DNA from: an uncultured Rhodospirillaceae bacterium
GTDB taxonomy: Bacteria > Pseudomonadota > Alphaproteobacteria > Rhodospirillales > Defluviicoccaceae
Direction: 5' to 3'
Assembly (NCBI GenBank): GCA_964619055.1
Contig: CAZUDB010000002.1
Span: forward strand, 29,723-93,722
DNA length: 64,000 nt
Shown here: piece after piece, positions 1 through 64,000 of the stretch
Layout: each line of letters opens with the position of its first letter
Position numbering within the stretch: the stretch's first letter is position 1
Translations under genes and position numbers: made by a program
The notes under the pieces: generated by a model
What the model saw: only the letters and a program-made list of their open reading frames with translations
Databases searched by the model: none
What the model was told of the DNA's origin: nothing

Positions 1-646
1 CCAGGTTGATCAGGCCGGGCATGATCATTAGGTCCGTGACGCCGCGAACACCCGAGTGCAGGACATCGTCAGCCATTTTGAAGGCGTCCGCGAATGTGGT
101 GCGCTCGTTGGCAACGCGGAACAGGTTTTGGTTGGGGATGATGATCAGCGTATCGACGAACTGCTCCAGCTCTTCGATGCCCGATTCGGCGATCCGCATC
201 CGGTGGGCACCTTCGAAGTGGAATGGTTTGGTGACCACGCCGACAGTGAGAATACCCTGTTCGCGCGCGGCGCGGGCCACGACCGGGGCCGCGCCAGTGC
301 CTGTACCGCCGCCCATGCCGGCGGCGATGAAGGCCATGTTGGAGCCTTTCAACTCCTCCACCAGCTCCTCCAGGGCCTCCTCGGCGGCGATGCGCCCGAT
401 CTCCGGGCGGGAACCGGCGCCCAAGCCTTGGGTGATGGTGGTGCCAAGCTGAACCCGACGCTCGGACGCCGACTGGGTCAAGGCCTGGGCATCTGTGTTG
501 GCGACCACGAATTCCACGCCCTGGAGGGACGAGCGGATCATGTTGTTGACGGCATTGCAGCCGGCGCCGCCGACCCCGATCACCGTGATCTTCGGCCGCA
601 GATCAGGCGGGCTGTCAAACGACGGAATGCTGAGGTTAATCGCCAT
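1..646 (-). CDS. ftsZ: Cell division protein FtsZ, N-terminal ~215 aa (gene continues beyond window start)
   Basis: The minus-strand ATG (cat at 644-646) follows a GGAGA SD. It reads [36 protein letters not shown]... and contains the tubulin signature [13 protein letters not shown]. It has no stop in the window, so it is absent from the ORF track. Confidence 0.92.
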
Positions 647-690
647 GTCTGTCTCCATGTTGTCGGTCTTTCAGTGTTGTGAGCCTCGCG

Positions 691-1956
691 TTAGAAGTTC
701 TGCTTGAGCCAATGGCCGATACGTCCCAAGCGGCCCTGGGGAACGTCGGGGGGTGGCGCCTCGGTCATGAAGCTGTCGTCGCCGGTTTCGGCCGCATAAC
801 GAATGAGGCCCACGACCGTCGCGAATGCGGGGCCCGTTGCCGCCTCAGGCAGCCCCGGTAGGGTGCGGGTGCGCCCGGCTCGCACGCGCTTGCCCATAAT
901 CATGCCGGCCAGATCCGCAGCTCCCGGAAGCTGACTGGCGCCGCCGATGAGTACGACCTGGCGCCGGGCCACGCTATCCAGCCCGGCATCTTCCAGCCGA
1001 GTTCGTACCATCTCGAAGATCTCCTCCAGGCGCGGGCGAATGATGTTGACCAGGAGTGAGCGCTGAACCTGGCTCGGCTCACTCGCCTCCGCATCGATGG
1101 GTGGAACTTCGATCAACTGACGTTCGTCGGATGGAGACGGCAGACAGGTTCCCCAAAGCGTCTTCACCCGCTCGGCATGGGCCAGCGGGGTCGAAAGCCC
1201 GCTGGCGATATCGTTGGTGACCTGGGCTCCGCCGACAGGCAGGATGTCGGTGTGGATCAGCTCGCCATCGAAGAACACGGCAACGGAGGTCGTGCCGCCA
1301 CCCATGTCGATCACGGTGACTCCGAGCGTGCGCTCGTCGTCGGCGAGGCAACCGAATGCCGAGGCGTAACCGCTAACCGCCCGGCCGGCCACGTCCAAAT
1401 GGCAACGGTCGACACATGAGGCGAGGTTGCGAAGAGGGCCCGATTGGGCTGTCACCAAGTGCAGGTTGACGCCCAACTCATGCCCGAAAAGGCCGCGCGG
1501 GTCCGCAACGCCGCGCGCACCGTCAACTGTGAAACCGACCGGAATGACGTGAACGACGTCATGGTCCGGTGCCAGATGGTTGGCGTAAGCTGCTGGGCCC
1601 AGCAAGCGGCGAACGTCGCCGTCACTGATCTCATGGCCGCCGACGGCGATGTCGTAGGCGATCAGGCATGATCTCGGGGCGCCAGCCGACAGGTTGACCC
1701 AAACCTCGCGAATGTTCTCGCCGGCCATCCGCTCGGCCTGCTCCACGGTCGCCCGGATCGAGGCTTCGGCCTGCTCCAGATCGACGATGGAGCCGCGGCG
1801 GAGACCTTCAGAGGCTTGGTGACCAAGGCCGACAACACGCAGGGCGTCGCCCACGGGGCGCGCAATGATGCAGGCGATCTTGGTCGTGCCGATATCAAGC
1901 CCGGCCACGAGGCCCCCTTTCAATCGCGGTGCAAGTGTTTTTGATCGCCTTGTCAT
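691..1956 (-). CDS. ftsA: Cell division protein FtsA (actin-like ATPase)
   Basis: ORF 691..2040 contains GLDIGTTKIACII and the VIDMGGGTTS actin-fold motifs. I chose the internal start MTRRSK at 1956, 16 nt after the ftsQ stop, because the longer ORF start overlaps ftsQ. dcw synteny supports the call. Confidence 0.9.
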   Translation of the reverse strand: MTRRSKTLAPRLKGGLVAGLDIGTTKIACIIARPVGDALRVVGLGHQASEGLRRGSIVDLEQAEASIRATVEQAERMAGENIREVWVNLSAGAPRSCLIAYDIAVGGHEISDGDVRRLLGPAAYANHLAPDHDVVHVIPVGFTVDGARGVADPRGLFGHELGVNLHLVTAQSGPLRNLASCVDRCHLDVAGRAVSGYASAFGCLADDERTLGVTVIDMGGGTTSVAVFFDGELIHTDILPVGGAQVTNDIASGLSTPLAHAERVKTLWGTCLPSPSDERQLIEVPPIDAEASEPSQVQRSLLVNIIRPRLEEIFEMVRTRLEDAGLDSVARRQVVLIGGASQLPGAADLAGMIMGKRVRAGRTRTLPGLPEAATGPAFATVVGLIRYAAETGDDSFMTEAPPPDVPQGRLGRIGHWLKQNF

Positions 1957-1972
1957 TGCCCTTGGGCTCCAG

Positions 1973-2851
1973 TCACGTGTCTTGACCCTGATCGGTGGGG
2001 ATGGCGTCCTCGATGGCCGGGGGCGCCGCCTGGCGCACAATCACCTGGTCGGGAAAGCGCAGATCCAGCAGACCCACACCGCGATCCAGGACGCCGTGAC
2101 GTTTTTGGTACTTGGCAAGTCGCGCCCACGCCTCCGCGGCGTCCTCCTCCGGAAGGCGAATCTCAATGCCGCCGTTCAAGTGGACGTTCCAGCGCCGATC
2201 GCCCACGCGCACGGCAGATTCCACGCGCGCGTACAGCGGTGATTCGGTCTCCAGCAGCGCCAAGAGAGTATCCGCGTGGTCCTGCGCCCCGGAGCCGACC
2301 ACCACCAGTAGGTCAGCGAACCGCTCCAGCTCATGGCGTTGGATCACGGCGCCCGATGCGTCGATGAGGGCATAGGTGCCTTCGTATTGCCATATCGCCA
2401 GCGGCTGGCGTTCGACGACACGGACAATCAACGTATCGGGCAGCATCCGTTCAACGTCCGCTTCGGCCACCCACGGCAGGGACAAGACCCGGCTTCGCAC
2501 TTGGTGGAGGTCGACGAACAGAATCGGCTCACCGCGATCAACGCCGATGGCTTCACCGAGGCTGTTGCGGGCGGTTTCTTTGCGGCCGATGACAAACACC
2601 TCGTCCACACGAAAGCCGAGGTCGGCCGTGCTCTGGATCAAGGCGATGCTGGCCTCATCCATCAACCGATGGGGCAGGCGTTGCTGCCAGACCCAGAACA
2701 CGCCGCCAGCGATCCCAGCGAGGACGGTGGCGGCGAGGGTTGCTCGGACCGTCCAAGTTCGCCACCACGGCACGACCCGGGGGCGCTTCTGGCCGCGACG
2801 CGGACGGCCCGGCGCAGCGGTGTCATCGGAACGCGCAGTCAGCCATCGCAT
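1973..2851 (-). CDS. ftsQ: Cell division protein FtsQ (POTRA + FtsQ domains)
   Basis: 292-aa protein with an N-terminal basic tail and one TM (ATVLAGIAGGVFWVW), followed by a POTRA-like region. It sits between ddl and ftsA. Confidence 0.8.
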   Translation of the reverse strand: MRWLTARSDDTAAPGRPRRGQKRPRVVPWWRTWTVRATLAATVLAGIAGGVFWVWQQRLPHRLMDEASIALIQSTADLGFRVDEVFVIGRKETARNSLGEAIGVDRGEPILFVDLHQVRSRVLSLPWVAEADVERMLPDTLIVRVVERQPLAIWQYEGTYALIDASGAVIQRHELERFADLLVVVGSGAQDHADTLLALLETESPLYARVESAVRVGDRRWNVHLNGGIEIRLPEEDAAEAWARLAKYQKRHGVLDRGVGLLDLRFPDQVIVRQAAPPAIEDAIPTDQGQDT

Positions 2852-3744
2852 GCCGCGTTCTCCACCATCCAGGTCACAAGGCTCGGAAATGAGATGCCGA
2901 CGTGGGCGGCCTGCTCCGGCACTAGCGAGGTCGGCGTCATGCCGGGTTGTGTATTGACCTCCAGGCAGTACGCGGTGGTGCCGTCATAGCGGAAATCGGC
3001 GCGGGACACTCCGCGGCAGCCCAGGACGCGATGGGCAGCGACCGCCAGCTCCAGGACGTGTGCCGTCAAGGCGGCGGGAATGTTGGCTGGGACCACATGC
3101 TGCGAGCCGCCAGGCTGATACTTGGCGTCGTAGTCGTAAAAGCCACGTCCGGTCGTAATTTCGGTGACGGCCAGGGGGCGATCGCCCATGACCGCCACGG
3201 TCAACTCTTGGCCAGGGATGAACTGCTCGACCATCACGTGGGTGCCGAAGGGCCAGCTCTCGGCATCGACGAAAACGGCGTCGTTGCATCCTTCGTGCAC
3301 GATGCGGACACCGACGCTGGAGCCTTCGTTAAGGGGTTTGATGACGAACGGCTGTTCCATCGCTGTGCCGGCCGCGAGGGCTGCGCGATCGACGATGCGA
3401 TGCTCCGCCACCGGAATACCAACGCTCGCGAAGGCCTGCTTGGCGGCGGGTTTGTCCATGGCCAAGGCCGACGCCAGCACACCGGAATGGGTGTAAGGAA
3501 TCGCAAGAACGTCGAGCAGTGCCTGAACGCGGCCGTCCTCGCCGAAGCGCCCGTGGAGGGCGTTGAAAACCACGTCCGGACGCGGCTCAAGCGCTTGGAG
3601 TAGTGTTCCTGGATCACGGGGTACGTCGATCCTTCGGACCGTGTAGCCCGCCTGCTCAAGGGCGTCGGCGCAGGCCTGACCCGACACGAGGGAGACGTCC
3701 CGCTCGGCGGACCAGCCGCCCATGAACACAGCCACCGTTGTCAT
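2839..3744 (-). CDS. ddl: D-alanine--D-alanine ligase
   Basis: 301 aa starting [22 protein letters not shown] with ATP-grasp motifs (FVIKPLNEGSSVGV, CLEVNTQPGMT). dcw synteny. Confidence 0.92.
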   Translation of the reverse strand: MTTVAVFMGGWSAERDVSLVSGQACADALEQAGYTVRRIDVPRDPGTLLQALEPRPDVVFNALHGRFGEDGRVQALLDVLAIPYTHSGVLASALAMDKPAAKQAFASVGIPVAEHRIVDRAALAAGTAMEQPFVIKPLNEGSSVGVRIVHEGCNDAVFVDAESWPFGTHVMVEQFIPGQELTVAVMGDRPLAVTEITTGRGFYDYDAKYQPGGSQHVVPANIPAALTAHVLELAVAAHRVLGCRGVSRADFRYDGTTAYCLEVNTQPGMTPTSLVPEQAAHVGISFPSLVTWMVENAACDG

Positions 3745-4687
3745 GTGTTGCCCCCCCCGGTTGGTGCGGCGCTTGGCTCAAGTGGCACGCCAAGGCGCCG
3801 AATCTCCCAATCCAGCTCAACGCCGGTAGCGTCCCGGACGCGGCGCCGGACTTCCTCGCCGAGGGCTTCCAGATCCGCCGCGGACGCACCGCCGGCATTG
3901 ATCAGGAAGTTGCAGTGCTTCTCAGAGACGGCCGCACCCCCGATGCGAAGCCCGCGGCAGCCCGCAGCATCAATCAATTCCCAAGCTTTGCAGCCATCGG
4001 GATTGCGAAAGGTACTACCGCCGGTGCGAACCTTGACGGGCTGGGCCGATTCCCGAGCCTGCCGGATTGCCGCCATCCGTCCGGCGATGGCTGTTGGGTC
4101 GCCCGTGGTGCCGCGCAGCCGGGCAGAAACGAACAGCCAACTCTCCGGCGCGCTGCAATGCCGATAGCCGAAGCCCAACTCGACGGCGGAAGCGTGATGG
4201 ATAGTGCCATCGCGATCGATGGCGGTGGCATCGATCACCACATCCCGAATTTCGGTGCCAAAGGCGCCTGCGTTCATCCGCAGTGCCCCGCCGATGGTTC
4301 CCGGCACGCCGGTCAAGAATTCGAGCCCGGCGATACCGGCCTTGCGTGCCGTCACGGCGACGTTGACATCGAGCGCCGCGGCCCCGGCTTCGATCTCGTT
4401 CCCGTCCGGTGTGATTTGGGCAAATGACCGTCCCAGACGGATCACCACACCGGGTACGCCGCCATCACGAACCAGAATGTTCGAGCCGACGCCAACAACG
4501 GTCACCGACACGTCCTCCGGCAATCCGGCCAGGAATGCCGCCAGATCGGCCGCATCGGTGGGGCGAAACAGCACCTCAGCGGGACCGCCGACGCCGAACC
4601 ACGTGATCGCCGCGAGCGGCGCGTTCTCCGTCAGCCGGCCATGTGCCGGCGGCAGCCGGTCGATCAGTCGAGGGTGCTCGGTGCCAA

Positions 4688-4691
<4 letters not shown>
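3741..4691 (-). CDS. murB: UDP-N-acetylenolpyruvoylglucosamine reductase
   Basis: 316 aa with an FAD-binding PCMH-type region ([23 protein letters not shown]) and the MurB C-terminal [10 protein letters not shown] motif. Confidence 0.92.
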
Positions 4692-6135
<1,444 letters not shown>

Positions 6136-6139
<4 letters not shown>

Positions 6140-7296
6140 GACGCGCCTCCTTTGCTCGTGGCGCTCTCCCGAGTGTGGCCCGCGATGAGACCGCAGACCA
6201 ACTCTGCGAGCCGATCCGCAGCGTCGGGCCGGCCAAGCGTGACGGCGGCGCCTGCGGCCTCGGCCAGTTGCTCGGGAGCGCCGAGCAAGTCCGCTAGCAT
6301 GGCGGTCACCGCCTCGACCGTGAACGTGTCCTGGGGGACAAGCCAACCGCCTTTCGCGTCGGCGACGGCCTTGGCGTTGGCCGTCTGATGATCGTCGATG
6401 GCCGAAGGCAGGGGCACCAGGATCGCAGGGCGACCAATGGTCGTAAGGTCCGCGACTGTGGAGGCGCCGGCCCGAGAAATCACCAGGTGTGCGGTGGCGA
6501 GCCGATCGGGTAGGTCGTCGTAAAACGTGGCAAGTTCGGCTGCCACGTCGGCCTCGGCATAGACCGCACGCGCGCGCTCAAGGTCTTCAGGCCGACACTG
6601 CTGGACGACGCGCAGCCTTTGGCGCATGACCGGATCAAGGCCGACGATGGCGGCGGGTACCACATCACTCATTACCCGAGCGCCCTGACTCCCGCCGAGG
6701 ATCAGCAGGTTCAGGGTCTCCGTCGCGCCAAATGGGGGAAACGGTTCTGCGGCCGCCGCTTGAATCGCCGGGCGGACCGGCATCCCGGTGTGGACGACCC
6801 GGTCGCGGGCCGCGACCGGAATACGCTGGGTCGCCGTCGTCGAAACGGCGACCCGTGTGACACGCGCCGCCAGAAAACGGTTGGCGCGGCCCAGAACGGC
6901 GTTCTGCTCGTGGATCACCGTCGCGGCCCCACTCGTCAGCCCGGCCACCATGGCCGGTATCGACGCGTAGCCGCCAAACCCGACAACGGCCGCCGGAGAC
7001 AGCGTCCCAAACAGTCGTCTGGCTTGCCAAGCGCCGAATGCCAGCGACGCCAAGGCCGTCAGACGGGCGATCGGGCTCCGGCCGGCCAAGCCCGCGGAAC
7101 GCACGTGGTGCGTTTCAATGTCGCCGAACGTGGCGGCAACGCTGCTCCCGCGCTCATCGGTCACCCATGCGAGCCGAACTCGACGGCGGCCCAGAGCATC
7201 GGCCAACGCTGCCGCCGGGAAAACATGACCGCCCGTTCCACCGGCCGTCACCACGACTAAAGGCGCTGTTTCTGGAAGGGTCAGCGGGGCGGTCAT
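6136..7296 (-). CDS. murG: UDP-N-acetylglucosamine--N-acetylmuramyl-(pentapeptide) pyrophosphoryl-undecaprenol GlcNAc transferase
   Basis: 386 aa GT28 protein with [12 protein letters not shown] near the N-terminus and [11 protein letters not shown] in the C-domain. Its start overlaps the ftsW stop. Confidence 0.92.
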
Positions 7297-8447
7297 CGAA
7301 CGCCTCCGCTGGGTGTGAGAACGAGGGGCCGGTGACCGGGGTTCTCACGCGTTAAGGCCAGGATCATGCCGAGCGCCCAGGCCAGCGCCAGGGTCGACGA
7401 GCCGCCATAGGAGATAAGGGGCAGCGGAATACCCTTCGGCGGGATTAGATGAAGGGTCGACGCCATGTTGATCAAGGCTTGCAAGCCGAATTGGGCCAAA
7501 AGCCCGCTGGCGGCGACAACGGCGAACAGATCCTCCTGGCGCAACGCGCGGGTAAAGCCGCGCAGGACCACAAAGCTGAACAGCGCCACAACCCCGAGGC
7601 AGACGACGACTCCGAACTCCTCCCCAGCAACGGCCAGAATGAAGTCGGCATGGGCGTCCGGCAGCGCTTCCTTGACTTGGCCTTCGCCGGGACCGCGGCC
7701 AAGGAGTCCGCCGGCGCGGAACGCATCCAGTGCTCGCGAAACCTGAAAGCCGTCGGAGCCGACCGCGGGATCCATGAAGTGATCGACCCGCATCCGAACA
7801 TGGTCAAACGAGAAGTAGGCACCGATGCCGGTGGCGATGGCGATCAGGCCCATGATGCCGACCAGGATCAAAGGCAGGCCGATCAGGAACATCTGCACAC
7901 ACCATGTGCCGACGACCATGAGCGTCATGCCAACGTCCGGCTGCAGCAGCAAAACACCGGCGACGGCCGCCGTCAGCAGCGTAGCCAAGGTATAGCCCGG
8001 CACACCGGGCTGCTGGCGGCCCGCTGCGATCAGGACGGCGGCAACGACCGCAAAGGCCGGTTTCAGGGCCTCCGACGGCTGAACCGAGAAACCGCCAAGA
8101 CGAAGCCAGCGGGTGGCCCCTTTGACCTCGTCGCCAATCATCAAGGTCGCTAAGGTCGCGGCCAGCGCCAAGACGAACACAATCGCTGCCATTCGCCTGA
8201 GCGTCCGCGGCGGCAACAGCGACGTGGCCAGCATGGTCACGATGGCCAGTGGAACAAACACGAGCTGACGGAGCACGAAGTGAAACGGATCAAGGCCGAT
8301 GCGTTCGGCGACGGCCGGTGAGGCCGCGAACGCCAGCACGACGCCCAGGACTGCGATCGCGAACACCGCACTGAGTGTCCAGCGGTCGACGGTCCACCAC
8401 CAGCGGGCGAGCACGCTAGTGTCCGTCCGGGCAAAGGCGGTCGTCAC
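7293..8447 (-). CDS. ftsW: SEDS-family peptidoglycan glycosyltransferase FtsW
   Basis: 384 aa polytopic membrane protein with SEDS motifs (PSEALKPAF, DFILAVAGEEFG, IPLPLISYGGSS). Confidence 0.9.
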   Translation of the reverse strand: MTTAFARTDTSVLARWWWTVDRWTLSAVFAIAVLGVVLAFAASPAVAERIGLDPFHFVLRQLVFVPLAIVTMLATSLLPPRTLRRMAAIVFVLALAATLATLMIGDEVKGATRWLRLGGFSVQPSEALKPAFAVVAAVLIAAGRQQPGVPGYTLATLLTAAVAGVLLLQPDVGMTLMVVGTWCVQMFLIGLPLILVGIMGLIAIATGIGAYFSFDHVRMRVDHFMDPAVGSDGFQVSRALDAFRAGGLLGRGPGEGQVKEALPDAHADFILAVAGEEFGVVVCLGVVALFSFVVLRGFTRALRQEDLFAVVAASGLLAQFGLQALINMASTLHLIPPKGIPLPLISYGGSSTLALAWALGMILALTRENPGHRPLVLTPSGGVR

Positions 8448-9877
8448 GGCCCGCCCTCCTGTGAAGCATCGTTTTGCACGGCCAGGCGTTGAACCAACTG
8501 GCGGAAGGCGTCGCCACGGGCCTCGAAGTTTCGAAACTGATCAAAGGAGGCACAGGCCGGCGATAACAGGACCACCGCCTGTGGGTCCAATCCGGCGGGA
8601 GTTTGGCTGATCGCGGCCGTGCGTGCGCCTGTGACAGCCTTTTCCAGCGTGTGCGCCCGTGTGATCGGAACGCGTCCATGCAGCCAGCCGGCGAACCTAT
8701 CCTCGGCCTCGCCGATCAGGAAGGCGTGGCGGACGCGATCCAGATAGGGGGCCACGGCCTCGAGGCCGGCCTCCTTCGGCCGCCCGCCTGCGATCCAATA
8801 GATGTGCTCGTAGCAGGCCAGCGCACGGGCCGCGGCCTCGGGATTGGTTGCCTTGCTGTCGTTGACGAAGGTCACGCCGTTGAGCGTGCCGACGATCTCC
8901 TGACGGTGGGCGAGGCCAGGGAAGGAGGCAATAGCCTGGGCAGCAATCTCGCGTGGCACACCGGCGGCGCGGACGGCGGCAAACGCCGCGGCGGCATTCT
9001 GGGCGTTGTGGTCGCCGGGCAACGCGGCGGCCGTATCCAAGTCCAGCACCGCAACCGGTCCACTGGGGTCAACAGCGTCAAACAGCACGGCGCCCTGCAC
9101 GAACGCGCCCACCTCCACGTTGGTTCGACCGGAAATCGTCAGCACCTGCGAGCCGTTGGTCCGCGCCGCCATATCATCGGCGATGCTGCGGGCCAGTGGA
9201 TCGTCAATGCCAATGACGGCTGTCGCTCGCGGCGATTGGCGGGCGAAAATCCGGCGTTTGGCGCCGATATAGCCCTCCAGCCCGCCGTGGCGATCTAGAT
9301 GATCGGAACTGACATTCAGGAGGATGGCGACGAAACAGTCGAGGGAGGGCGTCAGATCCAGTTGAAACGAGGACAACTCCAACACGTAAAGCCCGTCTGG
9401 GCCGAGCGGATCCAGGGCCAGGACTGGCGTGCCGATGTTGCCGCCCATCTGGTGCGGCCGATCCGCCGTGGCCAGGATGTGCGCGATCAGCGCCGTCGAC
9501 GTCGACTTCCCGTTCGTGCCGGTGATACCAATGATGTGGGCATTCGGCATGGCACGGCAAAACAACTCCACATCGCCGATGACCGGACAGTCATCACGGT
9601 TGGCCTGTTCCACGACCGGGTGCGGTGCGGGGAAATAGAGGGGAATTCCGGGGCTTAAAACCAACCCATAGGCACGGTCCAGAGCCCACTTGACCGGGTC
9701 CTCGAAGGACACAGAAGCCGGCAGCTGCTCGATTGCGGTCGTCCGAGCCTCCCGGTTATCGTCCCAGGCCCAGACCTCGAAGCCGGCAGCGACCAGCGCC
9801 GTTACGGTGGCGCAACCACTGCGGCCGAGACCGAGGACGCCAATGGGCTGTTGCGGAAGGGACGACAGGTCGATCAT
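8444..9877 (-). CDS. murD: UDP-N-acetylmuramoylalanine--D-glutamate ligase
   Basis: 477 aa with GLGRSG Rossmann-like N-terminus and Mur ligase P-loop GTNGKSTST. dcw synteny. Confidence 0.92.
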   Translation of the reverse strand: MIDLSSLPQQPIGVLGLGRSGCATVTALVAAGFEVWAWDDNREARTTAIEQLPASVSFEDPVKWALDRAYGLVLSPGIPLYFPAPHPVVEQANRDDCPVIGDVELFCRAMPNAHIIGITGTNGKSTSTALIAHILATADRPHQMGGNIGTPVLALDPLGPDGLYVLELSSFQLDLTPSLDCFVAILLNVSSDHLDRHGGLEGYIGAKRRIFARQSPRATAVIGIDDPLARSIADDMAARTNGSQVLTISGRTNVEVGAFVQGAVLFDAVDPSGPVAVLDLDTAAALPGDHNAQNAAAAFAAVRAAGVPREIAAQAIASFPGLAHRQEIVGTLNGVTFVNDSKATNPEAAARALACYEHIYWIAGGRPKEAGLEAVAPYLDRVRHAFLIGEAEDRFAGWLHGRVPITRAHTLEKAVTGARTAAISQTPAGLDPQAVVLLSPACASFDQFRNFEARGDAFRQLVQRLAVQNDASQEGGP

Positions 9878-9887
9878 GACACCTCCA

Positions 9888-10976
9888 TCAACGCAACTTC
9901 AGCGTCGACAGCCCGGCGAGTGCCAGGATTGAGGCAATGATCCAAAACCGGATGACGATGGTCGGTTCGTGCCATCCCTTCTTTTCGAAGTGGTGGTGCA
10001 GCGGGGCCATCCGGAACACACGCTTGCCCGTGAGCTTGTAGGACGCCACCTGCACAATCACGGATACCGCTTCCAGCACGAACAGGCCACCAACGACGGC
10101 CAGCACGATTTCGTGCTTGACGATGACAGCGACGCTGCCGAGCGCACCACCCAGCGACAGGGAGCCCGTGTCGCCCATGAACACTTTTGCTGGTGGCGCA
10201 TTGAACCATAGGAAGCCGAGTCCGGCGCCGACGAGGGCGCCACAGAATACCGCCAATTCACCACTGCCCGGGACCGAGTGAAGCTGCAGGTAGTTCGCGA
10301 ACACGGCATTGCCGACCAGATAGGCAATCAACGCGAACACGCCGGCGGCGATCATGGTCGGTACGATGGCCAATCCGTCCAGGCCATCCGTCAGGTTGAC
10401 GGCGTTGGACGTTCCCACCATCACGAGGGTCGCAAAGATCAGGAACGCCCAGCCAAGATCGATGAGCACGTTCTTGAAAAACGGCACCGCCAGCATGTCT
10501 TGCAGCGGCTCCGGCGTGAGTTGGGTAATGGCTGCTGCCGCAAGCACCGCCACCAGAGCTTGGCATAGCAGCTTCATGCGTCCGGCCAGTCCACGGCTGT
10601 TCTTCAGGGCGACCTTTCGATAGTCGTCGGCGAATCCGACAGCGCCGTAGGTGACGGTGACCAGCAGTGCGATCCAGACGAAGCCATTGGTCAGGTCGGC
10701 CCACAAGAGTGTCGAGCCGACCAGTGCGACGAGGATCAGAACCCCGCCCATTGTCGGCGTGCCGCGTTTGGTTAGCAGGTGGCTTTCCGGTCCGTCCTCG
10801 CGTATCGGCTGGCCCCCGCTCTGGCGCGAGCGCAGCTGGCGGATCAACCAGGGCCCCAGCACGAAGCTGATCACCAGGGCCGTGACCACCGCACCTCCGG
10901 TCCGAAACGTCAGGTAGCGAAAGACGTTGAAGACGGCAAACTCATCGGCCAACGGGAACAGGAGCAGGTAAAGCAT
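9888..10976 (-). CDS. mraY: Phospho-N-acetylmuramoyl-pentapeptide transferase
   Basis: ORF 9888..11084 was trimmed to [13 protein letters not shown] at 10976, 1 nt after the murF stop. MraY motifs are present ([39 protein letters not shown]). Confidence 0.92.
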
Positions 10977-10977
10977 G

Positions 10978-12414
10978 TCAGTCTCCGTTGGCCACCGGGC
11001 GACGATCGTCGTTGAGGGCGGTGAGCGCGTCGACGACCAGACCCATGCGACTGCCGGCGGACCCTTTGACCACGACGACGTCACCGGCCTGCATCATTGC
11101 GGGGAGAAGTGCCGCCAACTCGGCTGACGTGGCGGCGTGCTGGCCGCGGCGTTCATCGGGCAGGGCGGCATGGAGCTCCGCCATCAGCGGGCCTGCAGTG
11201 AATACCAGATCAAAGCCGGCATCGAGCAACAGGTCCGCGAGCCGGGTATGTTCCCAAACTTCTGCTTCGCCCAATTCCAGCATGTCGCCGAGGGCAGCGA
11301 TCCGACGGCCGCCGTTTACGGTCGGCATCGTGGCAGCCGTAGCAAAGGCAGCGGCCATGGAGGTGGGGCTTGCATTGTAGCTGTCGTCGATAAGCGTTAA
11401 CGAGCCGCCGCCGACTGAGATGGCATGACGCTGACCACGCCCCTTGCTGACGGTGAGGTCGGTTAGTGCGGCTGCGGCCGACGGGACGTCAGCGCCAAGG
11501 ACAAACGTCACAGCCAGCACGCAAAGGCTATTAATGATCCAATGGGGGCCGGGCGCACCGACGCGATAGGTCTGGGCCTGCCCGCCGATCTCGGCTGACA
11601 CCGTCGAGCCTTCGGCGTCACTTGCGGCTTCGATCAACTGTGCGCCGGACGCCGGGGCCTCGCGTCCGAAGCCGAAAATGCGGTCGATACCAGCCGCGGC
11701 GGCCGCCGCCTCGAGACGACGAATGTGCTCGTTATCGAAGTTGAGGACGGCGGCACCGCCGGGCACGACCCCTGCAAAAATCTCGGCCTTCGCGTCGGCA
11801 ATGGCTTCCACGGAGGCGAAGTTGCCGATGTGGACCGCAGCCACGGTGGTGATCACCGCGACGTGAGGGCGAACCAAACGGGAGAGGGGGGTGATTTCGC
11901 CCGCGTGGTTCATCCCGATCTCCAGGACCGCGAAATCCGTGTCGCGCGGCAGTCGTGCCAAGCTTAGCGGGACACCCCAGTGGTTGTTCAAGTTGCCGCG
12001 GTTGGCGGCAACGCGGCCCTGATCGGCCAAAACCGCTTGTAGCGCTTCCTTAACGCCGGTCTTGCCGACGCTGCCCGTGACCGCGATGACCTGACCACGC
12101 AGGCGGGAGCGGGCCGCCTTGCCCAGGCCGTGAAGGCCCGAAAACGTATCTGCCACGCGCAGCAACGGTGCCCCTGAAGGCAGCCCTGAAACGTCCCGAT
12201 GGACCATAGCCGCTGCGGCGCCCCGTTCCAGGGCGGCGAGGACGAAATCGTGCCCGTCATGATTGGGGCCGGCGAGCGCGACAAACAGATCTCCCGGTGC
12301 AATCGAGCGACTGTCGATAGAAACTCCGGTTGCGGTCCATGTTCGCTCCGTCCGTCCTGCCGTCGCGTTTGCCGCTTCATCGGATGTCCACAAGTTCATG
12401 CCTGCCGTTGTCAT
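10978..12414 (-). CDS. murF: UDP-N-acetylmuramoyl-tripeptide--D-alanyl-D-alanine ligase
   Basis: 478 aa with Mur ligase P-loop [10 protein letters not shown]. Its start overlaps the murE stop. Confidence 0.9.
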
Positions 12415-13910
12415 CGCGCGGCCTCCGCGACCAAGCGGCGCGTCTCGGCGGCGTCGTCGAAGGGGAGGACCTGATCGCCGACAATCTGACCGGTCTCATG
12501 GCCCTTGCCGGCGACAACCAGCAGGTCGCCCGCGCGAAGGGCGTCGATGGCGTGGGCAATAGCTTGAGACCTGTCGGCGATCTCCAGGGCGCTGGGGCAG
12601 GCGGCGAGAATCTGGCGACGGATTGTCCCGGCGTCCTCGGTGCGCGGATTGTCGTCGGTAACGATGCAAGCGTCAGCCAGCGCCGCCGCGATGGCGCCCA
12701 TCTCCGGACGCTTGCCCGCGTCGCGATCACCCCCGCACCCGAACACGACCGACAACCGGCCGGCGGTATGCGGGCGAAGCGCCGTCAACACTGTCGCCAG
12801 CGCATCGGGGGTGTGGGCATAGTCAACATAGACGGCAGCACCGTTGGCCAGCACGGCCGTCCGCTCGACCCTGCCCGGAACTGGAGCCAGCGACGGTAAG
12901 GTTGCCGTCGCCTCCGGCGGCTTGGCCCCGGTCGCCAGCGCCAGCGCGAGTGCACAGAGGACGTTCGAGACTTGAAAGTCCCCTACCAGCGGCACTGTCA
13001 CCGTCGTGGTATGGTCAAGGACCCGCAGGTCCAACGCTTGGCCTTCCGGGCCCGGTCGGGCCGCCGTAGCGCGAACGTGAGTGCCATGCCATCCGTAGCT
13101 CAGTACGGATAGCCCCCGCTCGGTCGCCGACGCAGCGAAGGGGAGCGCGTGCTCGCTGTCGGCGTTCACGACACACCCGCCATCGTCGGCGAGCAGCTCG
13201 CGGACTAGACGCAGCTTGGCGTCGCGGTAGGCCGTCATGGTACCGTGGTAGTCCAAGTGATCCCTGGACAGGTTGGTGAAGGCCGCCGCTTTGATCAGGA
13301 CACCATCCAGGCGGTACTGATCAAGTCCGTGGCTGGACGCCTCCAGGGCGAGATGATCGACGCCGCATTCGGCAAGTTGCGCGAGCGTGGCGTGGAGAGA
13401 CACGGGATCGGGCGTCGTCAGGCTGCCGCGGATGTCCATATCCGGCGCCTGTATCCCAAGCGTACCGAGGCCGGCGGAACGATGGCCGAGCAGGCTCCAG
13501 ATCTGACGCAGGAGCCACACCACGGAGGTCTTACCATTCGTGCCCGTAACGGCGGCGACGGTTGCAGGCTGCCGCTTGTAAAACCGCGCGGCCATTAGCG
13601 CCAGCCGGCGTCTGGGCTCGGTGTCTTCGATGATGGGGACGGTGAGCCCAGGTGGGCAAACCGTCCCCTTTGACGTCAGCACCGCTGCGGCGCCGCGTGA
13701 AACGGCATCGGAAATGAAAGCCCGCCCGTCATGGTGGGTGCCGGGCAATGCCGCGAACAGCCAACCCGGGCGAACCGCGCGAGAATCGGCTGTTAGCCCG
13801 GCCACATCGACGCTGACGTCATGACTCAGAGTTGCCTTGCCATCCGCGATGGCAAATTCCTCATCTTGCAGCAGCTCACTCAAATCCAACCCGTCGCCCC
13901 CTGGTGTCAT
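12411..13910 (-). CDS. murE: UDP-N-acetylmuramoyl-L-alanyl-D-glutamate--2,6-diaminopimelate ligase
   Basis: ORF 12411..14045 was trimmed to MTPGGDGLDLSELL at 13910, which overlaps the ftsI 3' end by 35 nt. P-loop GTNGKTSV and a DNPR motif (TDDNPRTED, typical of meso-DAP-adding MurE) are present. Confidence 0.85.
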   Translation of the reverse strand: MTPGGDGLDLSELLQDEEFAIADGKATLSHDVSVDVAGLTADSRAVRPGWLFAALPGTHHDGRAFISDAVSRGAAAVLTSKGTVCPPGLTVPIIEDTEPRRRLALMAARFYKRQPATVAAVTGTNGKTSVVWLLRQIWSLLGHRSAGLGTLGIQAPDMDIRGSLTTPDPVSLHATLAQLAECGVDHLALEASSHGLDQYRLDGVLIKAAAFTNLSRDHLDYHGTMTAYRDAKLRLVRELLADDGGCVVNADSEHALPFAASATERGLSVLSYGWHGTHVRATAARPGPEGQALDLRVLDHTTTVTVPLVGDFQVSNVLCALALALATGAKPPEATATLPSLAPVPGRVERTAVLANGAAVYVDYAHTPDALATVLTALRPHTAGRLSVVFGCGGDRDAGKRPEMGAIAAALADACIVTDDNPRTEDAGTIRRQILAACPSALEIADRSQAIAHAIDALRAGDLLVVAGKGHETGQIVGDQVLPFDDAAETRRLVAEAAR

Positions 13911-15690
13911 TGATCGCCTGCTGCATGGACACCAGCACGGGGCGCTTGCGCGCGTTGGTCCGCGGACTGTTACGAGCCTCCAAGAGATCGGAGGCCGCCG
14001 GCTCAACACCCAACAGGGGCGCGATCCGAGCGCTGATGCTGCCAACCAACGGTGCTGCGACCCAGCCGCCGGTGGCGTAGTTATGGGTTTCTTTGGTTCC
14101 CTTGGGTTCGTCGAGCAGCGCCATCACCACGTAACGCGGAGCATCGATGGGAAACACGCCGATGAACGACGAAATCCGGGCGTCGCGGCGGTAGCGCCCA
14201 CCCACCTGCTTTTCCGCAGTGCCTGTTTTGCCGCCCAGCCGAAGCCCGACGATATCGGCTTTGCGGCCGGTGCCGCGCAGCACGACAAGGCGCATCAAGG
14301 CCCGCACCTGCTCGGACGTGGACGGCTGGAACACGCGTCGGCCGGGCTCCGGCTCGACAGATGTCATCGAGGCTTCCTGAAGGTAGGCCGACACCGGCGC
14401 CCGCCGCTGGATCAACGTGGGGTCGCGAAATACACCGCCGTTGGCCACCGCGGCGAAGGCCGCCGTGAGTTGAAGCGGGCTGACCGCGATGCCGTGTCCG
14501 AATCCAATTGTCATCGTGTTGACGTCACGCCAGGTCTTGGGGACAAGGGGTTCACCAACCTCCGGCAGTTCCACTGCGGCCGGCGTTAACAAACCAAGAT
14601 CACCAAGGTACTTGCGCTGGAGGGAGGAGCCCACGTCAAGGGCCATATGTGCGGCGCCAATATTCGATGAATGAACAAGGATTTCCGGAACCGACAACCA
14701 CTTGTTCTGTGCGTGGAAGTCTCGGATACTATATCTTGAGACGCGAATCGGACGGCTCGCGTCATAGCCGCTCTCGAGCGACGTGACGCCGCTGTCGAGT
14801 GCCATGGCGGCCGTCAGCACCTTGAAGGTGGAACCGAGTTCGTAGACACCCTGAGCCGCGCGATTGAAGCGGGTGTCGTCAGGCGCATCCCCCGGCGCGT
14901 TGGGATCGAAGTCTGGCAGAGAGACCATGGCCATCACGGCGCCGGTACGGGCATCTAGCACGATGCCGGTGCCGCCGATAGCGCGAAACATTTTGACGGC
15001 TGCCGCCAGTTCCGCGCGAACGATGCTCTGGATTCGAATGTCGAGCGTCAAGGGCAAGGCATGCCCATTTGCCAGGGAGGAGCCAAACATTCGCTCCACA
15101 CCGGCAAGGCCGGTGTTGTCCACGTCGCAGAAGCCGAGGATATGGGCGGCCAGCGATCCTTGCGGATAGACCCGCCGTTCATCGGCCTGAAAGGCGATTC
15201 CCGGCAGGCCCAGGCGGTTGACGGCGAACTGCTCTTTGGGCGTGAGGTGACGCTTTATGTAGACAAACCGGCCCTGCCCCCGCAACCGCTCGGCCAGGAC
15301 CGACCGGTCAACGCCAGTGAGCACCCGAACCAAAGCGTCTGCCGCTTCATCGGCATCCAGGACTTCCTCCGGGTCCGCATACAGCGAGGCGGTCGGCAGG
15401 CTGGTGGCCAGGACAATGCCATTGCGATCAAGAATGTCGGCACGGATCATGCCGCCGCTTTCGGCATGGCCAGCCCTGGGATGTTCGAGCGGCCCGTCAA
15501 TCGTTACCTCGATCAGTCGTCCGGCAACGACCAGGAACGCCATGGCGAACACCATGCCGACCACGAGCAGTCGGCTGCGGGCCACGTCCAACGCCTTGGC
15601 GCGCAGTCCGTCGAGCCGAATGGCCTGGCGCTGGCCGCTGGACTGAAGGGATGGCGCCGGGTGGAACGCGTCGGGCGTTGGTCTCGTCAT
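13876..15690 (-). CDS. ftsI: Peptidoglycan D,D-transpeptidase FtsI (PBP3, class B PBP)
   Basis: 604 aa with an N-terminal TM, a PBP dimerisation region and a transpeptidase domain carrying STFK (ELGSTFKVLT), SSN (HSSNIGA) and KTGT motifs. Confidence 0.92.
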   Translation of the reverse strand: MTRPTPDAFHPAPSLQSSGQRQAIRLDGLRAKALDVARSRLLVVGMVFAMAFLVVAGRLIEVTIDGPLEHPRAGHAESGGMIRADILDRNGIVLATSLPTASLYADPEEVLDADEAADALVRVLTGVDRSVLAERLRGQGRFVYIKRHLTPKEQFAVNRLGLPGIAFQADERRVYPQGSLAAHILGFCDVDNTGLAGVERMFGSSLANGHALPLTLDIRIQSIVRAELAAAVKMFRAIGGTGIVLDARTGAVMAMVSLPDFDPNAPGDAPDDTRFNRAAQGVYELGSTFKVLTAAMALDSGVTSLESGYDASRPIRVSRYSIRDFHAQNKWLSVPEILVHSSNIGAAHMALDVGSSLQRKYLGDLGLLTPAAVELPEVGEPLVPKTWRDVNTMTIGFGHGIAVSPLQLTAAFAAVANGGVFRDPTLIQRRAPVSAYLQEASMTSVEPEPGRRVFQPSTSEQVRALMRLVVLRGTGRKADIVGLRLGGKTGTAEKQVGGRYRRDARISSFIGVFPIDAPRYVVMALLDEPKGTKETHNYATGGWVAAPLVGSISARIAPLLGVEPAASDLLEARNSPRTNARKRPVLVSMQQAINDTRGRRVGFE

Positions 15691-16103
15691 TGATCCGATC
15701 TCCGATATGCGGCCGACCGCGCCGGTTCGGCGGTGGAGCGTGGTGGCCCGGCCAGGGGAATCCGTGGGTCGGATTCGGCTAGGGGTCCTTCGGCTTCGAT
15801 CTCGGCCTCGACCGGCGGCACGAGGGCATAGAACGAGGCCACTTGGTCAGGGCGGATGGGTTGCAGATCCAGATGGAGACGGGCCAGTCGGCGAAGCCGG
15901 TCCGGATCATTCAGGTGGGTCCATTCGGCACGCAGCACATGGATGGCCCGTCGCTCGCTTAACACTGCCGCTTCAAGAGCATCGGCGCGGTCGGCAAGAC
16001 CCTGCACCGCTGCCTTTACAGAAAATAGAATGGCGGCGAGCGCGATGGCGACGACCACGAACAGAGCGGTCGTTCTGCGCACCAACGTCGTCCAGGCGCT
16101 CAT
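15687..16103 (-). CDS. ftsL: Cell division protein FtsL-like (small bitopic membrane protein)
   Basis: ORF 15687..16247 was trimmed to MSAWTTLVRRTTALFVVVAIALAAILF at 16103 (ATGA overlap with the rsmH stop). It has a single TM followed by a helical region. The call rests mainly on its position between rsmH and ftsI. Confidence 0.6.
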   Translation of the reverse strand: MSAWTTLVRRTTALFVVVAIALAAILFSVKAAVQGLADRADALEAAVLSERRAIHVLRAEWTHLNDPDRLRRLARLHLDLQPIRPDQVASFYALVPPVEAEIEAEGPLAESDPRIPLAGPPRSTAEPARSAAYRRSDQ

Positions 16104-17107
16104 GACCGCCTCCCGGGTGTGGCCTCGGGCGTTGCGAGGCCGTGGCTCGCGGGCGTCCAAGCCGCCGCGGACGTCCGTTCCGCCGCTCGCAGTCGTGCCG
16201 AGCGTGCACGGGGGTTTTGCTGAACCTCCGCAGCTGACGGCTTCCACACACCACGACGGAGCAAGCGGAAGGTGGGCGGTGGCGCAGAGGCGGGCTCAGC
16301 TTCCGGCAAGTGGCGCGAGCGACCCGGCGTCATGTGGGCTCGGACGCGCAGAAAATCCTTCACGCGGCGATCCTCCAGCGAATGGTAGGACACGACCGCC
16401 AAGCGGCCGCCGGGCGCCAGGATCCGCTCGGCCGCATCCAGGCCGCGATCGAGTTCGCCCAGTTCGTCGTTGACGTAAATGCGGAGCGCCTGAAACGTCC
16501 GGGTGGCTGAATCGATGGGGCCCGACGAGAATCCGATGGCGCGATGAACGATATCGGCGAGCTGCGCGGTTGTTCGGATTGGCGCCGCTTGCCGAGCGCG
16601 GACGATTGCCGCGGCGATCCGCCGCGATGCCCGCTCCTCCCCGTAGCGCCAGATCAGCGACGCCAATTCACCCTCGTCGGCAAGCGCGACCACATCCGCG
16701 GCCGGTTCGCCGACACGCGGGTCCATGCGCATGTCCAGCGGGCCGTCGCGGCGGAAGGAAAAGCCGCGTTCCGACACCTCCATCTGATCCGATGAGACGC
16801 CAAGATCGAAGGCCACGCCATCGACGGCATGCACGCCCTGTTCGGCGAGCAGACGATCCAATTCCCCGAAGCGGCCGGACAGCAGTGCCAATCGCCCACC
16901 ATGGCGACGAAGCAAACCCGCAGCGCGGCCATGCGCATCCGGGTCGCGATCGATTCCCCACACTTGAGCCGCGCCCGCCGCCAGGATTGCCTCGGCGTAG
17001 CCGCCATCACCGAAGGTGGCGTCTGTAACGGTGGCGCCGGGGCGGACCGCGAGGGCGGAGACGATCTCGGCAACCATCACCGGCAGGTGGATGGCCGTGG
17101 CGATCAT
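16100..17107 (-). CDS. rsmH: 16S rRNA (cytosine1402-N4)-methyltransferase
   Basis: 335 aa with HLPVMVAEIV, DATFGDGGY (SAM binding) and DLGVSSDQ motifs typical of MraW/RsmH. Confidence 0.92.
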   Translation of the reverse strand: MIATAIHLPVMVAEIVSALAVRPGATVTDATFGDGGYAEAILAAGAAQVWGIDRDPDAHGRAAGLLRRHGGRLALLSGRFGELDRLLAEQGVHAVDGVAFDLGVSSDQMEVSERGFSFRRDGPLDMRMDPRVGEPAADVVALADEGELASLIWRYGEERASRRIAAAIVRARQAAPIRTTAQLADIVHRAIGFSSGPIDSATRTFQALRIYVNDELGELDRGLDAAERILAPGGRLAVVSYHSLEDRRVKDFLRVRAHMTPGRSRHLPEAEPASAPPPTFRLLRRGVWKPSAAEVQQNPRARSARLRAAERTSAAAWTPASHGLATPEATPGRRS

Positions 17108-17589
17108 CGCTCACTGCTTCCCGAGCCAAGGGGCAGCGTCGCGCCGCGCTCGCGGGCACGGCTGAATGCCTCCTGCCGGCGAAGGTCGTAGGCGCCGGGA
17201 TTCCAGATCTGCAGCCGCCGGCCGCGGCCCACGAACAATGCCTCAGCGTCGAGGGCCGCGTGCTCAATCAAGTCCGCCGGCAGGACAATCCGCCCCTCGG
17301 GATCGAATGGCAGCGGATGGGCACTTTCCAGAACGATAACGTTCAAGTCGTCGCCGTCGTCGGAGAACAAGTCCTGATTGTCGATGCTGTCGGCAATCCG
17401 CGCCATGTCGGCTTCGCTGCACCCTTCGATGGCCGGCCCCTTAAAGGACGGAAAGGCATAAATGCCAGTAAAAGCTTGCGGCTCGCGCGGGGTGAGGTCG
17501 CGGGCAAAGGCCTCCCGAAAGGGCTTGGGCACCGAGACCCGCCCCTTGCGATCGATCCTATTGATGTGACGGCCGACAAGAAGTGCCAT
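17104..17589 (-). CDS. mraZ: Transcriptional regulator MraZ
   Basis: ORF 17104..17727 was trimmed to MALLVGRHINRIDRKGRVSVP at 17589. It has two SpoVT/AbrB-like halves (DRKGRVSVP and DPEGRIVLP) and is the first gene of the dcw cluster. Confidence 0.85.
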   Translation of the reverse strand: MALLVGRHINRIDRKGRVSVPKPFREAFARDLTPREPQAFTGIYAFPSFKGPAIEGCSEADMARIADSIDNQDLFSDDGDDLNVIVLESAHPLPFDPEGRIVLPADLIEHAALDAEALFVGRGRRLQIWNPGAYDLRRQEAFSRARERGATLPLGSGSSER

Positions 17590-17707
17590 CCCGGCCCTGC
17601 CTGAGTCCCATTCCGAATGCCCGCGTTCGTGCGCCCGCTTTTTGAACAGTGGGCTGCCGAGGTGGCACTCGGTTCTCGCCAAAAGGGTATTGTCGTTTGG
17701 GATATCA

Positions 17708-17732
17708 TGGGATTTTTTGGGCGTCAATGGGA
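17708..17732. promoter_or_regulatory. Putative MraZ operator: three TGGGN repeats with 5-nt spacers
   Basis: The plus strand reads TGGGA-ttttt-TGGGC-gtcaa-TGGGA (17708-17732), about 120-140 nt upstream of the mraZ start. Further TGGGT (17759) and TGGGA (17829) copies follow. The spacing matches the TGGGN-N5 repeat operator described for E. coli MraZ. The orientation relative to the gene is uncertain. Confidence 0.4.
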
Positions 17733-18032
17733 TTAATTGAAAAAATCAAGAAAACAGATGGGTAAGAGAGAAGAATCTCACGGTTGAGTAAGAGATTGAT
17801 CGAACGGGGGCCATAGATCTCGAAACGGTGGGATAGTATTCGCCCTGTGCGATCGGTCGAAGGAACCGCGAATGTTAAGAGGCAATTAACATCTGCGTTC
17901 GTTCATTTTATGTTCTTGTTTTGATCCAAAATTGGCGGTCGTTGACATCGAGGGCGGCGGCCGCGATCGCCGTCGATTGTCGCGACTCAAACGTGCGTGT
18001 GCGCTTGACCAGCGGCCCGTGGGATCTCGAGT

Positions 18033-18444
18033 GGATGGGTCAGACGGCCTGTAAGCCGGGTTCTGTCCCCGCGATCGCCGCGGGGGATGGCCATTCATCT
18101 GGGACGTCCGTTGCCGAACGCCTCGCGCGACCGACCCGGACGGCGGCTCGAAAACTCGCCTGCCGGTGAACCGGCGTGCCGTCCCTACTTGGTCTTGCTC
18201 CCGGTGGGGTTTACCATGCCGTCGCCGTTACCGGCGGCGCGGTGCGCTCTTACCGCACCTTTTCACCCTTGCCGGCAGCCGTTCCGATCGCCGTGGAACG
18301 GGTGCAGGCGGTTTGCTTTCTGTGGCACTTTCCCTGGGGTCGCCCCCGCCGGGCGTTACCCGGCACCGTGTTTCCGTGGAGCCCGGACTTTCCTCCCCCG
18401 CCTTGTCACAGGCGAAGGCGACCATCCGGCCGTCTGACCCGAGC
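18033..18444 (-). ncRNA. rnpB: RNase P RNA, bacterial type A
   Basis: The reverse complement contains the universal elements GGAGGAAAGTCCGGGCTCC, ACAGAAAGCAAACCGCC, GGTAAGAGCGCACC, GGTAAACCCCACC, AGCAAGACCAAGTAGGG, AGATGAATGGCC and ACAGAACCCGGCTTACAGGCC. The P1 stem is formed by GGGTCAGACGGCC (18440-18428) pairing with GGCCGTCTGACCC (18049-18037). Confidence 0.93.
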
Positions 18445-18473
18445 CAAAAATGGTAACAGGTTCGACGACCGCG

Positions 18474-19169
18474 TCAATCATGCGTGCTCGGCGGTCGCTC
18501 AACCAGGGCAGCCAAGCCGTGGACGCGACGCGCCGTTTCAAAGTCGATGCGGCCGTTGACACGGCTGGGGCGAAAGTGACGCTGAAATGCGCGAACGGCG
18601 TGCGGAAGGTGGGACACATCGTAGCCGATCGTGGTCAAGTCTCGGCGTATCACATCCGGGTCCATGAGGCATGCATCGGCTTCCGCGGGCCAAAGGCCGA
18701 TGCCCGCCGCCGCCAGGGTCGGCCAATCGAACAACTCGCCCGGGTCTTTCTTCCGTGCCGGCGCCACATCCGAATGGCCGACCACGTTTCGCTCGGCAAT
18801 GGGCCACCGACCCAGGATATCGACACACAGATCGAGACACGCCGCCATTTGATTGTCGGGGAACGGCCGGTAGCCGAACTCGTGGCCCGGGTTGACCAGC
18901 TCGATTCCGATGGAGCGGGCATTGATGTCGCGATGTCCACGCCAGAAGGACACCCCGGCGTGCCAAGCCCGCAGGTTTTCGTCCACAAGTGCGAACAGCG
19001 TACCATCTTCATCGATCAGCCAGTGCGCGCTGACCTGGGCCTCGGGATCGCACAGGCGCGCGATGGCCGCGTCCGCCGACGTCATCCCCGTGTAGTGCAG
19101 CACGAGTGTGTCGACGAGCGCGCCGGGCGGACGGGTATCAAAGTTGGGAGAACGGATTTCGGTCATCAC
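18474..19169 (-). CDS. N-acetylmuramoyl-L-alanine amidase (AmpD/amidase_2 family) with C-terminal peptidoglycan-binding domain
   Basis: 231 aa with SPNFDTRP, LVLHYTGM, WHAGVSFWRG and IGIELVNPGHE motifs of AmpD-like zinc amidases. The C-terminal AVRAFQRHFRP...VNGRID resembles PG_binding_1. Confidence 0.8.
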   Translation of the reverse strand: MMTEIRSPNFDTRPPGALVDTLVLHYTGMTSADAAIARLCDPEAQVSAHWLIDEDGTLFALVDENLRAWHAGVSFWRGHRDINARSIGIELVNPGHEFGYRPFPDNQMAACLDLCVDILGRWPIAERNVVGHSDVAPARKKDPGELFDWPTLAAAGIGLWPAEADACLMDPDVIRRDLTTIGYDVSHLPHAVRAFQRHFRPSRVNGRIDFETARRVHGLAALVERPPSTHD

Positions 19170-19181
19170 CGCAGCGTCCGG

Positions 19182-20060
19182 TCAGGGGGCAGGGCGTCTT
19201 GCGACCGGCGATGAAGCGGGACGGAGGAACTGGATCATGGCAACGCCGCCGAGCGTCACAAGACCGCCGCCCACCGTCGCCCAGGTCAGCGGCTCATCGA
19301 GCAGCAGGGCGGCTAGACCGACGGCGAGGACCGGGGCCAAGAACGTGATCGGGACGACTTGGTTCACCGCGTGCTTTCCAATCAGGTAATACCACAATCC
19401 ATAGGCTGCGATCGACGACGCCACGGCTGTGTAAAAGACGGCGCCGTAGCCACGCCAATCGGCGCTGACGAGGGCCGCGATTTGCCCCTGCTCCAGCAGC
19501 AGGGACATCACCAGAAGCTGGGGCGCGGCAAGGAGTCCGAGCCACGCGCTTAAAACAAACGGGCGAATATCACCCAACCGTTTGATCAAAATGTTGGCGC
19601 CCGCCCACGCCGCTGCCGCAATGACCACCAACGTCAAGTGGCTGAGGCTTGGCGGCTCTGCTGGCGTGCCGGCCAGCAGCCAGATCCCCGAAAAGGCGAG
19701 ACCCATCCCGGCCATCTGCCAAGGACCGATCCGCTCCCCGTAGACAAGCCGTGCAAACAGGGTGCTGAACGGCACGCCGAGTTGGATAGCGATCGCCGCC
19801 GGGCCAGCATCCACGCCGGACAAGCCCACAAACAACAGCCCGAAATGGCAGCAGCCCAGAACGACCGACAACAAAAGCATCTGGCGAAAGCGTGACCCGA
19901 GCGGCCGCAGCCAGGGGATCAGGAGCAGCGCCACGAGTGAGAAACGCAGCGCTAGAAAAAACAAGGGCGGCATCTCGCCGACGCCCGTCTTCGCAACGAC
20001 GAAGTTGAGAGCCCAGATCAAAACAACGCTCCAGGCCGCCGTCCAGTCCAGAACGCTCAC
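19182..20060 (-). CDS. EamA/DMT-superfamily transporter
   Basis: 292 aa, about 10 TM segments in two EamA-like halves. Confidence 0.7.
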   Translation of the reverse strand: MSVLDWTAAWSVVLIWALNFVVAKTGVGEMPPLFFLALRFSLVALLLIPWLRPLGSRFRQMLLLSVVLGCCHFGLLFVGLSGVDAGPAAIAIQLGVPFSTLFARLVYGERIGPWQMAGMGLAFSGIWLLAGTPAEPPSLSHLTLVVIAAAAWAGANILIKRLGDIRPFVLSAWLGLLAAPQLLVMSLLLEQGQIAALVSADWRGYGAVFYTAVASSIAAYGLWYYLIGKHAVNQVVPITFLAPVLAVGLAALLLDEPLTWATVGGGLVTLGGVAMIQFLRPASSPVARRPAP

Positions 20061-20113
20061 TGCGCAAAGATCCCGCCGTTGGTGGGGAAGGCGCGAACCG
20101 CCATCTGGCAGAT

Positions 20114-20929
20114 CTAACGCAACTGGCGTTCTTTTTCGATCGCCTCATAGGCGGCGTTGATCGACGCCATTTTTTCGTTGGCGAGCTGCACGGCCTCCTC
20201 CGGGAGTCCTTTCGCCACCAGAATGTCCGGGTGGTTGAGACGGATCAGGCGCCGCCAGGCCTGCTTCACCTCATCGTTGGAGGCCGTTGGGGCCACTTCG
20301 AGCACTGAGTATGGGTCCAACGTCATGGTGGCATTGAACATGGCGCTGATCCGCTCGAATGGCCGACCGCCGAGTCCGAAGATATCTGCCACCTGCCGGA
20401 GGAACGCCATTTCGGCCGATGAAATCACGCCATCAGCCTTGGCAATGTGGAACAGGCCGGCCAGCAACTCCTCCAGCACCTGGGGCTCGCCGTGGAACAC
20501 GGTGGCGATCTGCTCGGCATAGGGTTCAAAGCCGTGAGCGTCGCGCTTGGCCTGATTAAAGATGGCGCCGACTGTCTTCAGGTCCTCCGGCGCAATCTGG
20601 AAGACATCCCGGAACGCATTAATCTCAGCGCGGGTCACACGGCCGTCGGCCTTGGCCATTTTGGCGGCGAGCACGACGATTCCGATCCCGAACGCGGTTC
20701 GACGGGCATCGGGACCACTGGCCCCGGGTGAACGTCGCGCCGGTCCGGGAGGATCGCCGGGTCCCCAGCCACCACCTTCGCCACGAAGAAGCTCTAGCGG
20801 GTCGGCCCCGACCTGTTCACTGCGAATCCGATCGTAGGCATGGCCCGCCACGCCGCCAATAACCGCACCCAGCGGGCCGCCGAGCCAGAACCCGCCGACG
20901 CCACCGATAACTTTGCCCCAAATGCTCAT
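20114..20929 (-). CDS. djlA: Co-chaperone DjlA (TM + TerB-like domain + C-terminal J domain)
   Basis: ORF 20114..21007 was trimmed to MSIWGKVIGGVGGFWLGGPLGAVIGG at 20929. The C-terminal J domain reads DPYSVLEVAPTASNDEVKQAWRRLIRLNHPD. Confidence 0.8.
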   Translation of the reverse strand: MSIWGKVIGGVGGFWLGGPLGAVIGGVAGHAYDRIRSEQVGADPLELLRGEGGGWGPGDPPGPARRSPGASGPDARRTAFGIGIVVLAAKMAKADGRVTRAEINAFRDVFQIAPEDLKTVGAIFNQAKRDAHGFEPYAEQIATVFHGEPQVLEELLAGLFHIAKADGVISSAEMAFLRQVADIFGLGGRPFERISAMFNATMTLDPYSVLEVAPTASNDEVKQAWRRLIRLNHPDILVAKGLPEEAVQLANEKMASINAAYEAIEKERQLR

Positions 20930-21186
20930 AACAGCCGCCGATATCAGCCGCCCAAGTCGGTGCGGGAAAGTCCCGCGTCCGATCGTTGCGCCCACATAGG
21001 CGGCCACTCACCATAGCCGGTCCCGCGCCCACAGCAAACCACGGTTGGCGATTCCGGTCGCGACCATGGTCCGGACACGCCTGCAGGCGCGCGAAGGGCA
21101 AAGTGCGCCAAGCATTGCGCAGCGCGCGATTCGATCAAACTTTCCCGGCAGTTGACGTCGCTTGAGAGCGCACCGGTGCAGTGCGG

Positions 21187-21825
21187 TTACGGGCGGTGAA
21201 GCTGGTTGTCGAGCACCTTGTCCTCGTAGGTCTGAACGACATCCTGCAGTTCGACGCGATAGGCGCCGATGAACGGCTCGCGATATCCTAGAACATCTCC
21301 GAAGCTGACCGATCGCAGTCGATCGAGAACCTCGTTGCCGACCCGGAACAGCTCCCCATTTGCGGCCTCGCAAGCCTCGAGTTGGCTGGTGGTTTCGGCC
21401 AAATCTGTGGTCAGTACTTGGCGTTCCACCTCCTTCTGGCGGGCCACGTCCGCCACCTCAGTGTACGCGATTTGCCACTTTTCGTTGTTTTCCAGAAGGG
21501 TGTTGCGATACTCACCTTCCTGCTTCATACGGTCGTTGAATTCCTTCAAAGCGGCCTCATAGCGCACCTCGACCTGAGCCACGCGGTTCTCGGCCGCGCG
21601 CGCAACGTCCTCGATGGATGCCTCCAGCTGTTGCACTTGGCTTTGCAAGGCGGTGCGCTCGTTTTGCAGTGTGGTCACCTGCGCATTGGCTTGGCGAAGG
21701 GCTTGTCGCAACCGCTGCTCCAGCTCCGATTGGGCGGTCACAGCGGCGGGCCAAGCCAACAGCCCGGCCAGCAGCACGGCAGCCGAAAGAAGTACCAACG
21801 GTCGCGAGAGCCTAGAAGCGCGCAT
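21187..21825 (-). CDS. Secreted coiled-coil protein of unknown function (last gene of the TonB/TpsB operon)
   Basis: 212 aa with a signal peptide (LVLLSAAVLLAGLLAWPAAVTAQ) followed by heptad-rich Q/E/R/L sequence. Its start overlaps the porin stop by 14 nt. Confidence 0.6.
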   Translation of the reverse strand: MRASRLSRPLVLLSAAVLLAGLLAWPAAVTAQSELEQRLRQALRQANAQVTTLQNERTALQSQVQQLEASIEDVARAAENRVAQVEVRYEAALKEFNDRMKQEGEYRNTLLENNEKWQIAYTEVADVARQKEVERQVLTTDLAETTSQLEACEAANGELFRVGNEVLDRLRSVSFGDVLGYREPFIGAYRVELQDVVQTYEDKVLDNQLHRP

Positions 21826-23665
21826 TAAGGTCGACCTGTATCACGTCAATGGACAGGGGCGGGCCTGCGATTTCCTCACTGCTCAACCACCGCGCCGCCA
21901 GCCAGGTGTTGTCAGCGATGCCAAGCTGGCCGCGGAGAAAGAAGCCTTTGGCATTGGTGCCGCCCAAGTGAAAATCCGAGTCTGTAAAGCCGTCAACCGC
22001 CGCGTCGCTTTCCAGATACTTGTAGCCGATACCAAACTTCCAGTCCCACAACTCATCAATTTTCGGATACCCGACGGAAAGCTGCACAGTGAAACCTTGG
22101 GAGCCTACATCAGCGTCCTCCACGGGCACAGTCTGGCTGTTATGAACAAGAACAAGCCCACCGCTTGAGGCCAGCTTGTTCTTATTGAACGACAGATTAT
22201 TGACGTACTCGGCATCAAAAATCACGTGGATTGGAGTAAACTTCGTATAATCAAACTTGAGATTGAGTGCCAAGATGTTGAAACCCGTGGCAAGGCCGAA
22301 ATATTGCGGATTGCCAAACAGCGCTTGGTCCGCGGGAGATATGTTTCGCAGGGCAAAGAGGGTGTTACCCTTTTGAGAGAATTGCTGCCGCGTGATATCC
22401 GTCGGGCAATCGTCGTTTTGGAACGCCAGTTCGCAATCGCCAAGCTTGCCTCTCATATTGCTGAAGAAGTAATTAGCGATACCAAAGCCGACTTCGAGGT
22501 CTTCCCGTACATCGAAATCGACACCGATTTGTGATCCAATTAAATAGCGGTTGCGGCTGTCTTCTTTCTCGAGTCGAACGGACGAGAAGTTGAAGGCGGT
22601 GTTGTAAACCGGAAATCCGCCCACCGTGAAAAAGGGTCGTATCTGCGGGGTGGCTTCGAATTGGCCGCTGACCGAGAGGCCGTCAAACTGCACGTCGTCA
22701 TCCCAGATCAGGTTTGTGCGGAAGAACGGGTTCGGGGCCCGGCCCACGTCGATCGTCACCTCATCGATGGGCTTGAAGCGGAGATAGGCCTGATCCAGCC
22801 AGATCTGATACTTGCTGAAGTTACCGCCTTGGGCTCGCGAAGAGGCCGAGCCAAGGGTTTGGTTCGTCGACACCGGGCCGTTGTCGCTACCCGTCGCCAG
22901 TCTGATCCGGGTGGTCACGGGGTCGGCGATCTTGGCTTCCAGACCGACGCGAGCGCGAAGGCGGAAGAGCTGACGGTCCTCAGTCGTGTTGAATGTGGGC
23001 GGAATATCGACAGCCGCCGTATTGAATGGTGTCGGTACGAGGATCGGGTCGCCGGTATTAATCTCGTTCACATCGATAAAGTTGTTGAAGTTCTCGCTTC
23101 CAAAAAAGACCTGTTCGAAGCGGAAGCGAACATCGCCAAACAGCTTGATCCTGGAGGTCCACTCCGGAAACGAGTCCGGGGCGGCCCAACTTTGCGCGCG
23201 GGCCTCGATGAGCACGTCCTGCTTGATATCTTCTGTGATCTGGCGTTTGACCGGTTCAGGAATATAGGGAACGCGTACGGTGCCCGGGTCGGCCAGAACC
23301 ACGCCCACCGGCCGGCCCGCAGCGGCCTCCGCCTGCGCTTGTGCCAACAGGGCCTGTGCTGTTGCCTCGTCGATTACCTTGTTCTGCACGAGAAGGCGGA
23401 TCAGGTTCATGACAACCGTCTCGGACTGCGATGGCGAAAAGGGCGTTGGCGCCACCGGAGGTTCCGTCGGCGGCAGGCTCAATCCGGGTGGCTCAAATGG
23501 CTCCGTGATCACGGTGCTGGGATCGGGGATGCCTTGCCCATATCCCGGCGTGATCGTGGCGATGAAAAGAAGCCCGGCGATCGTTCCGGTCCACACCCTC
23601 AGACCGCACGTTCCTGGCTGCTGACGTCGGTCCTTGCCCGTCGCCGGCCGTCGTTGTTCGGCCAT
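21812..23665 (-). CDS. Putative outer-membrane porin-like beta-barrel protein
   Basis: ORF 21812..23761 was trimmed to MAEQRRP at 23665, which has a GAGAGGGGAG SD. It has a hydrophobic leader, a Pro-rich segment, a helical LIRLLVQNKVIDEATAQALL segment and then long alternating aromatic/polar beta-strand patterns. The C-terminus ends in ...DLNARF. Confidence 0.6.
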   Translation of the reverse strand: MAEQRRPATGKDRRQQPGTCGLRVWTGTIAGLLFIATITPGYGQGIPDPSTVITEPFEPPGLSLPPTEPPVAPTPFSPSQSETVVMNLIRLLVQNKVIDEATAQALLAQAQAEAAAGRPVGVVLADPGTVRVPYIPEPVKRQITEDIKQDVLIEARAQSWAAPDSFPEWTSRIKLFGDVRFRFEQVFFGSENFNNFIDVNEINTGDPILVPTPFNTAAVDIPPTFNTTEDRQLFRLRARVGLEAKIADPVTTRIRLATGSDNGPVSTNQTLGSASSRAQGGNFSKYQIWLDQAYLRFKPIDEVTIDVGRAPNPFFRTNLIWDDDVQFDGLSVSGQFEATPQIRPFFTVGGFPVYNTAFNFSSVRLEKEDSRNRYLIGSQIGVDFDVREDLEVGFGIANYFFSNMRGKLGDCELAFQNDDCPTDITRQQFSQKGNTLFALRNISPADQALFGNPQYFGLATGFNILALNLKFDYTKFTPIHVIFDAEYVNNLSFNKNKLASSGGLVLVHNSQTVPVEDADVGSQGFTVQLSVGYPKIDELWDWKFGIGYKYLESDAAVDGFTDSDFHLGGTNAKGFFLRGQLGIADNTWLAARWLSSEEIAGPPLSIDVIQVDLNARF

Positions 23666-23767
23666 CCGTACTCCCCTCTCTTGTCCTGACCGCCCGCTGG
23701 CCGCGGGCGAATTGGTCCCGTCAAGGTTGGTTTGACGGCGGCGCACGATGGCACCGCCCATGGCGAT

Positions 23768-24493
23768 CTATCCCGCGGTTGCGGCCCGCGCTGCGGTGCG
23801 GATTTTGACGTGCACCAATCCCGAGGACGACAGCAGGTCCTGGGGCGGGGGCCGGTCCAGGACCACGCCTTGCAAGGCCTGTCCCGCCAGCACCGTATCG
23901 ATTTCCGGAACGCCCGTGCTTTCCAACAGCTGGACACGGACAATTCGTCCCGATGAATCAACCCAAACATCCATTCGGGTCCCCCTGAACTGCGAAAAGC
24001 GCAGCTTGTCGTGGCGGCGGATGGCCGATGTAATGCTGCGCTGGACGACGCCGGCATACCACCGCTCGGCCGTTGCGCCGCCCTGACCATCGCGGCCAAG
24101 GCGCGACCCACCGGGCCGGCCGACGAGCCCGAACGCATCACCGGGTCCGGTTCCTTCGGCATCAATGCCCAGATCGCCGGCTGGCGGCGGCTCGTCCAAC
24201 TGCTCAATGGGCTCGGGCTCCAGGGGCTCCGGCTCCTGAATTTCGGGCTCGACGATTTCCTCCTCCTCGGGGGGCGGCGGTTCCTCCTCCACTTCGGGCG
24301 GCGGCGGCGGCGGTGGAGTGTTGAGAAGCGTCACCATCTGCTCTGGCGGGGGGGCTGTCGGCTGCGAGTCCTGAAGGGTCGAGACGAAGACCAGCAGTAG
24401 GGCAGCGGAACCTCCGCCCAAGACCAGCGTGATCAAGCCGAGCATATTGCGCTGCAGCCAGTTGCCTCGCTGTTCCTCGTCCGTGTCCAGCAT
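23768..24493 (-). CDS. tonB: Energy transducer TonB
   Basis: 241 aa with an N-terminal TM, a Pro/Glu-rich rod (PPPPPPPEVEEEPPPPEEEE...EPEPLEPEPIE) and a C-terminal TonB_C-like domain. Confidence 0.8.
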   Translation of the reverse strand: MLDTDEEQRGNWLQRNMLGLITLVLGGGSAALLLVFVSTLQDSQPTAPPPEQMVTLLNTPPPPPPPEVEEEPPPPEEEEIVEPEIQEPEPLEPEPIEQLDEPPPAGDLGIDAEGTGPGDAFGLVGRPGGSRLGRDGQGGATAERWYAGVVQRSITSAIRRHDKLRFSQFRGTRMDVWVDSSGRIVRVQLLESTGVPEIDTVLAGQALQGVVLDRPPPQDLLSSSGLVHVKIRTAARAATAG

Positions 24494-24522
24494 GGCTATA
24501 AACGTCCCGTCCTCGCCTGACC

Positions 24523-24930
24523 TCAGCCGCTTGTGAGGGCCTTGGTGGCCAAACCGATTTTGGTGATGTCCAAGCGCGCGAGCAGGTCGAGAACATCAAT
24601 GACAAGCTGATACGCGGTGTCACCGTCGCCCTTGACAACCACTGGGAACTCCCCCTCGGCCGCTTGGGCCGTACGAAGGCGGCTTTCCAGTTCGCTCAGC
24701 GTCACGGCATAGGTGTCGAGGAAGATTGTCCCATCCCGCGTCACCACGATCGCCTTTGTGCTCGGCTTACCAAGGTTTGGTGCCTCGCTCGCTTTCGGCA
24801 AATCGACCCGGATGCCCTGGATCGCTACCGTTGTCATGATGATGAAAATGATCAGCAACACGTAGGCAAGATCGAGCATCGGCGTGATGTTGATCTCGTC
24901 GTACGGTTTCTCTTCATCCTGCTGTTTCAT
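24523..24930 (-). CDS. exbD: Biopolymer transport protein ExbD/TolR
   Basis: 135 aa. The sequence EINITPMLDLAYVLLIIFIIM followed by a periplasmic domain is the typical ExbD architecture. Confidence 0.85.
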   Translation of the reverse strand: MKQQDEEKPYDEINITPMLDLAYVLLIIFIIMTTVAIQGIRVDLPKASEAPNLGKPSTKAIVVTRDGTIFLDTYAVTLSELESRLRTAQAAEGEFPVVVKGDGDTAYQLVIDVLDLLARLDITKIGLATKALTSG

Positions 24931-24935
24931 CGGAT

Positions 24936-27032
24936 CTATTCCGCGGCAATGCGATCGTCGTTCGCATAACGATCGGGAGCGAACGTCTCGGCGAGCCGGG
25001 TGACGAACTCATCGATGAAGACCTGCATGTCCGCCTGGACGGTCTTGATGCGCGTCAGCAGGTAGTTGTACCCAAACAGGGCGGGAATGGCGACGGCGAG
25101 ACCGGCGACCGTGGCTGTGAGGGCCGCCGCAACACCCGGGGCGATGGCATTGATGTTGACTTCTCCCACAGCGGCGATGCCGGCAAACGTGATCATGACG
25201 CCGATACAAGTGCCGAATAGCCCGAGAAATGGTCCGCCGGAGATGGCGATGGTCAGCATCACCATCATGCGGTTGAGCTTCTGGGATTCCATTACCATCC
25301 GGCCGTCGATCCGTGCACGCACGGCGGCTAGCATCTGGGGGCTCAGGATCAGGCCACTCTGAGCGTCCGCCTGTTGGCGGCTGCGGCGATTGACGCGTCC
25401 ACGCAACTCGAGACAGCCGGACGAATAAAGCCGGTAAAGCGATGATGACCGCAGTTTTCGTTTGGTTTTGGCTGGCAGCTCCTGGCCGCCGCCTAGAAGC
25501 TGGTCCGGGTCCATGGTTTCGAGCAGATCGAGATCATTGGCGACCTTCTCGAACGTGGCGCGAAACACGTCGTTGGCTTTGTCTTGCCGGCTCACGAACA
25601 CGCCTTTGGCATACATAACGACCCAACTGATGACCGCCATGACGAACAGGATGGCGATAACCACCCATCCGTCAAAGGTCACAGATTTGAGGATGATGGC
25701 GAAGTAACCAGTGAGCCAGCTTGAGGATTCCTCTTCGACGGCAAGCGTGACGAGACCGGTCTCCGTTCCTTCCGAAGCGACCATGCCCGCAATTTCCGTG
25801 GGCGTGCGCGCCACCCGTGCAATGCGGAGCTCGTCGATCTCGCCAACAAAGCCCGTTGTGCTGGGTGTGGCTTGGGCAGGCTGCGTAGTGGGCGAGGGGG
25901 TGGCTGCCGTGGCGGGCGGTGCCGTCGTTGGGTCGCCCGCCTCCGACGTGGCTGGTTCGGCAGCGGCGGTGTCCGCCTCAGGGGTCTCTGGACTTGGTTC
26001 TGCCGTCGCGTCGTTGACCTCAGCCGGTGCCGCTGCCACGTCTGCGGGTGCTGCCGCTACGCGTGGCGCCGGCGCAAACGGGTCTCCGCCAAGGGTGATC
26101 GGGCCGCCGATGCCCGGGAACGTGGCCGTTACAGTGGCGGTTGGTTGGCCATCCACGTAAAGACTAACCTCATCCTCGGCACCCGTAACCGCCACGTGTT
26201 GCCACGCTCCGGGCGCCAGCGGCACATCCGACACGATGCGGATTGGACCGTCCGGTCGGCCGATCTCGACGAACGGCGTCGCGCCGTCCACACCGATCAA
26301 AAAAGAGGCCGAGCCGAAGCGACGACTAAGGACGATGGCGTTCTCGCGTCCCTCATCGACCTTCAGCCACATCGAGACCGTCAAAGGCGCGCCGTCGGGA
26401 AAGCTGAGCCACTGCGTGGCCGGGATTTCGATCGTTGTCGCCCCGTCAAACTTGGCAGCGTTACCGATCTGGCCGGCGGGACTAGCCAATCCCGGCGTCG
26501 CGGCGTGATTGCCGTACTCTGTCGAGTCCAGTGGCGGCTCACCTAACTCGGAGAAGTGATAGACCAGGACCGTATCGGCATCGAAGGTCTGAGCCGGATT
26601 TCCCACGGCCGCAGCTTCCGGATTGCCATAGTACACCCAGAGGTCTTGGGTGGTTCCCGGCTGGATATCGCGGCCGTCCAGCCAAACGAGCCCGATGCCC
26701 TGCAAGGCATCATACTTTTCAATGTGAAAGGTGACGGGGGTCTCTGCATCGTCGGCGGTGACAAAGCGGATGTCGATGCCGTTTTCATGGGCTCGGAAGA
26801 AGGGAAACGCCGGATCGGACAGCCGGACCAAAAGCGGTATGCGCTCAATGGCCCCATCAACGGGCGGAGTGACGGCTGTGGTGTCGACCGTAATACGCTT
26901 TCGCAGCGGCCAAGCATCGTCCCACCAAGCATGGGCGACGCTCGTTAGCGCCATGCCGATCGCCAGGACTAACCAAAACAATCGCTGGGCGGCGACGGCC
27001 CGCGTGCGGTCCATAATACGATGGCTTGCCAT
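24936..27032 (-). CDS. exbB: MotA/TolQ/ExbB proton-channel protein with N-terminal periplasmic DUF2341 + LamG (concanavalin-like lectin) modules
   Basis: 698 aa. After the signal/TM it reads WWDDAWPLRKRITVD, the typical DUF2341 start. A LamG-like region follows (LSFPDGAPLTVSMWLKV...WQHVAVTG...VSLYVDG...GEIDELRIARVART), interrupted by an Ala/Pro/Thr-rich tract. Then come three TMs with the MotA_ExbB core (GGPFLGLFGTCIGVMITF...AAALTATVAGLAVAIPALFGYNYL). Confidence 0.8.
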   Translation of the reverse strand: MASHRIMDRTRAVAAQRLFWLVLAIGMALTSVAHAWWDDAWPLRKRITVDTTAVTPPVDGAIERIPLLVRLSDPAFPFFRAHENGIDIRFVTADDAETPVTFHIEKYDALQGIGLVWLDGRDIQPGTTQDLWVYYGNPEAAAVGNPAQTFDADTVLVYHFSELGEPPLDSTEYGNHAATPGLASPAGQIGNAAKFDGATTIEIPATQWLSFPDGAPLTVSMWLKVDEGRENAIVLSRRFGSASFLIGVDGATPFVEIGRPDGPIRIVSDVPLAPGAWQHVAVTGAEDEVSLYVDGQPTATVTATFPGIGGPITLGGDPFAPAPRVAAAPADVAAAPAEVNDATAEPSPETPEADTAAAEPATSEAGDPTTAPPATAATPSPTTQPAQATPSTTGFVGEIDELRIARVARTPTEIAGMVASEGTETGLVTLAVEEESSSWLTGYFAIILKSVTFDGWVVIAILFVMAVISWVVMYAKGVFVSRQDKANDVFRATFEKVANDLDLLETMDPDQLLGGGQELPAKTKRKLRSSSLYRLYSSGCLELRGRVNRRSRQQADAQSGLILSPQMLAAVRARIDGRMVMESQKLNRMMVMLTIAISGGPFLGLFGTCIGVMITFAGIAAVGEVNINAIAPGVAAALTATVAGLAVAIPALFGYNYLLTRIKTVQADMQVFIDEFVTRLAETFAPDRYANDDRIAAE

Positions 27033-28670
27033 CTACAAACCAGCCGAGAGCGTGAAAACCACGTTCTTCTCGTCCTCTTCCTCAAGGCCGACCCGGGTAA
27101 TGGGGAAAGCAATGTCGACGGAACCGCTGACCGTATCGAACAGATCAAATCGTGTGCCAATGCCGGCGCTGAGCAGCCGGAAATTGGCGATTTGCTCGGG
27201 TAGCGGATCGATCACCTTTGCGTCGGCCCCATCCAAAAATGCATAAAAGCGCCACTCATCGACAACATCCAGGCCAGCCAAGTCGTTGACGATCGGAGCA
27301 AGGGAAGGAGCGCGCAATTCGAAGCCGCCGAAAATGCCCTCGTCGGCAAGCGCGGATGACTCGAAGAACCCGCGCACTGTGGTCAGCCCACCGAGAGATA
27401 GCTGCTCATTGATGATCAAGGGGCTACCGGCAAGTTGGCCGCCGACCCGCCCCTGGATTTGAATGTCGTAGGGTAAGGTGTGCGTGTGCTCAAGTCCAGC
27501 TTTTAGATATATGAATGACGGATTTGCGCCAAATCGGTTGCGCTGCACTTCTGTGGCATCGCTGCCCAATTGCCCAAACCCGAAGATAGCATCGACACTA
27601 AATAATGTAGATGAGTTGAGCGTGGTCAGTGCTGCAAAATATGAAAGGGTTCCTGGAAAGTACTTTACGGGGACATCATCTTGTGTGATTTCAAATTCGT
27701 CGGTGAATTCTTTATATTGCAGCGTTACTGAAACATTGTGGAAGAAATCGGGCGCTCCCGGCAAGTCCCAGATCGCACGGGTGCCGATGGAGAAGCCGTC
27801 GCCGATTACGCTAGCATCACCTGCAGACACGACATCGCTGTCCGACGAAAAGCCGAATGCTTCGACGCTTAGGCCTGGAACGATTGGAATGGGCGCGGTG
27901 TAGGACGCGGAGAAGAACTCCGAGTCCAGTCTCCGTTGCGGTGCAACCTGGTAAAACAACCGCAGCGAGTGATCGAGCTGAAATAAGTTATCGTAGCGCA
28001 CCAGCGCGTTGAGGCGGAGCGGTTTGGTCGTGCTGGTGTTGCGGTTGTTTAGTTCCAAGCGGGCGTGTAGCGGCAGGCGTTCATCGACAACCAAGTCCAC
28101 GTCGAAGCTCCGGGCTTCTACGTCCGGCTGCCCTGGAACGAACTGAACTTCGCGGTCACCTGTGTTGAGGGCGGCAATCTCCAGGATCGCCTGTGACAGG
28201 TCGGGGACTGAGCCTTCGGCGAGCGAGGGCACACCATCCTTGATGGCTTGCGGTGTTGTGTAGCGGGCGTTTCGCACGCGCAACCGTCCCACCCGAAACT
28301 CGGTGACCTCGATCCGGATCACGCCCGAGCGAAAGTCCTGGTCCAGCGGCACTGTCACCGCGACCACCTGACGTCCGCTATCCAGGTAAGCCTCTTCGAT
28401 GGATGCCCGCGCCGCTTCCACATCCGCGTCCGTTTTGCCTGGGCCGAGGAAAGGATAAACAATCGTCTCGATCAGCGGGGCGGGGAGCGCCGTGACGCCC
28501 GTGACAGCCACCTCGTAAATGTCAAACTGCGAGGAAGCCAAGGCGGTTTCGGGCTGTGCGCGCGTACTGCCATTCGCGAACGCGGTCGCACACAATACGA
28601 GGACCGCAATGCACAACGACCGGGCTGACGCGGTCCTAACTTGAAGCGGCATGGCCTTAATACCCCGCAT
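27033..28670 (-). CDS. ShlB/FhaC/HecB-type two-partner-secretion transporter (TpsB, Omp85 superfamily)
   Basis: 545 aa with a signal peptide and a POTRA-like region (YEVAVTGVTALPAPLIETIVYPFLG...IRIEVTEFRVGRLRV), followed by a 16-strand-type barrel region. Its stop abuts the exbB-like start (27033/27032). Confidence 0.72.
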   Translation of the reverse strand: MRGIKAMPLQVRTASARSLCIAVLVLCATAFANGSTRAQPETALASSQFDIYEVAVTGVTALPAPLIETIVYPFLGPGKTDADVEAARASIEEAYLDSGRQVVAVTVPLDQDFRSGVIRIEVTEFRVGRLRVRNARYTTPQAIKDGVPSLAEGSVPDLSQAILEIAALNTGDREVQFVPGQPDVEARSFDVDLVVDERLPLHARLELNNRNTSTTKPLRLNALVRYDNLFQLDHSLRLFYQVAPQRRLDSEFFSASYTAPIPIVPGLSVEAFGFSSDSDVVSAGDASVIGDGFSIGTRAIWDLPGAPDFFHNVSVTLQYKEFTDEFEITQDDVPVKYFPGTLSYFAALTTLNSSTLFSVDAIFGFGQLGSDATEVQRNRFGANPSFIYLKAGLEHTHTLPYDIQIQGRVGGQLAGSPLIINEQLSLGGLTTVRGFFESSALADEGIFGGFELRAPSLAPIVNDLAGLDVVDEWRFYAFLDGADAKVIDPLPEQIANFRLLSAGIGTRFDLFDTVSGSVDIAFPITRVGLEEEDEKNVVFTLSAGL

Positions 28671-28795
28671 CGGCCAAGGACGGCTCGGCGGTTGAGCGAG
28701 ATGGATGCCAAGATGGGCGGATCACGTTCACGCCCTTTGGCCAGGGCTGTCTAAACCTGTTTTCGTGCCCATACAAGCGTATGTTCACTCATAAT

Positions 28796-28813
28796 ATGAC
28801 AATTGTGTTACAG
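28796..28813 (-). promoter_or_regulatory. Candidate Pho box for the minus-strand TpsB/TonB operon
   Basis: The minus strand reads CTGTAAC-acaa-TTGTCAT, scoring 5/7 and 6/7 against the CTGTCAT direct-repeat consensus with 11-bp phasing. It lies about 125-140 nt upstream of the tpsB-like start. No convincing -10 follows it. Confidence 0.3.
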
Positions 28814-29185
28814 TAACGTGTACTTCGAGGGTATTAACCTTCATGTTGAACACGTTGTGATCATAGTAAACTGATTCGCGCCGTATATATTTAATAGCTT
28901 AACATACTCGACAGGTTGGTCTTTTCTTGGCTACTGCGTCGCAAAGTGCCTTGCCATCATAGTATAGTAATTCCGGGTGATCGCATGCTAATGGAAGAGG
29001 ACATCAAGCTTCATGCCATGATGTAACCGTGGCGGAAGCTCGCGCTTTCGATCACAGACTGTACAACCCAAGTGGCGTTCACCGCGGTTGTGTTTTCTTT
29101 TGACATTAAATCACCCCCATTTGGGGAATTCTTCTGATATTGTTTTCTGAGCATCGGCTACACTGTCGCGACATTTTAAACTGAC

Positions 29186-29231
29186 TTATCATAAACCTGT
29201 CACCGAGATGTCATCGAGTCTGCAGTAAGAT
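29186..29231 (+). promoter_or_regulatory. Pho box (three 11-bp-phased CTGTCAT-like repeats) plus -10 element upstream of the PstS-like gene
   Basis: TTATCAT (29186), CTGTCAC (29197) and ATGTCAT (29208) are spaced exactly 11 bp apart with A-rich spacers. TAAGAT at 29226-29231 lies 11 nt after the last repeat. Extra CTGTCGC (29163) and CTGACTT (29181) copies sit upstream. Confidence 0.55.
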
Positions 29232-29416
29232 GCTGACTGCGGATGCGCGATTCAGCGGGTGGATTCACTGAAAAACTCAATCGCGACCTTGGTCACGCAA
29301 TGTTGTGTTGAAAAGCAAAGTCATCGTGGGCTGAGCGAATGTTTATCAGCGACGGCAGGCTGAATTGCGATCTGCACTTGGACGATGAATTGAATTTTGG
29401 TCAACTTGGGAGAAAT

Positions 29417-31270
29417 ATGATGGATCGCAAGGTCCTTTTGGGTTCGGTCTGTGCCGCCGCTGTGGTAGTGGCAATGGGGTCGAACACGCCCAGCGCTGTT
29501 GCGCAAGAGCAGATCTTTGGCGGTGGCGCCTCATTGCCGTCCGTCGTGGTCCGCAAGCTCATGAATTGCTTCGCCATTCCCATTGAAAATACCAGCGGCA
29601 CACCCAGTTTCAACGATCCGTTCTGCTCCATCCCGCGGGGTGCGAACGCGTACGTGAGTTACGCGACGGTGGGCAGCAGCCGTGGCCGTGAAGGCTTCGT
29701 TGCTGAAGATTCCCGCGCCCTGGCCCGCAGCCAGCGTCCGAGCACGGGGGTCGTCATTCCGTACTCCAGCACGGCGGGTTCCGACTACGGCACGGACATT
29801 CCGTCGCCTCCGGGCTTCGTGGATGGTGACAACACGCTGCCCAACGGTGTTCTGGTGTTCGACGACAACCGCAACACCTTCAGCCCGGACAGCAACTTCG
29901 ACGACCCGGTCACGGGCCCTCAGCAAACCGGCCTTGCCGGCCTTGGCTTTGACCCTGCGCCTGGCCCGAACCCGGTCGGCTTCTGGCGTCTTCATTACAC
30001 CACCTCCGAAGAGCCCATCTTCCAAAGCACGGCCCAAGGCGGCAGCGGCGTCTTCCGCCAAACCTACGATTGCTACGAAGGCGATGCGAGCAACAACCCC
30101 AACGGTCGTTGCAATCGCAACAAGGAAGCGACCAACGGCAAGCCGTTGCAGATCCCGTTGCTGGCTGTTGGCGTGACGATCGCCTACAACGTGCCCGAGT
30201 TCTGTGATCAGCCGGCCGATGTGGACCCCAACTGCACCAGCCGTTCTCCGTTGCCGCGTCCGCCGTTCCCGGTGAAGGACCCCACACAGCCGGTTCCGAC
30301 TCCCAGCGGCCAAAACCGCCTCGTCATCTCCGAAGGTGCGGCGTGCGGTCTGTTCACCGGCAAAATCGACAGCTGGTCTCACCGCTCGATCTCACAGTAC
30401 TTCAACAACCCGCGTCTGCCGGATGAGGCCGTGACTGGCGTCATTGTCCGTGCAGATGGTAGTGGTACGCAGTTCCTGTTCTCGTCCTGGCTGGATGCGG
30501 TCTGCGACGGTATCGGCAACGTCAAGTTCAACGGTGGTGCCAACGCGTCACCGAATTACGACCAGGACGTGGGTATCTACGAAGTGCCCGGTAACGAGGG
30601 TGTCGCCAACATCGTAGCCGCTAATGACTGGTCGGTTGGCTTCATGACGCCGGGCCTGACCGACCTCTCATCGGACGAGATTGACAGTGCCGGATTCACG
30701 GCGACCGAAATCGGAACGACGGGCAACACGCTGACCGACGCGGGCGGAGTGAAGGACACGCCGGTCTCGGCTCGCATCATCAACCGTGCCGGTAAGGCCC
30801 AACTTCCGACATCTGAGAACGTCCGCGAAACCATCTCAGTCAATTCGGAGCCCCCGCGCTGCAACACGAACGCTGGCGGAAACGTCGTCGCCGGTGAGCC
30901 GTGCTTGGAGCCGGAGAATTGGGGCTTGGCGTTCGATGTGGTCGATCCGGTCGGTCGGGACACGTTCTACCCGATCGTCGGCTTCAACTGGCTGAACCTC
31001 TATGAATGCTATCAGCGTCGTCCCGTGGCGCAGATCATTCAGGAGTTCCTGACGTTCTACTACCGCCAAAACAGGTTCCAAATCACTCGGATCCTGGAAA
31101 ACAACGGCTTTGCCAACCTGCCCGCCGACTGGCAGAGCGCCGTTGAAACCATCATCGTTGCCGGCAACACCCGGCCTTCCGGTGTTGCGGCCTTCGGTAA
31201 CGTGAACGCCGATTGCCTTGGCTTGGCCGGTGCTGGCCGCGGCTGGCAGCCCGGTTTCCCGCCGACCTGA
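29417..31270 (+). CDS. Large secreted PstS-family (phosphate-binding, PBP type 2) protein with long insertions
   Basis: ORF 29339..31270 with start at ATGATG 29417 after a GGGAGA SD. Signal peptide MMDRKVLLGSVCAAAVVVAMGSNTPSAVAQ. PstS-like motifs are GGGASLPSVV, VGSSRGREGF and VRADGSGTQFLFSSWL. It is 617 aa, against about 320-370 aa for ordinary PstS. Confidence 0.65.
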   Translation: MMDRKVLLGSVCAAAVVVAMGSNTPSAVAQEQIFGGGASLPSVVVRKLMNCFAIPIENTSGTPSFNDPFCSIPRGANAYVSYATVGSSRGREGFVAEDSRALARSQRPSTGVVIPYSSTAGSDYGTDIPSPPGFVDGDNTLPNGVLVFDDNRNTFSPDSNFDDPVTGPQQTGLAGLGFDPAPGPNPVGFWRLHYTTSEEPIFQSTAQGGSGVFRQTYDCYEGDASNNPNGRCNRNKEATNGKPLQIPLLAVGVTIAYNVPEFCDQPADVDPNCTSRSPLPRPPFPVKDPTQPVPTPSGQNRLVISEGAACGLFTGKIDSWSHRSISQYFNNPRLPDEAVTGVIVRADGSGTQFLFSSWLDAVCDGIGNVKFNGGANASPNYDQDVGIYEVPGNEGVANIVAANDWSVGFMTPGLTDLSSDEIDSAGFTATEIGTTGNTLTDAGGVKDTPVSARIINRAGKAQLPTSENVRETISVNSEPPRCNTNAGGNVVAGEPCLEPENWGLAFDVVDPVGRDTFYPIVGFNWLNLYECYQRRPVAQIIQEFLTFYYRQNRFQITRILENNGFANLPADWQSAVETIIVAGNTRPSGVAAFGNVNADCLGLAGAGRGWQPGFPPT

Positions 31271-31292
31271 TCACGCGTCACGTCCGGAAGAG

Positions 31293-31316
31293 CCAATGGG
31301 CATCCGTGCCCATTGG
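31293..31316 (+). other. Perfect 10-bp stem hairpin immediately after the PstS-like stop
   Basis: CCAATGGGCA-tccg-TGCCCATTGG. Confidence 0.6.
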
Positions 31317-31337
31317 CCCTCCGGCTTAGTGTGTTAC

Positions 31338-31384
31338 GAACCCCGGACTCCCGCCGCAACGCGGGGTCCGGGGTTTGCTTTTGT
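31338..31384 (+). terminator. Rho-independent terminator candidate
   Basis: The stem GAACCCCGGAC...GTCCGGGGTT is followed by TGCTTTTGT. Confidence 0.55.
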
Positions 31385-31580
31385 CACCCGAGAGCGTGCT
31401 GTTTGCTCCATTTCCGTGCTCCGGCAAAGCGAGTGTACAGCGGTCTCGATTCCGTCCGCTCATGAACGGGGCTTCGATTTCCAAGTCGCGATACAAAAGC
31501 CTTGACTTGCCGCTTCAACGCTCAGAGTGACGACGAACATAGCGCTCCGAAGACCAGGACTTGGGAGACCGGCAAACAGC

Positions 31581-32618
31581 ATGCATATCGCGATCTTTGC
31601 CCTTGCCATCGGTGCTGTTATCTCAGCACCGACGCCAGCGATGGCAACCCTCGAAAACCACGGCCCTTGGCCGTCAGCCGTGGCCGCACCCCCCGCCCAG
31701 GAACCGGTCGAAAGCGTGGTGCGGATTGCCAGTACCAGCCCCTTCACCCTCCGCGACGCCGGTAGCGACGCGCCATCCGAGCAGGCCGTGGGCTATTACG
31801 TCGCACCGCGCCATTCGGCAGCCGCCAAACCTACCCCCGGCGTGGTTCTGCTCCACGGTGCCGGCGGCGTCATCGGCGCCCGTGAACTCACCTACGCCCG
31901 ACAGTTTGCCCGCCAAGGGGTGGCGGCTCTCGTCATCGACGCTTTCGCTTCCCGCCGTGACCGGGCGCATTCGTTTGCCGATCGCCTCATCCACATCACC
32001 GAAACCATGGTCCTGTCAGATGCATTCGCAGGCCTTGATTGGCTTGCAGGGCAACCCGCCGTGGATGCGACCAAGGTGGCGCTCATAGGCTTTTCCTATG
32101 GTGGCATGGCCAGCGTGTTCGCGGCCTATCGCCAGGTAACCGACCGACTGTCGCGCCAGGGGCGCCAGTTTGCAGCGCACGTCGCCTTCTACGCGCCCTG
32201 CATCGTGCGGTTCGAAGATCCGGTTACGACGGGCGCTCCTGTCTTGATGTTGTGGGGCGGGCAGGACGAGATTGTTGATGCCGAACGCTGCCAGTTCATT
32301 GCCGCTGACCTGCGCCGTGGCGGCAGCCAGGTCGAGGTGGTGATCTATCCCGATGCCATGCACCAATGGGATGGACGGTCAAACCGGCCATGGCGAACGC
32401 CGCGTGGATTGGCCGAGTGCTCGTTTTCCGTCGGCCGAGACGGCTCCGTGAGTGATAACCGGACGTTTTTGCCGATGCGTGGTCCGACAACCCGCAAACT
32501 TATTCTGGCCGCCTGCGCCGATAGCCGCGGCTATCTAATCGGCCGTGACGACGATGTTCGACAGCAGTCCAACGCGGCTGTCGCCAGTTTCCTCAATCCG
32601 ATCCTGTTTCCCGAATGA
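31581..32618 (+). CDS. Dienelactone hydrolase-family alpha/beta hydrolase, secreted
   Basis: ORF 31527..32618 with start at MHIAIFALAIGAVISAPTPAMA (signal peptide). It has VVLLHGAGGV, the nucleophile elbow GFSYGG and a late WGGQDEIV...H region. Confidence 0.65.
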   Translation: MHIAIFALAIGAVISAPTPAMATLENHGPWPSAVAAPPAQEPVESVVRIASTSPFTLRDAGSDAPSEQAVGYYVAPRHSAAAKPTPGVVLLHGAGGVIGARELTYARQFARQGVAALVIDAFASRRDRAHSFADRLIHITETMVLSDAFAGLDWLAGQPAVDATKVALIGFSYGGMASVFAAYRQVTDRLSRQGRQFAAHVAFYAPCIVRFEDPVTTGAPVLMLWGGQDEIVDAERCQFIAADLRRGGSQVEVVIYPDAMHQWDGRSNRPWRTPRGLAECSFSVGRDGSVSDNRTFLPMRGPTTRKLILAACADSRGYLIGRDDDVRQQSNAAVASFLNPILFPE

Positions 32619-32658
32619 AGGTTTGCGCGGTCACAAGCCGATCTCTCCGGGTCGCGAG

Positions 32659-33738
32659 TCAGCGTACCGACACAGAGGCGCGTGGCATTAAAACGGTATA
32701 GTCAAAGTCCAGAACGACACTTGGATCGTAATTGCCGTCAGCATCCTTATAAGGAAAGCCCTTGCAGTTCCGGTTTTTAACTGCGACCGTTCGCAGCCGC
32801 AGAGCACCAAAATCTGCGTAGCCCGGTACCTCCATCTTATTTAGCACCTCGGACCAAGCGTAGATCGTGTCGCCGGCGAACGTCGGTGCCGTGTGGCGTC
32901 CCCCATTGATGGCGGCAACCCGAATTCCGTTGGCGAGCCCATTGAAGGTCAGAGCGCGCGCGAGACTGATGATGTGGCCACCATAGATCAGGCGTTTGCC
33001 GAAGCGGCTCTCCTTTTGGATAACTGCGTCGAAATGGACCCGGGCCGTGTTCTGGTAGAGCCGGGTGGCCATCTGATGCTCGGCCTCCTCAATCGTCATA
33101 CCGTCCACGTGGTCAATGCGCTCACCAACCGCATAATCATCCCATAGGTAGGGGCTGCCGGCCAAGATTGTGTCGTAGCGTTCCACATGGAGTTGGTAGG
33201 GAACGAGCAGGTCGCCAATGTCTAGCGCTTCCGCCAGTTCCGGGATGACCGGCTCCGTCGATGGCGGCCCGGCTTGACGCTTTTGGACCATGACCCATCG
33301 AGTGTATTCCAGAACCACCTGTCGATCCTGGTTCAGCCCCGTGGTACGGACGTAAACGATACCGGACTTGCCATCTTTGTTCTCGCGCAGGCCGATGACT
33401 TTTGACACGGCGCGGACGGTGTCCCCCGGGAACACCGGTTCGCCGAACCGGCCTTCCGCATAGCCGAGATTGGCTACGGCATTGAGCGAGATGTCCGGAA
33501 CCGTTTTTCCGAAAACCATGTGAAAAATCAGGATACTATCGACAGGTGCATGATCGAGGCCCAAGCTGCGGGCGAATTCCGCCGAGGAGTTGACGACGGA
33601 GCGGTTGCCGTAGAGCGCGATGTAGAGGCTGACATCGCCGTCGGTCACGGTCCGAGGCGTCGCGTGGATAATCTCCTGACCGAGAGAAAAGTCCTCGAAG
33701 AAGTTTCCCGAGCTGGTCTTGACGGTCGTTGTGTTCAT
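32659..33738 (-). CDS. mch: Mesaconyl-CoA hydratase (double hot-dog MaoC-type enoyl-CoA hydratase)
   Basis: 359 aa. The sequences GNFFEDFSLGQEIIHATPRTVTDGDVSLY, IFHMVFGKTVPDISLNAVANLGYA and YGGHIISLARAL...DTIYAWSEVL closely resemble the Chloroflexus-type Mch as I remember it. The gene is adjacent to mcl. Confidence 0.78.
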   Translation of the reverse strand: MNTTTVKTSSGNFFEDFSLGQEIIHATPRTVTDGDVSLYIALYGNRSVVNSSAEFARSLGLDHAPVDSILIFHMVFGKTVPDISLNAVANLGYAEGRFGEPVFPGDTVRAVSKVIGLRENKDGKSGIVYVRTTGLNQDRQVVLEYTRWVMVQKRQAGPPSTEPVIPELAEALDIGDLLVPYQLHVERYDTILAGSPYLWDDYAVGERIDHVDGMTIEEAEHQMATRLYQNTARVHFDAVIQKESRFGKRLIYGGHIISLARALTFNGLANGIRVAAINGGRHTAPTFAGDTIYAWSEVLNKMEVPGYADFGALRLRTVAVKNRNCKGFPYKDADGNYDPSVVLDFDYTVLMPRASVSVR

Positions 33739-33793
33739 TGGGGCTCCCTGCTCAGGCGTTTCGTGGGCTAAGGGACTTGAGTGACGTCTTGGG

Positions 33794-34843
33794 TCAATCG
33801 AGACCGTACTGGGTGGCCAGATCCGGATCCTTGCGTGCGACGAGGCGGGCCAAGTCGACGATCACCTTGGCCTGCTTCCAGGTGGCGTCATCTTGCATTT
33901 TTCCGTCGATCATCGCGACGCCCGAGCCGTCCGGCATGGCGTCAAGAATGCGCTTGGCGAAGGCGACTTCGCCCGCGTCCGGACTGAACACCCGCTTGGC
34001 GATCGCGATTTGATTGGGGGCAAGCGACCAAGCGCCGGCGCAGCCCATCAAAAACGCATTTCGGAACTGCGCTTCGCAGCCGGCTTCGTCCTTAATGTCG
34101 CCGAAGGGTCCGTAGAAGGCGCGCAATCCGCACGAGACGCAGGCGTCAACCATCCGCGCGACGGTGTAGTGCCACAGGTCCTGCTGCAGGAATGCGCGGC
34201 TGGTCTCGCCCTCGGCCGGATCCGCGAGTACGCCATAGAACGGATGGCCGCCGCCGACGCGGGTCGTCTTCATGCCACGAGAGGCCGCCAAGTCGGCTGG
34301 GCCAAGGCTCATGCCGTGCATTCGGGGACTGGAACACGCGATTTCGTCCACATTCTTCACGCCCTGGGCGGTTTCCAAGATGGCGTGGATCAGGATGGGC
34401 TTGGAGAGCCCGTGCCGCGCTTCTAGTTGGGCTAGCAACTGATCGACAAAATGGATATCCCATGGCCCCTCGACCTTTGGCACCATGACAACGTCGAGCT
34501 TGTCGCCCACGGCCTCGACGATCGCCATCATATCATCGAGGAACCACGGGCTATTGAGCGCGTTGACTCGCGTCCAAAGCGCTGTGTCACCGAAGTCGGT
34601 GACGGCGGCGACCTCGATAAATCCGGCCCTGGCGGCATCCTTCGCGTCCGCCGGGATCGCATCCTCCAGATTGCCGAGAATGACATCCACCTGAGCTGCC
34701 ATGTCCGGCACGCGTGCCCGAATTTTCTCGATATGGGGGGGGAAGAAGTGAATCATCCGCTCGGGCCGGATCCGCAGCTCGCGGAACGGAAGGGGCGCTC
34801 CTGCGGCCAGCGGCTTGTAAAACTCGCGCGGCGTCTTCAACAT
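33794..34843 (-). CDS. mcl: L-malyl-CoA/beta-methylmalyl-CoA lyase (HpcH/CitE family), Chloroflexus type
   Basis: ORF 33794..34999 was trimmed to [46 protein letters not shown] at 34843, preceded by GGAGGGG SD. This gives about 349 aa. It carries [21 protein letters not shown] and [26 protein letters not shown]. Confidence 0.82.
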
Positions 34844-35170
34844 ATTCCCCTCCATTTTTTCATTTCCTTCGCACCCGCACAAGAGGTAGCACCCCCAGGC
34901 GCGCCCGTCAAACGCCAGAAAGACCCTTGGCGGACCCGCCCGACGGATGCCAGCTCCAAACCGCTCCGGTCCGAATCGAGAAGCTGGTTGGGCCTGCACG
35001 AACGCTGCCGGGAGGTGGTGCGGTGCTGGCGAACAATGCCGAGCGCGCCGCCGTGTCCTTGAATTCTTGATGACAAGGGTGTTCCCGAATAGTCATCCTG
35101 GTTCCCTGTTTGTAAGGTGATCAGGTGCGGCGGTGTTTCGGTCAGGTGAAGGCCCGCACTCGGCGATTCA

Positions 35171-36154
35171 ATGAACGTCATTCACGAGCCTCGGTTGCAA
35201 TTTCGATCCATCTGGATCTCGGACATTCACCTCGGAACCCGAGGCTGCAATGCCGACATGCTGCTGGATTTTCTTCGGCAGACGGAATCGGATTACCTCT
35301 ACCTGGTCGGCGATATCATCGATTTCTGGCGGCTTCGCAAGACGTGGTATTGGAAACAAACTCATAATGACGTTATTCAAAAAATCCTTCGAAAAGCCCG
35401 CAAAGGAACGAGGATAATCTACATCCCCGGAAACCACGACGAGAATTTTCGGGACTTTACAAATCACAGATTCGGACGTGTTGCCGTCCTCCATGACACC
35501 TTTCATACCATGGTAGATGGTCGTAAATTTCTGGTCATGCATGGCGACCATTTCGATGGTGTCGTCAAATATGCGAAATGGCTCGCTTATCTTGGCGATA
35601 CGGCTTACGTCTGGCTGCTGAACGTGAACACATGGATGAATTATGTTCGGCGAAAGCTGGGTTTTTCATATTGGTCGTTGTCTGGGTATTTGAAGCATAA
35701 GGTCAAAAACGCGGTTGAATTCGTCAGCAACTACGAAAATGCTGTTGTTTCGGAGGCACGGCGCCGTGGCGCCGACGGCGTGATTTGCGGCCACATTCAC
35801 ACGGCCGAGATCCGCGAAATAGACGGGATTGTCTATTGCAACGACGGCGACTGGGTTGAAAGTTGCACAGCGTTGGTGGAGCATTTCGACGGACGGCTTG
35901 AGATCCTACGTTGGTCCGAAGTTTTCGACGTTCGCCAAGCTGAAGGGGCCGCTGGGTCTGAACCGGCAAAGCCTGCTGTTGCCGAGCACGGGATGGCCAG
36001 GGGCTCAGCCTCGGTCCTTGCTGTGCAGCGACTACTGTTGGCGGAAACTGAACGCGCCGGGACGGCGAGGGTTGATCAAGAATGCGGATCTGCATCGTCT
36101 CGGATGCCTGGTTTCCTCAAGTCAATGGCGTTGTTCGCACGCTCCACACGTTAA
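35171..36154 (+). CDS. plcP: LpxH-like calcineurin-type metallophosphoesterase; likely phosphate-starvation phospholipase C PlcP
   Basis: WISDIHLGTRGC, YLVGDIIDFW, IPGNHDE, MHGDHFD and CGHIHTAEI are the metallophosphoesterase motifs. The gene is immediately followed by, and overlaps, a GT4 gene. This is the plcP-agt arrangement known in Alphaproteobacteria. Confidence 0.62.
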   Translation: MNVIHEPRLQFRSIWISDIHLGTRGCNADMLLDFLRQTESDYLYLVGDIIDFWRLRKTWYWKQTHNDVIQKILRKARKGTRIIYIPGNHDENFRDFTNHRFGRVAVLHDTFHTMVDGRKFLVMHGDHFDGVVKYAKWLAYLGDTAYVWLLNVNTWMNYVRRKLGFSYWSLSGYLKHKVKNAVEFVSNYENAVVSEARRRGADGVICGHIHTAEIREIDGIVYCNDGDWVESCTALVEHFDGRLEILRWSEVFDVRQAEGAAGSEPAKPAVAEHGMARGSASVLAVQRLLLAETERAGTARVDQECGSASSRMPGFLKSMALFARSTR

Positions 36155-37098
36155 GCCAGCGGCTGGAGCAGCGTGGGTACGAGCCGCGCTTTGTGACACC
36201 GGATCGTTTTCGAAGCACGCCCTGTCCTACCTATCCCGAGATCCGTCTGGCTATGACTCGGCCCTCGGCCGTGGCCGATATGATAAATGCCATCGAGCCA
36301 AGCGCCGTTCATATCGCAACCGAGGGACCCCTTGGCTGGCTCGCGCGCCATTACTGCCTTAGGCGAGGCTATCCGTTCACCACGGCCTATCACACGCGCT
36401 TCCCCGAATACGTCAAGCCGCGTTTCGGCATTCCGCACTCTTGGAGCTATCGCGTGCTCCGCCACTTCCATGGCCAGTCAGCCGGCATCATGGTGTCGAC
36501 GCCGAGCATCGAAGCGGAGCTTCGGGCGCGCGGATTCGATACCCCAATTAGGCGCTGGACACGCGGCGTCGACCTAACGCTGTTTCGGATTCGCCACGAT
36601 GTCGACTTGCGGCTCCCGCGGCCGATTTCCTTGTTTGTCGGCCGGCTCGCGGTCGAGAAGAACGTGGAGGCCTTCCTGAAACTCCAGCTGCCGGGCAGCA
36701 AGGTCGTGATCGGAGATGGCCCAATGCGGGCCCAATTACACTCCCATTATCCAAACGCACATTTTGTTGGACCGCAGTTTGGGGAAGATTTGGCACGCTA
36801 CTATGCCGGATCGGACGTTTTGGTGTTTTCGAGTCGGACCGACACGTTCGGTCTTGTCATCCTGGAAGCGTTGGCCTCGGGCCTGCCCGTCGCCGCCTAT
36901 CCGGTGCCGGGACCGCAGGACGTTCTGGATGGTTTCGACGTCGGCGTCCTTGACAACGATCTTGGCGCCGCCGTGAAGCGGGCCCTAATGATCGATCGCC
37001 CGCGCTGCCGGGCTTGGGCTGAACGCTTTTCGTGGGATGCCAGCGCGGATCAATTCCTTAGCAATCTCGCGGTGTTTCGCCCCACGGGTCAAACCTGA
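36082..37098 (+). CDS. agt: GT4-family glycosyltransferase; likely diacylglycerol glycosyltransferase (Agt-like)
   Basis: 338 aa starting MRICIVSDAWFPQVNGVVRTL, with a C-terminal GT1-fold E-x7-E-like region (SRTDTFGLVILEALASGLPV). It overlaps the plcP-like gene by 73 nt. Confidence 0.6.
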   Translation: MRICIVSDAWFPQVNGVVRTLHTLSQRLEQRGYEPRFVTPDRFRSTPCPTYPEIRLAMTRPSAVADMINAIEPSAVHIATEGPLGWLARHYCLRRGYPFTTAYHTRFPEYVKPRFGIPHSWSYRVLRHFHGQSAGIMVSTPSIEAELRARGFDTPIRRWTRGVDLTLFRIRHDVDLRLPRPISLFVGRLAVEKNVEAFLKLQLPGSKVVIGDGPMRAQLHSHYPNAHFVGPQFGEDLARYYAGSDVLVFSSRTDTFGLVILEALASGLPVAAYPVPGPQDVLDGFDVGVLDNDLGAAVKRALMIDRPRCRAWAERFSWDASADQFLSNLAVFRPTGQT

Positions 37099-37154
37099 CG
37101 GCAACGACACTGCCGCCCGACATTGTCCGGCGAGCGGGCAGTGCTGCAATTCGG

Positions 37155-37385
37155 CTAGGTTTTGCCCAGCTCCAGTTTCCGATCCGGACCGTGATAGTCA
37201 TCAGCCCCCATGGCGAGCGCCCAGCACGCCAATCGCACAGTTCTCGGCACATCTATTTTTTGACCGTCCCGCTCACCTTTCTCGTAATACTGGACGATGC
37301 GGCGTTTTAGTCCGAGTGCCGCTGCCGCTTCTTTTTGTGATAGGTTTAGAGATTTGCGCCATCTCTTAAAGTCTGCTGGAGTCAT
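37155..37385 (-). CDS. Small XRE-family helix-turn-helix DNA-binding protein
   Basis: 76 aa. The sequence FKRWRKSLNLSQKEAAAALGLKRRIVQYYEKG is a classic HTH_XRE. Confidence 0.7.
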   Translation of the reverse strand: MTPADFKRWRKSLNLSQKEAAAALGLKRRIVQYYEKGERDGQKIDVPRTVRLACWALAMGADDYHGPDRKLELGKT

Positions 37386-37486
37386 GCTATGGTTGTGCTT
37401 GTCGTGTCGTGGAACGCTCTAAAGCCAATGACCCACTGCGAATTTTGCGCGCTTTGAGCAGCTTCAGGGCGTTGCATAAGCACCAA

Positions 37487-37553
37487 GTGCGCATTTGTCA
37501 ATTCTTAGACGCACAGTGTGCGCAACAGTTGACGGATGCGCACCATGTGCGTA
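37487..37553. promoter_or_regulatory. Cluster of GTGCGCA/TGCGCAC half-sites forming two adjacent palindromes (candidate operator)
   Basis: GTGCGCA occurs at 37487 and 37518. There is a perfect palindrome CGCACA-g-TGTGCG at 37510-37522. TGCGCAC at 37537 and GTGCGTA at 37547 form an imperfect palindrome. The cluster lies 100-170 nt upstream of the XRE gene. Confidence 0.3.
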
Positions 37554-37917
37554 AACTATTTTTAGTTGTGGCTGTTTTGGGTGAGGGAGCGGCCACAGCT
37601 CTGTTGGCTCGGGTTTTGACGTGCATGCGATCAAGGCCCCCTGGATAGGACAAATGTCATGCTAGGCCATCTGATCCTCGCCCGTGCGTATGTACAAAGC
37701 GAGCGCATTGATTTGGTTAGCGCGGGTGAACGAGCGTGCGCTTTGGATGAACTGAAACGCCGGTTTCGCCGTGCGCTTCATCAAGTCAGCTTGGGAGTCC
37801 TGTAGACCCGCCCCGGGCGCAAGCCGACAGTTGGCTGATTTGCCCCGAACTGAAACCGCAGTGGATCGTTTCAGTGGGCTCAGGCGCTAAGCTGGGCTTT
37901 TACTTGGACGGACTTCT

Positions 37918-39783
37918 CTAAAGGCCGTACCAATTAGGTACAAATAAGCTAAATGTTGCCCACAGGACGAAAATCAACGGCACGCCGGCGCGGGTGAAAT
38001 CGGTAAACTTGTAGTGGCCGGGACCAAGAACCAGAAGGTTCGTCTGGTAGCCAAGTGGTGAGGCAAAGGAGCAATTGGCGGCAAAGATCACCGCAAGAGC
38101 GAACGGCTCCGGTGAAACGCCAAGCTCCAACGCAATATCAACGGCAATCGGCGTGAACAGGACGGCGGCGGTTTTGGTCGTGACGATGTTCGACAAACCG
38201 GCGACCGTGAGAAAGAACAGCGACAGCACGACGGCTGGACCGGCGCCTTCGAGGGCGTTGACGAGATGGCGCGCGACGAAGGTGGCGCCGCCCGTCTCCT
38301 GCAGGGCAACACCAAGGGCCAGCGCAGCCCCGATCGTGGTGACGATACGGGGGTCGACGGCACGCCCGGCCTGGCGAATGTTGAGGACCCCGGTCCCCAC
38401 CATCAGAGCCGCGCCCGTCAGCGTCGTGACAACAAGCGGCACCAAACCGGCCGCGGACAGCCCGATGGCGACCACGAACACGGCCGCAGCCAGCCAGGCC
38501 CGTCCCGGGGATGACAATTCTTCCGCCGACCATTCGATCAGGATGATATCACGATTGGCCTTAAGGGCTTCGACGTCGGAGGCGTGGCCCTGGACCAAGA
38601 GCACATCGCCCGCTTCCAGCCGGATATCGGTCATCTTGGCCCGTATCATGCGCGCGCGACGCTGTATACCGAGGACCACGCAATGGGTTTGGTGATGAAA
38701 GGCAATCTGCTTGAGGGTCTGGCCCTCATAGCGGGACGCCGGCGCCACCATTACCTCGGCCACCACCTGGGAGTCGCCTGCGAGAGGGCCGTCTTCGTCC
38801 TCCCGACCGCGACCGGCGGTGCGCTCGCCGCCCCGCGCCCGCGTGTCGAGTTGCGGGTGAATGCGGGCGGCTTTGCGACTGAGCGCTTCCGTTAAAGCCT
38901 TACGCGTTGCCGCAACCACCAGGACATCGTCCGGGCGCGCCTCATATCGCTCGAAGGGCGGCAGTACAGCCTCTTCGCCGCGCTGCACCATGCGCACCGT
39001 CATGTCCGGCAAGCTGGAGAACAGGCCACCCGGCGCGCCTTTGCCTACCAACGGTGAGTCCGCCGCCACGGCTAACTGCGCAATGAATTGGCGCCCGCTT
39101 CCGGCCAATAGGGATTCCGCCAGGCGAGCTCGCGGCGGCAGCAGCATGGGCGCCACCAGCGTCAAGTAGAGCAGGCCCATGGCGGCCATGATGACGCCGG
39201 AGATGCTGAAATCGAAGAAACCGAAGGGCCGGACCCCGAGCTCGATCATGGCGCTGTTCACGAGCAAATTTGTGGACGAGCCCACGAGCGTTGTCATACC
39301 GCCGAGCACGGCGGCATAGGACAGCGGGATCATGAGCTTGCTCGGTGAGTCGCCAAATCGGGTGGCGACTCCCTGCATGATCGGAATGAAGATCACGACC
39401 ACGGGGATATTGTTCAGAAACGCACTGACCGCGGTGGCGACCACCAAAACCAATAAAATGGTTACAACGCGGAGACCACCGCCGATTTTGATCACCGAGC
39501 GTGCGACCAGATCGAGCACGCCGGCCCGAACCATCGCTTGCCCCATCACCAGTAGGGCCAGCACAGTGATCAACGCTGGGTTGGCAAAACCGGCCAAGAG
39601 GCGGGCGGCGCTAAGACGGTTTCCACCTTCGCCGTCAGGAAGCGGAAACACGGTAAATAGGATAAGCAGCGCACACACGACGCCCATGGAGACAACTTCC
39701 ATCGGCGCGGCTTCCGATGCGTACAATGCAAGCGCAACGATGACGATGACGAACGTTGCCCACATTAAGATGGATGGTTCCAT
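37918..39783 (-). CDS. SLC13/DASS-family anion permease with two central TrkA-C (RCK C-terminal) domains
   Basis: 621 aa. N- and C-terminal polytopic halves flank a soluble region with two repeats (PLVGKG...VRMVQRGEE...DDVLVVA and YEGQTLKQI...VLGIQRR...GDVLLVQG). Confidence 0.82.
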   Translation of the reverse strand: MEPSILMWATFVIVIVALALYASEAAPMEVVSMGVVCALLILFTVFPLPDGEGGNRLSAARLLAGFANPALITVLALLVMGQAMVRAGVLDLVARSVIKIGGGLRVVTILLVLVVATAVSAFLNNIPVVVIFIPIMQGVATRFGDSPSKLMIPLSYAAVLGGMTTLVGSSTNLLVNSAMIELGVRPFGFFDFSISGVIMAAMGLLYLTLVAPMLLPPRARLAESLLAGSGRQFIAQLAVAADSPLVGKGAPGGLFSSLPDMTVRMVQRGEEAVLPPFERYEARPDDVLVVAATRKALTEALSRKAARIHPQLDTRARGGERTAGRGREDEDGPLAGDSQVVAEVMVAPASRYEGQTLKQIAFHHQTHCVVLGIQRRARMIRAKMTDIRLEAGDVLLVQGHASDVEALKANRDIILIEWSAEELSSPGRAWLAAAVFVVAIGLSAAGLVPLVVTTLTGAALMVGTGVLNIRQAGRAVDPRIVTTIGAALALGVALQETGGATFVARHLVNALEGAGPAVVLSLFFLTVAGLSNIVTTKTAAVLFTPIAVDIALELGVSPEPFALAVIFAANCSFASPLGYQTNLLVLGPGHYKFTDFTRAGVPLIFVLWATFSLFVPNWYGL

Positions 39784-39897
39784 CAGGAGACGACTCCGTT
39801 GCTTCCAACCATCGATCCGACGGACCTGACGGGGTCGTCGCGATTGAGCGCAAGGACGATCATGATTGCGTATTGCCTTAAAAGAACTGTGGGCCGA

Positions 39898-40371
39898 TCA
39901 GACGTGCTCGGTCTTGGCCGCGATGACGCGCTGCTCCAATTGCTGAAAGCGGCTGGTAAGGTTTGCGAGGCGCTCCGATAACGAACGCATGACGGCCAGG
40001 GCGGCGTCGGGATTCTCAACAATCAGGCGGAGAAACACATCAACGTCAATCTTGAGGACTTCGAGATGTGATGATGCACGAATGGTTGCAGTGCGGGTTT
40101 GGTTAAGGATGATCGCCATCTCGCCGAAAAGCTCGTGGCGACCGAGGCTACCCACCTGGGTCTCGCTGCCTGCGGCACCGGTCAGGACGTCCACCTCCCC
40201 GCTTTCGATGACGTAAGCGCCATCGGCCGCGTCACCTTCCCGAAACAGCTCCTCGCCTCGTTCAAACGTCAAATAAGTGCTTGAAAACGCGAGTAGCTTT
40301 AGCTTGGCCATATCTAGGTGGCCAAACAGTGGGATGCCGCGGAGGATGGCGATCGCGTCACCGTATTGCAC
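39898..40371 (-). CDS. Standalone cyclic-nucleotide-binding (CAP effector) domain protein
   Basis: 157 aa. The beta-roll reads LRGIPLFGHLD...GEELFREGDAADGAYVIESGEVDV...LFGEMAIILNQTRTATIRA and is followed by a C-terminal helix. Confidence 0.8.
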   Translation of the reverse strand: MQYGDAIAILRGIPLFGHLDMAKLKLLAFSSTYLTFERGEELFREGDAADGAYVIESGEVDVLTGAAGSETQVGSLGRHELFGEMAIILNQTRTATIRASSHLEVLKIDVDVFLRLIVENPDAALAVMRSLSERLANLTSRFQQLEQRVIAAKTEHV

Positions 40372-40472
40372 GCCGCTGTCGTCCTTTCTCCGTCCGACAT
40401 CCGAACACCGTATTCGGTGGGCGGCAGTTTACCGGCCTGTCCAGTGTTCCATCAACCATCTCGCTGTCCTGA

Positions 40473-43133
40473 TCAGGATGCGGTGACGCTGACTTGCGCC
40501 ACGGCGGCCCCGTCCGGCGGGTTGTCATGATCCTCTTCGTCCGGTTTGCCGTCCCTGACGACCCGTCCATGATCCATCACCAGCACCCGGTCAAATGCCG
40601 ATGCGTCAACTTCACTGTTCAGCACCCAAACGACCGCCCCCCGCTCAGCCACGACTGCCCGCATGATCGCGGTCTGGCTCGCGGGGTCAAGCGTGGCCGT
40701 AGCATGGTCCAGGACCAGAAGGTCGGGCTGCTTCAACAGTGCCCGCGCCAACAGCATTTTTTGTCGTTGTGCCGCTGACAACCGGCTGCCGCCGATACCG
40801 ACCTGGTGATCGAACCCGATTGCCACGATGGCTCGCCGCAAGCCGATCCGCGTGATCACATCCTCAATGAGGCCGCCCACCAGCCGCTGCGCTTGAAGTC
40901 GCCCGTAGACCAAGCGTCCGAACAAGACGTTGTCCTGAACCGAGGCAGCTGGGTTGTATTGGTCGGGCTCGAAAAACGCAACGGCGTGCTGAAGGTCCGC
41001 AGGAAGATCCTGAGCGAAGGCGTGGCGCGCAGCCAATAGACGTGGGGTGGTCTCGCCGGTGATCAACCCCAAGCGATGTCGCGCTGGGATCAACTTGAAA
41101 GGTAAAGACAGCAGCAGTTTGCGATCTTCCCGTGACAACCGATCCAGCCGCTGAGGATTGGCCCGCCGCAACACCCCCTGGTAGGTTGGCAGAGCGTCGA
41201 CGCTGATGAAGCTGAATCGCTCAAACAATTCGTCGCCCGGCTGTGCTCCCTGGAACAACTCCAGCATGATCTTGGCTACCTGCAGACCGTCGGAAACGAG
41301 GACTTCCTCCAGTTCGAAGCGGCGCAATACGGACAGCATGTATGGGTTTTCGGCGATGTGCTCCAGATCAAACACGGGACCGATCGGCGTCCCAAACAGC
41401 AGGTTCTCCGCAAGTGTCATGTTGTTGTTGTACTTGTCGCGGTCGAACGGCTCGACCAACCCGGTGTAGGCGGCGTCCTCAAGGCGATCGCGAAGCTCGC
41501 GCCGGGCGTCCAAGATTTGCTGGGACAAGCCCTCGTGCGATGCGGGGTCGATGCGTCCCTGTAGGCCGAAGCCAAACAGATCGTCGTCCATGCCCACAAG
41601 GCTCAGCACGGTCACGGCACGATCGGATAGATCCTCCAAGTCACGGGCATCTGCGTCGCGCAGGTCGATCCAAAGCCCATCCGGTTGGCTAACAGTGCTG
41701 CCTGATTGCTGGGCTTCCTGGATCCGCCGCTTGCGGGTGGACGACTGAGCCGGAGACTCCTTAGGCATGTCGATGGGAATCGGCTGGTGCTTCAGCCCAT
41801 AATAGAGGTTGTCACCAATTGACCCCTGGAATAGGTGCCCGGATTGGCCGACGTAAGCGATGCGTCGGCCCGTGACCGTTTGCGAGATTGTAGCAAGGTC
41901 GATGTCGCCAATGCGAATGCTGCCCGAGGTCGGGATCAGGAGCCGAGCGATCAGTTTGGCGAGCGAACTGGCGCCAGATCCTTCTTGACCAACGATGGCA
42001 ACGCGTTCTGACAGATCGAACGAGAATGACGCGCGGTCGACAACCCTGATGCCATCCTCTTCTTCGAGGGTGACTCCATTGGCTACGACCGTACCACTGA
42101 GCCGCGGGACCACGCCGTCCGCAGGCGTCTGTAGGCTTTCGTCTAAGATGCCCGGTGGATCAAACTGTTCGACCAGCTGGTCATACTTAATTCGTGTATC
42201 TTCCTTAATTTGATACCACTTGAGCAGTTCTTTCCAAGGAGAAGAGAGGTCCTTATAGGCAGCAAGTACGGCAACAAGCGCACCAAATGTGAGATCTCCA
42301 GTAATAACTAGGTATCCACCAATAGAAAAAAAGAAAAATGGCGTCAATTGACCGATAAAATTATTAAGAAATTTGATAAAAAACTTCTTTTTATAGATTT
42401 TGTATCGGATTTCGTAGATGGTTCCGAGCCATCTGGAGATATCTGCTTTTTCATATTCAGCAGTGTCGTTGGAGTGGACGTTCTCAATTCCCGATACCAC
42501 TTCCCCAAGACGTTCCGATAATTTTCTGACAGTTTGAACACGCTGCTTCGCAAGCACATTAACCTGTCGCTGCAACTTCGGAATGATGTACGCTTGAACA
42601 GGCGACAGGGCCATGGCAGCCAGACCAAGCTTCCAGTCTTGGGCGAACATGAACGCTAGGATCGTCAGCATCGTTCCGCCTTCAAAGGCCGGTGTCGCAA
42701 AGGCCTCGCCCACGAAACCGCCGACGGGCTCCACCTCTGCAGTGATCATGGCGATGATCTCGCCCTGGGAGGTCTTGCGGAAGCGAGGCAACGGAAATCT
42801 GAGAACACGACTGAACAGCTGATAGCGAAGGCGCCGCAACATCCGTTCACCAAGCTGGCCTTTATAGACATTAATATAATACCGAAAAATAAATCGAACA
42901 AAAACTAACAATAAAAACAAACCACACAGCATAAAAAGATATTGGATCTGCATAAGATCAAATCCAAATACTGTTTTCGGAAAATCAGTACTGCCAATCG
43001 CCTCGTTTACTATAATTTTCGGAACCTCGAGTGAGGCGTATAAAAATGGAAATGATGATATCGTAAGTATAAGGAGGAGTATTTGCTCCTTGCGGCTGTA
43101 TTTAAAGATGTAGCTGAACAGCGTTGGTTGCAT
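40473..43133 (-). CDS. ABC exporter-type fused permease/NBD protein with degenerate ATPase motifs and a large NBD insertion
   Basis: 886 aa with an N-terminal 6-TM ABC_membrane-like region. The NBD has Walker A GQEGSGAS (Lys replaced), Q-loop YVGQSG, signature LSAAQ and Walker B LLVLDHATATLD (catalytic Glu replaced by His). About 330 aa lie between the Q-loop and the signature. Confidence 0.78.
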   Translation of the reverse strand: MQPTLFSYIFKYSRKEQILLLILTISSFPFLYASLEVPKIIVNEAIGSTDFPKTVFGFDLMQIQYLFMLCGLFLLLVFVRFIFRYYINVYKGQLGERMLRRLRYQLFSRVLRFPLPRFRKTSQGEIIAMITAEVEPVGGFVGEAFATPAFEGGTMLTILAFMFAQDWKLGLAAMALSPVQAYIIPKLQRQVNVLAKQRVQTVRKLSERLGEVVSGIENVHSNDTAEYEKADISRWLGTIYEIRYKIYKKKFFIKFLNNFIGQLTPFFFFSIGGYLVITGDLTFGALVAVLAAYKDLSSPWKELLKWYQIKEDTRIKYDQLVEQFDPPGILDESLQTPADGVVPRLSGTVVANGVTLEEEDGIRVVDRASFSFDLSERVAIVGQEGSGASSLAKLIARLLIPTSGSIRIGDIDLATISQTVTGRRIAYVGQSGHLFQGSIGDNLYYGLKHQPIPIDMPKESPAQSSTRKRRIQEAQQSGSTVSQPDGLWIDLRDADARDLEDLSDRAVTVLSLVGMDDDLFGFGLQGRIDPASHEGLSQQILDARRELRDRLEDAAYTGLVEPFDRDKYNNNMTLAENLLFGTPIGPVFDLEHIAENPYMLSVLRRFELEEVLVSDGLQVAKIMLELFQGAQPGDELFERFSFISVDALPTYQGVLRRANPQRLDRLSREDRKLLLSLPFKLIPARHRLGLITGETTPRLLAARHAFAQDLPADLQHAVAFFEPDQYNPAASVQDNVLFGRLVYGRLQAQRLVGGLIEDVITRIGLRRAIVAIGFDHQVGIGGSRLSAAQRQKMLLARALLKQPDLLVLDHATATLDPASQTAIMRAVVAERGAVVWVLNSEVDASAFDRVLVMDHGRVVRDGKPDEEDHDNPPDGAAVAQVSVTAS

Positions 43134-43239
43134 AGGTATGTGTAGGTCTTGAAGAGCCTCAGAAAATATTGGGATTATAAGTCGACGTCATCGCGGCGCG
43201 GCTGCCATCGATACGAGCCGGATGTGATTTCCAGCGGTT

Positions 43240-45162
43240 TTAAGACGGCTTTGCGCTCGTCGACTCGAAAACGCGAACCACGTCGACGTCGAGGGTCCGG
43301 GTATCGGCGTCTTTCACCAACCAGTCACCGCTCGCGTCCTTTACAAAGCCCAGCTCCGACAGGACCTGCACGGCGGGGCCATTGCGCCCGGTGGCCCGGA
43401 ACCGAACCCACAGCGATGTGCCAAGGTTTGCTGTGCGTGCCAGAAGCGACGCAAACAAGGCTTGTTCCAACATTCGGCCTTGAACACGACATGACAGCAT
43501 GAACTCCTCCACAACGACACGATTGTCCGCATGTCGGACAACCGCAAAACCGACCGTTCCATAATCGCCAAATCGATCTCGGCATCGAAGAACCAGCTTG
43601 TCGGTTACGTTCGATGAGATCAAGTCTTCGACTTCCTTACTTGAGTACTTAGAGCCCGAATAATTGAGTTGGTTCGTCCGTTGAACGAGCTCGATGACTC
43701 TCGCCACGTCGTCGTCGGCGATTGGGTCAATTTGCAACTCTATCTCACAAGACTTTAGAAAACCAAGGTAATCGTTACCCCATTGGCATTGGTCTCGCCG
43801 GCGTGCCAGGTCTTCATGATAAAGGCGACGGCGATTACCAGCCTCGCGGCTGGCACTGCCGGCAAAACGCGGATCGGACAACAGGCGCGGCGCCATCTCC
43901 GGCGTTACAGTCAGCACCTCCGGAAGGGCTGAGGATACCTCGGTACGTTCGAACGGGGAATCGTCCACAAATGCGAAGGAGTCGAGCCCCAGATTCAGGT
44001 GCCTCGCGATTTGGAGCAGATGCTGGCTTTTGGGTCCCCAATCGATTTGCGGATGGAGCACAAGATCAGCAATGCCGAATCGCTCAAGTTGCGTCCAGGC
44101 GACCTCCAGATCGTTGCGGCTCGCGACACTGATCAAAATGCCGCGGGCATCGAGGCGGCGCATCGTCTCGACTATCTCGGGGCGCAAGCGCAGATGTTGG
44201 CCGCGACGATGGTCCGATTCCACGAGGACGCCATCCCACAGCGTGTTGTCCAAATCGAAAACGACGCACTTTATCGGCGGACCTCCCGATGGGGAGGGCG
44301 CCTCGGTTGCGGCCGCCGGGATGGCGCGTTGCCAATCGGCCTGATCAATGCCGGCCACAAAATCGAGAGTGAGAAAAACGAGCCTCGGTGCCGTATCGGC
44401 TTCAGGCTGAATGGAAATCTTGGATGGTTGGTTGGCGCCCAGAAGGTGAGCAAAGTGCTCACGCCCAATGATGTGAAGGCTGTATCCAGGCGGCGCTTTG
44501 AGCCGTGCGAGCATTGGCGGCAGCGGCTCCCCGTTCGGTCCGAGGGGGTGATCGTTCTTGATGCGATAGGTCACGCCGAGGACGATAGCCTCTGGTTGTG
44601 GGTTATAAAGTTCCGCAACGAACGCCTCCGGCGCGTCCGACACGGTCGTCGCCATCGCTGAGTTGTTCGGCGCCATGCACCGTCGCAGCATTAGCTTTTT
44701 CGCGACGCGGCGGGGATCCGGGGGAAGTGTTTTGCCGGTGGGATCGCGGACCAGGGATGGATCGTGATGGAGCGCACGGGTCCACGCCGCGAGTCGATGA
44801 TTCGGTGAAAAGGCAAGCACTCGTTCGCGCCGGATGATGCGGGCCATCGGCTCCAGTACCGTGTTGGCGTCGGCCTCGATTTTTCCCCAGGTCGCGAAGG
44901 CCAGATCGACGCCGTAGCTGCGCAAGGACGCGAAGCGGCGATCGCGGCGAAAGCCCCAAGTCAACCGCCGGCACCCGCCGTCCGCCCGCGGCATATAAAG
45001 GGCGCAGCTCTCGTAGCACTGCGGTGCCGCACACTCCATGCAATGCTCGCCCCACCATAGGAAGGACAGGGCGCGGACCGCCTTGATGGGCTGATACGTG
45101 GCGATCAGTCGTTCGGGCGAGACCTGATGGCGGGTCCGATCGTACTGGTCAAAATCAAACAT
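43240..45162 (-). CDS. FkbH-like HAD-IIIC family protein with N-terminal Cys-rich domain and C-terminal GNAT-like domain
   Basis: ORF 43240..45288 was trimmed to MFDFDQY at 45162. The HAD motif I is IKCVVFDLDNTLWDGV. The N-terminal motif is CMECAAPQCYESC. The C-terminal region (VVEEFMLSCRVQGRMLEQ) looks like the FkbH acyltransferase-like end. Confidence 0.72.
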   Translation of the reverse strand: MFDFDQYDRTRHQVSPERLIATYQPIKAVRALSFLWWGEHCMECAAPQCYESCALYMPRADGGCRRLTWGFRRDRRFASLRSYGVDLAFATWGKIEADANTVLEPMARIIRRERVLAFSPNHRLAAWTRALHHDPSLVRDPTGKTLPPDPRRVAKKLMLRRCMAPNNSAMATTVSDAPEAFVAELYNPQPEAIVLGVTYRIKNDHPLGPNGEPLPPMLARLKAPPGYSLHIIGREHFAHLLGANQPSKISIQPEADTAPRLVFLTLDFVAGIDQADWQRAIPAAATEAPSPSGGPPIKCVVFDLDNTLWDGVLVESDHRRGQHLRLRPEIVETMRRLDARGILISVASRNDLEVAWTQLERFGIADLVLHPQIDWGPKSQHLLQIARHLNLGLDSFAFVDDSPFERTEVSSALPEVLTVTPEMAPRLLSDPRFAGSASREAGNRRRLYHEDLARRRDQCQWGNDYLGFLKSCEIELQIDPIADDDVARVIELVQRTNQLNYSGSKYSSKEVEDLISSNVTDKLVLRCRDRFGDYGTVGFAVVRHADNRVVVEEFMLSCRVQGRMLEQALFASLLARTANLGTSLWVRFRATGRNGPAVQVLSELGFVKDASGDWLVKDADTRTLDVDVVRVFESTSAKPS

Positions 45163-45522
45163 GACGTCATTACCCGAGGCCAAACGGTCCCATACGGGGC
45201 CGGCCATGCAACGGAGGATTGGACGTCGGCGATTCGGTCGCCCGTCCGATTGAAGCGTTCGATTTCTGTGCCTTGATAGACAGACCAAACGTCAGTCTAT
45301 AGTGGTGGGTCCGCCACATGATTGCGATAAATATATCGCGAGAGACGGCGTAGAAGCACGAGCACCTTGACCTTACGCCGTTTTTGGGGCGAGGGTTGGC
45401 CCGACGAGAGCGATTTTCGGTGCGGTCCGCGTTCACCCTTGCGCGACTACTTTCTCGCTTTAGCATGGCAGCCCTCACTGACGTTTGAACCGCAGTGAGA
45501 CTCGTGGGCGATGTAAGCACGC

Positions 45523-46755
45523 ATGCCAAATGGTCACGGTCATCATCGGCTGCTCATCTACAGCCACGACTCTTTCGGGCTTGGTCACCTACGGCGATGC
45601 CGGGCGATTGCTCATGCCCTGGTTGACCGGCGATCTGACCTTTCCGTCCTGATCCTATCCGGATCGCCCATCATCGGCAGCTTTAGCTTTCGCAACCGTG
45701 TTGATTTTGTGCGCATTCCCGGTGTCATCAAACTCCGGGATGGCGATTATTCACCGCTGAAGCTGAACATCGGCATCGAACAGACCCTGCAGTTGAGGGC
45801 GTCGATCATCAGCCATACGGCCGAAGTGTTCGCGCCGGACGTCTTTCTGGTCGACAAGGAACCGCTTGGTTTGCGTGGCGAGGTCCGCGAAACCCTGGCT
45901 ATGCTGAAAGCGCGTGGCATCCCGCTTGTGTTGGGGCTTCGCGACGTCATGGACGATCCAGCCACGCTCGCCGAGGAATGGCGGCGCAAAAATGCCGTGC
46001 CCGCGCTTGCGGGGCTTTACGACCACATCTGGGTCTACGGTCTGCCCGAGATTTGTGACCCGTTGCAGGGCGTGCCTGTGCCAGCGGCTGTCCACAACAA
46101 GGTGCATTTCACGGGCTACATCCGCAGGACGCTGCCCGACGGCACCACGACCGCTGAACCGTGGACGTCGGCTGACACCGAGCCCTACATTCTGGTTACG
46201 ACGGGTGGCGGCGGCGATGGCGCGGCGGTCATCGACTGGGTCTTGAAGGCCTATGAGCATGACCCAAGGATCCCTTGGCGGGCGCGGGTGGTTTTTGGGC
46301 CGTTTATGCATTCGCGGGTGCAGTCGGCGTTTCGTGAGCGAGTCGCCCGGCTCGAATCCGTTGACGCCATCACCTTCGATGCCAACTTGGAAACTTTGAT
46401 TGCCCATGCGGCGGGGATCGTGGCCATGGGCGGCTATAACACCTTTTGCGAAATTCTGTCCTTCGACAAACCGGCACTGCTCGTCCCGCGTACGGTGCCA
46501 CGGCTGGAGCAGGCAATCCGGGCGGAGCGTGCTAGTGTCCTCGGGCTGGTTCGGACGTTACCTTTAGACGGCGATCGCGATCCCATCTTGATGGCGGCCG
46601 CGATTCGCGCACTCCCGTTCCAGCCCCGTCCATCACAGACCGACATTCCCGCCCTTTTGGATGGACTGAGTGAGATTGGCGCGCTTGTAGACGGGTGGCT
46701 CGACACATCGCTGGCGCGGCCCGACCGGCCGGCAGCGGTTCGATTGCCGGCCTGA
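45523..46755 (+). CDS. Glycosyltransferase, GT28-like fold (COG4671-type predicted glycosyltransferase), copy 1
   Basis: 410 aa with N-terminal LLIYSHDSFGLGHLRRCRAIAHAL and a C-terminal GGYNTFCEILSF motif typical of the MurG/UDP-glycosyltransferase C-domain. Confidence 0.7.
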   Translation: MPNGHGHHRLLIYSHDSFGLGHLRRCRAIAHALVDRRSDLSVLILSGSPIIGSFSFRNRVDFVRIPGVIKLRDGDYSPLKLNIGIEQTLQLRASIISHTAEVFAPDVFLVDKEPLGLRGEVRETLAMLKARGIPLVLGLRDVMDDPATLAEEWRRKNAVPALAGLYDHIWVYGLPEICDPLQGVPVPAAVHNKVHFTGYIRRTLPDGTTTAEPWTSADTEPYILVTTGGGGDGAAVIDWVLKAYEHDPRIPWRARVVFGPFMHSRVQSAFRERVARLESVDAITFDANLETLIAHAAGIVAMGGYNTFCEILSFDKPALLVPRTVPRLEQAIRAERASVLGLVRTLPLDGDRDPILMAAAIRALPFQPRPSQTDIPALLDGLSEIGALVDGWLDTSLARPDRPAAVRLPA

Positions 46756-46756
46756 C

Positions 46757-48085
46757 GTGCCCGAGGGTGCACCCCCATCGCCCCGGAGCGGCTCGATCGC
46801 GATAATCCTTAAAGGCTATCCCCGCCTGTCGGAGACATTCATCGCCCAGGAGATACGCGGCCTGGAACGCCGCGGCTTGTCACTGCGCCTTTACTCCCTT
46901 CGCCACCCCACGGACCATGCCACGCATCCGATCCATGCCGAGATCGAGGCACCCGTCGTCTATCTGCCCGAGTATCTTCACGACGCGCCGCGCCGTGTTG
47001 CGGCCGCTTGGCTGACCGTTCGACGTTGGCCGGGCACCCATGCTGCGCTTGTGCTGTGGCGACGCGATTTGACGGGTGATCCCAGTCGTAATCGGATCCG
47101 CCGTTTCGGCCAGGCGTGCGTCTTGGCCGCCGAACTCGCCGATGACGTGACCCATCTGCATGCTCATTTTCTGCATACGCCGGCATCGGTCACACGCTAT
47201 GCGGCAGTGATGCGCAGCTTGTCTTGGAGTGTTTCCGCCCATGCCAAGGACGTGTGGACGTTGCCCGACTGGGAGAAGCGCGAGAAGATCGCCTCCAGTC
47301 AATTCGTCGCTGCCTGCTCTGCTTACAACGCGGATCACCTGGCCGCTCTCGCACCGACGCCATCTCGCGTTCATCTCCTGTACCACGGCCTCGATTTGGA
47401 TCGGTTTCCACCGGCCGCGCGGATAAGGAGCGAACGCACTGGCGCTGATCCGAGAGACCCAGCAATCATCCTTTCGGTTGGGCGCCTAGTGGCCAAAAAG
47501 GGCTATGATGTGCTGCTTCAGGCGTTGGCGGCCTTACCCCCGGACTTGGCTTGGCGCTTCGTCCACATCGGAAGTGGACCATGTCAACCGGCGTTGGCTC
47601 GCCAATCTGCCGCCTTCGGCCTTACCGAGCGTGTCCAATGGTTGGGGGCGCAGTCCCAAAAGACCGTGCTGCGCTGTTTGCAAACGGCGGACCTGTTCGC
47701 ACTGGCATCCCGCATTACGGCTGACGGGGATCGCGACGGCTTGCCCAATGTCCTAATGGAGGCCCAGAGCCAGGGTTTGGCCTGTGTTGCCACGCGTGTT
47801 GCGGCAATTCCGGAGTTGATCACCCAAGAGCCCCGAAACCAGGCAACTGGTATGCTGGTCGCGCCAGATGACCCGCAAGCCCTATCCGAGGCGATCGCTC
47901 AGCTGATTGCAGATCCGGACCTGCGCGCCCGACTGGGCAGCGCTGGCGAAGCGCGGGTTCGCTCCAATTTCGATATGACCACGGGGCTCGACCGACTGGC
48001 TCAGTTACTGGCGCCCGGCCGCTTGCCTTCGAACAGCCCCGACAATGAGGTGAAAGCGTGCGCATCATCTTCCATGCGCCCCTGA
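46757..48085 (+). CDS. GT4-family glycosyltransferase
   Basis: 442 aa with GTG start 1 nt after the preceding stop. The C-terminal reads GRLVAKKGYDVLL...DGLPNVLMEAQSQGLACVAT. Confidence 0.78.
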   Translation: MPEGAPPSPRSGSIAIILKGYPRLSETFIAQEIRGLERRGLSLRLYSLRHPTDHATHPIHAEIEAPVVYLPEYLHDAPRRVAAAWLTVRRWPGTHAALVLWRRDLTGDPSRNRIRRFGQACVLAAELADDVTHLHAHFLHTPASVTRYAAVMRSLSWSVSAHAKDVWTLPDWEKREKIASSQFVAACSAYNADHLAALAPTPSRVHLLYHGLDLDRFPPAARIRSERTGADPRDPAIILSVGRLVAKKGYDVLLQALAALPPDLAWRFVHIGSGPCQPALARQSAAFGLTERVQWLGAQSQKTVLRCLQTADLFALASRITADGDRDGLPNVLMEAQSQGLACVATRVAAIPELITQEPRNQATGMLVAPDDPQALSEAIAQLIADPDLRARLGSAGEARVRSNFDMTTGLDRLAQLLAPGRLPSNSPDNEVKACASSSMRP

Positions 48086-49242
48086 AGCCTCCATCTCATC
48101 CGGTCCCCTCGGGCGATCGCCAGATGGCACGATTGTTCATGGCGGCGTTGGCTGCGGCCGGCCATGTGGTTAAGCTCGCGCCAGCGTTTCGGACATACGA
48201 CGGTTCCGGCGACCCTGCTCGCCAAGCACGGATCGCGGACCTAGGCCACAGTCTCGCCCAGCGGTGGCTCCAGCGCTGCGCTGCTGGTGATCCGTCCAGT
48301 CGGCCTGACCTTTGGTTCACCTACCATCTGTACCACAAAGCCCCCGATGTGTTGGGGCCAGCGATCAGCCAGGCCCTCGGCTGCGCGTACGTCGTTGCCG
48401 AAGCCTCCTATGCACCGAAGCGTATGGGTGGCCCGTGGGACCGGGGGCATCGAGCAGTTGCTGCCGCGCTCTCGAGGGCGGACCTGGTTCTGACGCTCAA
48501 CGAAGCCGACGCGCCGTGCCTGCTGCCCCTTCTCAAGCCCACATGCCGCCATGTTCTGTTCACCCCCTTTTTGGATGCCGCACCCCTGTTTGATGCCGCC
48601 AAATCGCGGTCCTGGCACCGCGCCGCGCTCAGTTGCCGTTGGGCTCTAGACCCGAGCGAGCCCTGGTTGATCGCCATGGCGATGATGCGCCCAGGCGCGA
48701 AACTGGCATCCTATCGCCTGTTGGCGGACGCTCTCGGTAGGACCACCCACCGGCGGTGGCGCTTGATCATTGTCGGCGATGGTCCGGCCGCGCCGGAGGT
48801 GCGAAACGCCTTTTCGCGAATTGCAGGGCGAGTGGTGTTCACCGGACAACTGGCGGCCGCGGACGTTGCTGCGCATTTGGCCGCCTGTGATCTTACGGTT
48901 TGGCCCGCCGTGGACGAGGCCTACGGGATGGCACTGCTCGAAGCTCAAGCGGCCGGATGTCCGGTTGTTGCCGGACGGACCGGTGGCGTACCTCGGATCG
49001 TCGCTCATGCGCGGACAGGTTGTTTGGTTCCCGTTGGCGACGTCTATGCGTTCGCGGACGCTGTGGGTGGCCTTCTGGAGGACCGCGAGGTCCTTTCCCG
49101 TTTGCGTTCGACGACCTGGAGCTACGTGAACGAACATCACAGCCTCCCGGCGGCAAGCCAGCGGCTCGATGCCCTACTTCGTCGGGCTAAAGGGCGCGCT
49201 GTTTCCGAGGCTTTGAAACGCGGGCTGATCTCCGCACACTAA
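48058..49242 (+). CDS. GT4-family glycosyltransferase
   Basis: 394 aa with GTG start overlapping the previous gene by 28 nt. It starts MRIIFHAPLKPPSHPVPSGDRQMAR and carries EAYGMALLEAQAAGCPVVA. Confidence 0.75.
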   Translation: MRIIFHAPLKPPSHPVPSGDRQMARLFMAALAAAGHVVKLAPAFRTYDGSGDPARQARIADLGHSLAQRWLQRCAAGDPSSRPDLWFTYHLYHKAPDVLGPAISQALGCAYVVAEASYAPKRMGGPWDRGHRAVAAALSRADLVLTLNEADAPCLLPLLKPTCRHVLFTPFLDAAPLFDAAKSRSWHRAALSCRWALDPSEPWLIAMAMMRPGAKLASYRLLADALGRTTHRRWRLIIVGDGPAAPEVRNAFSRIAGRVVFTGQLAAADVAAHLAACDLTVWPAVDEAYGMALLEAQAAGCPVVAGRTGGVPRIVAHARTGCLVPVGDVYAFADAVGGLLEDREVLSRLRSTTWSYVNEHHSLPAASQRLDALLRRAKGRAVSEALKRGLISAH

Positions 49243-49264
49243 GGGGCACTCTGGAGCAGCCGTC

Positions 49265-50428
49265 ATGTCCCTGCGCGTCTTGTTTTATGTCCAACACCTG
49301 TTGGGGATCGGCCACCTAAAACGGGCCGCCGCGCTTGCCGACGCCATGGTGCGGGACGGCTTACAGGTCCGCGTTGTGCTCGGTGGGTCGCAGGTACCGG
49401 GTATCCGTTTCGATGGTTGCGCTAGGGTTACACTGCCCGCCATTCGTTCCTTTGATAGCACATTTTCTAAGTTGGTGACTGACGGCGGTGAGCCCCTGGA
49501 TGACGACTTTCGTGACCGCCGGCGCGATCGGCTCCTCTACGAGTTCGCCACCGCCCGCCCCGATGTCGTTTTGATCGAGCAGTTTCCCTTTGGCCGTCGA
49601 GCCTTTCGGTTCGAGTTGATGCCGCTGATTGCCGCAGCCCGCTCAGCACGCCCGGAGCCGCGGCTGCTCAGTTCCGTTCGCGACATTGTGGTACGCAAGC
49701 GAGATCCGGCCCGCAACGACGACATGGTCCGTTTGGCGCAGCGCTGGTTCGACCTTGTGCTTGTGCATGGAGATCCGGAGCTGGCTCCACTGACGGACTC
49801 CCTGCCCGAGGCGACCGCCCTCACAGATAAGCTTTGCTACACAGGATATGTCTGCCGGCGGCATGTTCCTGCCGCGACCGCGTCAGCGTCATTGCGGAAG
49901 GCAAGGGCGGGAACGGGGGAGGTTATCGTTTCCGTTGGCGGCGGTGCCGTGGGCGAGGCCCTGTTGCGGTGCGCGTTGCAGGCACGCCCGATCAGCTCAC
50001 TGGCGAACCGGCCGTGGCGGCTGATTGCGGGCCCCAATCTGCCGGCGGGCACCTTCTCCGATCTCGTGTGGGCGGCGCCGGACGGGGTCATCGTGAACCG
50101 GTGGCGCGACGATATGCCGATCCTGTTGCGCAATTGCATCGTGTCCGTATCGCAAGCGGGCTACAACACCGTTTGTGACCTCCTTCAGGCGAGTACATCT
50201 GCGGTTCTGGTGCCGTTTGCAGACGGTGCGGAAACCGAGCAGACGATCCGCGCCGAGGCGCTTGCCAAATGCAATGCCGCCGTTATGGTCCATCCGAACG
50301 CGTTGACGCCGAAGACTCTCGCTGAGGCGATTGCCACGGCAACATCACGGCCTCCCATGCCTGCGGGCTTGGTGGCGCTGGACGGCGCTGCTATGGCGGC
50401 CCGGGTGGTGGCTTCTAGGCCGTCGTGA
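49265..50428 (+). CDS. Glycosyltransferase, GT28-like fold (COG4671-type), copy 2
   Basis: 387 aa with VLFYVQHLLGIGHLKRAAALADAM and SQAGYNTVCDLL. It is a paralogue of 45523..46755. Confidence 0.7.
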   Translation: MSLRVLFYVQHLLGIGHLKRAAALADAMVRDGLQVRVVLGGSQVPGIRFDGCARVTLPAIRSFDSTFSKLVTDGGEPLDDDFRDRRRDRLLYEFATARPDVVLIEQFPFGRRAFRFELMPLIAAARSARPEPRLLSSVRDIVVRKRDPARNDDMVRLAQRWFDLVLVHGDPELAPLTDSLPEATALTDKLCYTGYVCRRHVPAATASASLRKARAGTGEVIVSVGGGAVGEALLRCALQARPISSLANRPWRLIAGPNLPAGTFSDLVWAAPDGVIVNRWRDDMPILLRNCIVSVSQAGYNTVCDLLQASTSAVLVPFADGAETEQTIRAEALAKCNAAVMVHPNALTPKTLAEAIATATSRPPMPAGLVALDGAAMAARVVASRPS

Positions 50429-50515
50429 TGGCGTGCGGATCGCTGGCTAATGAGACAGCGCAACCGCTTTGCTTTGGTGGTGTTCGGCGACGAGTGAAAA
50501 CCGCCGGGGGTTGGC

Positions 50516-51313
50516 ATGACCGGTTGGGAAGGCCTGACGGACGAATTGGATGCTTGGTCGAGCGCCGGCCGTGTCGCGACCCTGTGGTGGCGCGACGACG
50601 ATGCAACGCGGGCGTCGCCTGACCTGGAGCGACTCCTGGATTTGAGCGACCGATTCGGTGTGCCGGTTGCTTTGGCGGTTATTCCGCGAGACATCGATCC
50701 CTCATTAACCTCTGCGATAGTGGGCCGAGCCGCAGTCGCCACACTTCAGCACGGCTGGAGCCACGACGATCACGCGGTCGACGGCGATCGCAAAGAGGAG
50801 CACGGGCCGGACCGACCCCGTGATGTCGTGCTCGATGAATTGGCTGAAGGATGGAGGCGGATCCGTACCCTTCCCGGCAGCTTGCCTGTATATGTCGCCC
50901 CGTGGAATCGCCTCGATCCTTCGTTGATCTCGCATCTTCCGTCCGTTGGCTTGCATGCCGTATCGACCGATCATGCGCGCTCGGCCGCTGAACCAGAGGC
51001 TGGGGTGCGCCGTACGAACATTCACTGTGATCCCATCGATTGGCATGGCGGTGGCCGCTTCGGAGGTGACGAGGCTGCGTTGGGGCAGGTAATCGAACAT
51101 CTTGCCAACCGTCGCACCAACCGCGTCGATGCCTATGAGCCGACGGGACTTATGACCCACCACCAGTTTCATGACCCCGAATGTTGGACGTTCGTTGGCC
51201 GACTGCTTGCGCATACGCTTGCCCATCCGGCCGCTCGGTGGCTTTCCGCGCGCGACGCATTTTGGCCCGATGGCGACGTGCCGACGGTGCATGTGGCCGA
51301 GCGTCGCACATGA
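50516..51313 (+). CDS. Polysaccharide deacetylase-like protein (divergent)
   Basis: 265 aa with ATLWWRDDDAT...GVPVALAVIP...LQHGWSHDDH, resembling a NodB/DUF2334-type deacetylase layout. The assignment is by motif resemblance only. Confidence 0.5.
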   Translation: MTGWEGLTDELDAWSSAGRVATLWWRDDDATRASPDLERLLDLSDRFGVPVALAVIPRDIDPSLTSAIVGRAAVATLQHGWSHDDHAVDGDRKEEHGPDRPRDVVLDELAEGWRRIRTLPGSLPVYVAPWNRLDPSLISHLPSVGLHAVSTDHARSAAEPEAGVRRTNIHCDPIDWHGGGRFGGDEAALGQVIEHLANRRTNRVDAYEPTGLMTHHQFHDPECWTFVGRLLAHTLAHPAARWLSARDAFWPDGDVPTVHVAERRT

Positions 51314-51821
51314 CCGCAGCCACACTGACTTATCCATGGGACGACGTGGCCGCTGACTATCTCCGGGCGGGCGTCGGGCTCGGCCTCACGTTGGTTCCAC
51401 TTATCGCTTTGGAGACCGCAATACCGGTAGCGGCAGTTCTGTCGGGGGCCGCGTTGCTGTTTGGCGCGTTCGCGGTTCGTACCATCAATCTGCACTTGTC
51501 CCGGATTGAGGTGGATGACGTGGGACTCCGCCATGCAGGTTTAGTGACGCGCGCAATCCGCTGGTCCGATCTGGACGGCTTGACGCTTGCCTTCTATGCG
51601 CATCGGCGTGATCGCAGCGAAGGTTGGATGCGCCTTCGCTTGAGTGGCCAGGGCCAGCGTTTGGCGGTCGAGTCGGGACTTCAAGGTTTTGAGGCCTTGG
51701 CCGAACGCGCTTTGCGGGCGGCGCGGGACAATGGCATCACATTAGACGAAAGGTCGCTTGCTAACCTGGAAACCCTTGGCGTCAACCGGCAAGCGGATGG
51801 AGCGCTGCTCGGGAGGCTGCC

Positions 51822-51825
<4 letters not shown>
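51310..51825 (+). CDS. Two-TM membrane protein of unknown function
   Basis: ORF 51181..51825 was trimmed to MTAATLTYPW at 51310 (ATGA overlap with the deacetylase stop). It has two hydrophobic helices followed by a soluble domain. Its stop overlaps the GTG start of the ABC ATPase. Confidence 0.5.
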
Positions 51826-53747
<1,922 letters not shown>

Positions 53748-53893
53748 CGGTGGCCGCTTTAACGGTTCGCCGTGCTTCTTGTTGTGTTATGGACGAGGTA
53801 TGGTGCTCCGGTCGTAGGACAATGATCGGACCAAAAACGAACCAGACGGTGACTCGCTGAATCGCCAAGATCTGGATAGCGGAGAACGAGAGT

Positions 53894-55819
53894 ATGTCAG
53901 GGTCTCATACGCCGATCCTTACAAAGATCGTGAGCGTCAATGTCGTCGTTCTCATCTGCCTCTTGGCGAGTTCCAAGGGTCTGGCCACCACTTATATGGA
54001 GCCGCCGGTTCTGAAGTCACGTGTGGAGGCGGGTCAGCTGCCGCCAGTTCGGGACCGGCTTCCCAAGGAGCCGTTTGTCGTTGATCTGGCTGCCGAAAAC
54101 AAACAGCCGGGCAACTATGGCGGTACCCTGAAGACAATGATGGGCCGCGAGAAAGACACCCGTATGATGGTTGTTTACGGCTATGCCCGTCTGGTCGGGT
54201 ATGGCCCTGATTGGGCTCTGCGCCCGGACATATTGGCGCGAGTCGACAATGACGGAGATCGCAGCTTCACCTTCCATCTGCGTCCGGGCCACAAGTGGTC
54301 TGATGGTGCCCCGTTCACGTCTGAGGATTTTCGCTACGTTTGGGACGATGTTCTGACCAACGAAGAAATGTCTCCTGGCGGATTGCCGGCCTTTCTTTTG
54401 GTCGATGGCCGACCGCCGGTGTTCGAGGTTATCGACGAGGTGACGGTGCGTTACACCTGGGACAAGCCAAATCGTGGCTTTCTGCCGGCATTGGCCGGCG
54501 CCCGGCCCGAGTATCTTTATTTGCCTGCGCATTTTTTGAAGCCGTTCCACGCCAAGTATGCCGAGCCCGAGGCCTTGAAAGCGAAAATCGCCGAAGAAGG
54601 CCAGCGGAATTGGATCGCTTTGCATTTTAGAAAAGCTCAGCCCTACAAGAACGACGATCCGGAATTGCCGTCGCTGCAGCCGTGGATCCTCGAAACAGCC
54701 CCGCCCTCAAACTTGTTCTCGTTTCGGCGGAACCCGTACTTCCACCGCGTCGATCCGACCGGAAAACAGCTCCCCTACATTGACGAGGTGAAGTTCACGG
54801 TCGTCAATTCGAAGCTGATTCCGGCCAAGGCAGCCGCGGGCGACAGCGATTTGCAAGCGCGCGGTCTCGGATTTGAGAACTACGCAATCCTGAAGCAAGG
54901 AGAAGAGGATCGGGACTTTAAAGTCCGCCTGTGGCGTTCCGCAGCTGGCTCCGAAATGGCGCTCTACCCAAACTTGAATGTCACGGATTCGAACTGGCAA
55001 ATGCTCATTCGCAACGCCGATTTTCGGCGTGCTCTTTCGCTTGGGATCAATCGCGAAGAAATCAACCAAACCATCTATTTTGGCTTGGCCGAAACCGGCA
55101 ACAACACCGTCTTGAAAGAAAGCCCACTGTACAAAAGCGAGTTTGCGCAGGCGTGGACTGAATTCGACACCAAGAAAGCGGCGGCGCTTTTGGACCAGAT
55201 CGGCCTGTCGAACAAGGATGATCGCGGTGTTCGTTTGCTTCCCGATGGCCGGCCGGCGGAAATCATCGTAGAGACCGCCGGCGAGGATCCGACGGAAACT
55301 GATATTCTGCAACTGATCCGCGATACGTGGACGCCGCTCGGCATCAAGCTCCACATCAAGCCACTGCAGCGTGAGGTGTTTCGCAACCGGATTTTTGCAG
55401 GCGAGACCCTGTTGGCGATTTGGAAGGGCATGGAGAACGCGGTTCCGACCGCGGACATGGTGCCGTTTGAGCTGGCTCCGACCCATCAAATGCAATATGC
55501 GTGGCCTAAATGGGGCCTCTACGCTGAGACCCGCGGCCAGGCGGGAGAGGAAATCGATCTGGATGCTGTTCAGGAATTGGCAGCGCTCTTTCAGAAATGG
55601 GAGCAGGCTCCGGACAGCGAAACCCGGCGTGACATCTGGCAGCAGATGCTCGCCATTCATGCGGAGCAACAGTTTACGATTGGCATCGTTCGTGGCGTTC
55701 CACAACCGGTCGTAGTGAACTTGGCGCTGCGCAACGTCCCCGAAAGCGCGATCTACAATTGGGAACCTGGTGCTCATTTTGGGGTCCACCGTCCGGATAC
55801 GTTCTGGTTCGCCCGCTAA
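53894..55819 (+). CDS. Family-5 (peptide/nickel-type) periplasmic substrate-binding protein
   Basis: 641 aa with a signal peptide and SBP_bac_5-like sequence (YGGTLKTMM, FTFHLRPGHKWSDGAPFTSEDF). Confidence 0.85.
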   Translation: MSGSHTPILTKIVSVNVVVLICLLASSKGLATTYMEPPVLKSRVEAGQLPPVRDRLPKEPFVVDLAAENKQPGNYGGTLKTMMGREKDTRMMVVYGYARLVGYGPDWALRPDILARVDNDGDRSFTFHLRPGHKWSDGAPFTSEDFRYVWDDVLTNEEMSPGGLPAFLLVDGRPPVFEVIDEVTVRYTWDKPNRGFLPALAGARPEYLYLPAHFLKPFHAKYAEPEALKAKIAEEGQRNWIALHFRKAQPYKNDDPELPSLQPWILETAPPSNLFSFRRNPYFHRVDPTGKQLPYIDEVKFTVVNSKLIPAKAAAGDSDLQARGLGFENYAILKQGEEDRDFKVRLWRSAAGSEMALYPNLNVTDSNWQMLIRNADFRRALSLGINREEINQTIYFGLAETGNNTVLKESPLYKSEFAQAWTEFDTKKAAALLDQIGLSNKDDRGVRLLPDGRPAEIIVETAGEDPTETDILQLIRDTWTPLGIKLHIKPLQREVFRNRIFAGETLLAIWKGMENAVPTADMVPFELAPTHQMQYAWPKWGLYAETRGQAGEEIDLDAVQELAALFQKWEQAPDSETRRDIWQQMLAIHAEQQFTIGIVRGVPQPVVVNLALRNVPESAIYNWEPGAHFGVHRPDTFWFAR

Positions 55820-55865
55820 GGTAACGGCGGCCGGCGACGGGGCGGTGTAGGGTTTTTGGTAGATC

Positions 55866-56864
55866 ATGCTGACGTATCTCGGCCGCCGGTTGTTGACCAT
55901 GGCACTTACGCTGCTCGCCATCAGCGGCCTTGTGTTCATCATTATCCAGCTGCCTCCTGGCGACTATTTAAGCGCGTACATCGCGGAGCTTGAAGCACAA
56001 GGCGAGCTGGTTCCTCGTGAAAAAATTGATTTTTTGCGGGAACAGTACGGCTTAGACAAGCCAATGTATGAACAGTATTTTTTGTGGCTTTTGGGTTTAC
56101 TTCAAGGGGATTTGGGTTACTCTTTCGAGCATAATCTTCCGGTATCTGAGGTGGTTGGTGATAGACTACTTCTTACGCTTGTTTTGAATTTTGCAACAAT
56201 CCTCTTCATTTACGTCGTAGCATTTCCGATCGGTGTGTACTCGGCGACTCACCAATACAGCTGGGGAGACCACGGACTTACCTTTCTCGGATTTTTGGGC
56301 CTTGCCACGCCAAACTTCCTGCTTGCGCTGATCCTGATGTATCTGGCCAACGTGTGGTTTGGGACATCTATCGGCACCCTGATTGGCGAGGAGTACATCA
56401 ACGCGCCCTGGTCTGTGGACAAAGCGCTGTCAGTCCTGGAGCACCTGTGGGTGCCGGTGATCGTCATTGGCACATCCGGAACGGCCGGTATGATCCGGCG
56501 GCTTCGCGCCAATCTGCTGGACGAGCTGCAGAAGCAGTATGTCACGACAGGCCGGGCTAAGGGCCTGCCGCCGGGTCGGCTGCTCGTCAAGTATCCGCTG
56601 CGCATGGCGCTGAACCCGTTCATTGCCGATATCGGCAATTTGCTGCCACAGGTCGTCTCCGGTTCCGTGATCGTGTCGGCCGTGATGTCATTGCAGACAA
56701 CCGGACCCATGCTGCTGCAATCCCTGCAGAGCCAGGACATGTATCTGGCTGGTTCTTTCCTGATGTTTCTCGCCGTTTTAACGGTAATCGGCATGTTCGT
56801 GTCCGACGTGCTGCTGGCCGCACTCGATCCACGGATCCGGCTGGGTGGAGGCACCAGCAGATGA
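55866..56864 (+). CDS. ABC importer permease (DppB/YejB-like)
   Basis: 332 aa starting MLTYLGRRLLTMALTLLAISGLVFIIIQLPPGD, with the EAA-loop region QYVTTGRAKGLPPGRLLVKYPLR. Confidence 0.9.
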   Translation: MLTYLGRRLLTMALTLLAISGLVFIIIQLPPGDYLSAYIAELEAQGELVPREKIDFLREQYGLDKPMYEQYFLWLLGLLQGDLGYSFEHNLPVSEVVGDRLLLTLVLNFATILFIYVVAFPIGVYSATHQYSWGDHGLTFLGFLGLATPNFLLALILMYLANVWFGTSIGTLIGEEYINAPWSVDKALSVLEHLWVPVIVIGTSGTAGMIRRLRANLLDELQKQYVTTGRAKGLPPGRLLVKYPLRMALNPFIADIGNLLPQVVSGSVIVSAVMSLQTTGPMLLQSLQSQDMYLAGSFLMFLAVLTVIGMFVSDVLLAALDPRIRLGGGTSR

Positions 56865-58015
56865 CGAGCAGGCTGCCTCACTACGTCTCGGATGCCCCCT
56901 TCGACGTCCATTCGGTGGAGGAGCTGACACCCGAGCAAGAGAAGCTCTATATGGCGTCGCAATGGCGCATGATCTGGTGGCGGTTTCGCCACCATCGCTT
57001 GGCCGTTGCCGCAGCGCTCATTCTGCTGATCGCATATGTGTCAATCCTGTTCACCGAGATTATCGCCCCTTACGACCTCAACACTCGGAACACGGGCCAC
57101 ATCTACGCGCCACCCCAGATGGTCAGACTGTTCCATGAGGGTGAGCTGGTCGGTCCGTTCGTCTACGGCCTTAACTATGAGCTGAATCTGGAGACGTTGA
57201 AGCGGGAGTACATGGTCGACCGGACCCAGGTAGAGCGCTTGCGTTTTTTCTGTCGCGGCGATCCTTACGCGTTCTGGGGCTTGATCGATGCTGACTTCCA
57301 TCTGGTCTGTCCTGCTAGGGATGGCACGTTGTTCCTGCTCGGGACCGACCGGCTGGGGCGGGATATCTTTTCTCGAATCATCTATGGAGCGCGGATCTCG
57401 CTGACGGTGGGGTTGATTGGAATCACTATAAGCTTCGTGCTCGGTATAACCATTGGCGGCTTGGCCGGTTACTTCGGTGGATGGGTGGATAACATCGTCC
57501 AGCGCGTTATCGAGGTCCTAAGATCATTGCCCGAATTACCGCTATGGATGGCGTTGTCGGCTGCCTTGCCGATCACGTGGAGCCCGATTCTTGTCTATCT
57601 CGGCATCACGGTGATCCTCGGTTTGCTGGATTGGCCCGGACTGGCGCGAGCCGTGCGTTCGAAACTGCTAGCACTCAGGGAAGAGGATTTTTGTGAGGCA
57701 GCGCGCCTGATGGGAGCCAAGCCGGGCCGGGTGATCAGCCGTCACTTGCTTCCGAACTTCATGAGCCACTTGATCGCGTCTGCGACTTTGTCGGTTCCGT
57801 CCATGATCCTCGGCGAAACAGCCCTCAGTTTCCTGGGTCTTGGGCTCAGACCACCCATTACGAGTTGGGGTGTGTTGCTGACCGAGGCTCAGAACATTGA
57901 GGCTGTGGCCATCTACCCATGGCTGCTGACGCCCATGGTTCCAGTGATCATCGTCGTGCTCGCCTTCAACTTCATGGGGGATGGCTTGCGTGACGCCGCC
58001 GATCCATACAGTTGA
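56861..58015 (+). CDS. ABC importer permease (DppC/YejE-like)
   Basis: 384 aa with an ATGA overlap with the preceding permease. It carries GTDRLGRDIFSRIIYGARISL and EDFCEAARLMGAKPGRVISRHLLPN. Confidence 0.9.
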   Translation: MTSRLPHYVSDAPFDVHSVEELTPEQEKLYMASQWRMIWWRFRHHRLAVAAALILLIAYVSILFTEIIAPYDLNTRNTGHIYAPPQMVRLFHEGELVGPFVYGLNYELNLETLKREYMVDRTQVERLRFFCRGDPYAFWGLIDADFHLVCPARDGTLFLLGTDRLGRDIFSRIIYGARISLTVGLIGITISFVLGITIGGLAGYFGGWVDNIVQRVIEVLRSLPELPLWMALSAALPITWSPILVYLGITVILGLLDWPGLARAVRSKLLALREEDFCEAARLMGAKPGRVISRHLLPNFMSHLIASATLSVPSMILGETALSFLGLGLRPPITSWGVLLTEAQNIEAVAIYPWLLTPMVPVIIVVLAFNFMGDGLRDAADPYS

Positions 58016-58021
58016 TTGCCG

Positions 58022-58066
58022 GGTGGAGGTATGGCGTTAAGCGCCCGTGCCAACTCACCTTTTTTT
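58022..58066 (+). terminator. Rho-independent terminator candidate after the ABC operon
   Basis: An imperfect compound hairpin (GGTGGAG...GGCGttaaGCGCC...CTCACC) is followed by T7 (58060-58066). Confidence 0.4.
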
Positions 58067-58191
58067 GGTTGCGGCAATGTGTTCGGCGGACGGGGTAAAA
58101 GCGCTGGTTGAGGCTGGAACGGTTTCGTACAGTACACATGCTGAAGCAGCGGTATACGAGATGAACAGATCCGAGGCCGGGGAGGGCGTCG

Positions 58192-58827
58192 ATGCGACCA
58201 CGGATTGGGGCCATCGGTAGGACCATCGGCCTTAGCGTTGTGGTGACGTGTCTCAGCGCCGGAGTTTTGTCGGCCGATGGCGACTTGGACGCGCATCCAC
58301 CGGTCCAGGATGCCGCCGATCTGAGCCGTGAGGAGGCGATCGACTATTATGAGGGGATGGTTGACCGCATGGAGCGGCGCTATGCCATCTCTCAAGATCC
58401 CACCGCTATGAACTATCGGCGTTGGTACCTCTACAACGACGCTCCCTACCGCTCCGCGACGCACGGCAATCGCTATGTCAACAGCTACGCCAACGGCATC
58501 GCACGACGGGCAGGTTACGGACACCTACAGCCGGGTGAGAGTTTGCCACCGGGATCGATTCTGGCAAAAGACAGTTTCTCGGTAACAACCATTCGCGAGC
58601 GGCTGCCGGGAGCGTTGTTCATCATGGAGAAGCTGAAAGCTGGCGTCAGTCCAGACACCGGAGACTGGCGCTACGCCATGATCATGCCCGATGGCAGCTA
58701 CTTCGGCGACACCAGCGGTATCGCGCCGGAGAATGTCGAATTCTGCACGGGCTGCCATGCGCAGCGTGCAGACACGGACCATGTGTTTTTTGTCCCGGAC
58801 GATGCCCGTCTGCCGATGGGCCGATGA
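58192..58827 (+). CDS. Cytochrome P460-family periplasmic haem protein
   Basis: 211 aa with a signal peptide and a single C-terminal CxxCH (FCTGCHAQRADTDHVF). It also has YRSATHGNRYVNSYAN, GSILAKDSF and GDWRYAMIMPDGSY, matching the P460 family layout as I remember it. Confidence 0.62.
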   Translation: MRPRIGAIGRTIGLSVVVTCLSAGVLSADGDLDAHPPVQDAADLSREEAIDYYEGMVDRMERRYAISQDPTAMNYRRWYLYNDAPYRSATHGNRYVNSYANGIARRAGYGHLQPGESLPPGSILAKDSFSVTTIRERLPGALFIMEKLKAGVSPDTGDWRYAMIMPDGSYFGDTSGIAPENVEFCTGCHAQRADTDHVFFVPDDARLPMGR

Positions 58828-58936
58828 CGGCAAGCGGTGAACGAGTCGCAATGATCCACCAACGAGACGGCTTTCCAATTGTGCGTCAAGTATCCGTGTG
58901 GCCCGATCTACGGCGGGCGTTCACTGGGCCCGCTGG

Positions 58937-59776
58937 CTAGACGATGTCATTGTTGTCGGCGTCCGAATGCGGGCCCGAGGACAGTGGCCTCTTGCTACGC
59001 GTTCCGAATTGCTGACCCACTTCAGCTTCCAAGGCGGTGCGATCCCGGATCGTGAACTGACCTGCACCCAGTTCGATGATTCCGTGCCGAACCCAATGTC
59101 GGAACGCTGACGTTACCGCCGATCTGCTTGTTCCGATCATGTCGGCCAACTGGCTCGGCGCCACGTTGACGGTGACGACGATGCTGTTCCCGGCTGTGAT
59201 GCCGAAATGGTCAGCCAAGCTGAGCAAGCGCTTGGCGAGGCGGGGACGCACGTTAAAGATATGGATGTCCTCGACGGTCACATCTGTGGCGCGCAGCCGC
59301 TCGCAGATCAGGCGCAAGAGCTTCATGCACACTTGCGGATTGCGTTCCAAAAAACTGATGAAATCAGCTTTCTCAATGATCACAAGGCCGGTCTCCACCA
59401 TAGCTTTGGCGTTAGCCGTCCGGTCGCCACCATCGATCACGGAGATCTCACCGAATATTTCGCCCCGTTCCATCACGGCGAGCATGATCGGCCGCGTATC
59501 GGCCGAAGCCGTGAAGATGGCGACCTGCCCGTGGTCGATCATCATCACCGCGTCGCCCGGATCACCTTTCCGGAAGATCAAGCGTTGGGCTGGGACCGTT
59601 TCGTAGCGAGAGGCTCGGGCCAACCGGCTAACTTCGATGGGCGGCAAAAAGTCATTCAGCGACTGTCGGTGCATGCAGTATCGAATGCACGCCTCAGTCT
59701 GCATGGCTTCCCCCGCCTCCCTGGTTAACTCATTCAAATTGTCATCCACGTCAATATCATGGCCATTTGGGGGCAA
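58937..59776 (-). CDS. Crp/Fnr-family transcriptional regulator
   Basis: It has a cNMP-binding beta-roll (IFRKGDPGDAVMMIDHGQVAI...IFGEISVIDGGDRTANAKA) and a C-terminal HTH (SQLADMIGTSRSAVTSAFRHW). The true start may be the internal Met at 59704 (MQTEAC...). Confidence 0.8.
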   Translation of the reverse strand: MPPNGHDIDVDDNLNELTREAGEAMQTEACIRYCMHRQSLNDFLPPIEVSRLARASRYETVPAQRLIFRKGDPGDAVMMIDHGQVAIFTASADTRPIMLAVMERGEIFGEISVIDGGDRTANAKAMVETGLVIIEKADFISFLERNPQVCMKLLRLICERLRATDVTVEDIHIFNVRPRLAKRLLSLADHFGITAGNSIVVTVNVAPSQLADMIGTSRSAVTSAFRHWVRHGIIELGAGQFTIRDRTALEAEVGQQFGTRSKRPLSSGPHSDADNNDIV

Positions 59777-60065
59777 GGAGTGGTTGGCAGTCGTCGACGA
59801 CGTTAGAGTTTATAGCTGTTTCCGTCAGATGCGCATCTTCGCGGCCTTTCGGCCGAGGGAGCACGTGAGTGAGATGCCATAATCCCACAATCGCTGGCCC
59901 TGGCCTGTGGGGAGAACCCCGCGCATCCATATCTTTTGCCAAATGGGGTGGTAAGGAACATTGCGACGACCAATTACTCACTGTGTTTGCACTTTCGCTA
60001 GCGAATCTAGCAATCATCCGGCAGAAAAACGTCGTGAATGTGGGCCACAGCGAGCCAGAGCAAAT

Positions 60066-60079
60066 TTGATTGCGCTCAA
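60066..60079. promoter_or_regulatory. FNR/CRP-like box TTGAT-N4-CTCAA
   Basis: TTGATtgcgCTCAA has one mismatch to TTGAT-N4-ATCAA. It lies in the intergenic region between the Crp/Fnr gene and the coxS-like gene, about 208 nt upstream of 60287. Confidence 0.3.
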
Positions 60080-60286
60080 CCAATCCAGATATCTAATTTT
60101 CGGCTCCAGTCATCAAGGTGTGACATCATCGATTGGCGTGCAATGGCGATCTGCGGCGACGATTGAACCCGCGACCGAGCGCCCCCACGGCGATGCACCG
60201 TGCCTGGCTTGCGATGAGCGGAAAGACCTGCCGTTGGAAGCGCTAAGCCCGGAAATTCTGACCGAAGATCGTGGAGAAGCCAGCTA

Positions 60287-60769
60287 ATGGAAACCGTTGC
60301 CTTCGACGTCAACGGCCGGTCCGTACAACTCAACGTCGAGCCTAGAACGTTGTTGGTCGATGTGCTGCGCGATCAGCTCCGGCTGACAGGGACTCATGTG
60401 GGATGCGATACCAGCCAGTGCGGGGCCTGCGTCGTGTTGCTGGGCGGTCGAAGCGTTAAGTCCTGCTCTCTTTTGGCGGTCCAGGCCGATGGGGGGGCCA
60501 TTACCACCATCGAGGGGCTGGCTCAGAACGGCGTTCTCCATCCCATGCAGGCAGCTTTTCAGGCCCATCACGCCCTACAGTGCGGCTATTGCACTCCGGG
60601 CCTTGTGCTATCAGCAATCGACCTGGCGCGCGTTTGTCCCGATGCCGATGAAGCGATCATTCGGCGGTGGATCTCGGGCCACTTGTGTCGATGTACCGGC
60701 TACCAGTCCATCGTTGCCGCGATCGAGGCTGGACTGCGCGCCATGCAGCGGGCTGAGCCGGCCCTGTAA
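60287..60769 (+). CDS. (2Fe-2S)-binding small subunit of a xanthine dehydrogenase/aerobic CO dehydrogenase-family molybdoenzyme (CoxS-like)
   Basis: 160 aa with both cluster motifs: [12 protein letters not shown] and QCGYCTPG...CRCTGY. Confidence 0.9.
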
Positions 60770-60782
60770 CGGAGGTCAGTGC

Positions 60783-61607
60783 TTGCAGCCATTCTCCTGG
60801 TATCGAGCAACCACGCTCCAAGCTGCCGTCGCCAGGCTTGGCGACGAACCCGATGCCCGATTCATCGCCGGTGGCATCGGCCTGATCCCGGCCATGAAGG
60901 CTCGACAGGTCAAAGTAGCAACGCTGATCGATATCAGCGGCCTCACGGCTTTGCGCGAGATCTCGGAAGTCGGCGGCCGGCTCCGCATTGGCGCCCTCAC
61001 CAGCCACCAGGAAGTCGCACGATCGCCCCTGGTTCGTGCACGGTGTCCGGCTTTGGCAAGCTTGGCACAATCGATTGGCGACCCGCAGGTCCGCCACCGA
61101 GGAACCCTCGGCGGTGCACTGGCCACAAATGATCCCGCTGGCGACTGGCCGACGGCGGCTTTAGGCCTTGACGCTGAAATCGAAACCGACCGGCGTACTA
61201 TTTCCGCTGGGCGGTTCCTGTTGGGTCCGTACGCAACGGCGCTGGCGCGCGATGAGGCTATTGTGGCGGTGACGTTTCGCGTGCCCAAGGCCTCCGCGTA
61301 CCTGAAAGTGATCCGAAAGTCGCTCCGCTACGCGTTCGTCGGTGTGTTCATTGCGCGTTTTGCGCTGCAGCCGCGCGGAAGCAGCAGCGACGTTCGGGTT
61401 GCCGTTACGGGAGGGGCCGGGGGGACGTTCCGTTTGGCGGCTGCGGAAGCGGCATTGGCGGTCCAATTCGAAGAGGATGCTCTTGCCGACCTGGTAGCTC
61501 CCACGGAGCGGTTCGCGACGGACCTGCATGGTTCGGCGGCCTATCGCGAACATCTTTTCCGCGTGTTGGTACGTCGCGCGGTTGCCGCCACTCGATCGGA
61601 TCCATAG
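60783..61607 (+). CDS. FAD-binding medium subunit of a xanthine dehydrogenase/CO dehydrogenase-family enzyme (CoxM-like)
   Basis: This is the frame of ORF 60396..61607. I chose the TTG start at 60783, 7 nt after a GGAGG SD and 14 nt after the coxS-like stop. It has FIAGGIGLIPAMK, the GTLGGALATNDPAGDW FAD_binding_5 motifs and a CO_deh_flav_C-like end (DLHGSAAYREHL). Confidence 0.8.
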   Translation: MQPFSWYRATTLQAAVARLGDEPDARFIAGGIGLIPAMKARQVKVATLIDISGLTALREISEVGGRLRIGALTSHQEVARSPLVRARCPALASLAQSIGDPQVRHRGTLGGALATNDPAGDWPTAALGLDAEIETDRRTISAGRFLLGPYATALARDEAIVAVTFRVPKASAYLKVIRKSLRYAFVGVFIARFALQPRGSSSDVRVAVTGGAGGTFRLAAAEAALAVQFEEDALADLVAPTERFATDLHGSAAYREHLFRVLVRRAVAATRSDP

Positions 61608-61651
61608 GCCGTACCCAGCCCGCAATGAGCATTTGCGAGGTGGCGGTGATT

Positions 61652-62041
61652 TCACATGATGGCAAGCAAGATCATGACAGCGGCGAACCACAGCAACGTG
61701 ATGACCAGACCATCGGTCCGACGGGTCCGCAAGCGCGGCGAGGCCGCGCTGCCAGGAGCGACCGTGGAACGGGCGCGTCGACCTTGGCGGTGGGATACTG
61801 CAGCTGCCGCGTCGGCGCGGCGGCGGCGAAGCATGTCGACGTTATCGCGGCGGCGGGCATGGTCGGCGCGAATGGCCTCATGAGCCGCAACGATCTCGCT
61901 AAACCGCTGGTCGGCGTCGGGGTCGTCGCGGTTGACGTCCGGATGGTAGCGTTTGGCGAGCGCCAAATACGCTCTGTGAGCGGCGTCCTCCGACGCATCC
62001 CGGCCCACTCCTAATACGGCGTAAGGATCATCGTTGGTCAT
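61652..62041 (-). CDS. J-domain protein with C-terminal membrane anchor
   Basis: 129 aa with DPYAVLGVGRDASEDAAHRAYLALAKRYHPD (HPD motif) and a C-terminal hydrophobic LVITLLWFAAVMILLAIM. Confidence 0.72.
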   Translation of the reverse strand: MTNDDPYAVLGVGRDASEDAAHRAYLALAKRYHPDVNRDDPDADQRFSEIVAAHEAIRADHARRRDNVDMLRRRRADAAAAVSHRQGRRARSTVAPGSAASPRLRTRRTDGLVITLLWFAAVMILLAIM

Positions 62042-62441
62042 CGCGGATCGTTCATACCCAATGCTGCATCCACCCTACGGCTTCATTCACAGCGCTCATC
62101 CCGATCAGCTTAAACCTGGGTACCCGACGTGATTGTGATCGTTTATAGCCAAATGAACGGGCATTGGGCGAGTGTCTGCAATGACAACGCATCCGCATTC
62201 AGCCTTTTTTTTACGGCATCTCTATAGCCTTGGATGGGCGCCGAGCACTTCTTTGGTGGCTGGCTGATATGGGCACCCCGAGTCGTATGGCGGCATTGCC
62301 CAAGCGGTGTTCGGTTAGAGGGTTAGTTCATGGTATACACCTGCGATAAGAAGAAGGCCGAGGCAAAGCCGACGGCTAGCGATCGCAGAGGACCCCGTCG
62401 TCCATAGAACGTCGGACGCGGACCTTGGATATGGGACAGGG

Positions 62442-64000
62442 ATGACGAACGAGGCACCACTAGCGAACTCGGTTGCCGATGCGCGCTGCGGGGTCTTCGT
62501 CGGTCGCGCAGGCATACCGGAGATTGCGCAGTCGTTACCGCCCGCGATCTCGAAAGCGGACCGCGCGCGCGACCAGGGACGGACTAGCTCGCTTGCCGTT
62601 TGGCGGAAGGTGCGTACGGTCCTCGCCAACGGTATTCCGTTCCCGTTTTCGAAGGTTCGCGTCAAGTCTCGACGCTGGGCGATGCCCGCACTCTATGCCG
62701 ACGGTCACGTGCGACCCGACATGCGTGTGGACGCAGCGTTTTTGTCCAGTTTGAGCCGACAACGGTCCCTGTTCATGCGGGCACTCAACAATGAGGCGCT
62801 GGCTCTAAGGTCGTTGCCGGACATCGACATCTCGATCGTAACCCACAACAGTGAGCAGTGGCTGGACGATTTTCTGGCTAGCCTCGAAGAAACCGTATAC
62901 CCGAAGGCTCGTCTAAACCTGATGTTTCGTGACCACGAGTCGACAGATGCATCCGTCGCCAGATTGGAGCGTTTTCGCACTGAGCGGGGCCATGTGTATC
63001 GGACCATTTCGATTGATCAACGCGAGAACTCAGGCTTCGGGTGCGGTCATCACCTCAATATTGTGCGTGGTGAGGCGCCGTTCATATTAGTTGTCAATGT
63101 AGATATGGAATTCGAGCCTCACGCCTTGCTGAGCGCCGTCACTATGGCGATCACGGACCGACTCGATGTTGGGAAATGGGAATTTCGCCAGAAACCGTTC
63201 GAGCATCCAAAATATTACGATCCTGTAACTTTAGAAACAGCGTGGTGCTCACACACTTGTGTTTTGATGCGGCGTAGTGCCTATTTAGAGACGGGCGGTT
63301 ACGAACCGAAGATTTTTATGTATGGAGAAGATGTTGAGCTTTCTTTTCGGTTCAGAGATCATGGGTGGCGCTTACGGTATTGGCCTCATTCGGTCGTTTG
63401 GCACTATACATATAAGTTTGCGAATGAAATTAAGCCACTACAATTTCAGTGCTCAACATTGACAAATGCACTTTTACGTATACGCTACGGGTCTTTTTGG
63501 TCTATTATGGCAATCGTGCGACTTTATATAAAGCAATATGCCGTCCCGTCATTGCCCGAGGGTCGCCGGATATTGACAATGAATTTAGCGGCTATTTTTG
63601 CCTTGTCGACCTATTTCGTTTTGACGCGCCACCGGTCGGGCCGCTTTCCGTTTTTTGATTGGGATTATGAGTTGCGCCGCGATGGCGCGTTTTACGCATA
63701 CCCGCCGTCGCACATGACGGAAGCCGAAGCCTTGCGAGATGGGCCTTTGGTCTCGGTCATCATTCGCACGCAAAGCGGTCGTGTCGATTTGCTGCGCCAA
63801 GCTTTGCTATCTGTTGGCCACCAGACCTACCACGCTGTGGAAGCTGTGGTAGTCGAGGATGGCGGCGATGCGACTCAGAAAATGTGCGAGACCATGGCGC
63901 AGCAAGGATTGATCAATGTTCAATACCTGAGCATTGCCAAGAGCGGCCGCTCTGTTGCTGGCAACAGGGGATTGGCAGCAGCTCGCGGGACCTACTTCTT
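62442..64000 (+). CDS. Two-domain GT2-family glycosyltransferase (3' end beyond window; start uncertain)
   Basis: This frame is open from 62319 to the window end and is absent from the ORF track because it has no stop. ATG candidates lie at 62442, 62682, 62721 and 62775. The first GT2 domain has DISIVTHNSEQWLDDFL...VVNVDMEFEP...YGEDVELSFR. The second begins PLVSVIIRTQSGRVDLLRQALLSVGHQTY...VVVEDGGD. Confidence 0.7.
   Translation, partial: MTNEAPLANSVADARCGVFVGRAGIPEIAQSLPPAISKADRARDQGRTSSLAVWRKVRTVLANGIPFPFSKVRVKSRRWAMPALYADGHVRPDMRVDAAFLSSLSRQRSLFMRALNNEALALRSLPDIDISIVTHNSEQWLDDFLASLEETVYPKARLNLMFRDHESTDASVARLERFRTERGHVYRTISIDQRENSGFGCGHHLNIVRGEAPFILVVNVDMEFEPHALLSAVTMAITDRLDVGKWEFRQKPFEHPKYYDPVTLETAWCSHTCVLMRRSAYLETGGYEPKIFMYGEDVELSFRFRDHGWRLRYWPHSVVWHYTYKFANEIKPLQFQCSTLTNALLRIRYGSFWSIMAIVRLYIKQYAVPSLPEGRRILTMNLAAIFALSTYFVLTRHRSGRFPFFDWDYELRRDGAFYAYPPSHMTEAEALRDGPLVSVIIRTQSGRVDLLRQALLSVGHQTYHAVEAVVVEDGGDATQKMCETMAQQGLINVQYLSIAKSGRSVAGNRGLAAARGTYF

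What the first reader, a model, noticed from the sequence alone, without database searches (positions are those of the whole stretch)
40473..43133. ABC exporter with every catalytic ATPase motif degenerate and a ~330-aa NBD insertion containing repeated Q-loop-like segments
**Seen directly.**
- Walker A is GQEGSGAS (no Lys).
- The signature is LSAAQ instead of LSGGQ.
- Walker B is LLVLDH (catalytic Glu replaced by His).
- The H-loop position appears to lack His.
- About 330 residues lie between the Q-loop (YVGQSGHLFQGSIGDNLYYG) and the signature. This insertion contains two further copies of the post-Q-loop motif (NMTLAENLLFGTP and AASVQDNVLFGRLVYG). That suggests internal duplication of the helical-subdomain entry.

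**Inference.**
- Asymmetric ABC proteins usually keep one consensus site. A single-NBD half-transporter with all motifs degenerate would form a homodimer with no canonical site.
- It therefore may be non-catalytic (a regulator or scaffold), may use an unknown partner NBD, or may be controlled by the adjacent standalone cNMP-binding protein.
Basis: partly seen in the sequence, partly recalled or inferred. Interest (0 to 1): 0.65.

Follow-up and report, generated by a model that had tools for sequence, protein, structure and literature searches.

The report
ABC exporter lacking ATPase motifs, cNMP-linked
This gene encodes a membrane protein built like an ATP-driven exporter, but it has lost the residues needed to use ATP, carries three copies of one sub-domain, and is always paired with a cyclic-nucleotide sensor, so it probably belongs to a large unstudied family of signal-gated rather than ATP-powered ABC proteins.

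Summary
ORF 40473-43133(-) is an intact 886-aa type IV ABC exporter half-transporter. Its Walker A Lys, Walker B Glu, H-loop His, signature GG and A-loop aromatic residue are all replaced.

It is not a pseudogene. At least 594 species representatives (mostly Alphaproteobacteria) encode full-length relatives. In the window's clade, 104 of 118 members lack K, E and H together, and none of 307 family members keeps the signature GG. The membrane domain is the best-conserved region.

The roughly 290-aa "insertion" is a tandem triplication of the ABC helical subdomain (hhalign 92-98%). It has no Pfam, PDB-sequence or Foldseek match.

A cNMP-binding gene follows the ABC gene in 74 of 80 loci. In a sister clade it is fused to the C-terminus, sometimes with a degenerate GGDEF domain and often beside a class III cyclase. 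In the window's clade the pair faces a conserved four-glycosyltransferase cluster. An orthologous cluster elsewhere still keeps K, E and H.

Best reading: a homodimeric pseudo-ATPase ABC-fold gate or flippase controlled by a cyclic-nucleotide sensor. No partner half-transporter is linked.

This is a new variant of a known kind and is uncharacterised in the literature searched. The mechanism is inferred, not shown.

The parts
40473..43133 (-). Complete ORF, 886 aa: type IV ABC-exporter-fold half-transporter with a pseudo-NBD
   Evidence: AF2 model pLDDT 84.8, pTM 0.78. Foldseek top hits are TmrAB, TM287/288, HlyB, PCAT1 and P-gp.
42144..43133 (-). Transmembrane domain (residues 1-330, six long TM helices). 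It is the most conserved region of the protein.
   Evidence: Pfam ABC_membrane 1.5e-27. DSSP helices. Mean column conservation 0.80 in the window clade.
41862..42116 (-). N-terminal part of the RecA-like NBD core (residues 340-424), including the A-loop position (Leu356) and the degenerate Walker A
41967..41990 (-). Walker A GQEGSGAS (Lys replaced by Ala388)
   Evidence: Aligned to GCGKS of ABCB proteins. Translation check. Lys present in only 3 of 118 clade members.
41469..41861 (-). Helical-subdomain copy 1 (HD1, residues 425-555). It contains the true Q-loop strand (Gln430), the SIGDNLYYG helix, a roughly 40-aa private insert and a signature-helix-like GLSQQILDARRELRDRL.
   Evidence: hhalign R1 vs R3 95.7%, E 8.6e-9, 89 columns. 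DSSP.
40989..41468 (-). Helical-subdomain copy 2 (HD2, residues 556-715). It contains VEPFDRDKYNNNMTLAENLLFG, an extended helical bundle with the invariant FERFSF and PFKLIPARHRLG motifs, and a second signature-helix-like PRLLAARHAF.
   Evidence: hhalign R2 vs R3 98.2%, E 3.2e-14. Invariant residues. No Pfam, PDB or Foldseek match.
40725..40988 (-). Helical-subdomain copy 3 (HD3, residues 716-803). This is the canonical copy and carries the degenerate signature LSAAQ (nt 40767-40781).
   Evidence: Matched by NBD models from residue 718 or 756 onward. Conservation 0.74.
40536..40724 (-). C-terminal part of the RecA-like core (residues 804-866). It holds Walker B LLVLDH (nt 40704-40721), D-loop ATLD and the H-loop position Asn839/Ser840 (nt 40614-40619). 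It is the least conserved region.
   Evidence: Conservation 0.57.
39898..40371 (-). Stand-alone cyclic-nucleotide-binding (CNB) protein, 157 aa, 101 nt downstream and probably co-transcribed. It is the predicted regulatory partner.
   Evidence: Pfam cNMP_binding 2.7e-22. Phosphate-binding cassette GE[IM]A..PRTATV.A is conserved. Downstream in 74 of 80 loci. Homologous to the fused C-terminal domains, E 1e-12 to 1e-35. No terminator in the gap and a GGAG ribosome-binding site.
45523..51825 (+). Conserved, divergently oriented cluster: GT28-like (45523-46755), GT4 (46757-48085), GT4 (48058-49242), MurG-like GT28 (49265-50428) and two unknown ORFs (50516-51313, 51181-51825). This is the presumed biosynthetic partner of the ABC/CNB pair.
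   Evidence: Pfam and NCBIfam. Present in 70, 72, 65, 73, 52 and 42 of 80 loci respectively. Same order in L083.
43240..45288 (-). FkbH/HAD-IIIC-domain protein inserted between the ABC gene and the glycosyltransferase cluster. This is a clade-specific accessory gene, not a core part.
   Evidence: TIGR01686 FkbH 1e-70. Present in only 5 of 80 loci.

Best explanation
**What it is**
The gene encodes a member of a large, uncharacterised, mainly alphaproteobacterial family of type IV ABC-exporter-fold half-transporters. I expect it to act as a homodimer.

**Shown here**
- The membrane domain and the interface with the cytoplasmic domain are under strong constraint.
- The nucleotide-binding domain is a pseudo-ATPase. 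In the window's clade the A-loop aromatic residue, Walker A Lys, Walker B Glu, H-loop His and signature Gly-Gly are all gone, and those positions drift freely.
- Fold-defining residues persist: GxxGxG, R-L-S-x-x-Q-R-Q-K, the Walker B Asp and the D-loop.
- The helical subdomain, which is the part that grips the coupling helices, has been triplicated in tandem (HD1-HD2-HD3).
- The protein is obligatorily partnered with a cyclic-nucleotide-binding domain. That domain is either the co-transcribed downstream gene, as here, or a C-terminal fusion.

**Inferred mechanism**
- cAMP or cGMP binding to a CNB dimer docked beneath or beside the two pseudo-NBDs takes over the job that ATP binding and hydrolysis normally do. 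This would resemble the C-terminal regulatory domains of MetN, ModC and MalK.
- The CNB dimer would set whether the NBD-like domains are together or apart, and so whether the membrane domain is inward-closed or open.
- The extra helical subdomains probably provide the docking and transmission surface.
- The protein would then act as a signal-gated, ATP-hydrolysis-independent gate or flippase for the glycolipid or oligosaccharide made by the four adjacent glycosyltransferases.
- Movement would be driven downhill, by the proton-motive force, or by ongoing synthesis.
For: - **Motifs.** Confirmed against solved exporters.
- **Clade-wide loss.** Catalytic residues are lost across the clade while the ORFs stay full length.
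- **Conservation gradient.** TMD 0.80 > HD3 0.74 > HD2 0.68 > core-N 0.66 > HD1 0.59 > core-C 0.57. This is the reverse of what a working ATPase would show.
- **Structure.** A confident type IV exporter model that includes the insertion.
- **Triplication.** Shown by hhalign.
- **CNB linkage.** The CNB gene is downstream in 74 of 80 loci. There is no terminator between the genes. The CNB phosphate-binding cassette is intact.
- **Fusions.** ABC-CNB and ABC-CNB-GGDEF fusions are abundant and colinear with the window's two genes.
- **Cyclases.** Class III cyclases sit next to fused forms and next to the CNB gene in about 8 of 80 unfused loci.
- **Glycosyltransferase synteny.**
- **Natural experiment.** The orthologous cluster L083 keeps K, E and H, so these residues were lost within an otherwise unchanged system.
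- **No partner.** No linked second half-transporter.
- **Precedents.** A CNB domain is required for the function of the ABC exporter HetC (PMC10986499). The MsbA membrane domain can use the proton gradient (PMC4979069, abstract only).
Against: - No biochemical data exist. Loss of ATP binding is inferred from sequence.
- 22 of 121 aligned sequences (the query plus its 120 close homologues) have Arg at the Walker A Lys position, and the P-loop glycines are kept, so some phosphate ligand could still bind.
- I could not inspect model coordinates or predict the ABC:CNB complex, so where the CNB docks and what HD1 and HD2 do are guesses.
- The transported substrate is unknown, and the glycosyltransferase cluster has no recognisable priming transferase.
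- The fused sister clade lacks the glycosyltransferases and carries degenerate GGDEF domains. That fits a pure signalling role at least as well as transport.
- A partner encoded elsewhere in the genome cannot be excluded.
Confidence: 0.5

Rival explanations
1. It is a signalling or scaffold protein and not a transporter. The ABC fold would serve as a membrane anchor or sensor that relays a membrane or periplasmic cue together with cNMP status to cytoplasmic partners, for example by organising or switching the glycosyltransferase complex. Nothing would cross the membrane through it.
For: - Many paralogues are fused to CNB plus a degenerate GGDEF domain, typical of signalling proteins.
- Those paralogues sit beside cyclases and response regulators rather than biosynthetic genes.
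- Catalytic residues are lost.
- ABC transporters with sensory rather than transport roles are documented (PMC7828314, title and abstract).
Against: - The TMD is the most conserved region, with a complete six-helix exporter architecture and conserved coupling-helix motifs.
- In the window's clade the gene is tied to a four-glycosyltransferase cluster that has no other exporter.
Confidence: 0.25
2. It is one half of a heterodimeric ABC exporter. The catalytically competent partner would be encoded elsewhere in the genome, giving one working ATP site.
For: - Heterodimeric exporters with one degenerate site are common; TmrAB and TM287/288 are among the best structural matches.
- Genomes were not searched in full.
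Against: - In such pairs the degenerate subunit keeps a consensus signature for the partner's site. Here the signature GG is absent in 0 of 307 members.
- Partner genes are normally adjacent, but only 1 of 85 sources has any second TMD-like hit within about 10 kb, and that hit is weak.
- No other exporter-type gene lies in the 64-kb window.
Confidence: 0.1
3. It is a cryptic ATPase or nucleotide binder. The site would still bind and perhaps slowly hydrolyse ATP, or another phosphate ligand, using non-canonical residues, so the protein would remain an ATP-dependent pump regulated by cNMP.
For: - P-loop glycines, the Walker B Asp and the D-loop are conserved.
- Arg replaces Lys in 22 of the 121 aligned sequences (query plus 120 close homologues).
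- Sister clades keep Lys and Glu (79% and 72%).
Against: - In the window protein five independent ATP-contacting elements are altered at once.
- The substituted positions vary freely among close relatives (A/R/T/V/Q at 388, Q/H/G/R/A at 810), which indicates no selection on them.
- The catalytic core is the least conserved region.
Confidence: 0.07
4. It is a Pycsar-like anti-phage effector: a cNMP-sensing membrane protein triggered by a cyclase to disrupt the membrane.
For: - The CNB domain and the cyclases next to fused paralogues give domain-level hits to PycTIR and PycC models.
- A cyclase plus a CNB-bearing membrane protein has the same general logic.
Against: - The hits are generic CNB and class III cyclase homology.
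- The window has no cyclase.
- The gene sits in a stable, vertically conserved chromosomal context across at least 70 species, next to glycosyltransferase and peptide-transport genes.
- One neighbouring cyclase carries a CHASE2 sensor domain, typical of environmental signalling.
Confidence: 0.02
5. It is a decaying pseudogene or an annotation artefact.
For: - All catalytic motifs are degenerate.
Against: - The 886-aa frame is intact and aligns end to end with more than 120 homologues at 54-69% identity and with at least 594 species representatives.
- There are many invariant residues, including within the insertion.
- The structure model is confident.
Confidence: 0.01

Closest known systems
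Heterodimeric type IV ABC exporters with one degenerate ATP site (TM287/288, TmrAB, BmrCD)
   Same: - Same TMD and NBD fold; they are among the best Foldseek matches.
- Non-consensus residues at the catalytic Glu, the H-loop and the signature are tolerated.
   Different: - Those proteins always keep one consensus site and have an adjacent partner gene.
- Here Walker A, Walker B, the H-loop and the signature are all degenerate in the same chain.
- No partner is linked.
- The helical subdomain is triplicated.
HetC of Nostoc PCC 7120 (CNB-domain-containing PCAT ABC exporter; PMC10986499)
   Same: - An ABC exporter whose function depends on an attached cNMP-binding-type domain.
- It is involved in making a differentiated cell envelope.
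   Different: - HetC's CNB domain is N-terminal, next to a C39 peptidase. It binds ppGpp in vitro, and the catalytic Glu970 is essential.
- Here the CNB domain is C-terminal or a separate gene, there is no peptidase, and the catalytic residues are absent.
C-terminal regulatory domains of ABC importer ATPases (MetN C2, ModC, MalK), from my own knowledge of these systems
   Same: - A small ligand-binding domain attached after the NBD can dimerise and hold the NBDs apart or together. This gives ligand control of the transport cycle.
   Different: - Those are type I and II importers with fully active ATPases and different regulatory folds.
- The analogy is mechanistic only and was not tested here.
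CFTR and SUR (ABC-fold proteins used as a gated channel and a channel regulator), from my own knowledge
   Same: - The type IV ABC exporter architecture is repurposed from pump to ligand-gated device.
- One ATP site is degenerate.
- Both are under cyclic-nucleotide-dependent control.
   Different: - CFTR and SUR still bind ATP at both sites and hydrolyse it at one.
- Their control by cAMP is indirect, through PKA phosphorylation of the R domain.
- Here no consensus site remains and the cNMP sensor is a direct partner.
SbmA/BacA (NBD-less proteins with an ABC-exporter-type TMD, driven by the proton gradient), from my own knowledge
   Same: - They show that this TMD fold can work without ATP hydrolysis.
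   Different: - SbmA and BacA have lost the NBD entirely.
- This family keeps and enlarges an NBD-like domain.
Rad50/SMC/UvrA-type ABC ATPases, from my own knowledge
   Same: - A large insertion lies at the same topological site, between the Q-loop lobe and the signature motif.
   Different: - Those insertions are coiled coils or DNA-binding domains in soluble, active ATPases.
- Here the insertion consists of duplicated helical subdomains in a membrane half-transporter.

Membership tests
ABC superfamily, type IV (ABCB-like) exporter half-transporter | Six-helix type IV transmembrane domain (Pfam ABC_membrane) | tested here: met
   PF00664 at 1.5e-27, 97 bits against a cut-off of 28. AF2 helices and Foldseek hits to TmrAB, TM287/288, HlyB and P-gp.
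ABC superfamily, type IV (ABCB-like) exporter half-transporter | NBD fold (Pfam ABC_tran) | tested here: met
   PF00005 at 1.1e-21, 78 bits against a cut-off of 25, in two stretches split by the insertion.
ABC superfamily, type IV (ABCB-like) exporter half-transporter | Walker A GxxGxGK[ST] | tested here: not met
   GQEGSGAS, with Ala at the Lys position. Lys present in 3 of 118 clade members.
ABC superfamily, type IV (ABCB-like) exporter half-transporter | Walker B hhhhDE with a catalytic Glu | tested here: not met
   LLVLDH. Asp is kept and Glu is replaced by His. Glu present in 5 of 118.
ABC superfamily, type IV (ABCB-like) exporter half-transporter | Signature LSGGQ | tested here: not met
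   LSAAQ. The GG pair is present in 0 of 307 family members.
ABC superfamily, type IV (ABCB-like) exporter half-transporter | H-loop histidine | tested here: not met
   Asn839 and Ser840 occupy the aligned position. His present in 7 of 118.
ABC superfamily, type IV (ABCB-like) exporter half-transporter | ATP binding and hydrolysis coupled to transport | not testable with these tools
   Needs purified protein. Sequence evidence argues against it.
MsbA lipid A flippase (TIGR02203 equivalog) | Score at or above the curated cut-off | tested here: not met
   203.9 bits against a cut-off of 602.
HepA-family heterocyst polysaccharide exporter (NF045513) | Score at or above the curated cut-off | tested here: not met
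   172.3 bits against a cut-off of 725.
Heterodimeric ABC exporter with one degenerate site | Adjacent gene for a second half-transporter | tested here: not met
   No second TMD-like gene in the window. Only 1 of 85 sources has a weak second hit.
Heterodimeric ABC exporter with one degenerate site | The degenerate chain contributes a consensus signature to the partner's active site | tested here: not met
   LSAAQ. GG present in 0 of 307.
HetC-type CNB-PCAT exporters | N-terminal CNB domain plus C39 peptidase domain on the exporter, with an active ATPase | tested here: not met
   No peptidase or N-terminal CNB domain. The CNB domain is a downstream gene or a C-terminal fusion. The catalytic Glu is absent.
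Pycsar anti-phage system | PycC cyclase adjacent to a CNB-TIR or CNB-TM effector in a two-gene defence operon | tested here: not met
   No cyclase in the window. PADLOC gives only domain-level CNB and cyclase hits. The chromosomal synteny is stable.
Cyclic-nucleotide-binding domain proteins (PF00027), for the partner gene 39898-40371 | CNB fold with an intact phosphate-binding cassette (G-E ... R-[ST]-A) | tested here: met
   PF00027 at 2.7e-22. FGEMAIILNQTRTATIRA in the window, and GE[IM]A..PRTATV.A conserved in 74 orthologues. Ligand identity was not tested.

The most novel reading that the evidence does not exclude
This would be the first family of ABC-fold membrane transporters in which the ATP motor has been completely replaced by a second-messenger switch. 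A homodimer with no functional ATP sites would have its inward/outward transition driven by cAMP or cGMP binding to a partner CNB dimer. That dimer would dock on a triplicated helical subdomain, producing a cyclic-nucleotide-gated flippase or channel for a cell-envelope glycoconjugate in Rhodospirillales and relatives. Intermediate evolutionary stages, with K and E retained, are still present in sister lineages.
Probability: 0.3. Interest if true: 0.85.

Novelty: new variant of a known kind. Interest (0 to 1): 0.7.

Why it matters
- **A test of the ABC paradigm.** ABC exporters are the standard example of ATP-powered alternating access. All known degenerate members still keep one working site. 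A widespread family that keeps the membrane domain and coupling interface under strong selection, discards every catalytic residue, and recruits a cyclic-nucleotide sensor would show how a primary pump turns into a ligand-gated device. The family has 785 clusters at 50% identity and occurs in at least 594 species.
- **Natural intermediates.** Orthologous clusters with and without K, E and H exist, so the transition can be tested experimentally.
- **A new domain architecture.** A triplicated helical subdomain has not been described as an NBD architecture.
- **A candidate cNMP effector.** It offers a direct bacterial effector linking cAMP or cGMP to envelope glycan biosynthesis. The lineages concerned include the Azospirillum and Rhodospirillum relatives, where cGMP is known to control cyst development.
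- **An annotation fix.** Current annotation ("ABC transporter ATP-binding protein/permease", "multidrug transport system") is misleading for this family.

Tried and rejected
- **Pseudogene or artefact.** Rejected. Homologues are full length and conserved.
- **Mis-placed motifs.** Rejected. The only change is that the H-loop His aligns to Ser840 rather than Asn839.
- **Known-domain origin of the insertion.** No Pfam hit at E<=1. No PDB sequence hit with a family profile at E<=10. Foldseek of an insertion-only AF2 model against the PDB gave a best E of 2.2. Only self-comparison revealed its origin.
- **Whole-model Foldseek.** It returned only generic exporters and said nothing about the insertion.
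- **Linked heterodimer partner.** Not found.
- **Pycsar or other defence system.** Only generic domain hits.
- **FkbH gene as a core component.** Rejected. It is present in only 5 of 80 loci.
- **Cyclase in the window.** None found by tblastn.
- **Active diguanylate cyclase output in fused forms.** Rejected. None of 77 has GG[DE]EF.
- **Literature.** Six full-text searches found no description of this family. The R. centenum CgrA regulon paper lists an "ABC transporter ATP-binding protein" RC1_0024, but I could not check whether it belongs to this family.
- **Technical dead ends.** The look-up of the Magnetospira protein P0350 found no record. A PDB search with the first GT28-like protein found nothing.
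- **Not possible here.** I could not inspect model coordinates or predict complexes.


Full report
**1. The observation**

The ORF at 40473..43133 on the minus strand is intact and 886 aa long. Pfam finds an ABC exporter membrane domain at residues 53-291. It also finds an ABC ATPase domain split into two stretches, 366-474 and about 756-866. NCBIfam gives only sub-threshold matches to MsbA, HepA, CydD and type I secretion exporters.

HMMER alignments to solved ABCB exporters fix the motif positions, and I re-translated the coordinates.
- Walker A is GQEGSGAS, with Ala388 in place of Lys.
- Q-loop Gln430 is present.
- The signature is LSAAQ.
- Walker B is LLVLDH, with His810 in place of the catalytic Glu.
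- The D-loop is ATLD.
- The H-loop His aligns with Ser840, next to Asn839.
- The A-loop aromatic position is Leu356.

There are 338 residues between the end of the Q-loop motif and the signature. The net insertion is about 290 aa.

**2. Not a pseudogene, but a large family**

A protein search returned more than 120 full-length proteins of about 880 aa at 54-69% identity. Most come from Rhodospirillales MAGs, and one is from Defluviicoccus vanus.

A scan of one genome per GTDB species found at least 594 species with a relative. These include cultured Azospirillum, Thalassobaculum, Nisaea, Sneathiella and Oceanibacterium.

A search with the insertion alone (residues 447-716) against 1.84 billion cluster representatives found 785 clusters at E<=1e-3 and 524 at E<=1e-10.

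The insertion contains many invariant residues.

**3. The degeneracy is a clade property**

The table gives the motif census for 307 full-length family members.

| Group | n | Walker A Lys | Walker B Glu | H-loop His | Signature GG | None of K/E/H |
|---|---|---|---|---|---|---|
| Window clade | 118 | 3 | 5 | 7 | 0 | 104 |
| CNB-fused forms | 137 | 108 | 99 | 2 | 0 | 22 |
| Other unfused | 52 | 21 | 13 | 10 | 0 | 24 |

- In the window clade 25 members have an aromatic residue at the A-loop position.
- The substituted positions vary freely, for example A/R/T/V/Q at 388 and Q/H/G/R/A at 810.
- Scaffold residues are kept: the P-loop glycines, R-L-S-x-x-Q-R-Q-K, the Walker B Asp and A-x-A-x-L-D.
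- Mean column conservation falls in the order TMD 0.80, HD3 0.74, HD2 0.68, NBD core-N 0.66, HD1 0.59, NBD core-C 0.57.

Selection therefore acts on the membrane domain and the helical subdomains, not on the catalytic core.

**4. What the insertion is**

Profile-profile self-comparison shows three tandem copies of the ABC helical subdomain.
- HD1 is residues 425-555, HD2 is 556-715 and HD3 is 716-803.
- HD2 vs HD3 scores 98.2% (E 3e-14), HD1 vs HD3 95.7% (E 9e-9) and HD1 vs HD2 92% (E 6e-7).
- The HD1 alignment spans the whole unit: the Q-loop strand, the S[IV]xxN[IL]xxG helix, the "vL..vGL...GL" helices, and a signature-helix equivalent (GLSQQILDARRELRDRL against RLSAAQRQKMLLARALLK).
- Only HD3 keeps a recognisable signature.

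AlphaFold2 models the whole protein confidently, with mean pLDDT 84.8, pTM 0.78 and about 85-93 across the insertion. Foldseek identifies the type IV exporter fold.

The insertion has no Pfam hit and no PDB sequence hit. An insertion-only model (pLDDT 81) has no significant Foldseek match.

**5. The CNB partner**

- The 157-aa gene 101 nt downstream (39898-40371) is a cNMP-binding domain protein.
- No terminator-like site lies in the gap, and a GGAG ribosome-binding site precedes its GTG start.
- Homologues of this gene lie immediately downstream of the ABC gene in 74 of 80 loci. Most exceptions are contig ends.
- Its phosphate-binding cassette is conserved.
- Among divergent insertion-bearing representatives, 22 of the 71 full-length proteins carry a C-terminal CNB domain homologous to the window's stand-alone protein, at E 1e-12 to 1e-35. 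A further representative, P0137, lacks the membrane domain but has NBD-CNB-GGDEF.
- Pfam confirms the ABC_membrane-ABC_tran-cNMP_binding architecture, with GGDEF in some.
- A dedicated search shows these fused forms are abundant in Rhodospirillales, including Magnetospira sp. QH-2.
- One fused protein, P0140, maps colinearly onto the window's ABC ORF (residues 1-860) and CNB ORF (residues 910-1048).

This is classic gene-fusion evidence for a physical and functional partnership.

**6. Genomic context**

In the window's clade the ABC-CNB pair is divergently oriented from a conserved cluster.

| Gene | Loci with it (of 80) |
|---|---|
| GT28-like | 70 |
| GT4 | 72 |
| GT4 (second) | 65 |
| MurG-like GT28 | 73 |
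| Unknown ORF 50516-51313 | 52 |
| Unknown ORF 51181-51825 | 42 |
| GsiA-like peptide-transporter ATPase | 54 |

- The FkbH-domain gene between the ABC gene and this cluster occurs in only 5 of 80 loci.
- Fused paralogues are not next to glycosyltransferases. They sit beside class III nucleotidyl cyclases and response regulators.
- Cyclases also follow the CNB gene in about 8 of the 80 unfused loci, but there is none in the window.
- Locus L083 has the same four-GT/ABC/CNB cluster, yet its ABC protein keeps Lys (GQAGSGKSE), Glu (MLVLNEA) and His (VLH). The catalytic residues were therefore lost within an otherwise unchanged system.
- No second exporter-type gene is linked.

**7. Interpretation**

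Shown:
- a conserved type IV ABC-fold half-transporter;
- clade-wide loss of all catalytic ATP-site residues;
- a triplicated helical subdomain;
- an obligate genomic or fused partnership with a CNB domain;
- linkage to a glycosyltransferase cluster in this clade.

Inferred:
- The protein is a homodimeric pseudo-ATPase.
- Its conformational switch is operated by cyclic-nucleotide binding to the CNB partner, acting on the NBD-like domains in the way the C-terminal regulatory domains of MetN, ModC and MalK do.
- The extra helical subdomains serve as a docking or transmission surface.
- It gates or flips the glycoconjugate made next door without ATP hydrolysis.

The main rival is that it does not transport at all and is instead a cNMP-responsive membrane scaffold or sensor. 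The signalling-type fusions, whose GGDEF domains are all degenerate (0 of 77 have GG[DE]EF), support that reading.

A distal heterodimer partner, cryptic ATP use and a Pycsar-like defence role are less likely.

**8. Comparison with known systems and novelty**

The closest known systems are:
- heterodimeric exporters with one degenerate site;
- HetC, an ABC exporter that requires a CNB-type domain but has an essential catalytic Glu (PMC10986499);
- CFTR and SUR;
- regulatory-domain-controlled importer ATPases;
- NBD-less SbmA and BacA;
- Rad50, SMC and UvrA, for the topological site of the insertion.

The protein belongs to the ABC superfamily by fold and homology, but it fails every catalytic-motif criterion. 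It also fails the curated cut-offs for MsbA and HepA.

Six literature searches found no description of this family.

I rate it a new variant of a known kind, with interest 0.7. The architecture and the comparative evidence are solid and would surprise an ABC specialist. The mechanism and the substrate remain inferences.

Noticed in passing
window 43240-45288 (-): A 682-aa protein with an FkbH/HAD-IIIC C-terminal half (TIGR01686, 1e-70). Its roughly 330-aa N-terminal half has no family hit and includes a Cys-rich stretch (WWGEHCMECAAPQCYESCALY). It is wedged between the ABC gene and the glycosyltransferase cluster only in the window's closest relatives (5 of 80 loci), which suggests a lineage-specific modification of the cluster's product.
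   Followed up: partly
P0274-P0388 and L037:1625-5164 (related proteins, not in the window): Many paralogues are ABC-CNB-GGDEF fusions of about 1160-1206 aa. None of 77 has an intact GG[DE]EF motif. These proteins therefore stack three nucleotide-handling domains, of which two (the NBD and the GGDEF) look non-catalytic.
   Followed up: partly
L081:12171-13451 and L082:12048-13994: Class III nucleotidyl cyclase genes sit directly next to fused ABC-CNB genes. One overlaps the ABC stop codon and the other carries a CHASE2 sensor domain. Similar cyclases follow the CNB gene in about 8 of 80 unfused loci (for example L012, L038, L079).
   Followed up: partly
window 42300-42599 and 42900-43199: There are two sharp AT-rich dips (GC 0.387 against about 0.60 around them) inside the TMD-coding part of the ABC gene. 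They coincide with highly conserved segments rich in Lys, Phe, Ile, Tyr and Asn, so they probably reflect amino-acid composition rather than foreign origin.
   Followed up: partly
window 50516-51313 (+) and 51181-51825 (+): Two overlapping ORFs with no significant family match (there is a weak DUF2334 hit at 0.009 for the first). They are conserved after the fourth glycosyltransferase in 52 and 42 of 80 loci. They are likely uncharacterised members of the same pathway, and the start of the second ORF is probably mis-set.
   Followed up: partly
window 51822-58015 (+): A Dpp/Opp-type importer lies here: a fused double ATPase similar to GsiA/YejF, a 641-aa family-5 binding protein and two permeases. 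It stays syntenic with the glycosyltransferase cluster in 54 of 80 loci, even where the cluster is rearranged (L010). It may be functionally linked or may just be an old neighbour.
   Followed up: no
window 24936-27032 (-) and 27033-28670 (-): A 698-aa protein combines DUF2341, a Laminin_G_3 (concanavalin-like) domain and a C-terminal MotA/ExbB proton-channel domain. It lies next to a ShlB/FhaC-type POTRA outer-membrane protein. This is an unusual pairing.
   Followed up: no
window 35171-36154 (+) and 36082-37098 (+): An LpxH-like metallophosphoesterase ORF overlaps by about 70 nt a GT4 glycosyltransferase that resembles glycolipid synthases (weak MGlcDAG-synthase and GlcN-PG-synthase hits). 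This may be a separate glycolipid module next to the ABC/CNB locus. It is not conserved with the locus: a partial GT4 hit in 28 of 80 loci and the phosphoesterase in 0 of 80.
   Followed up: no
window 58937-59776 (-): A second CNB-like coding region (tblastn hit at 59285-59581 with the CNB part of P0140, E 6e-7) lies in a 279-aa ORF. It is probably a CRP/FNR-type regulator.
   Followed up: no
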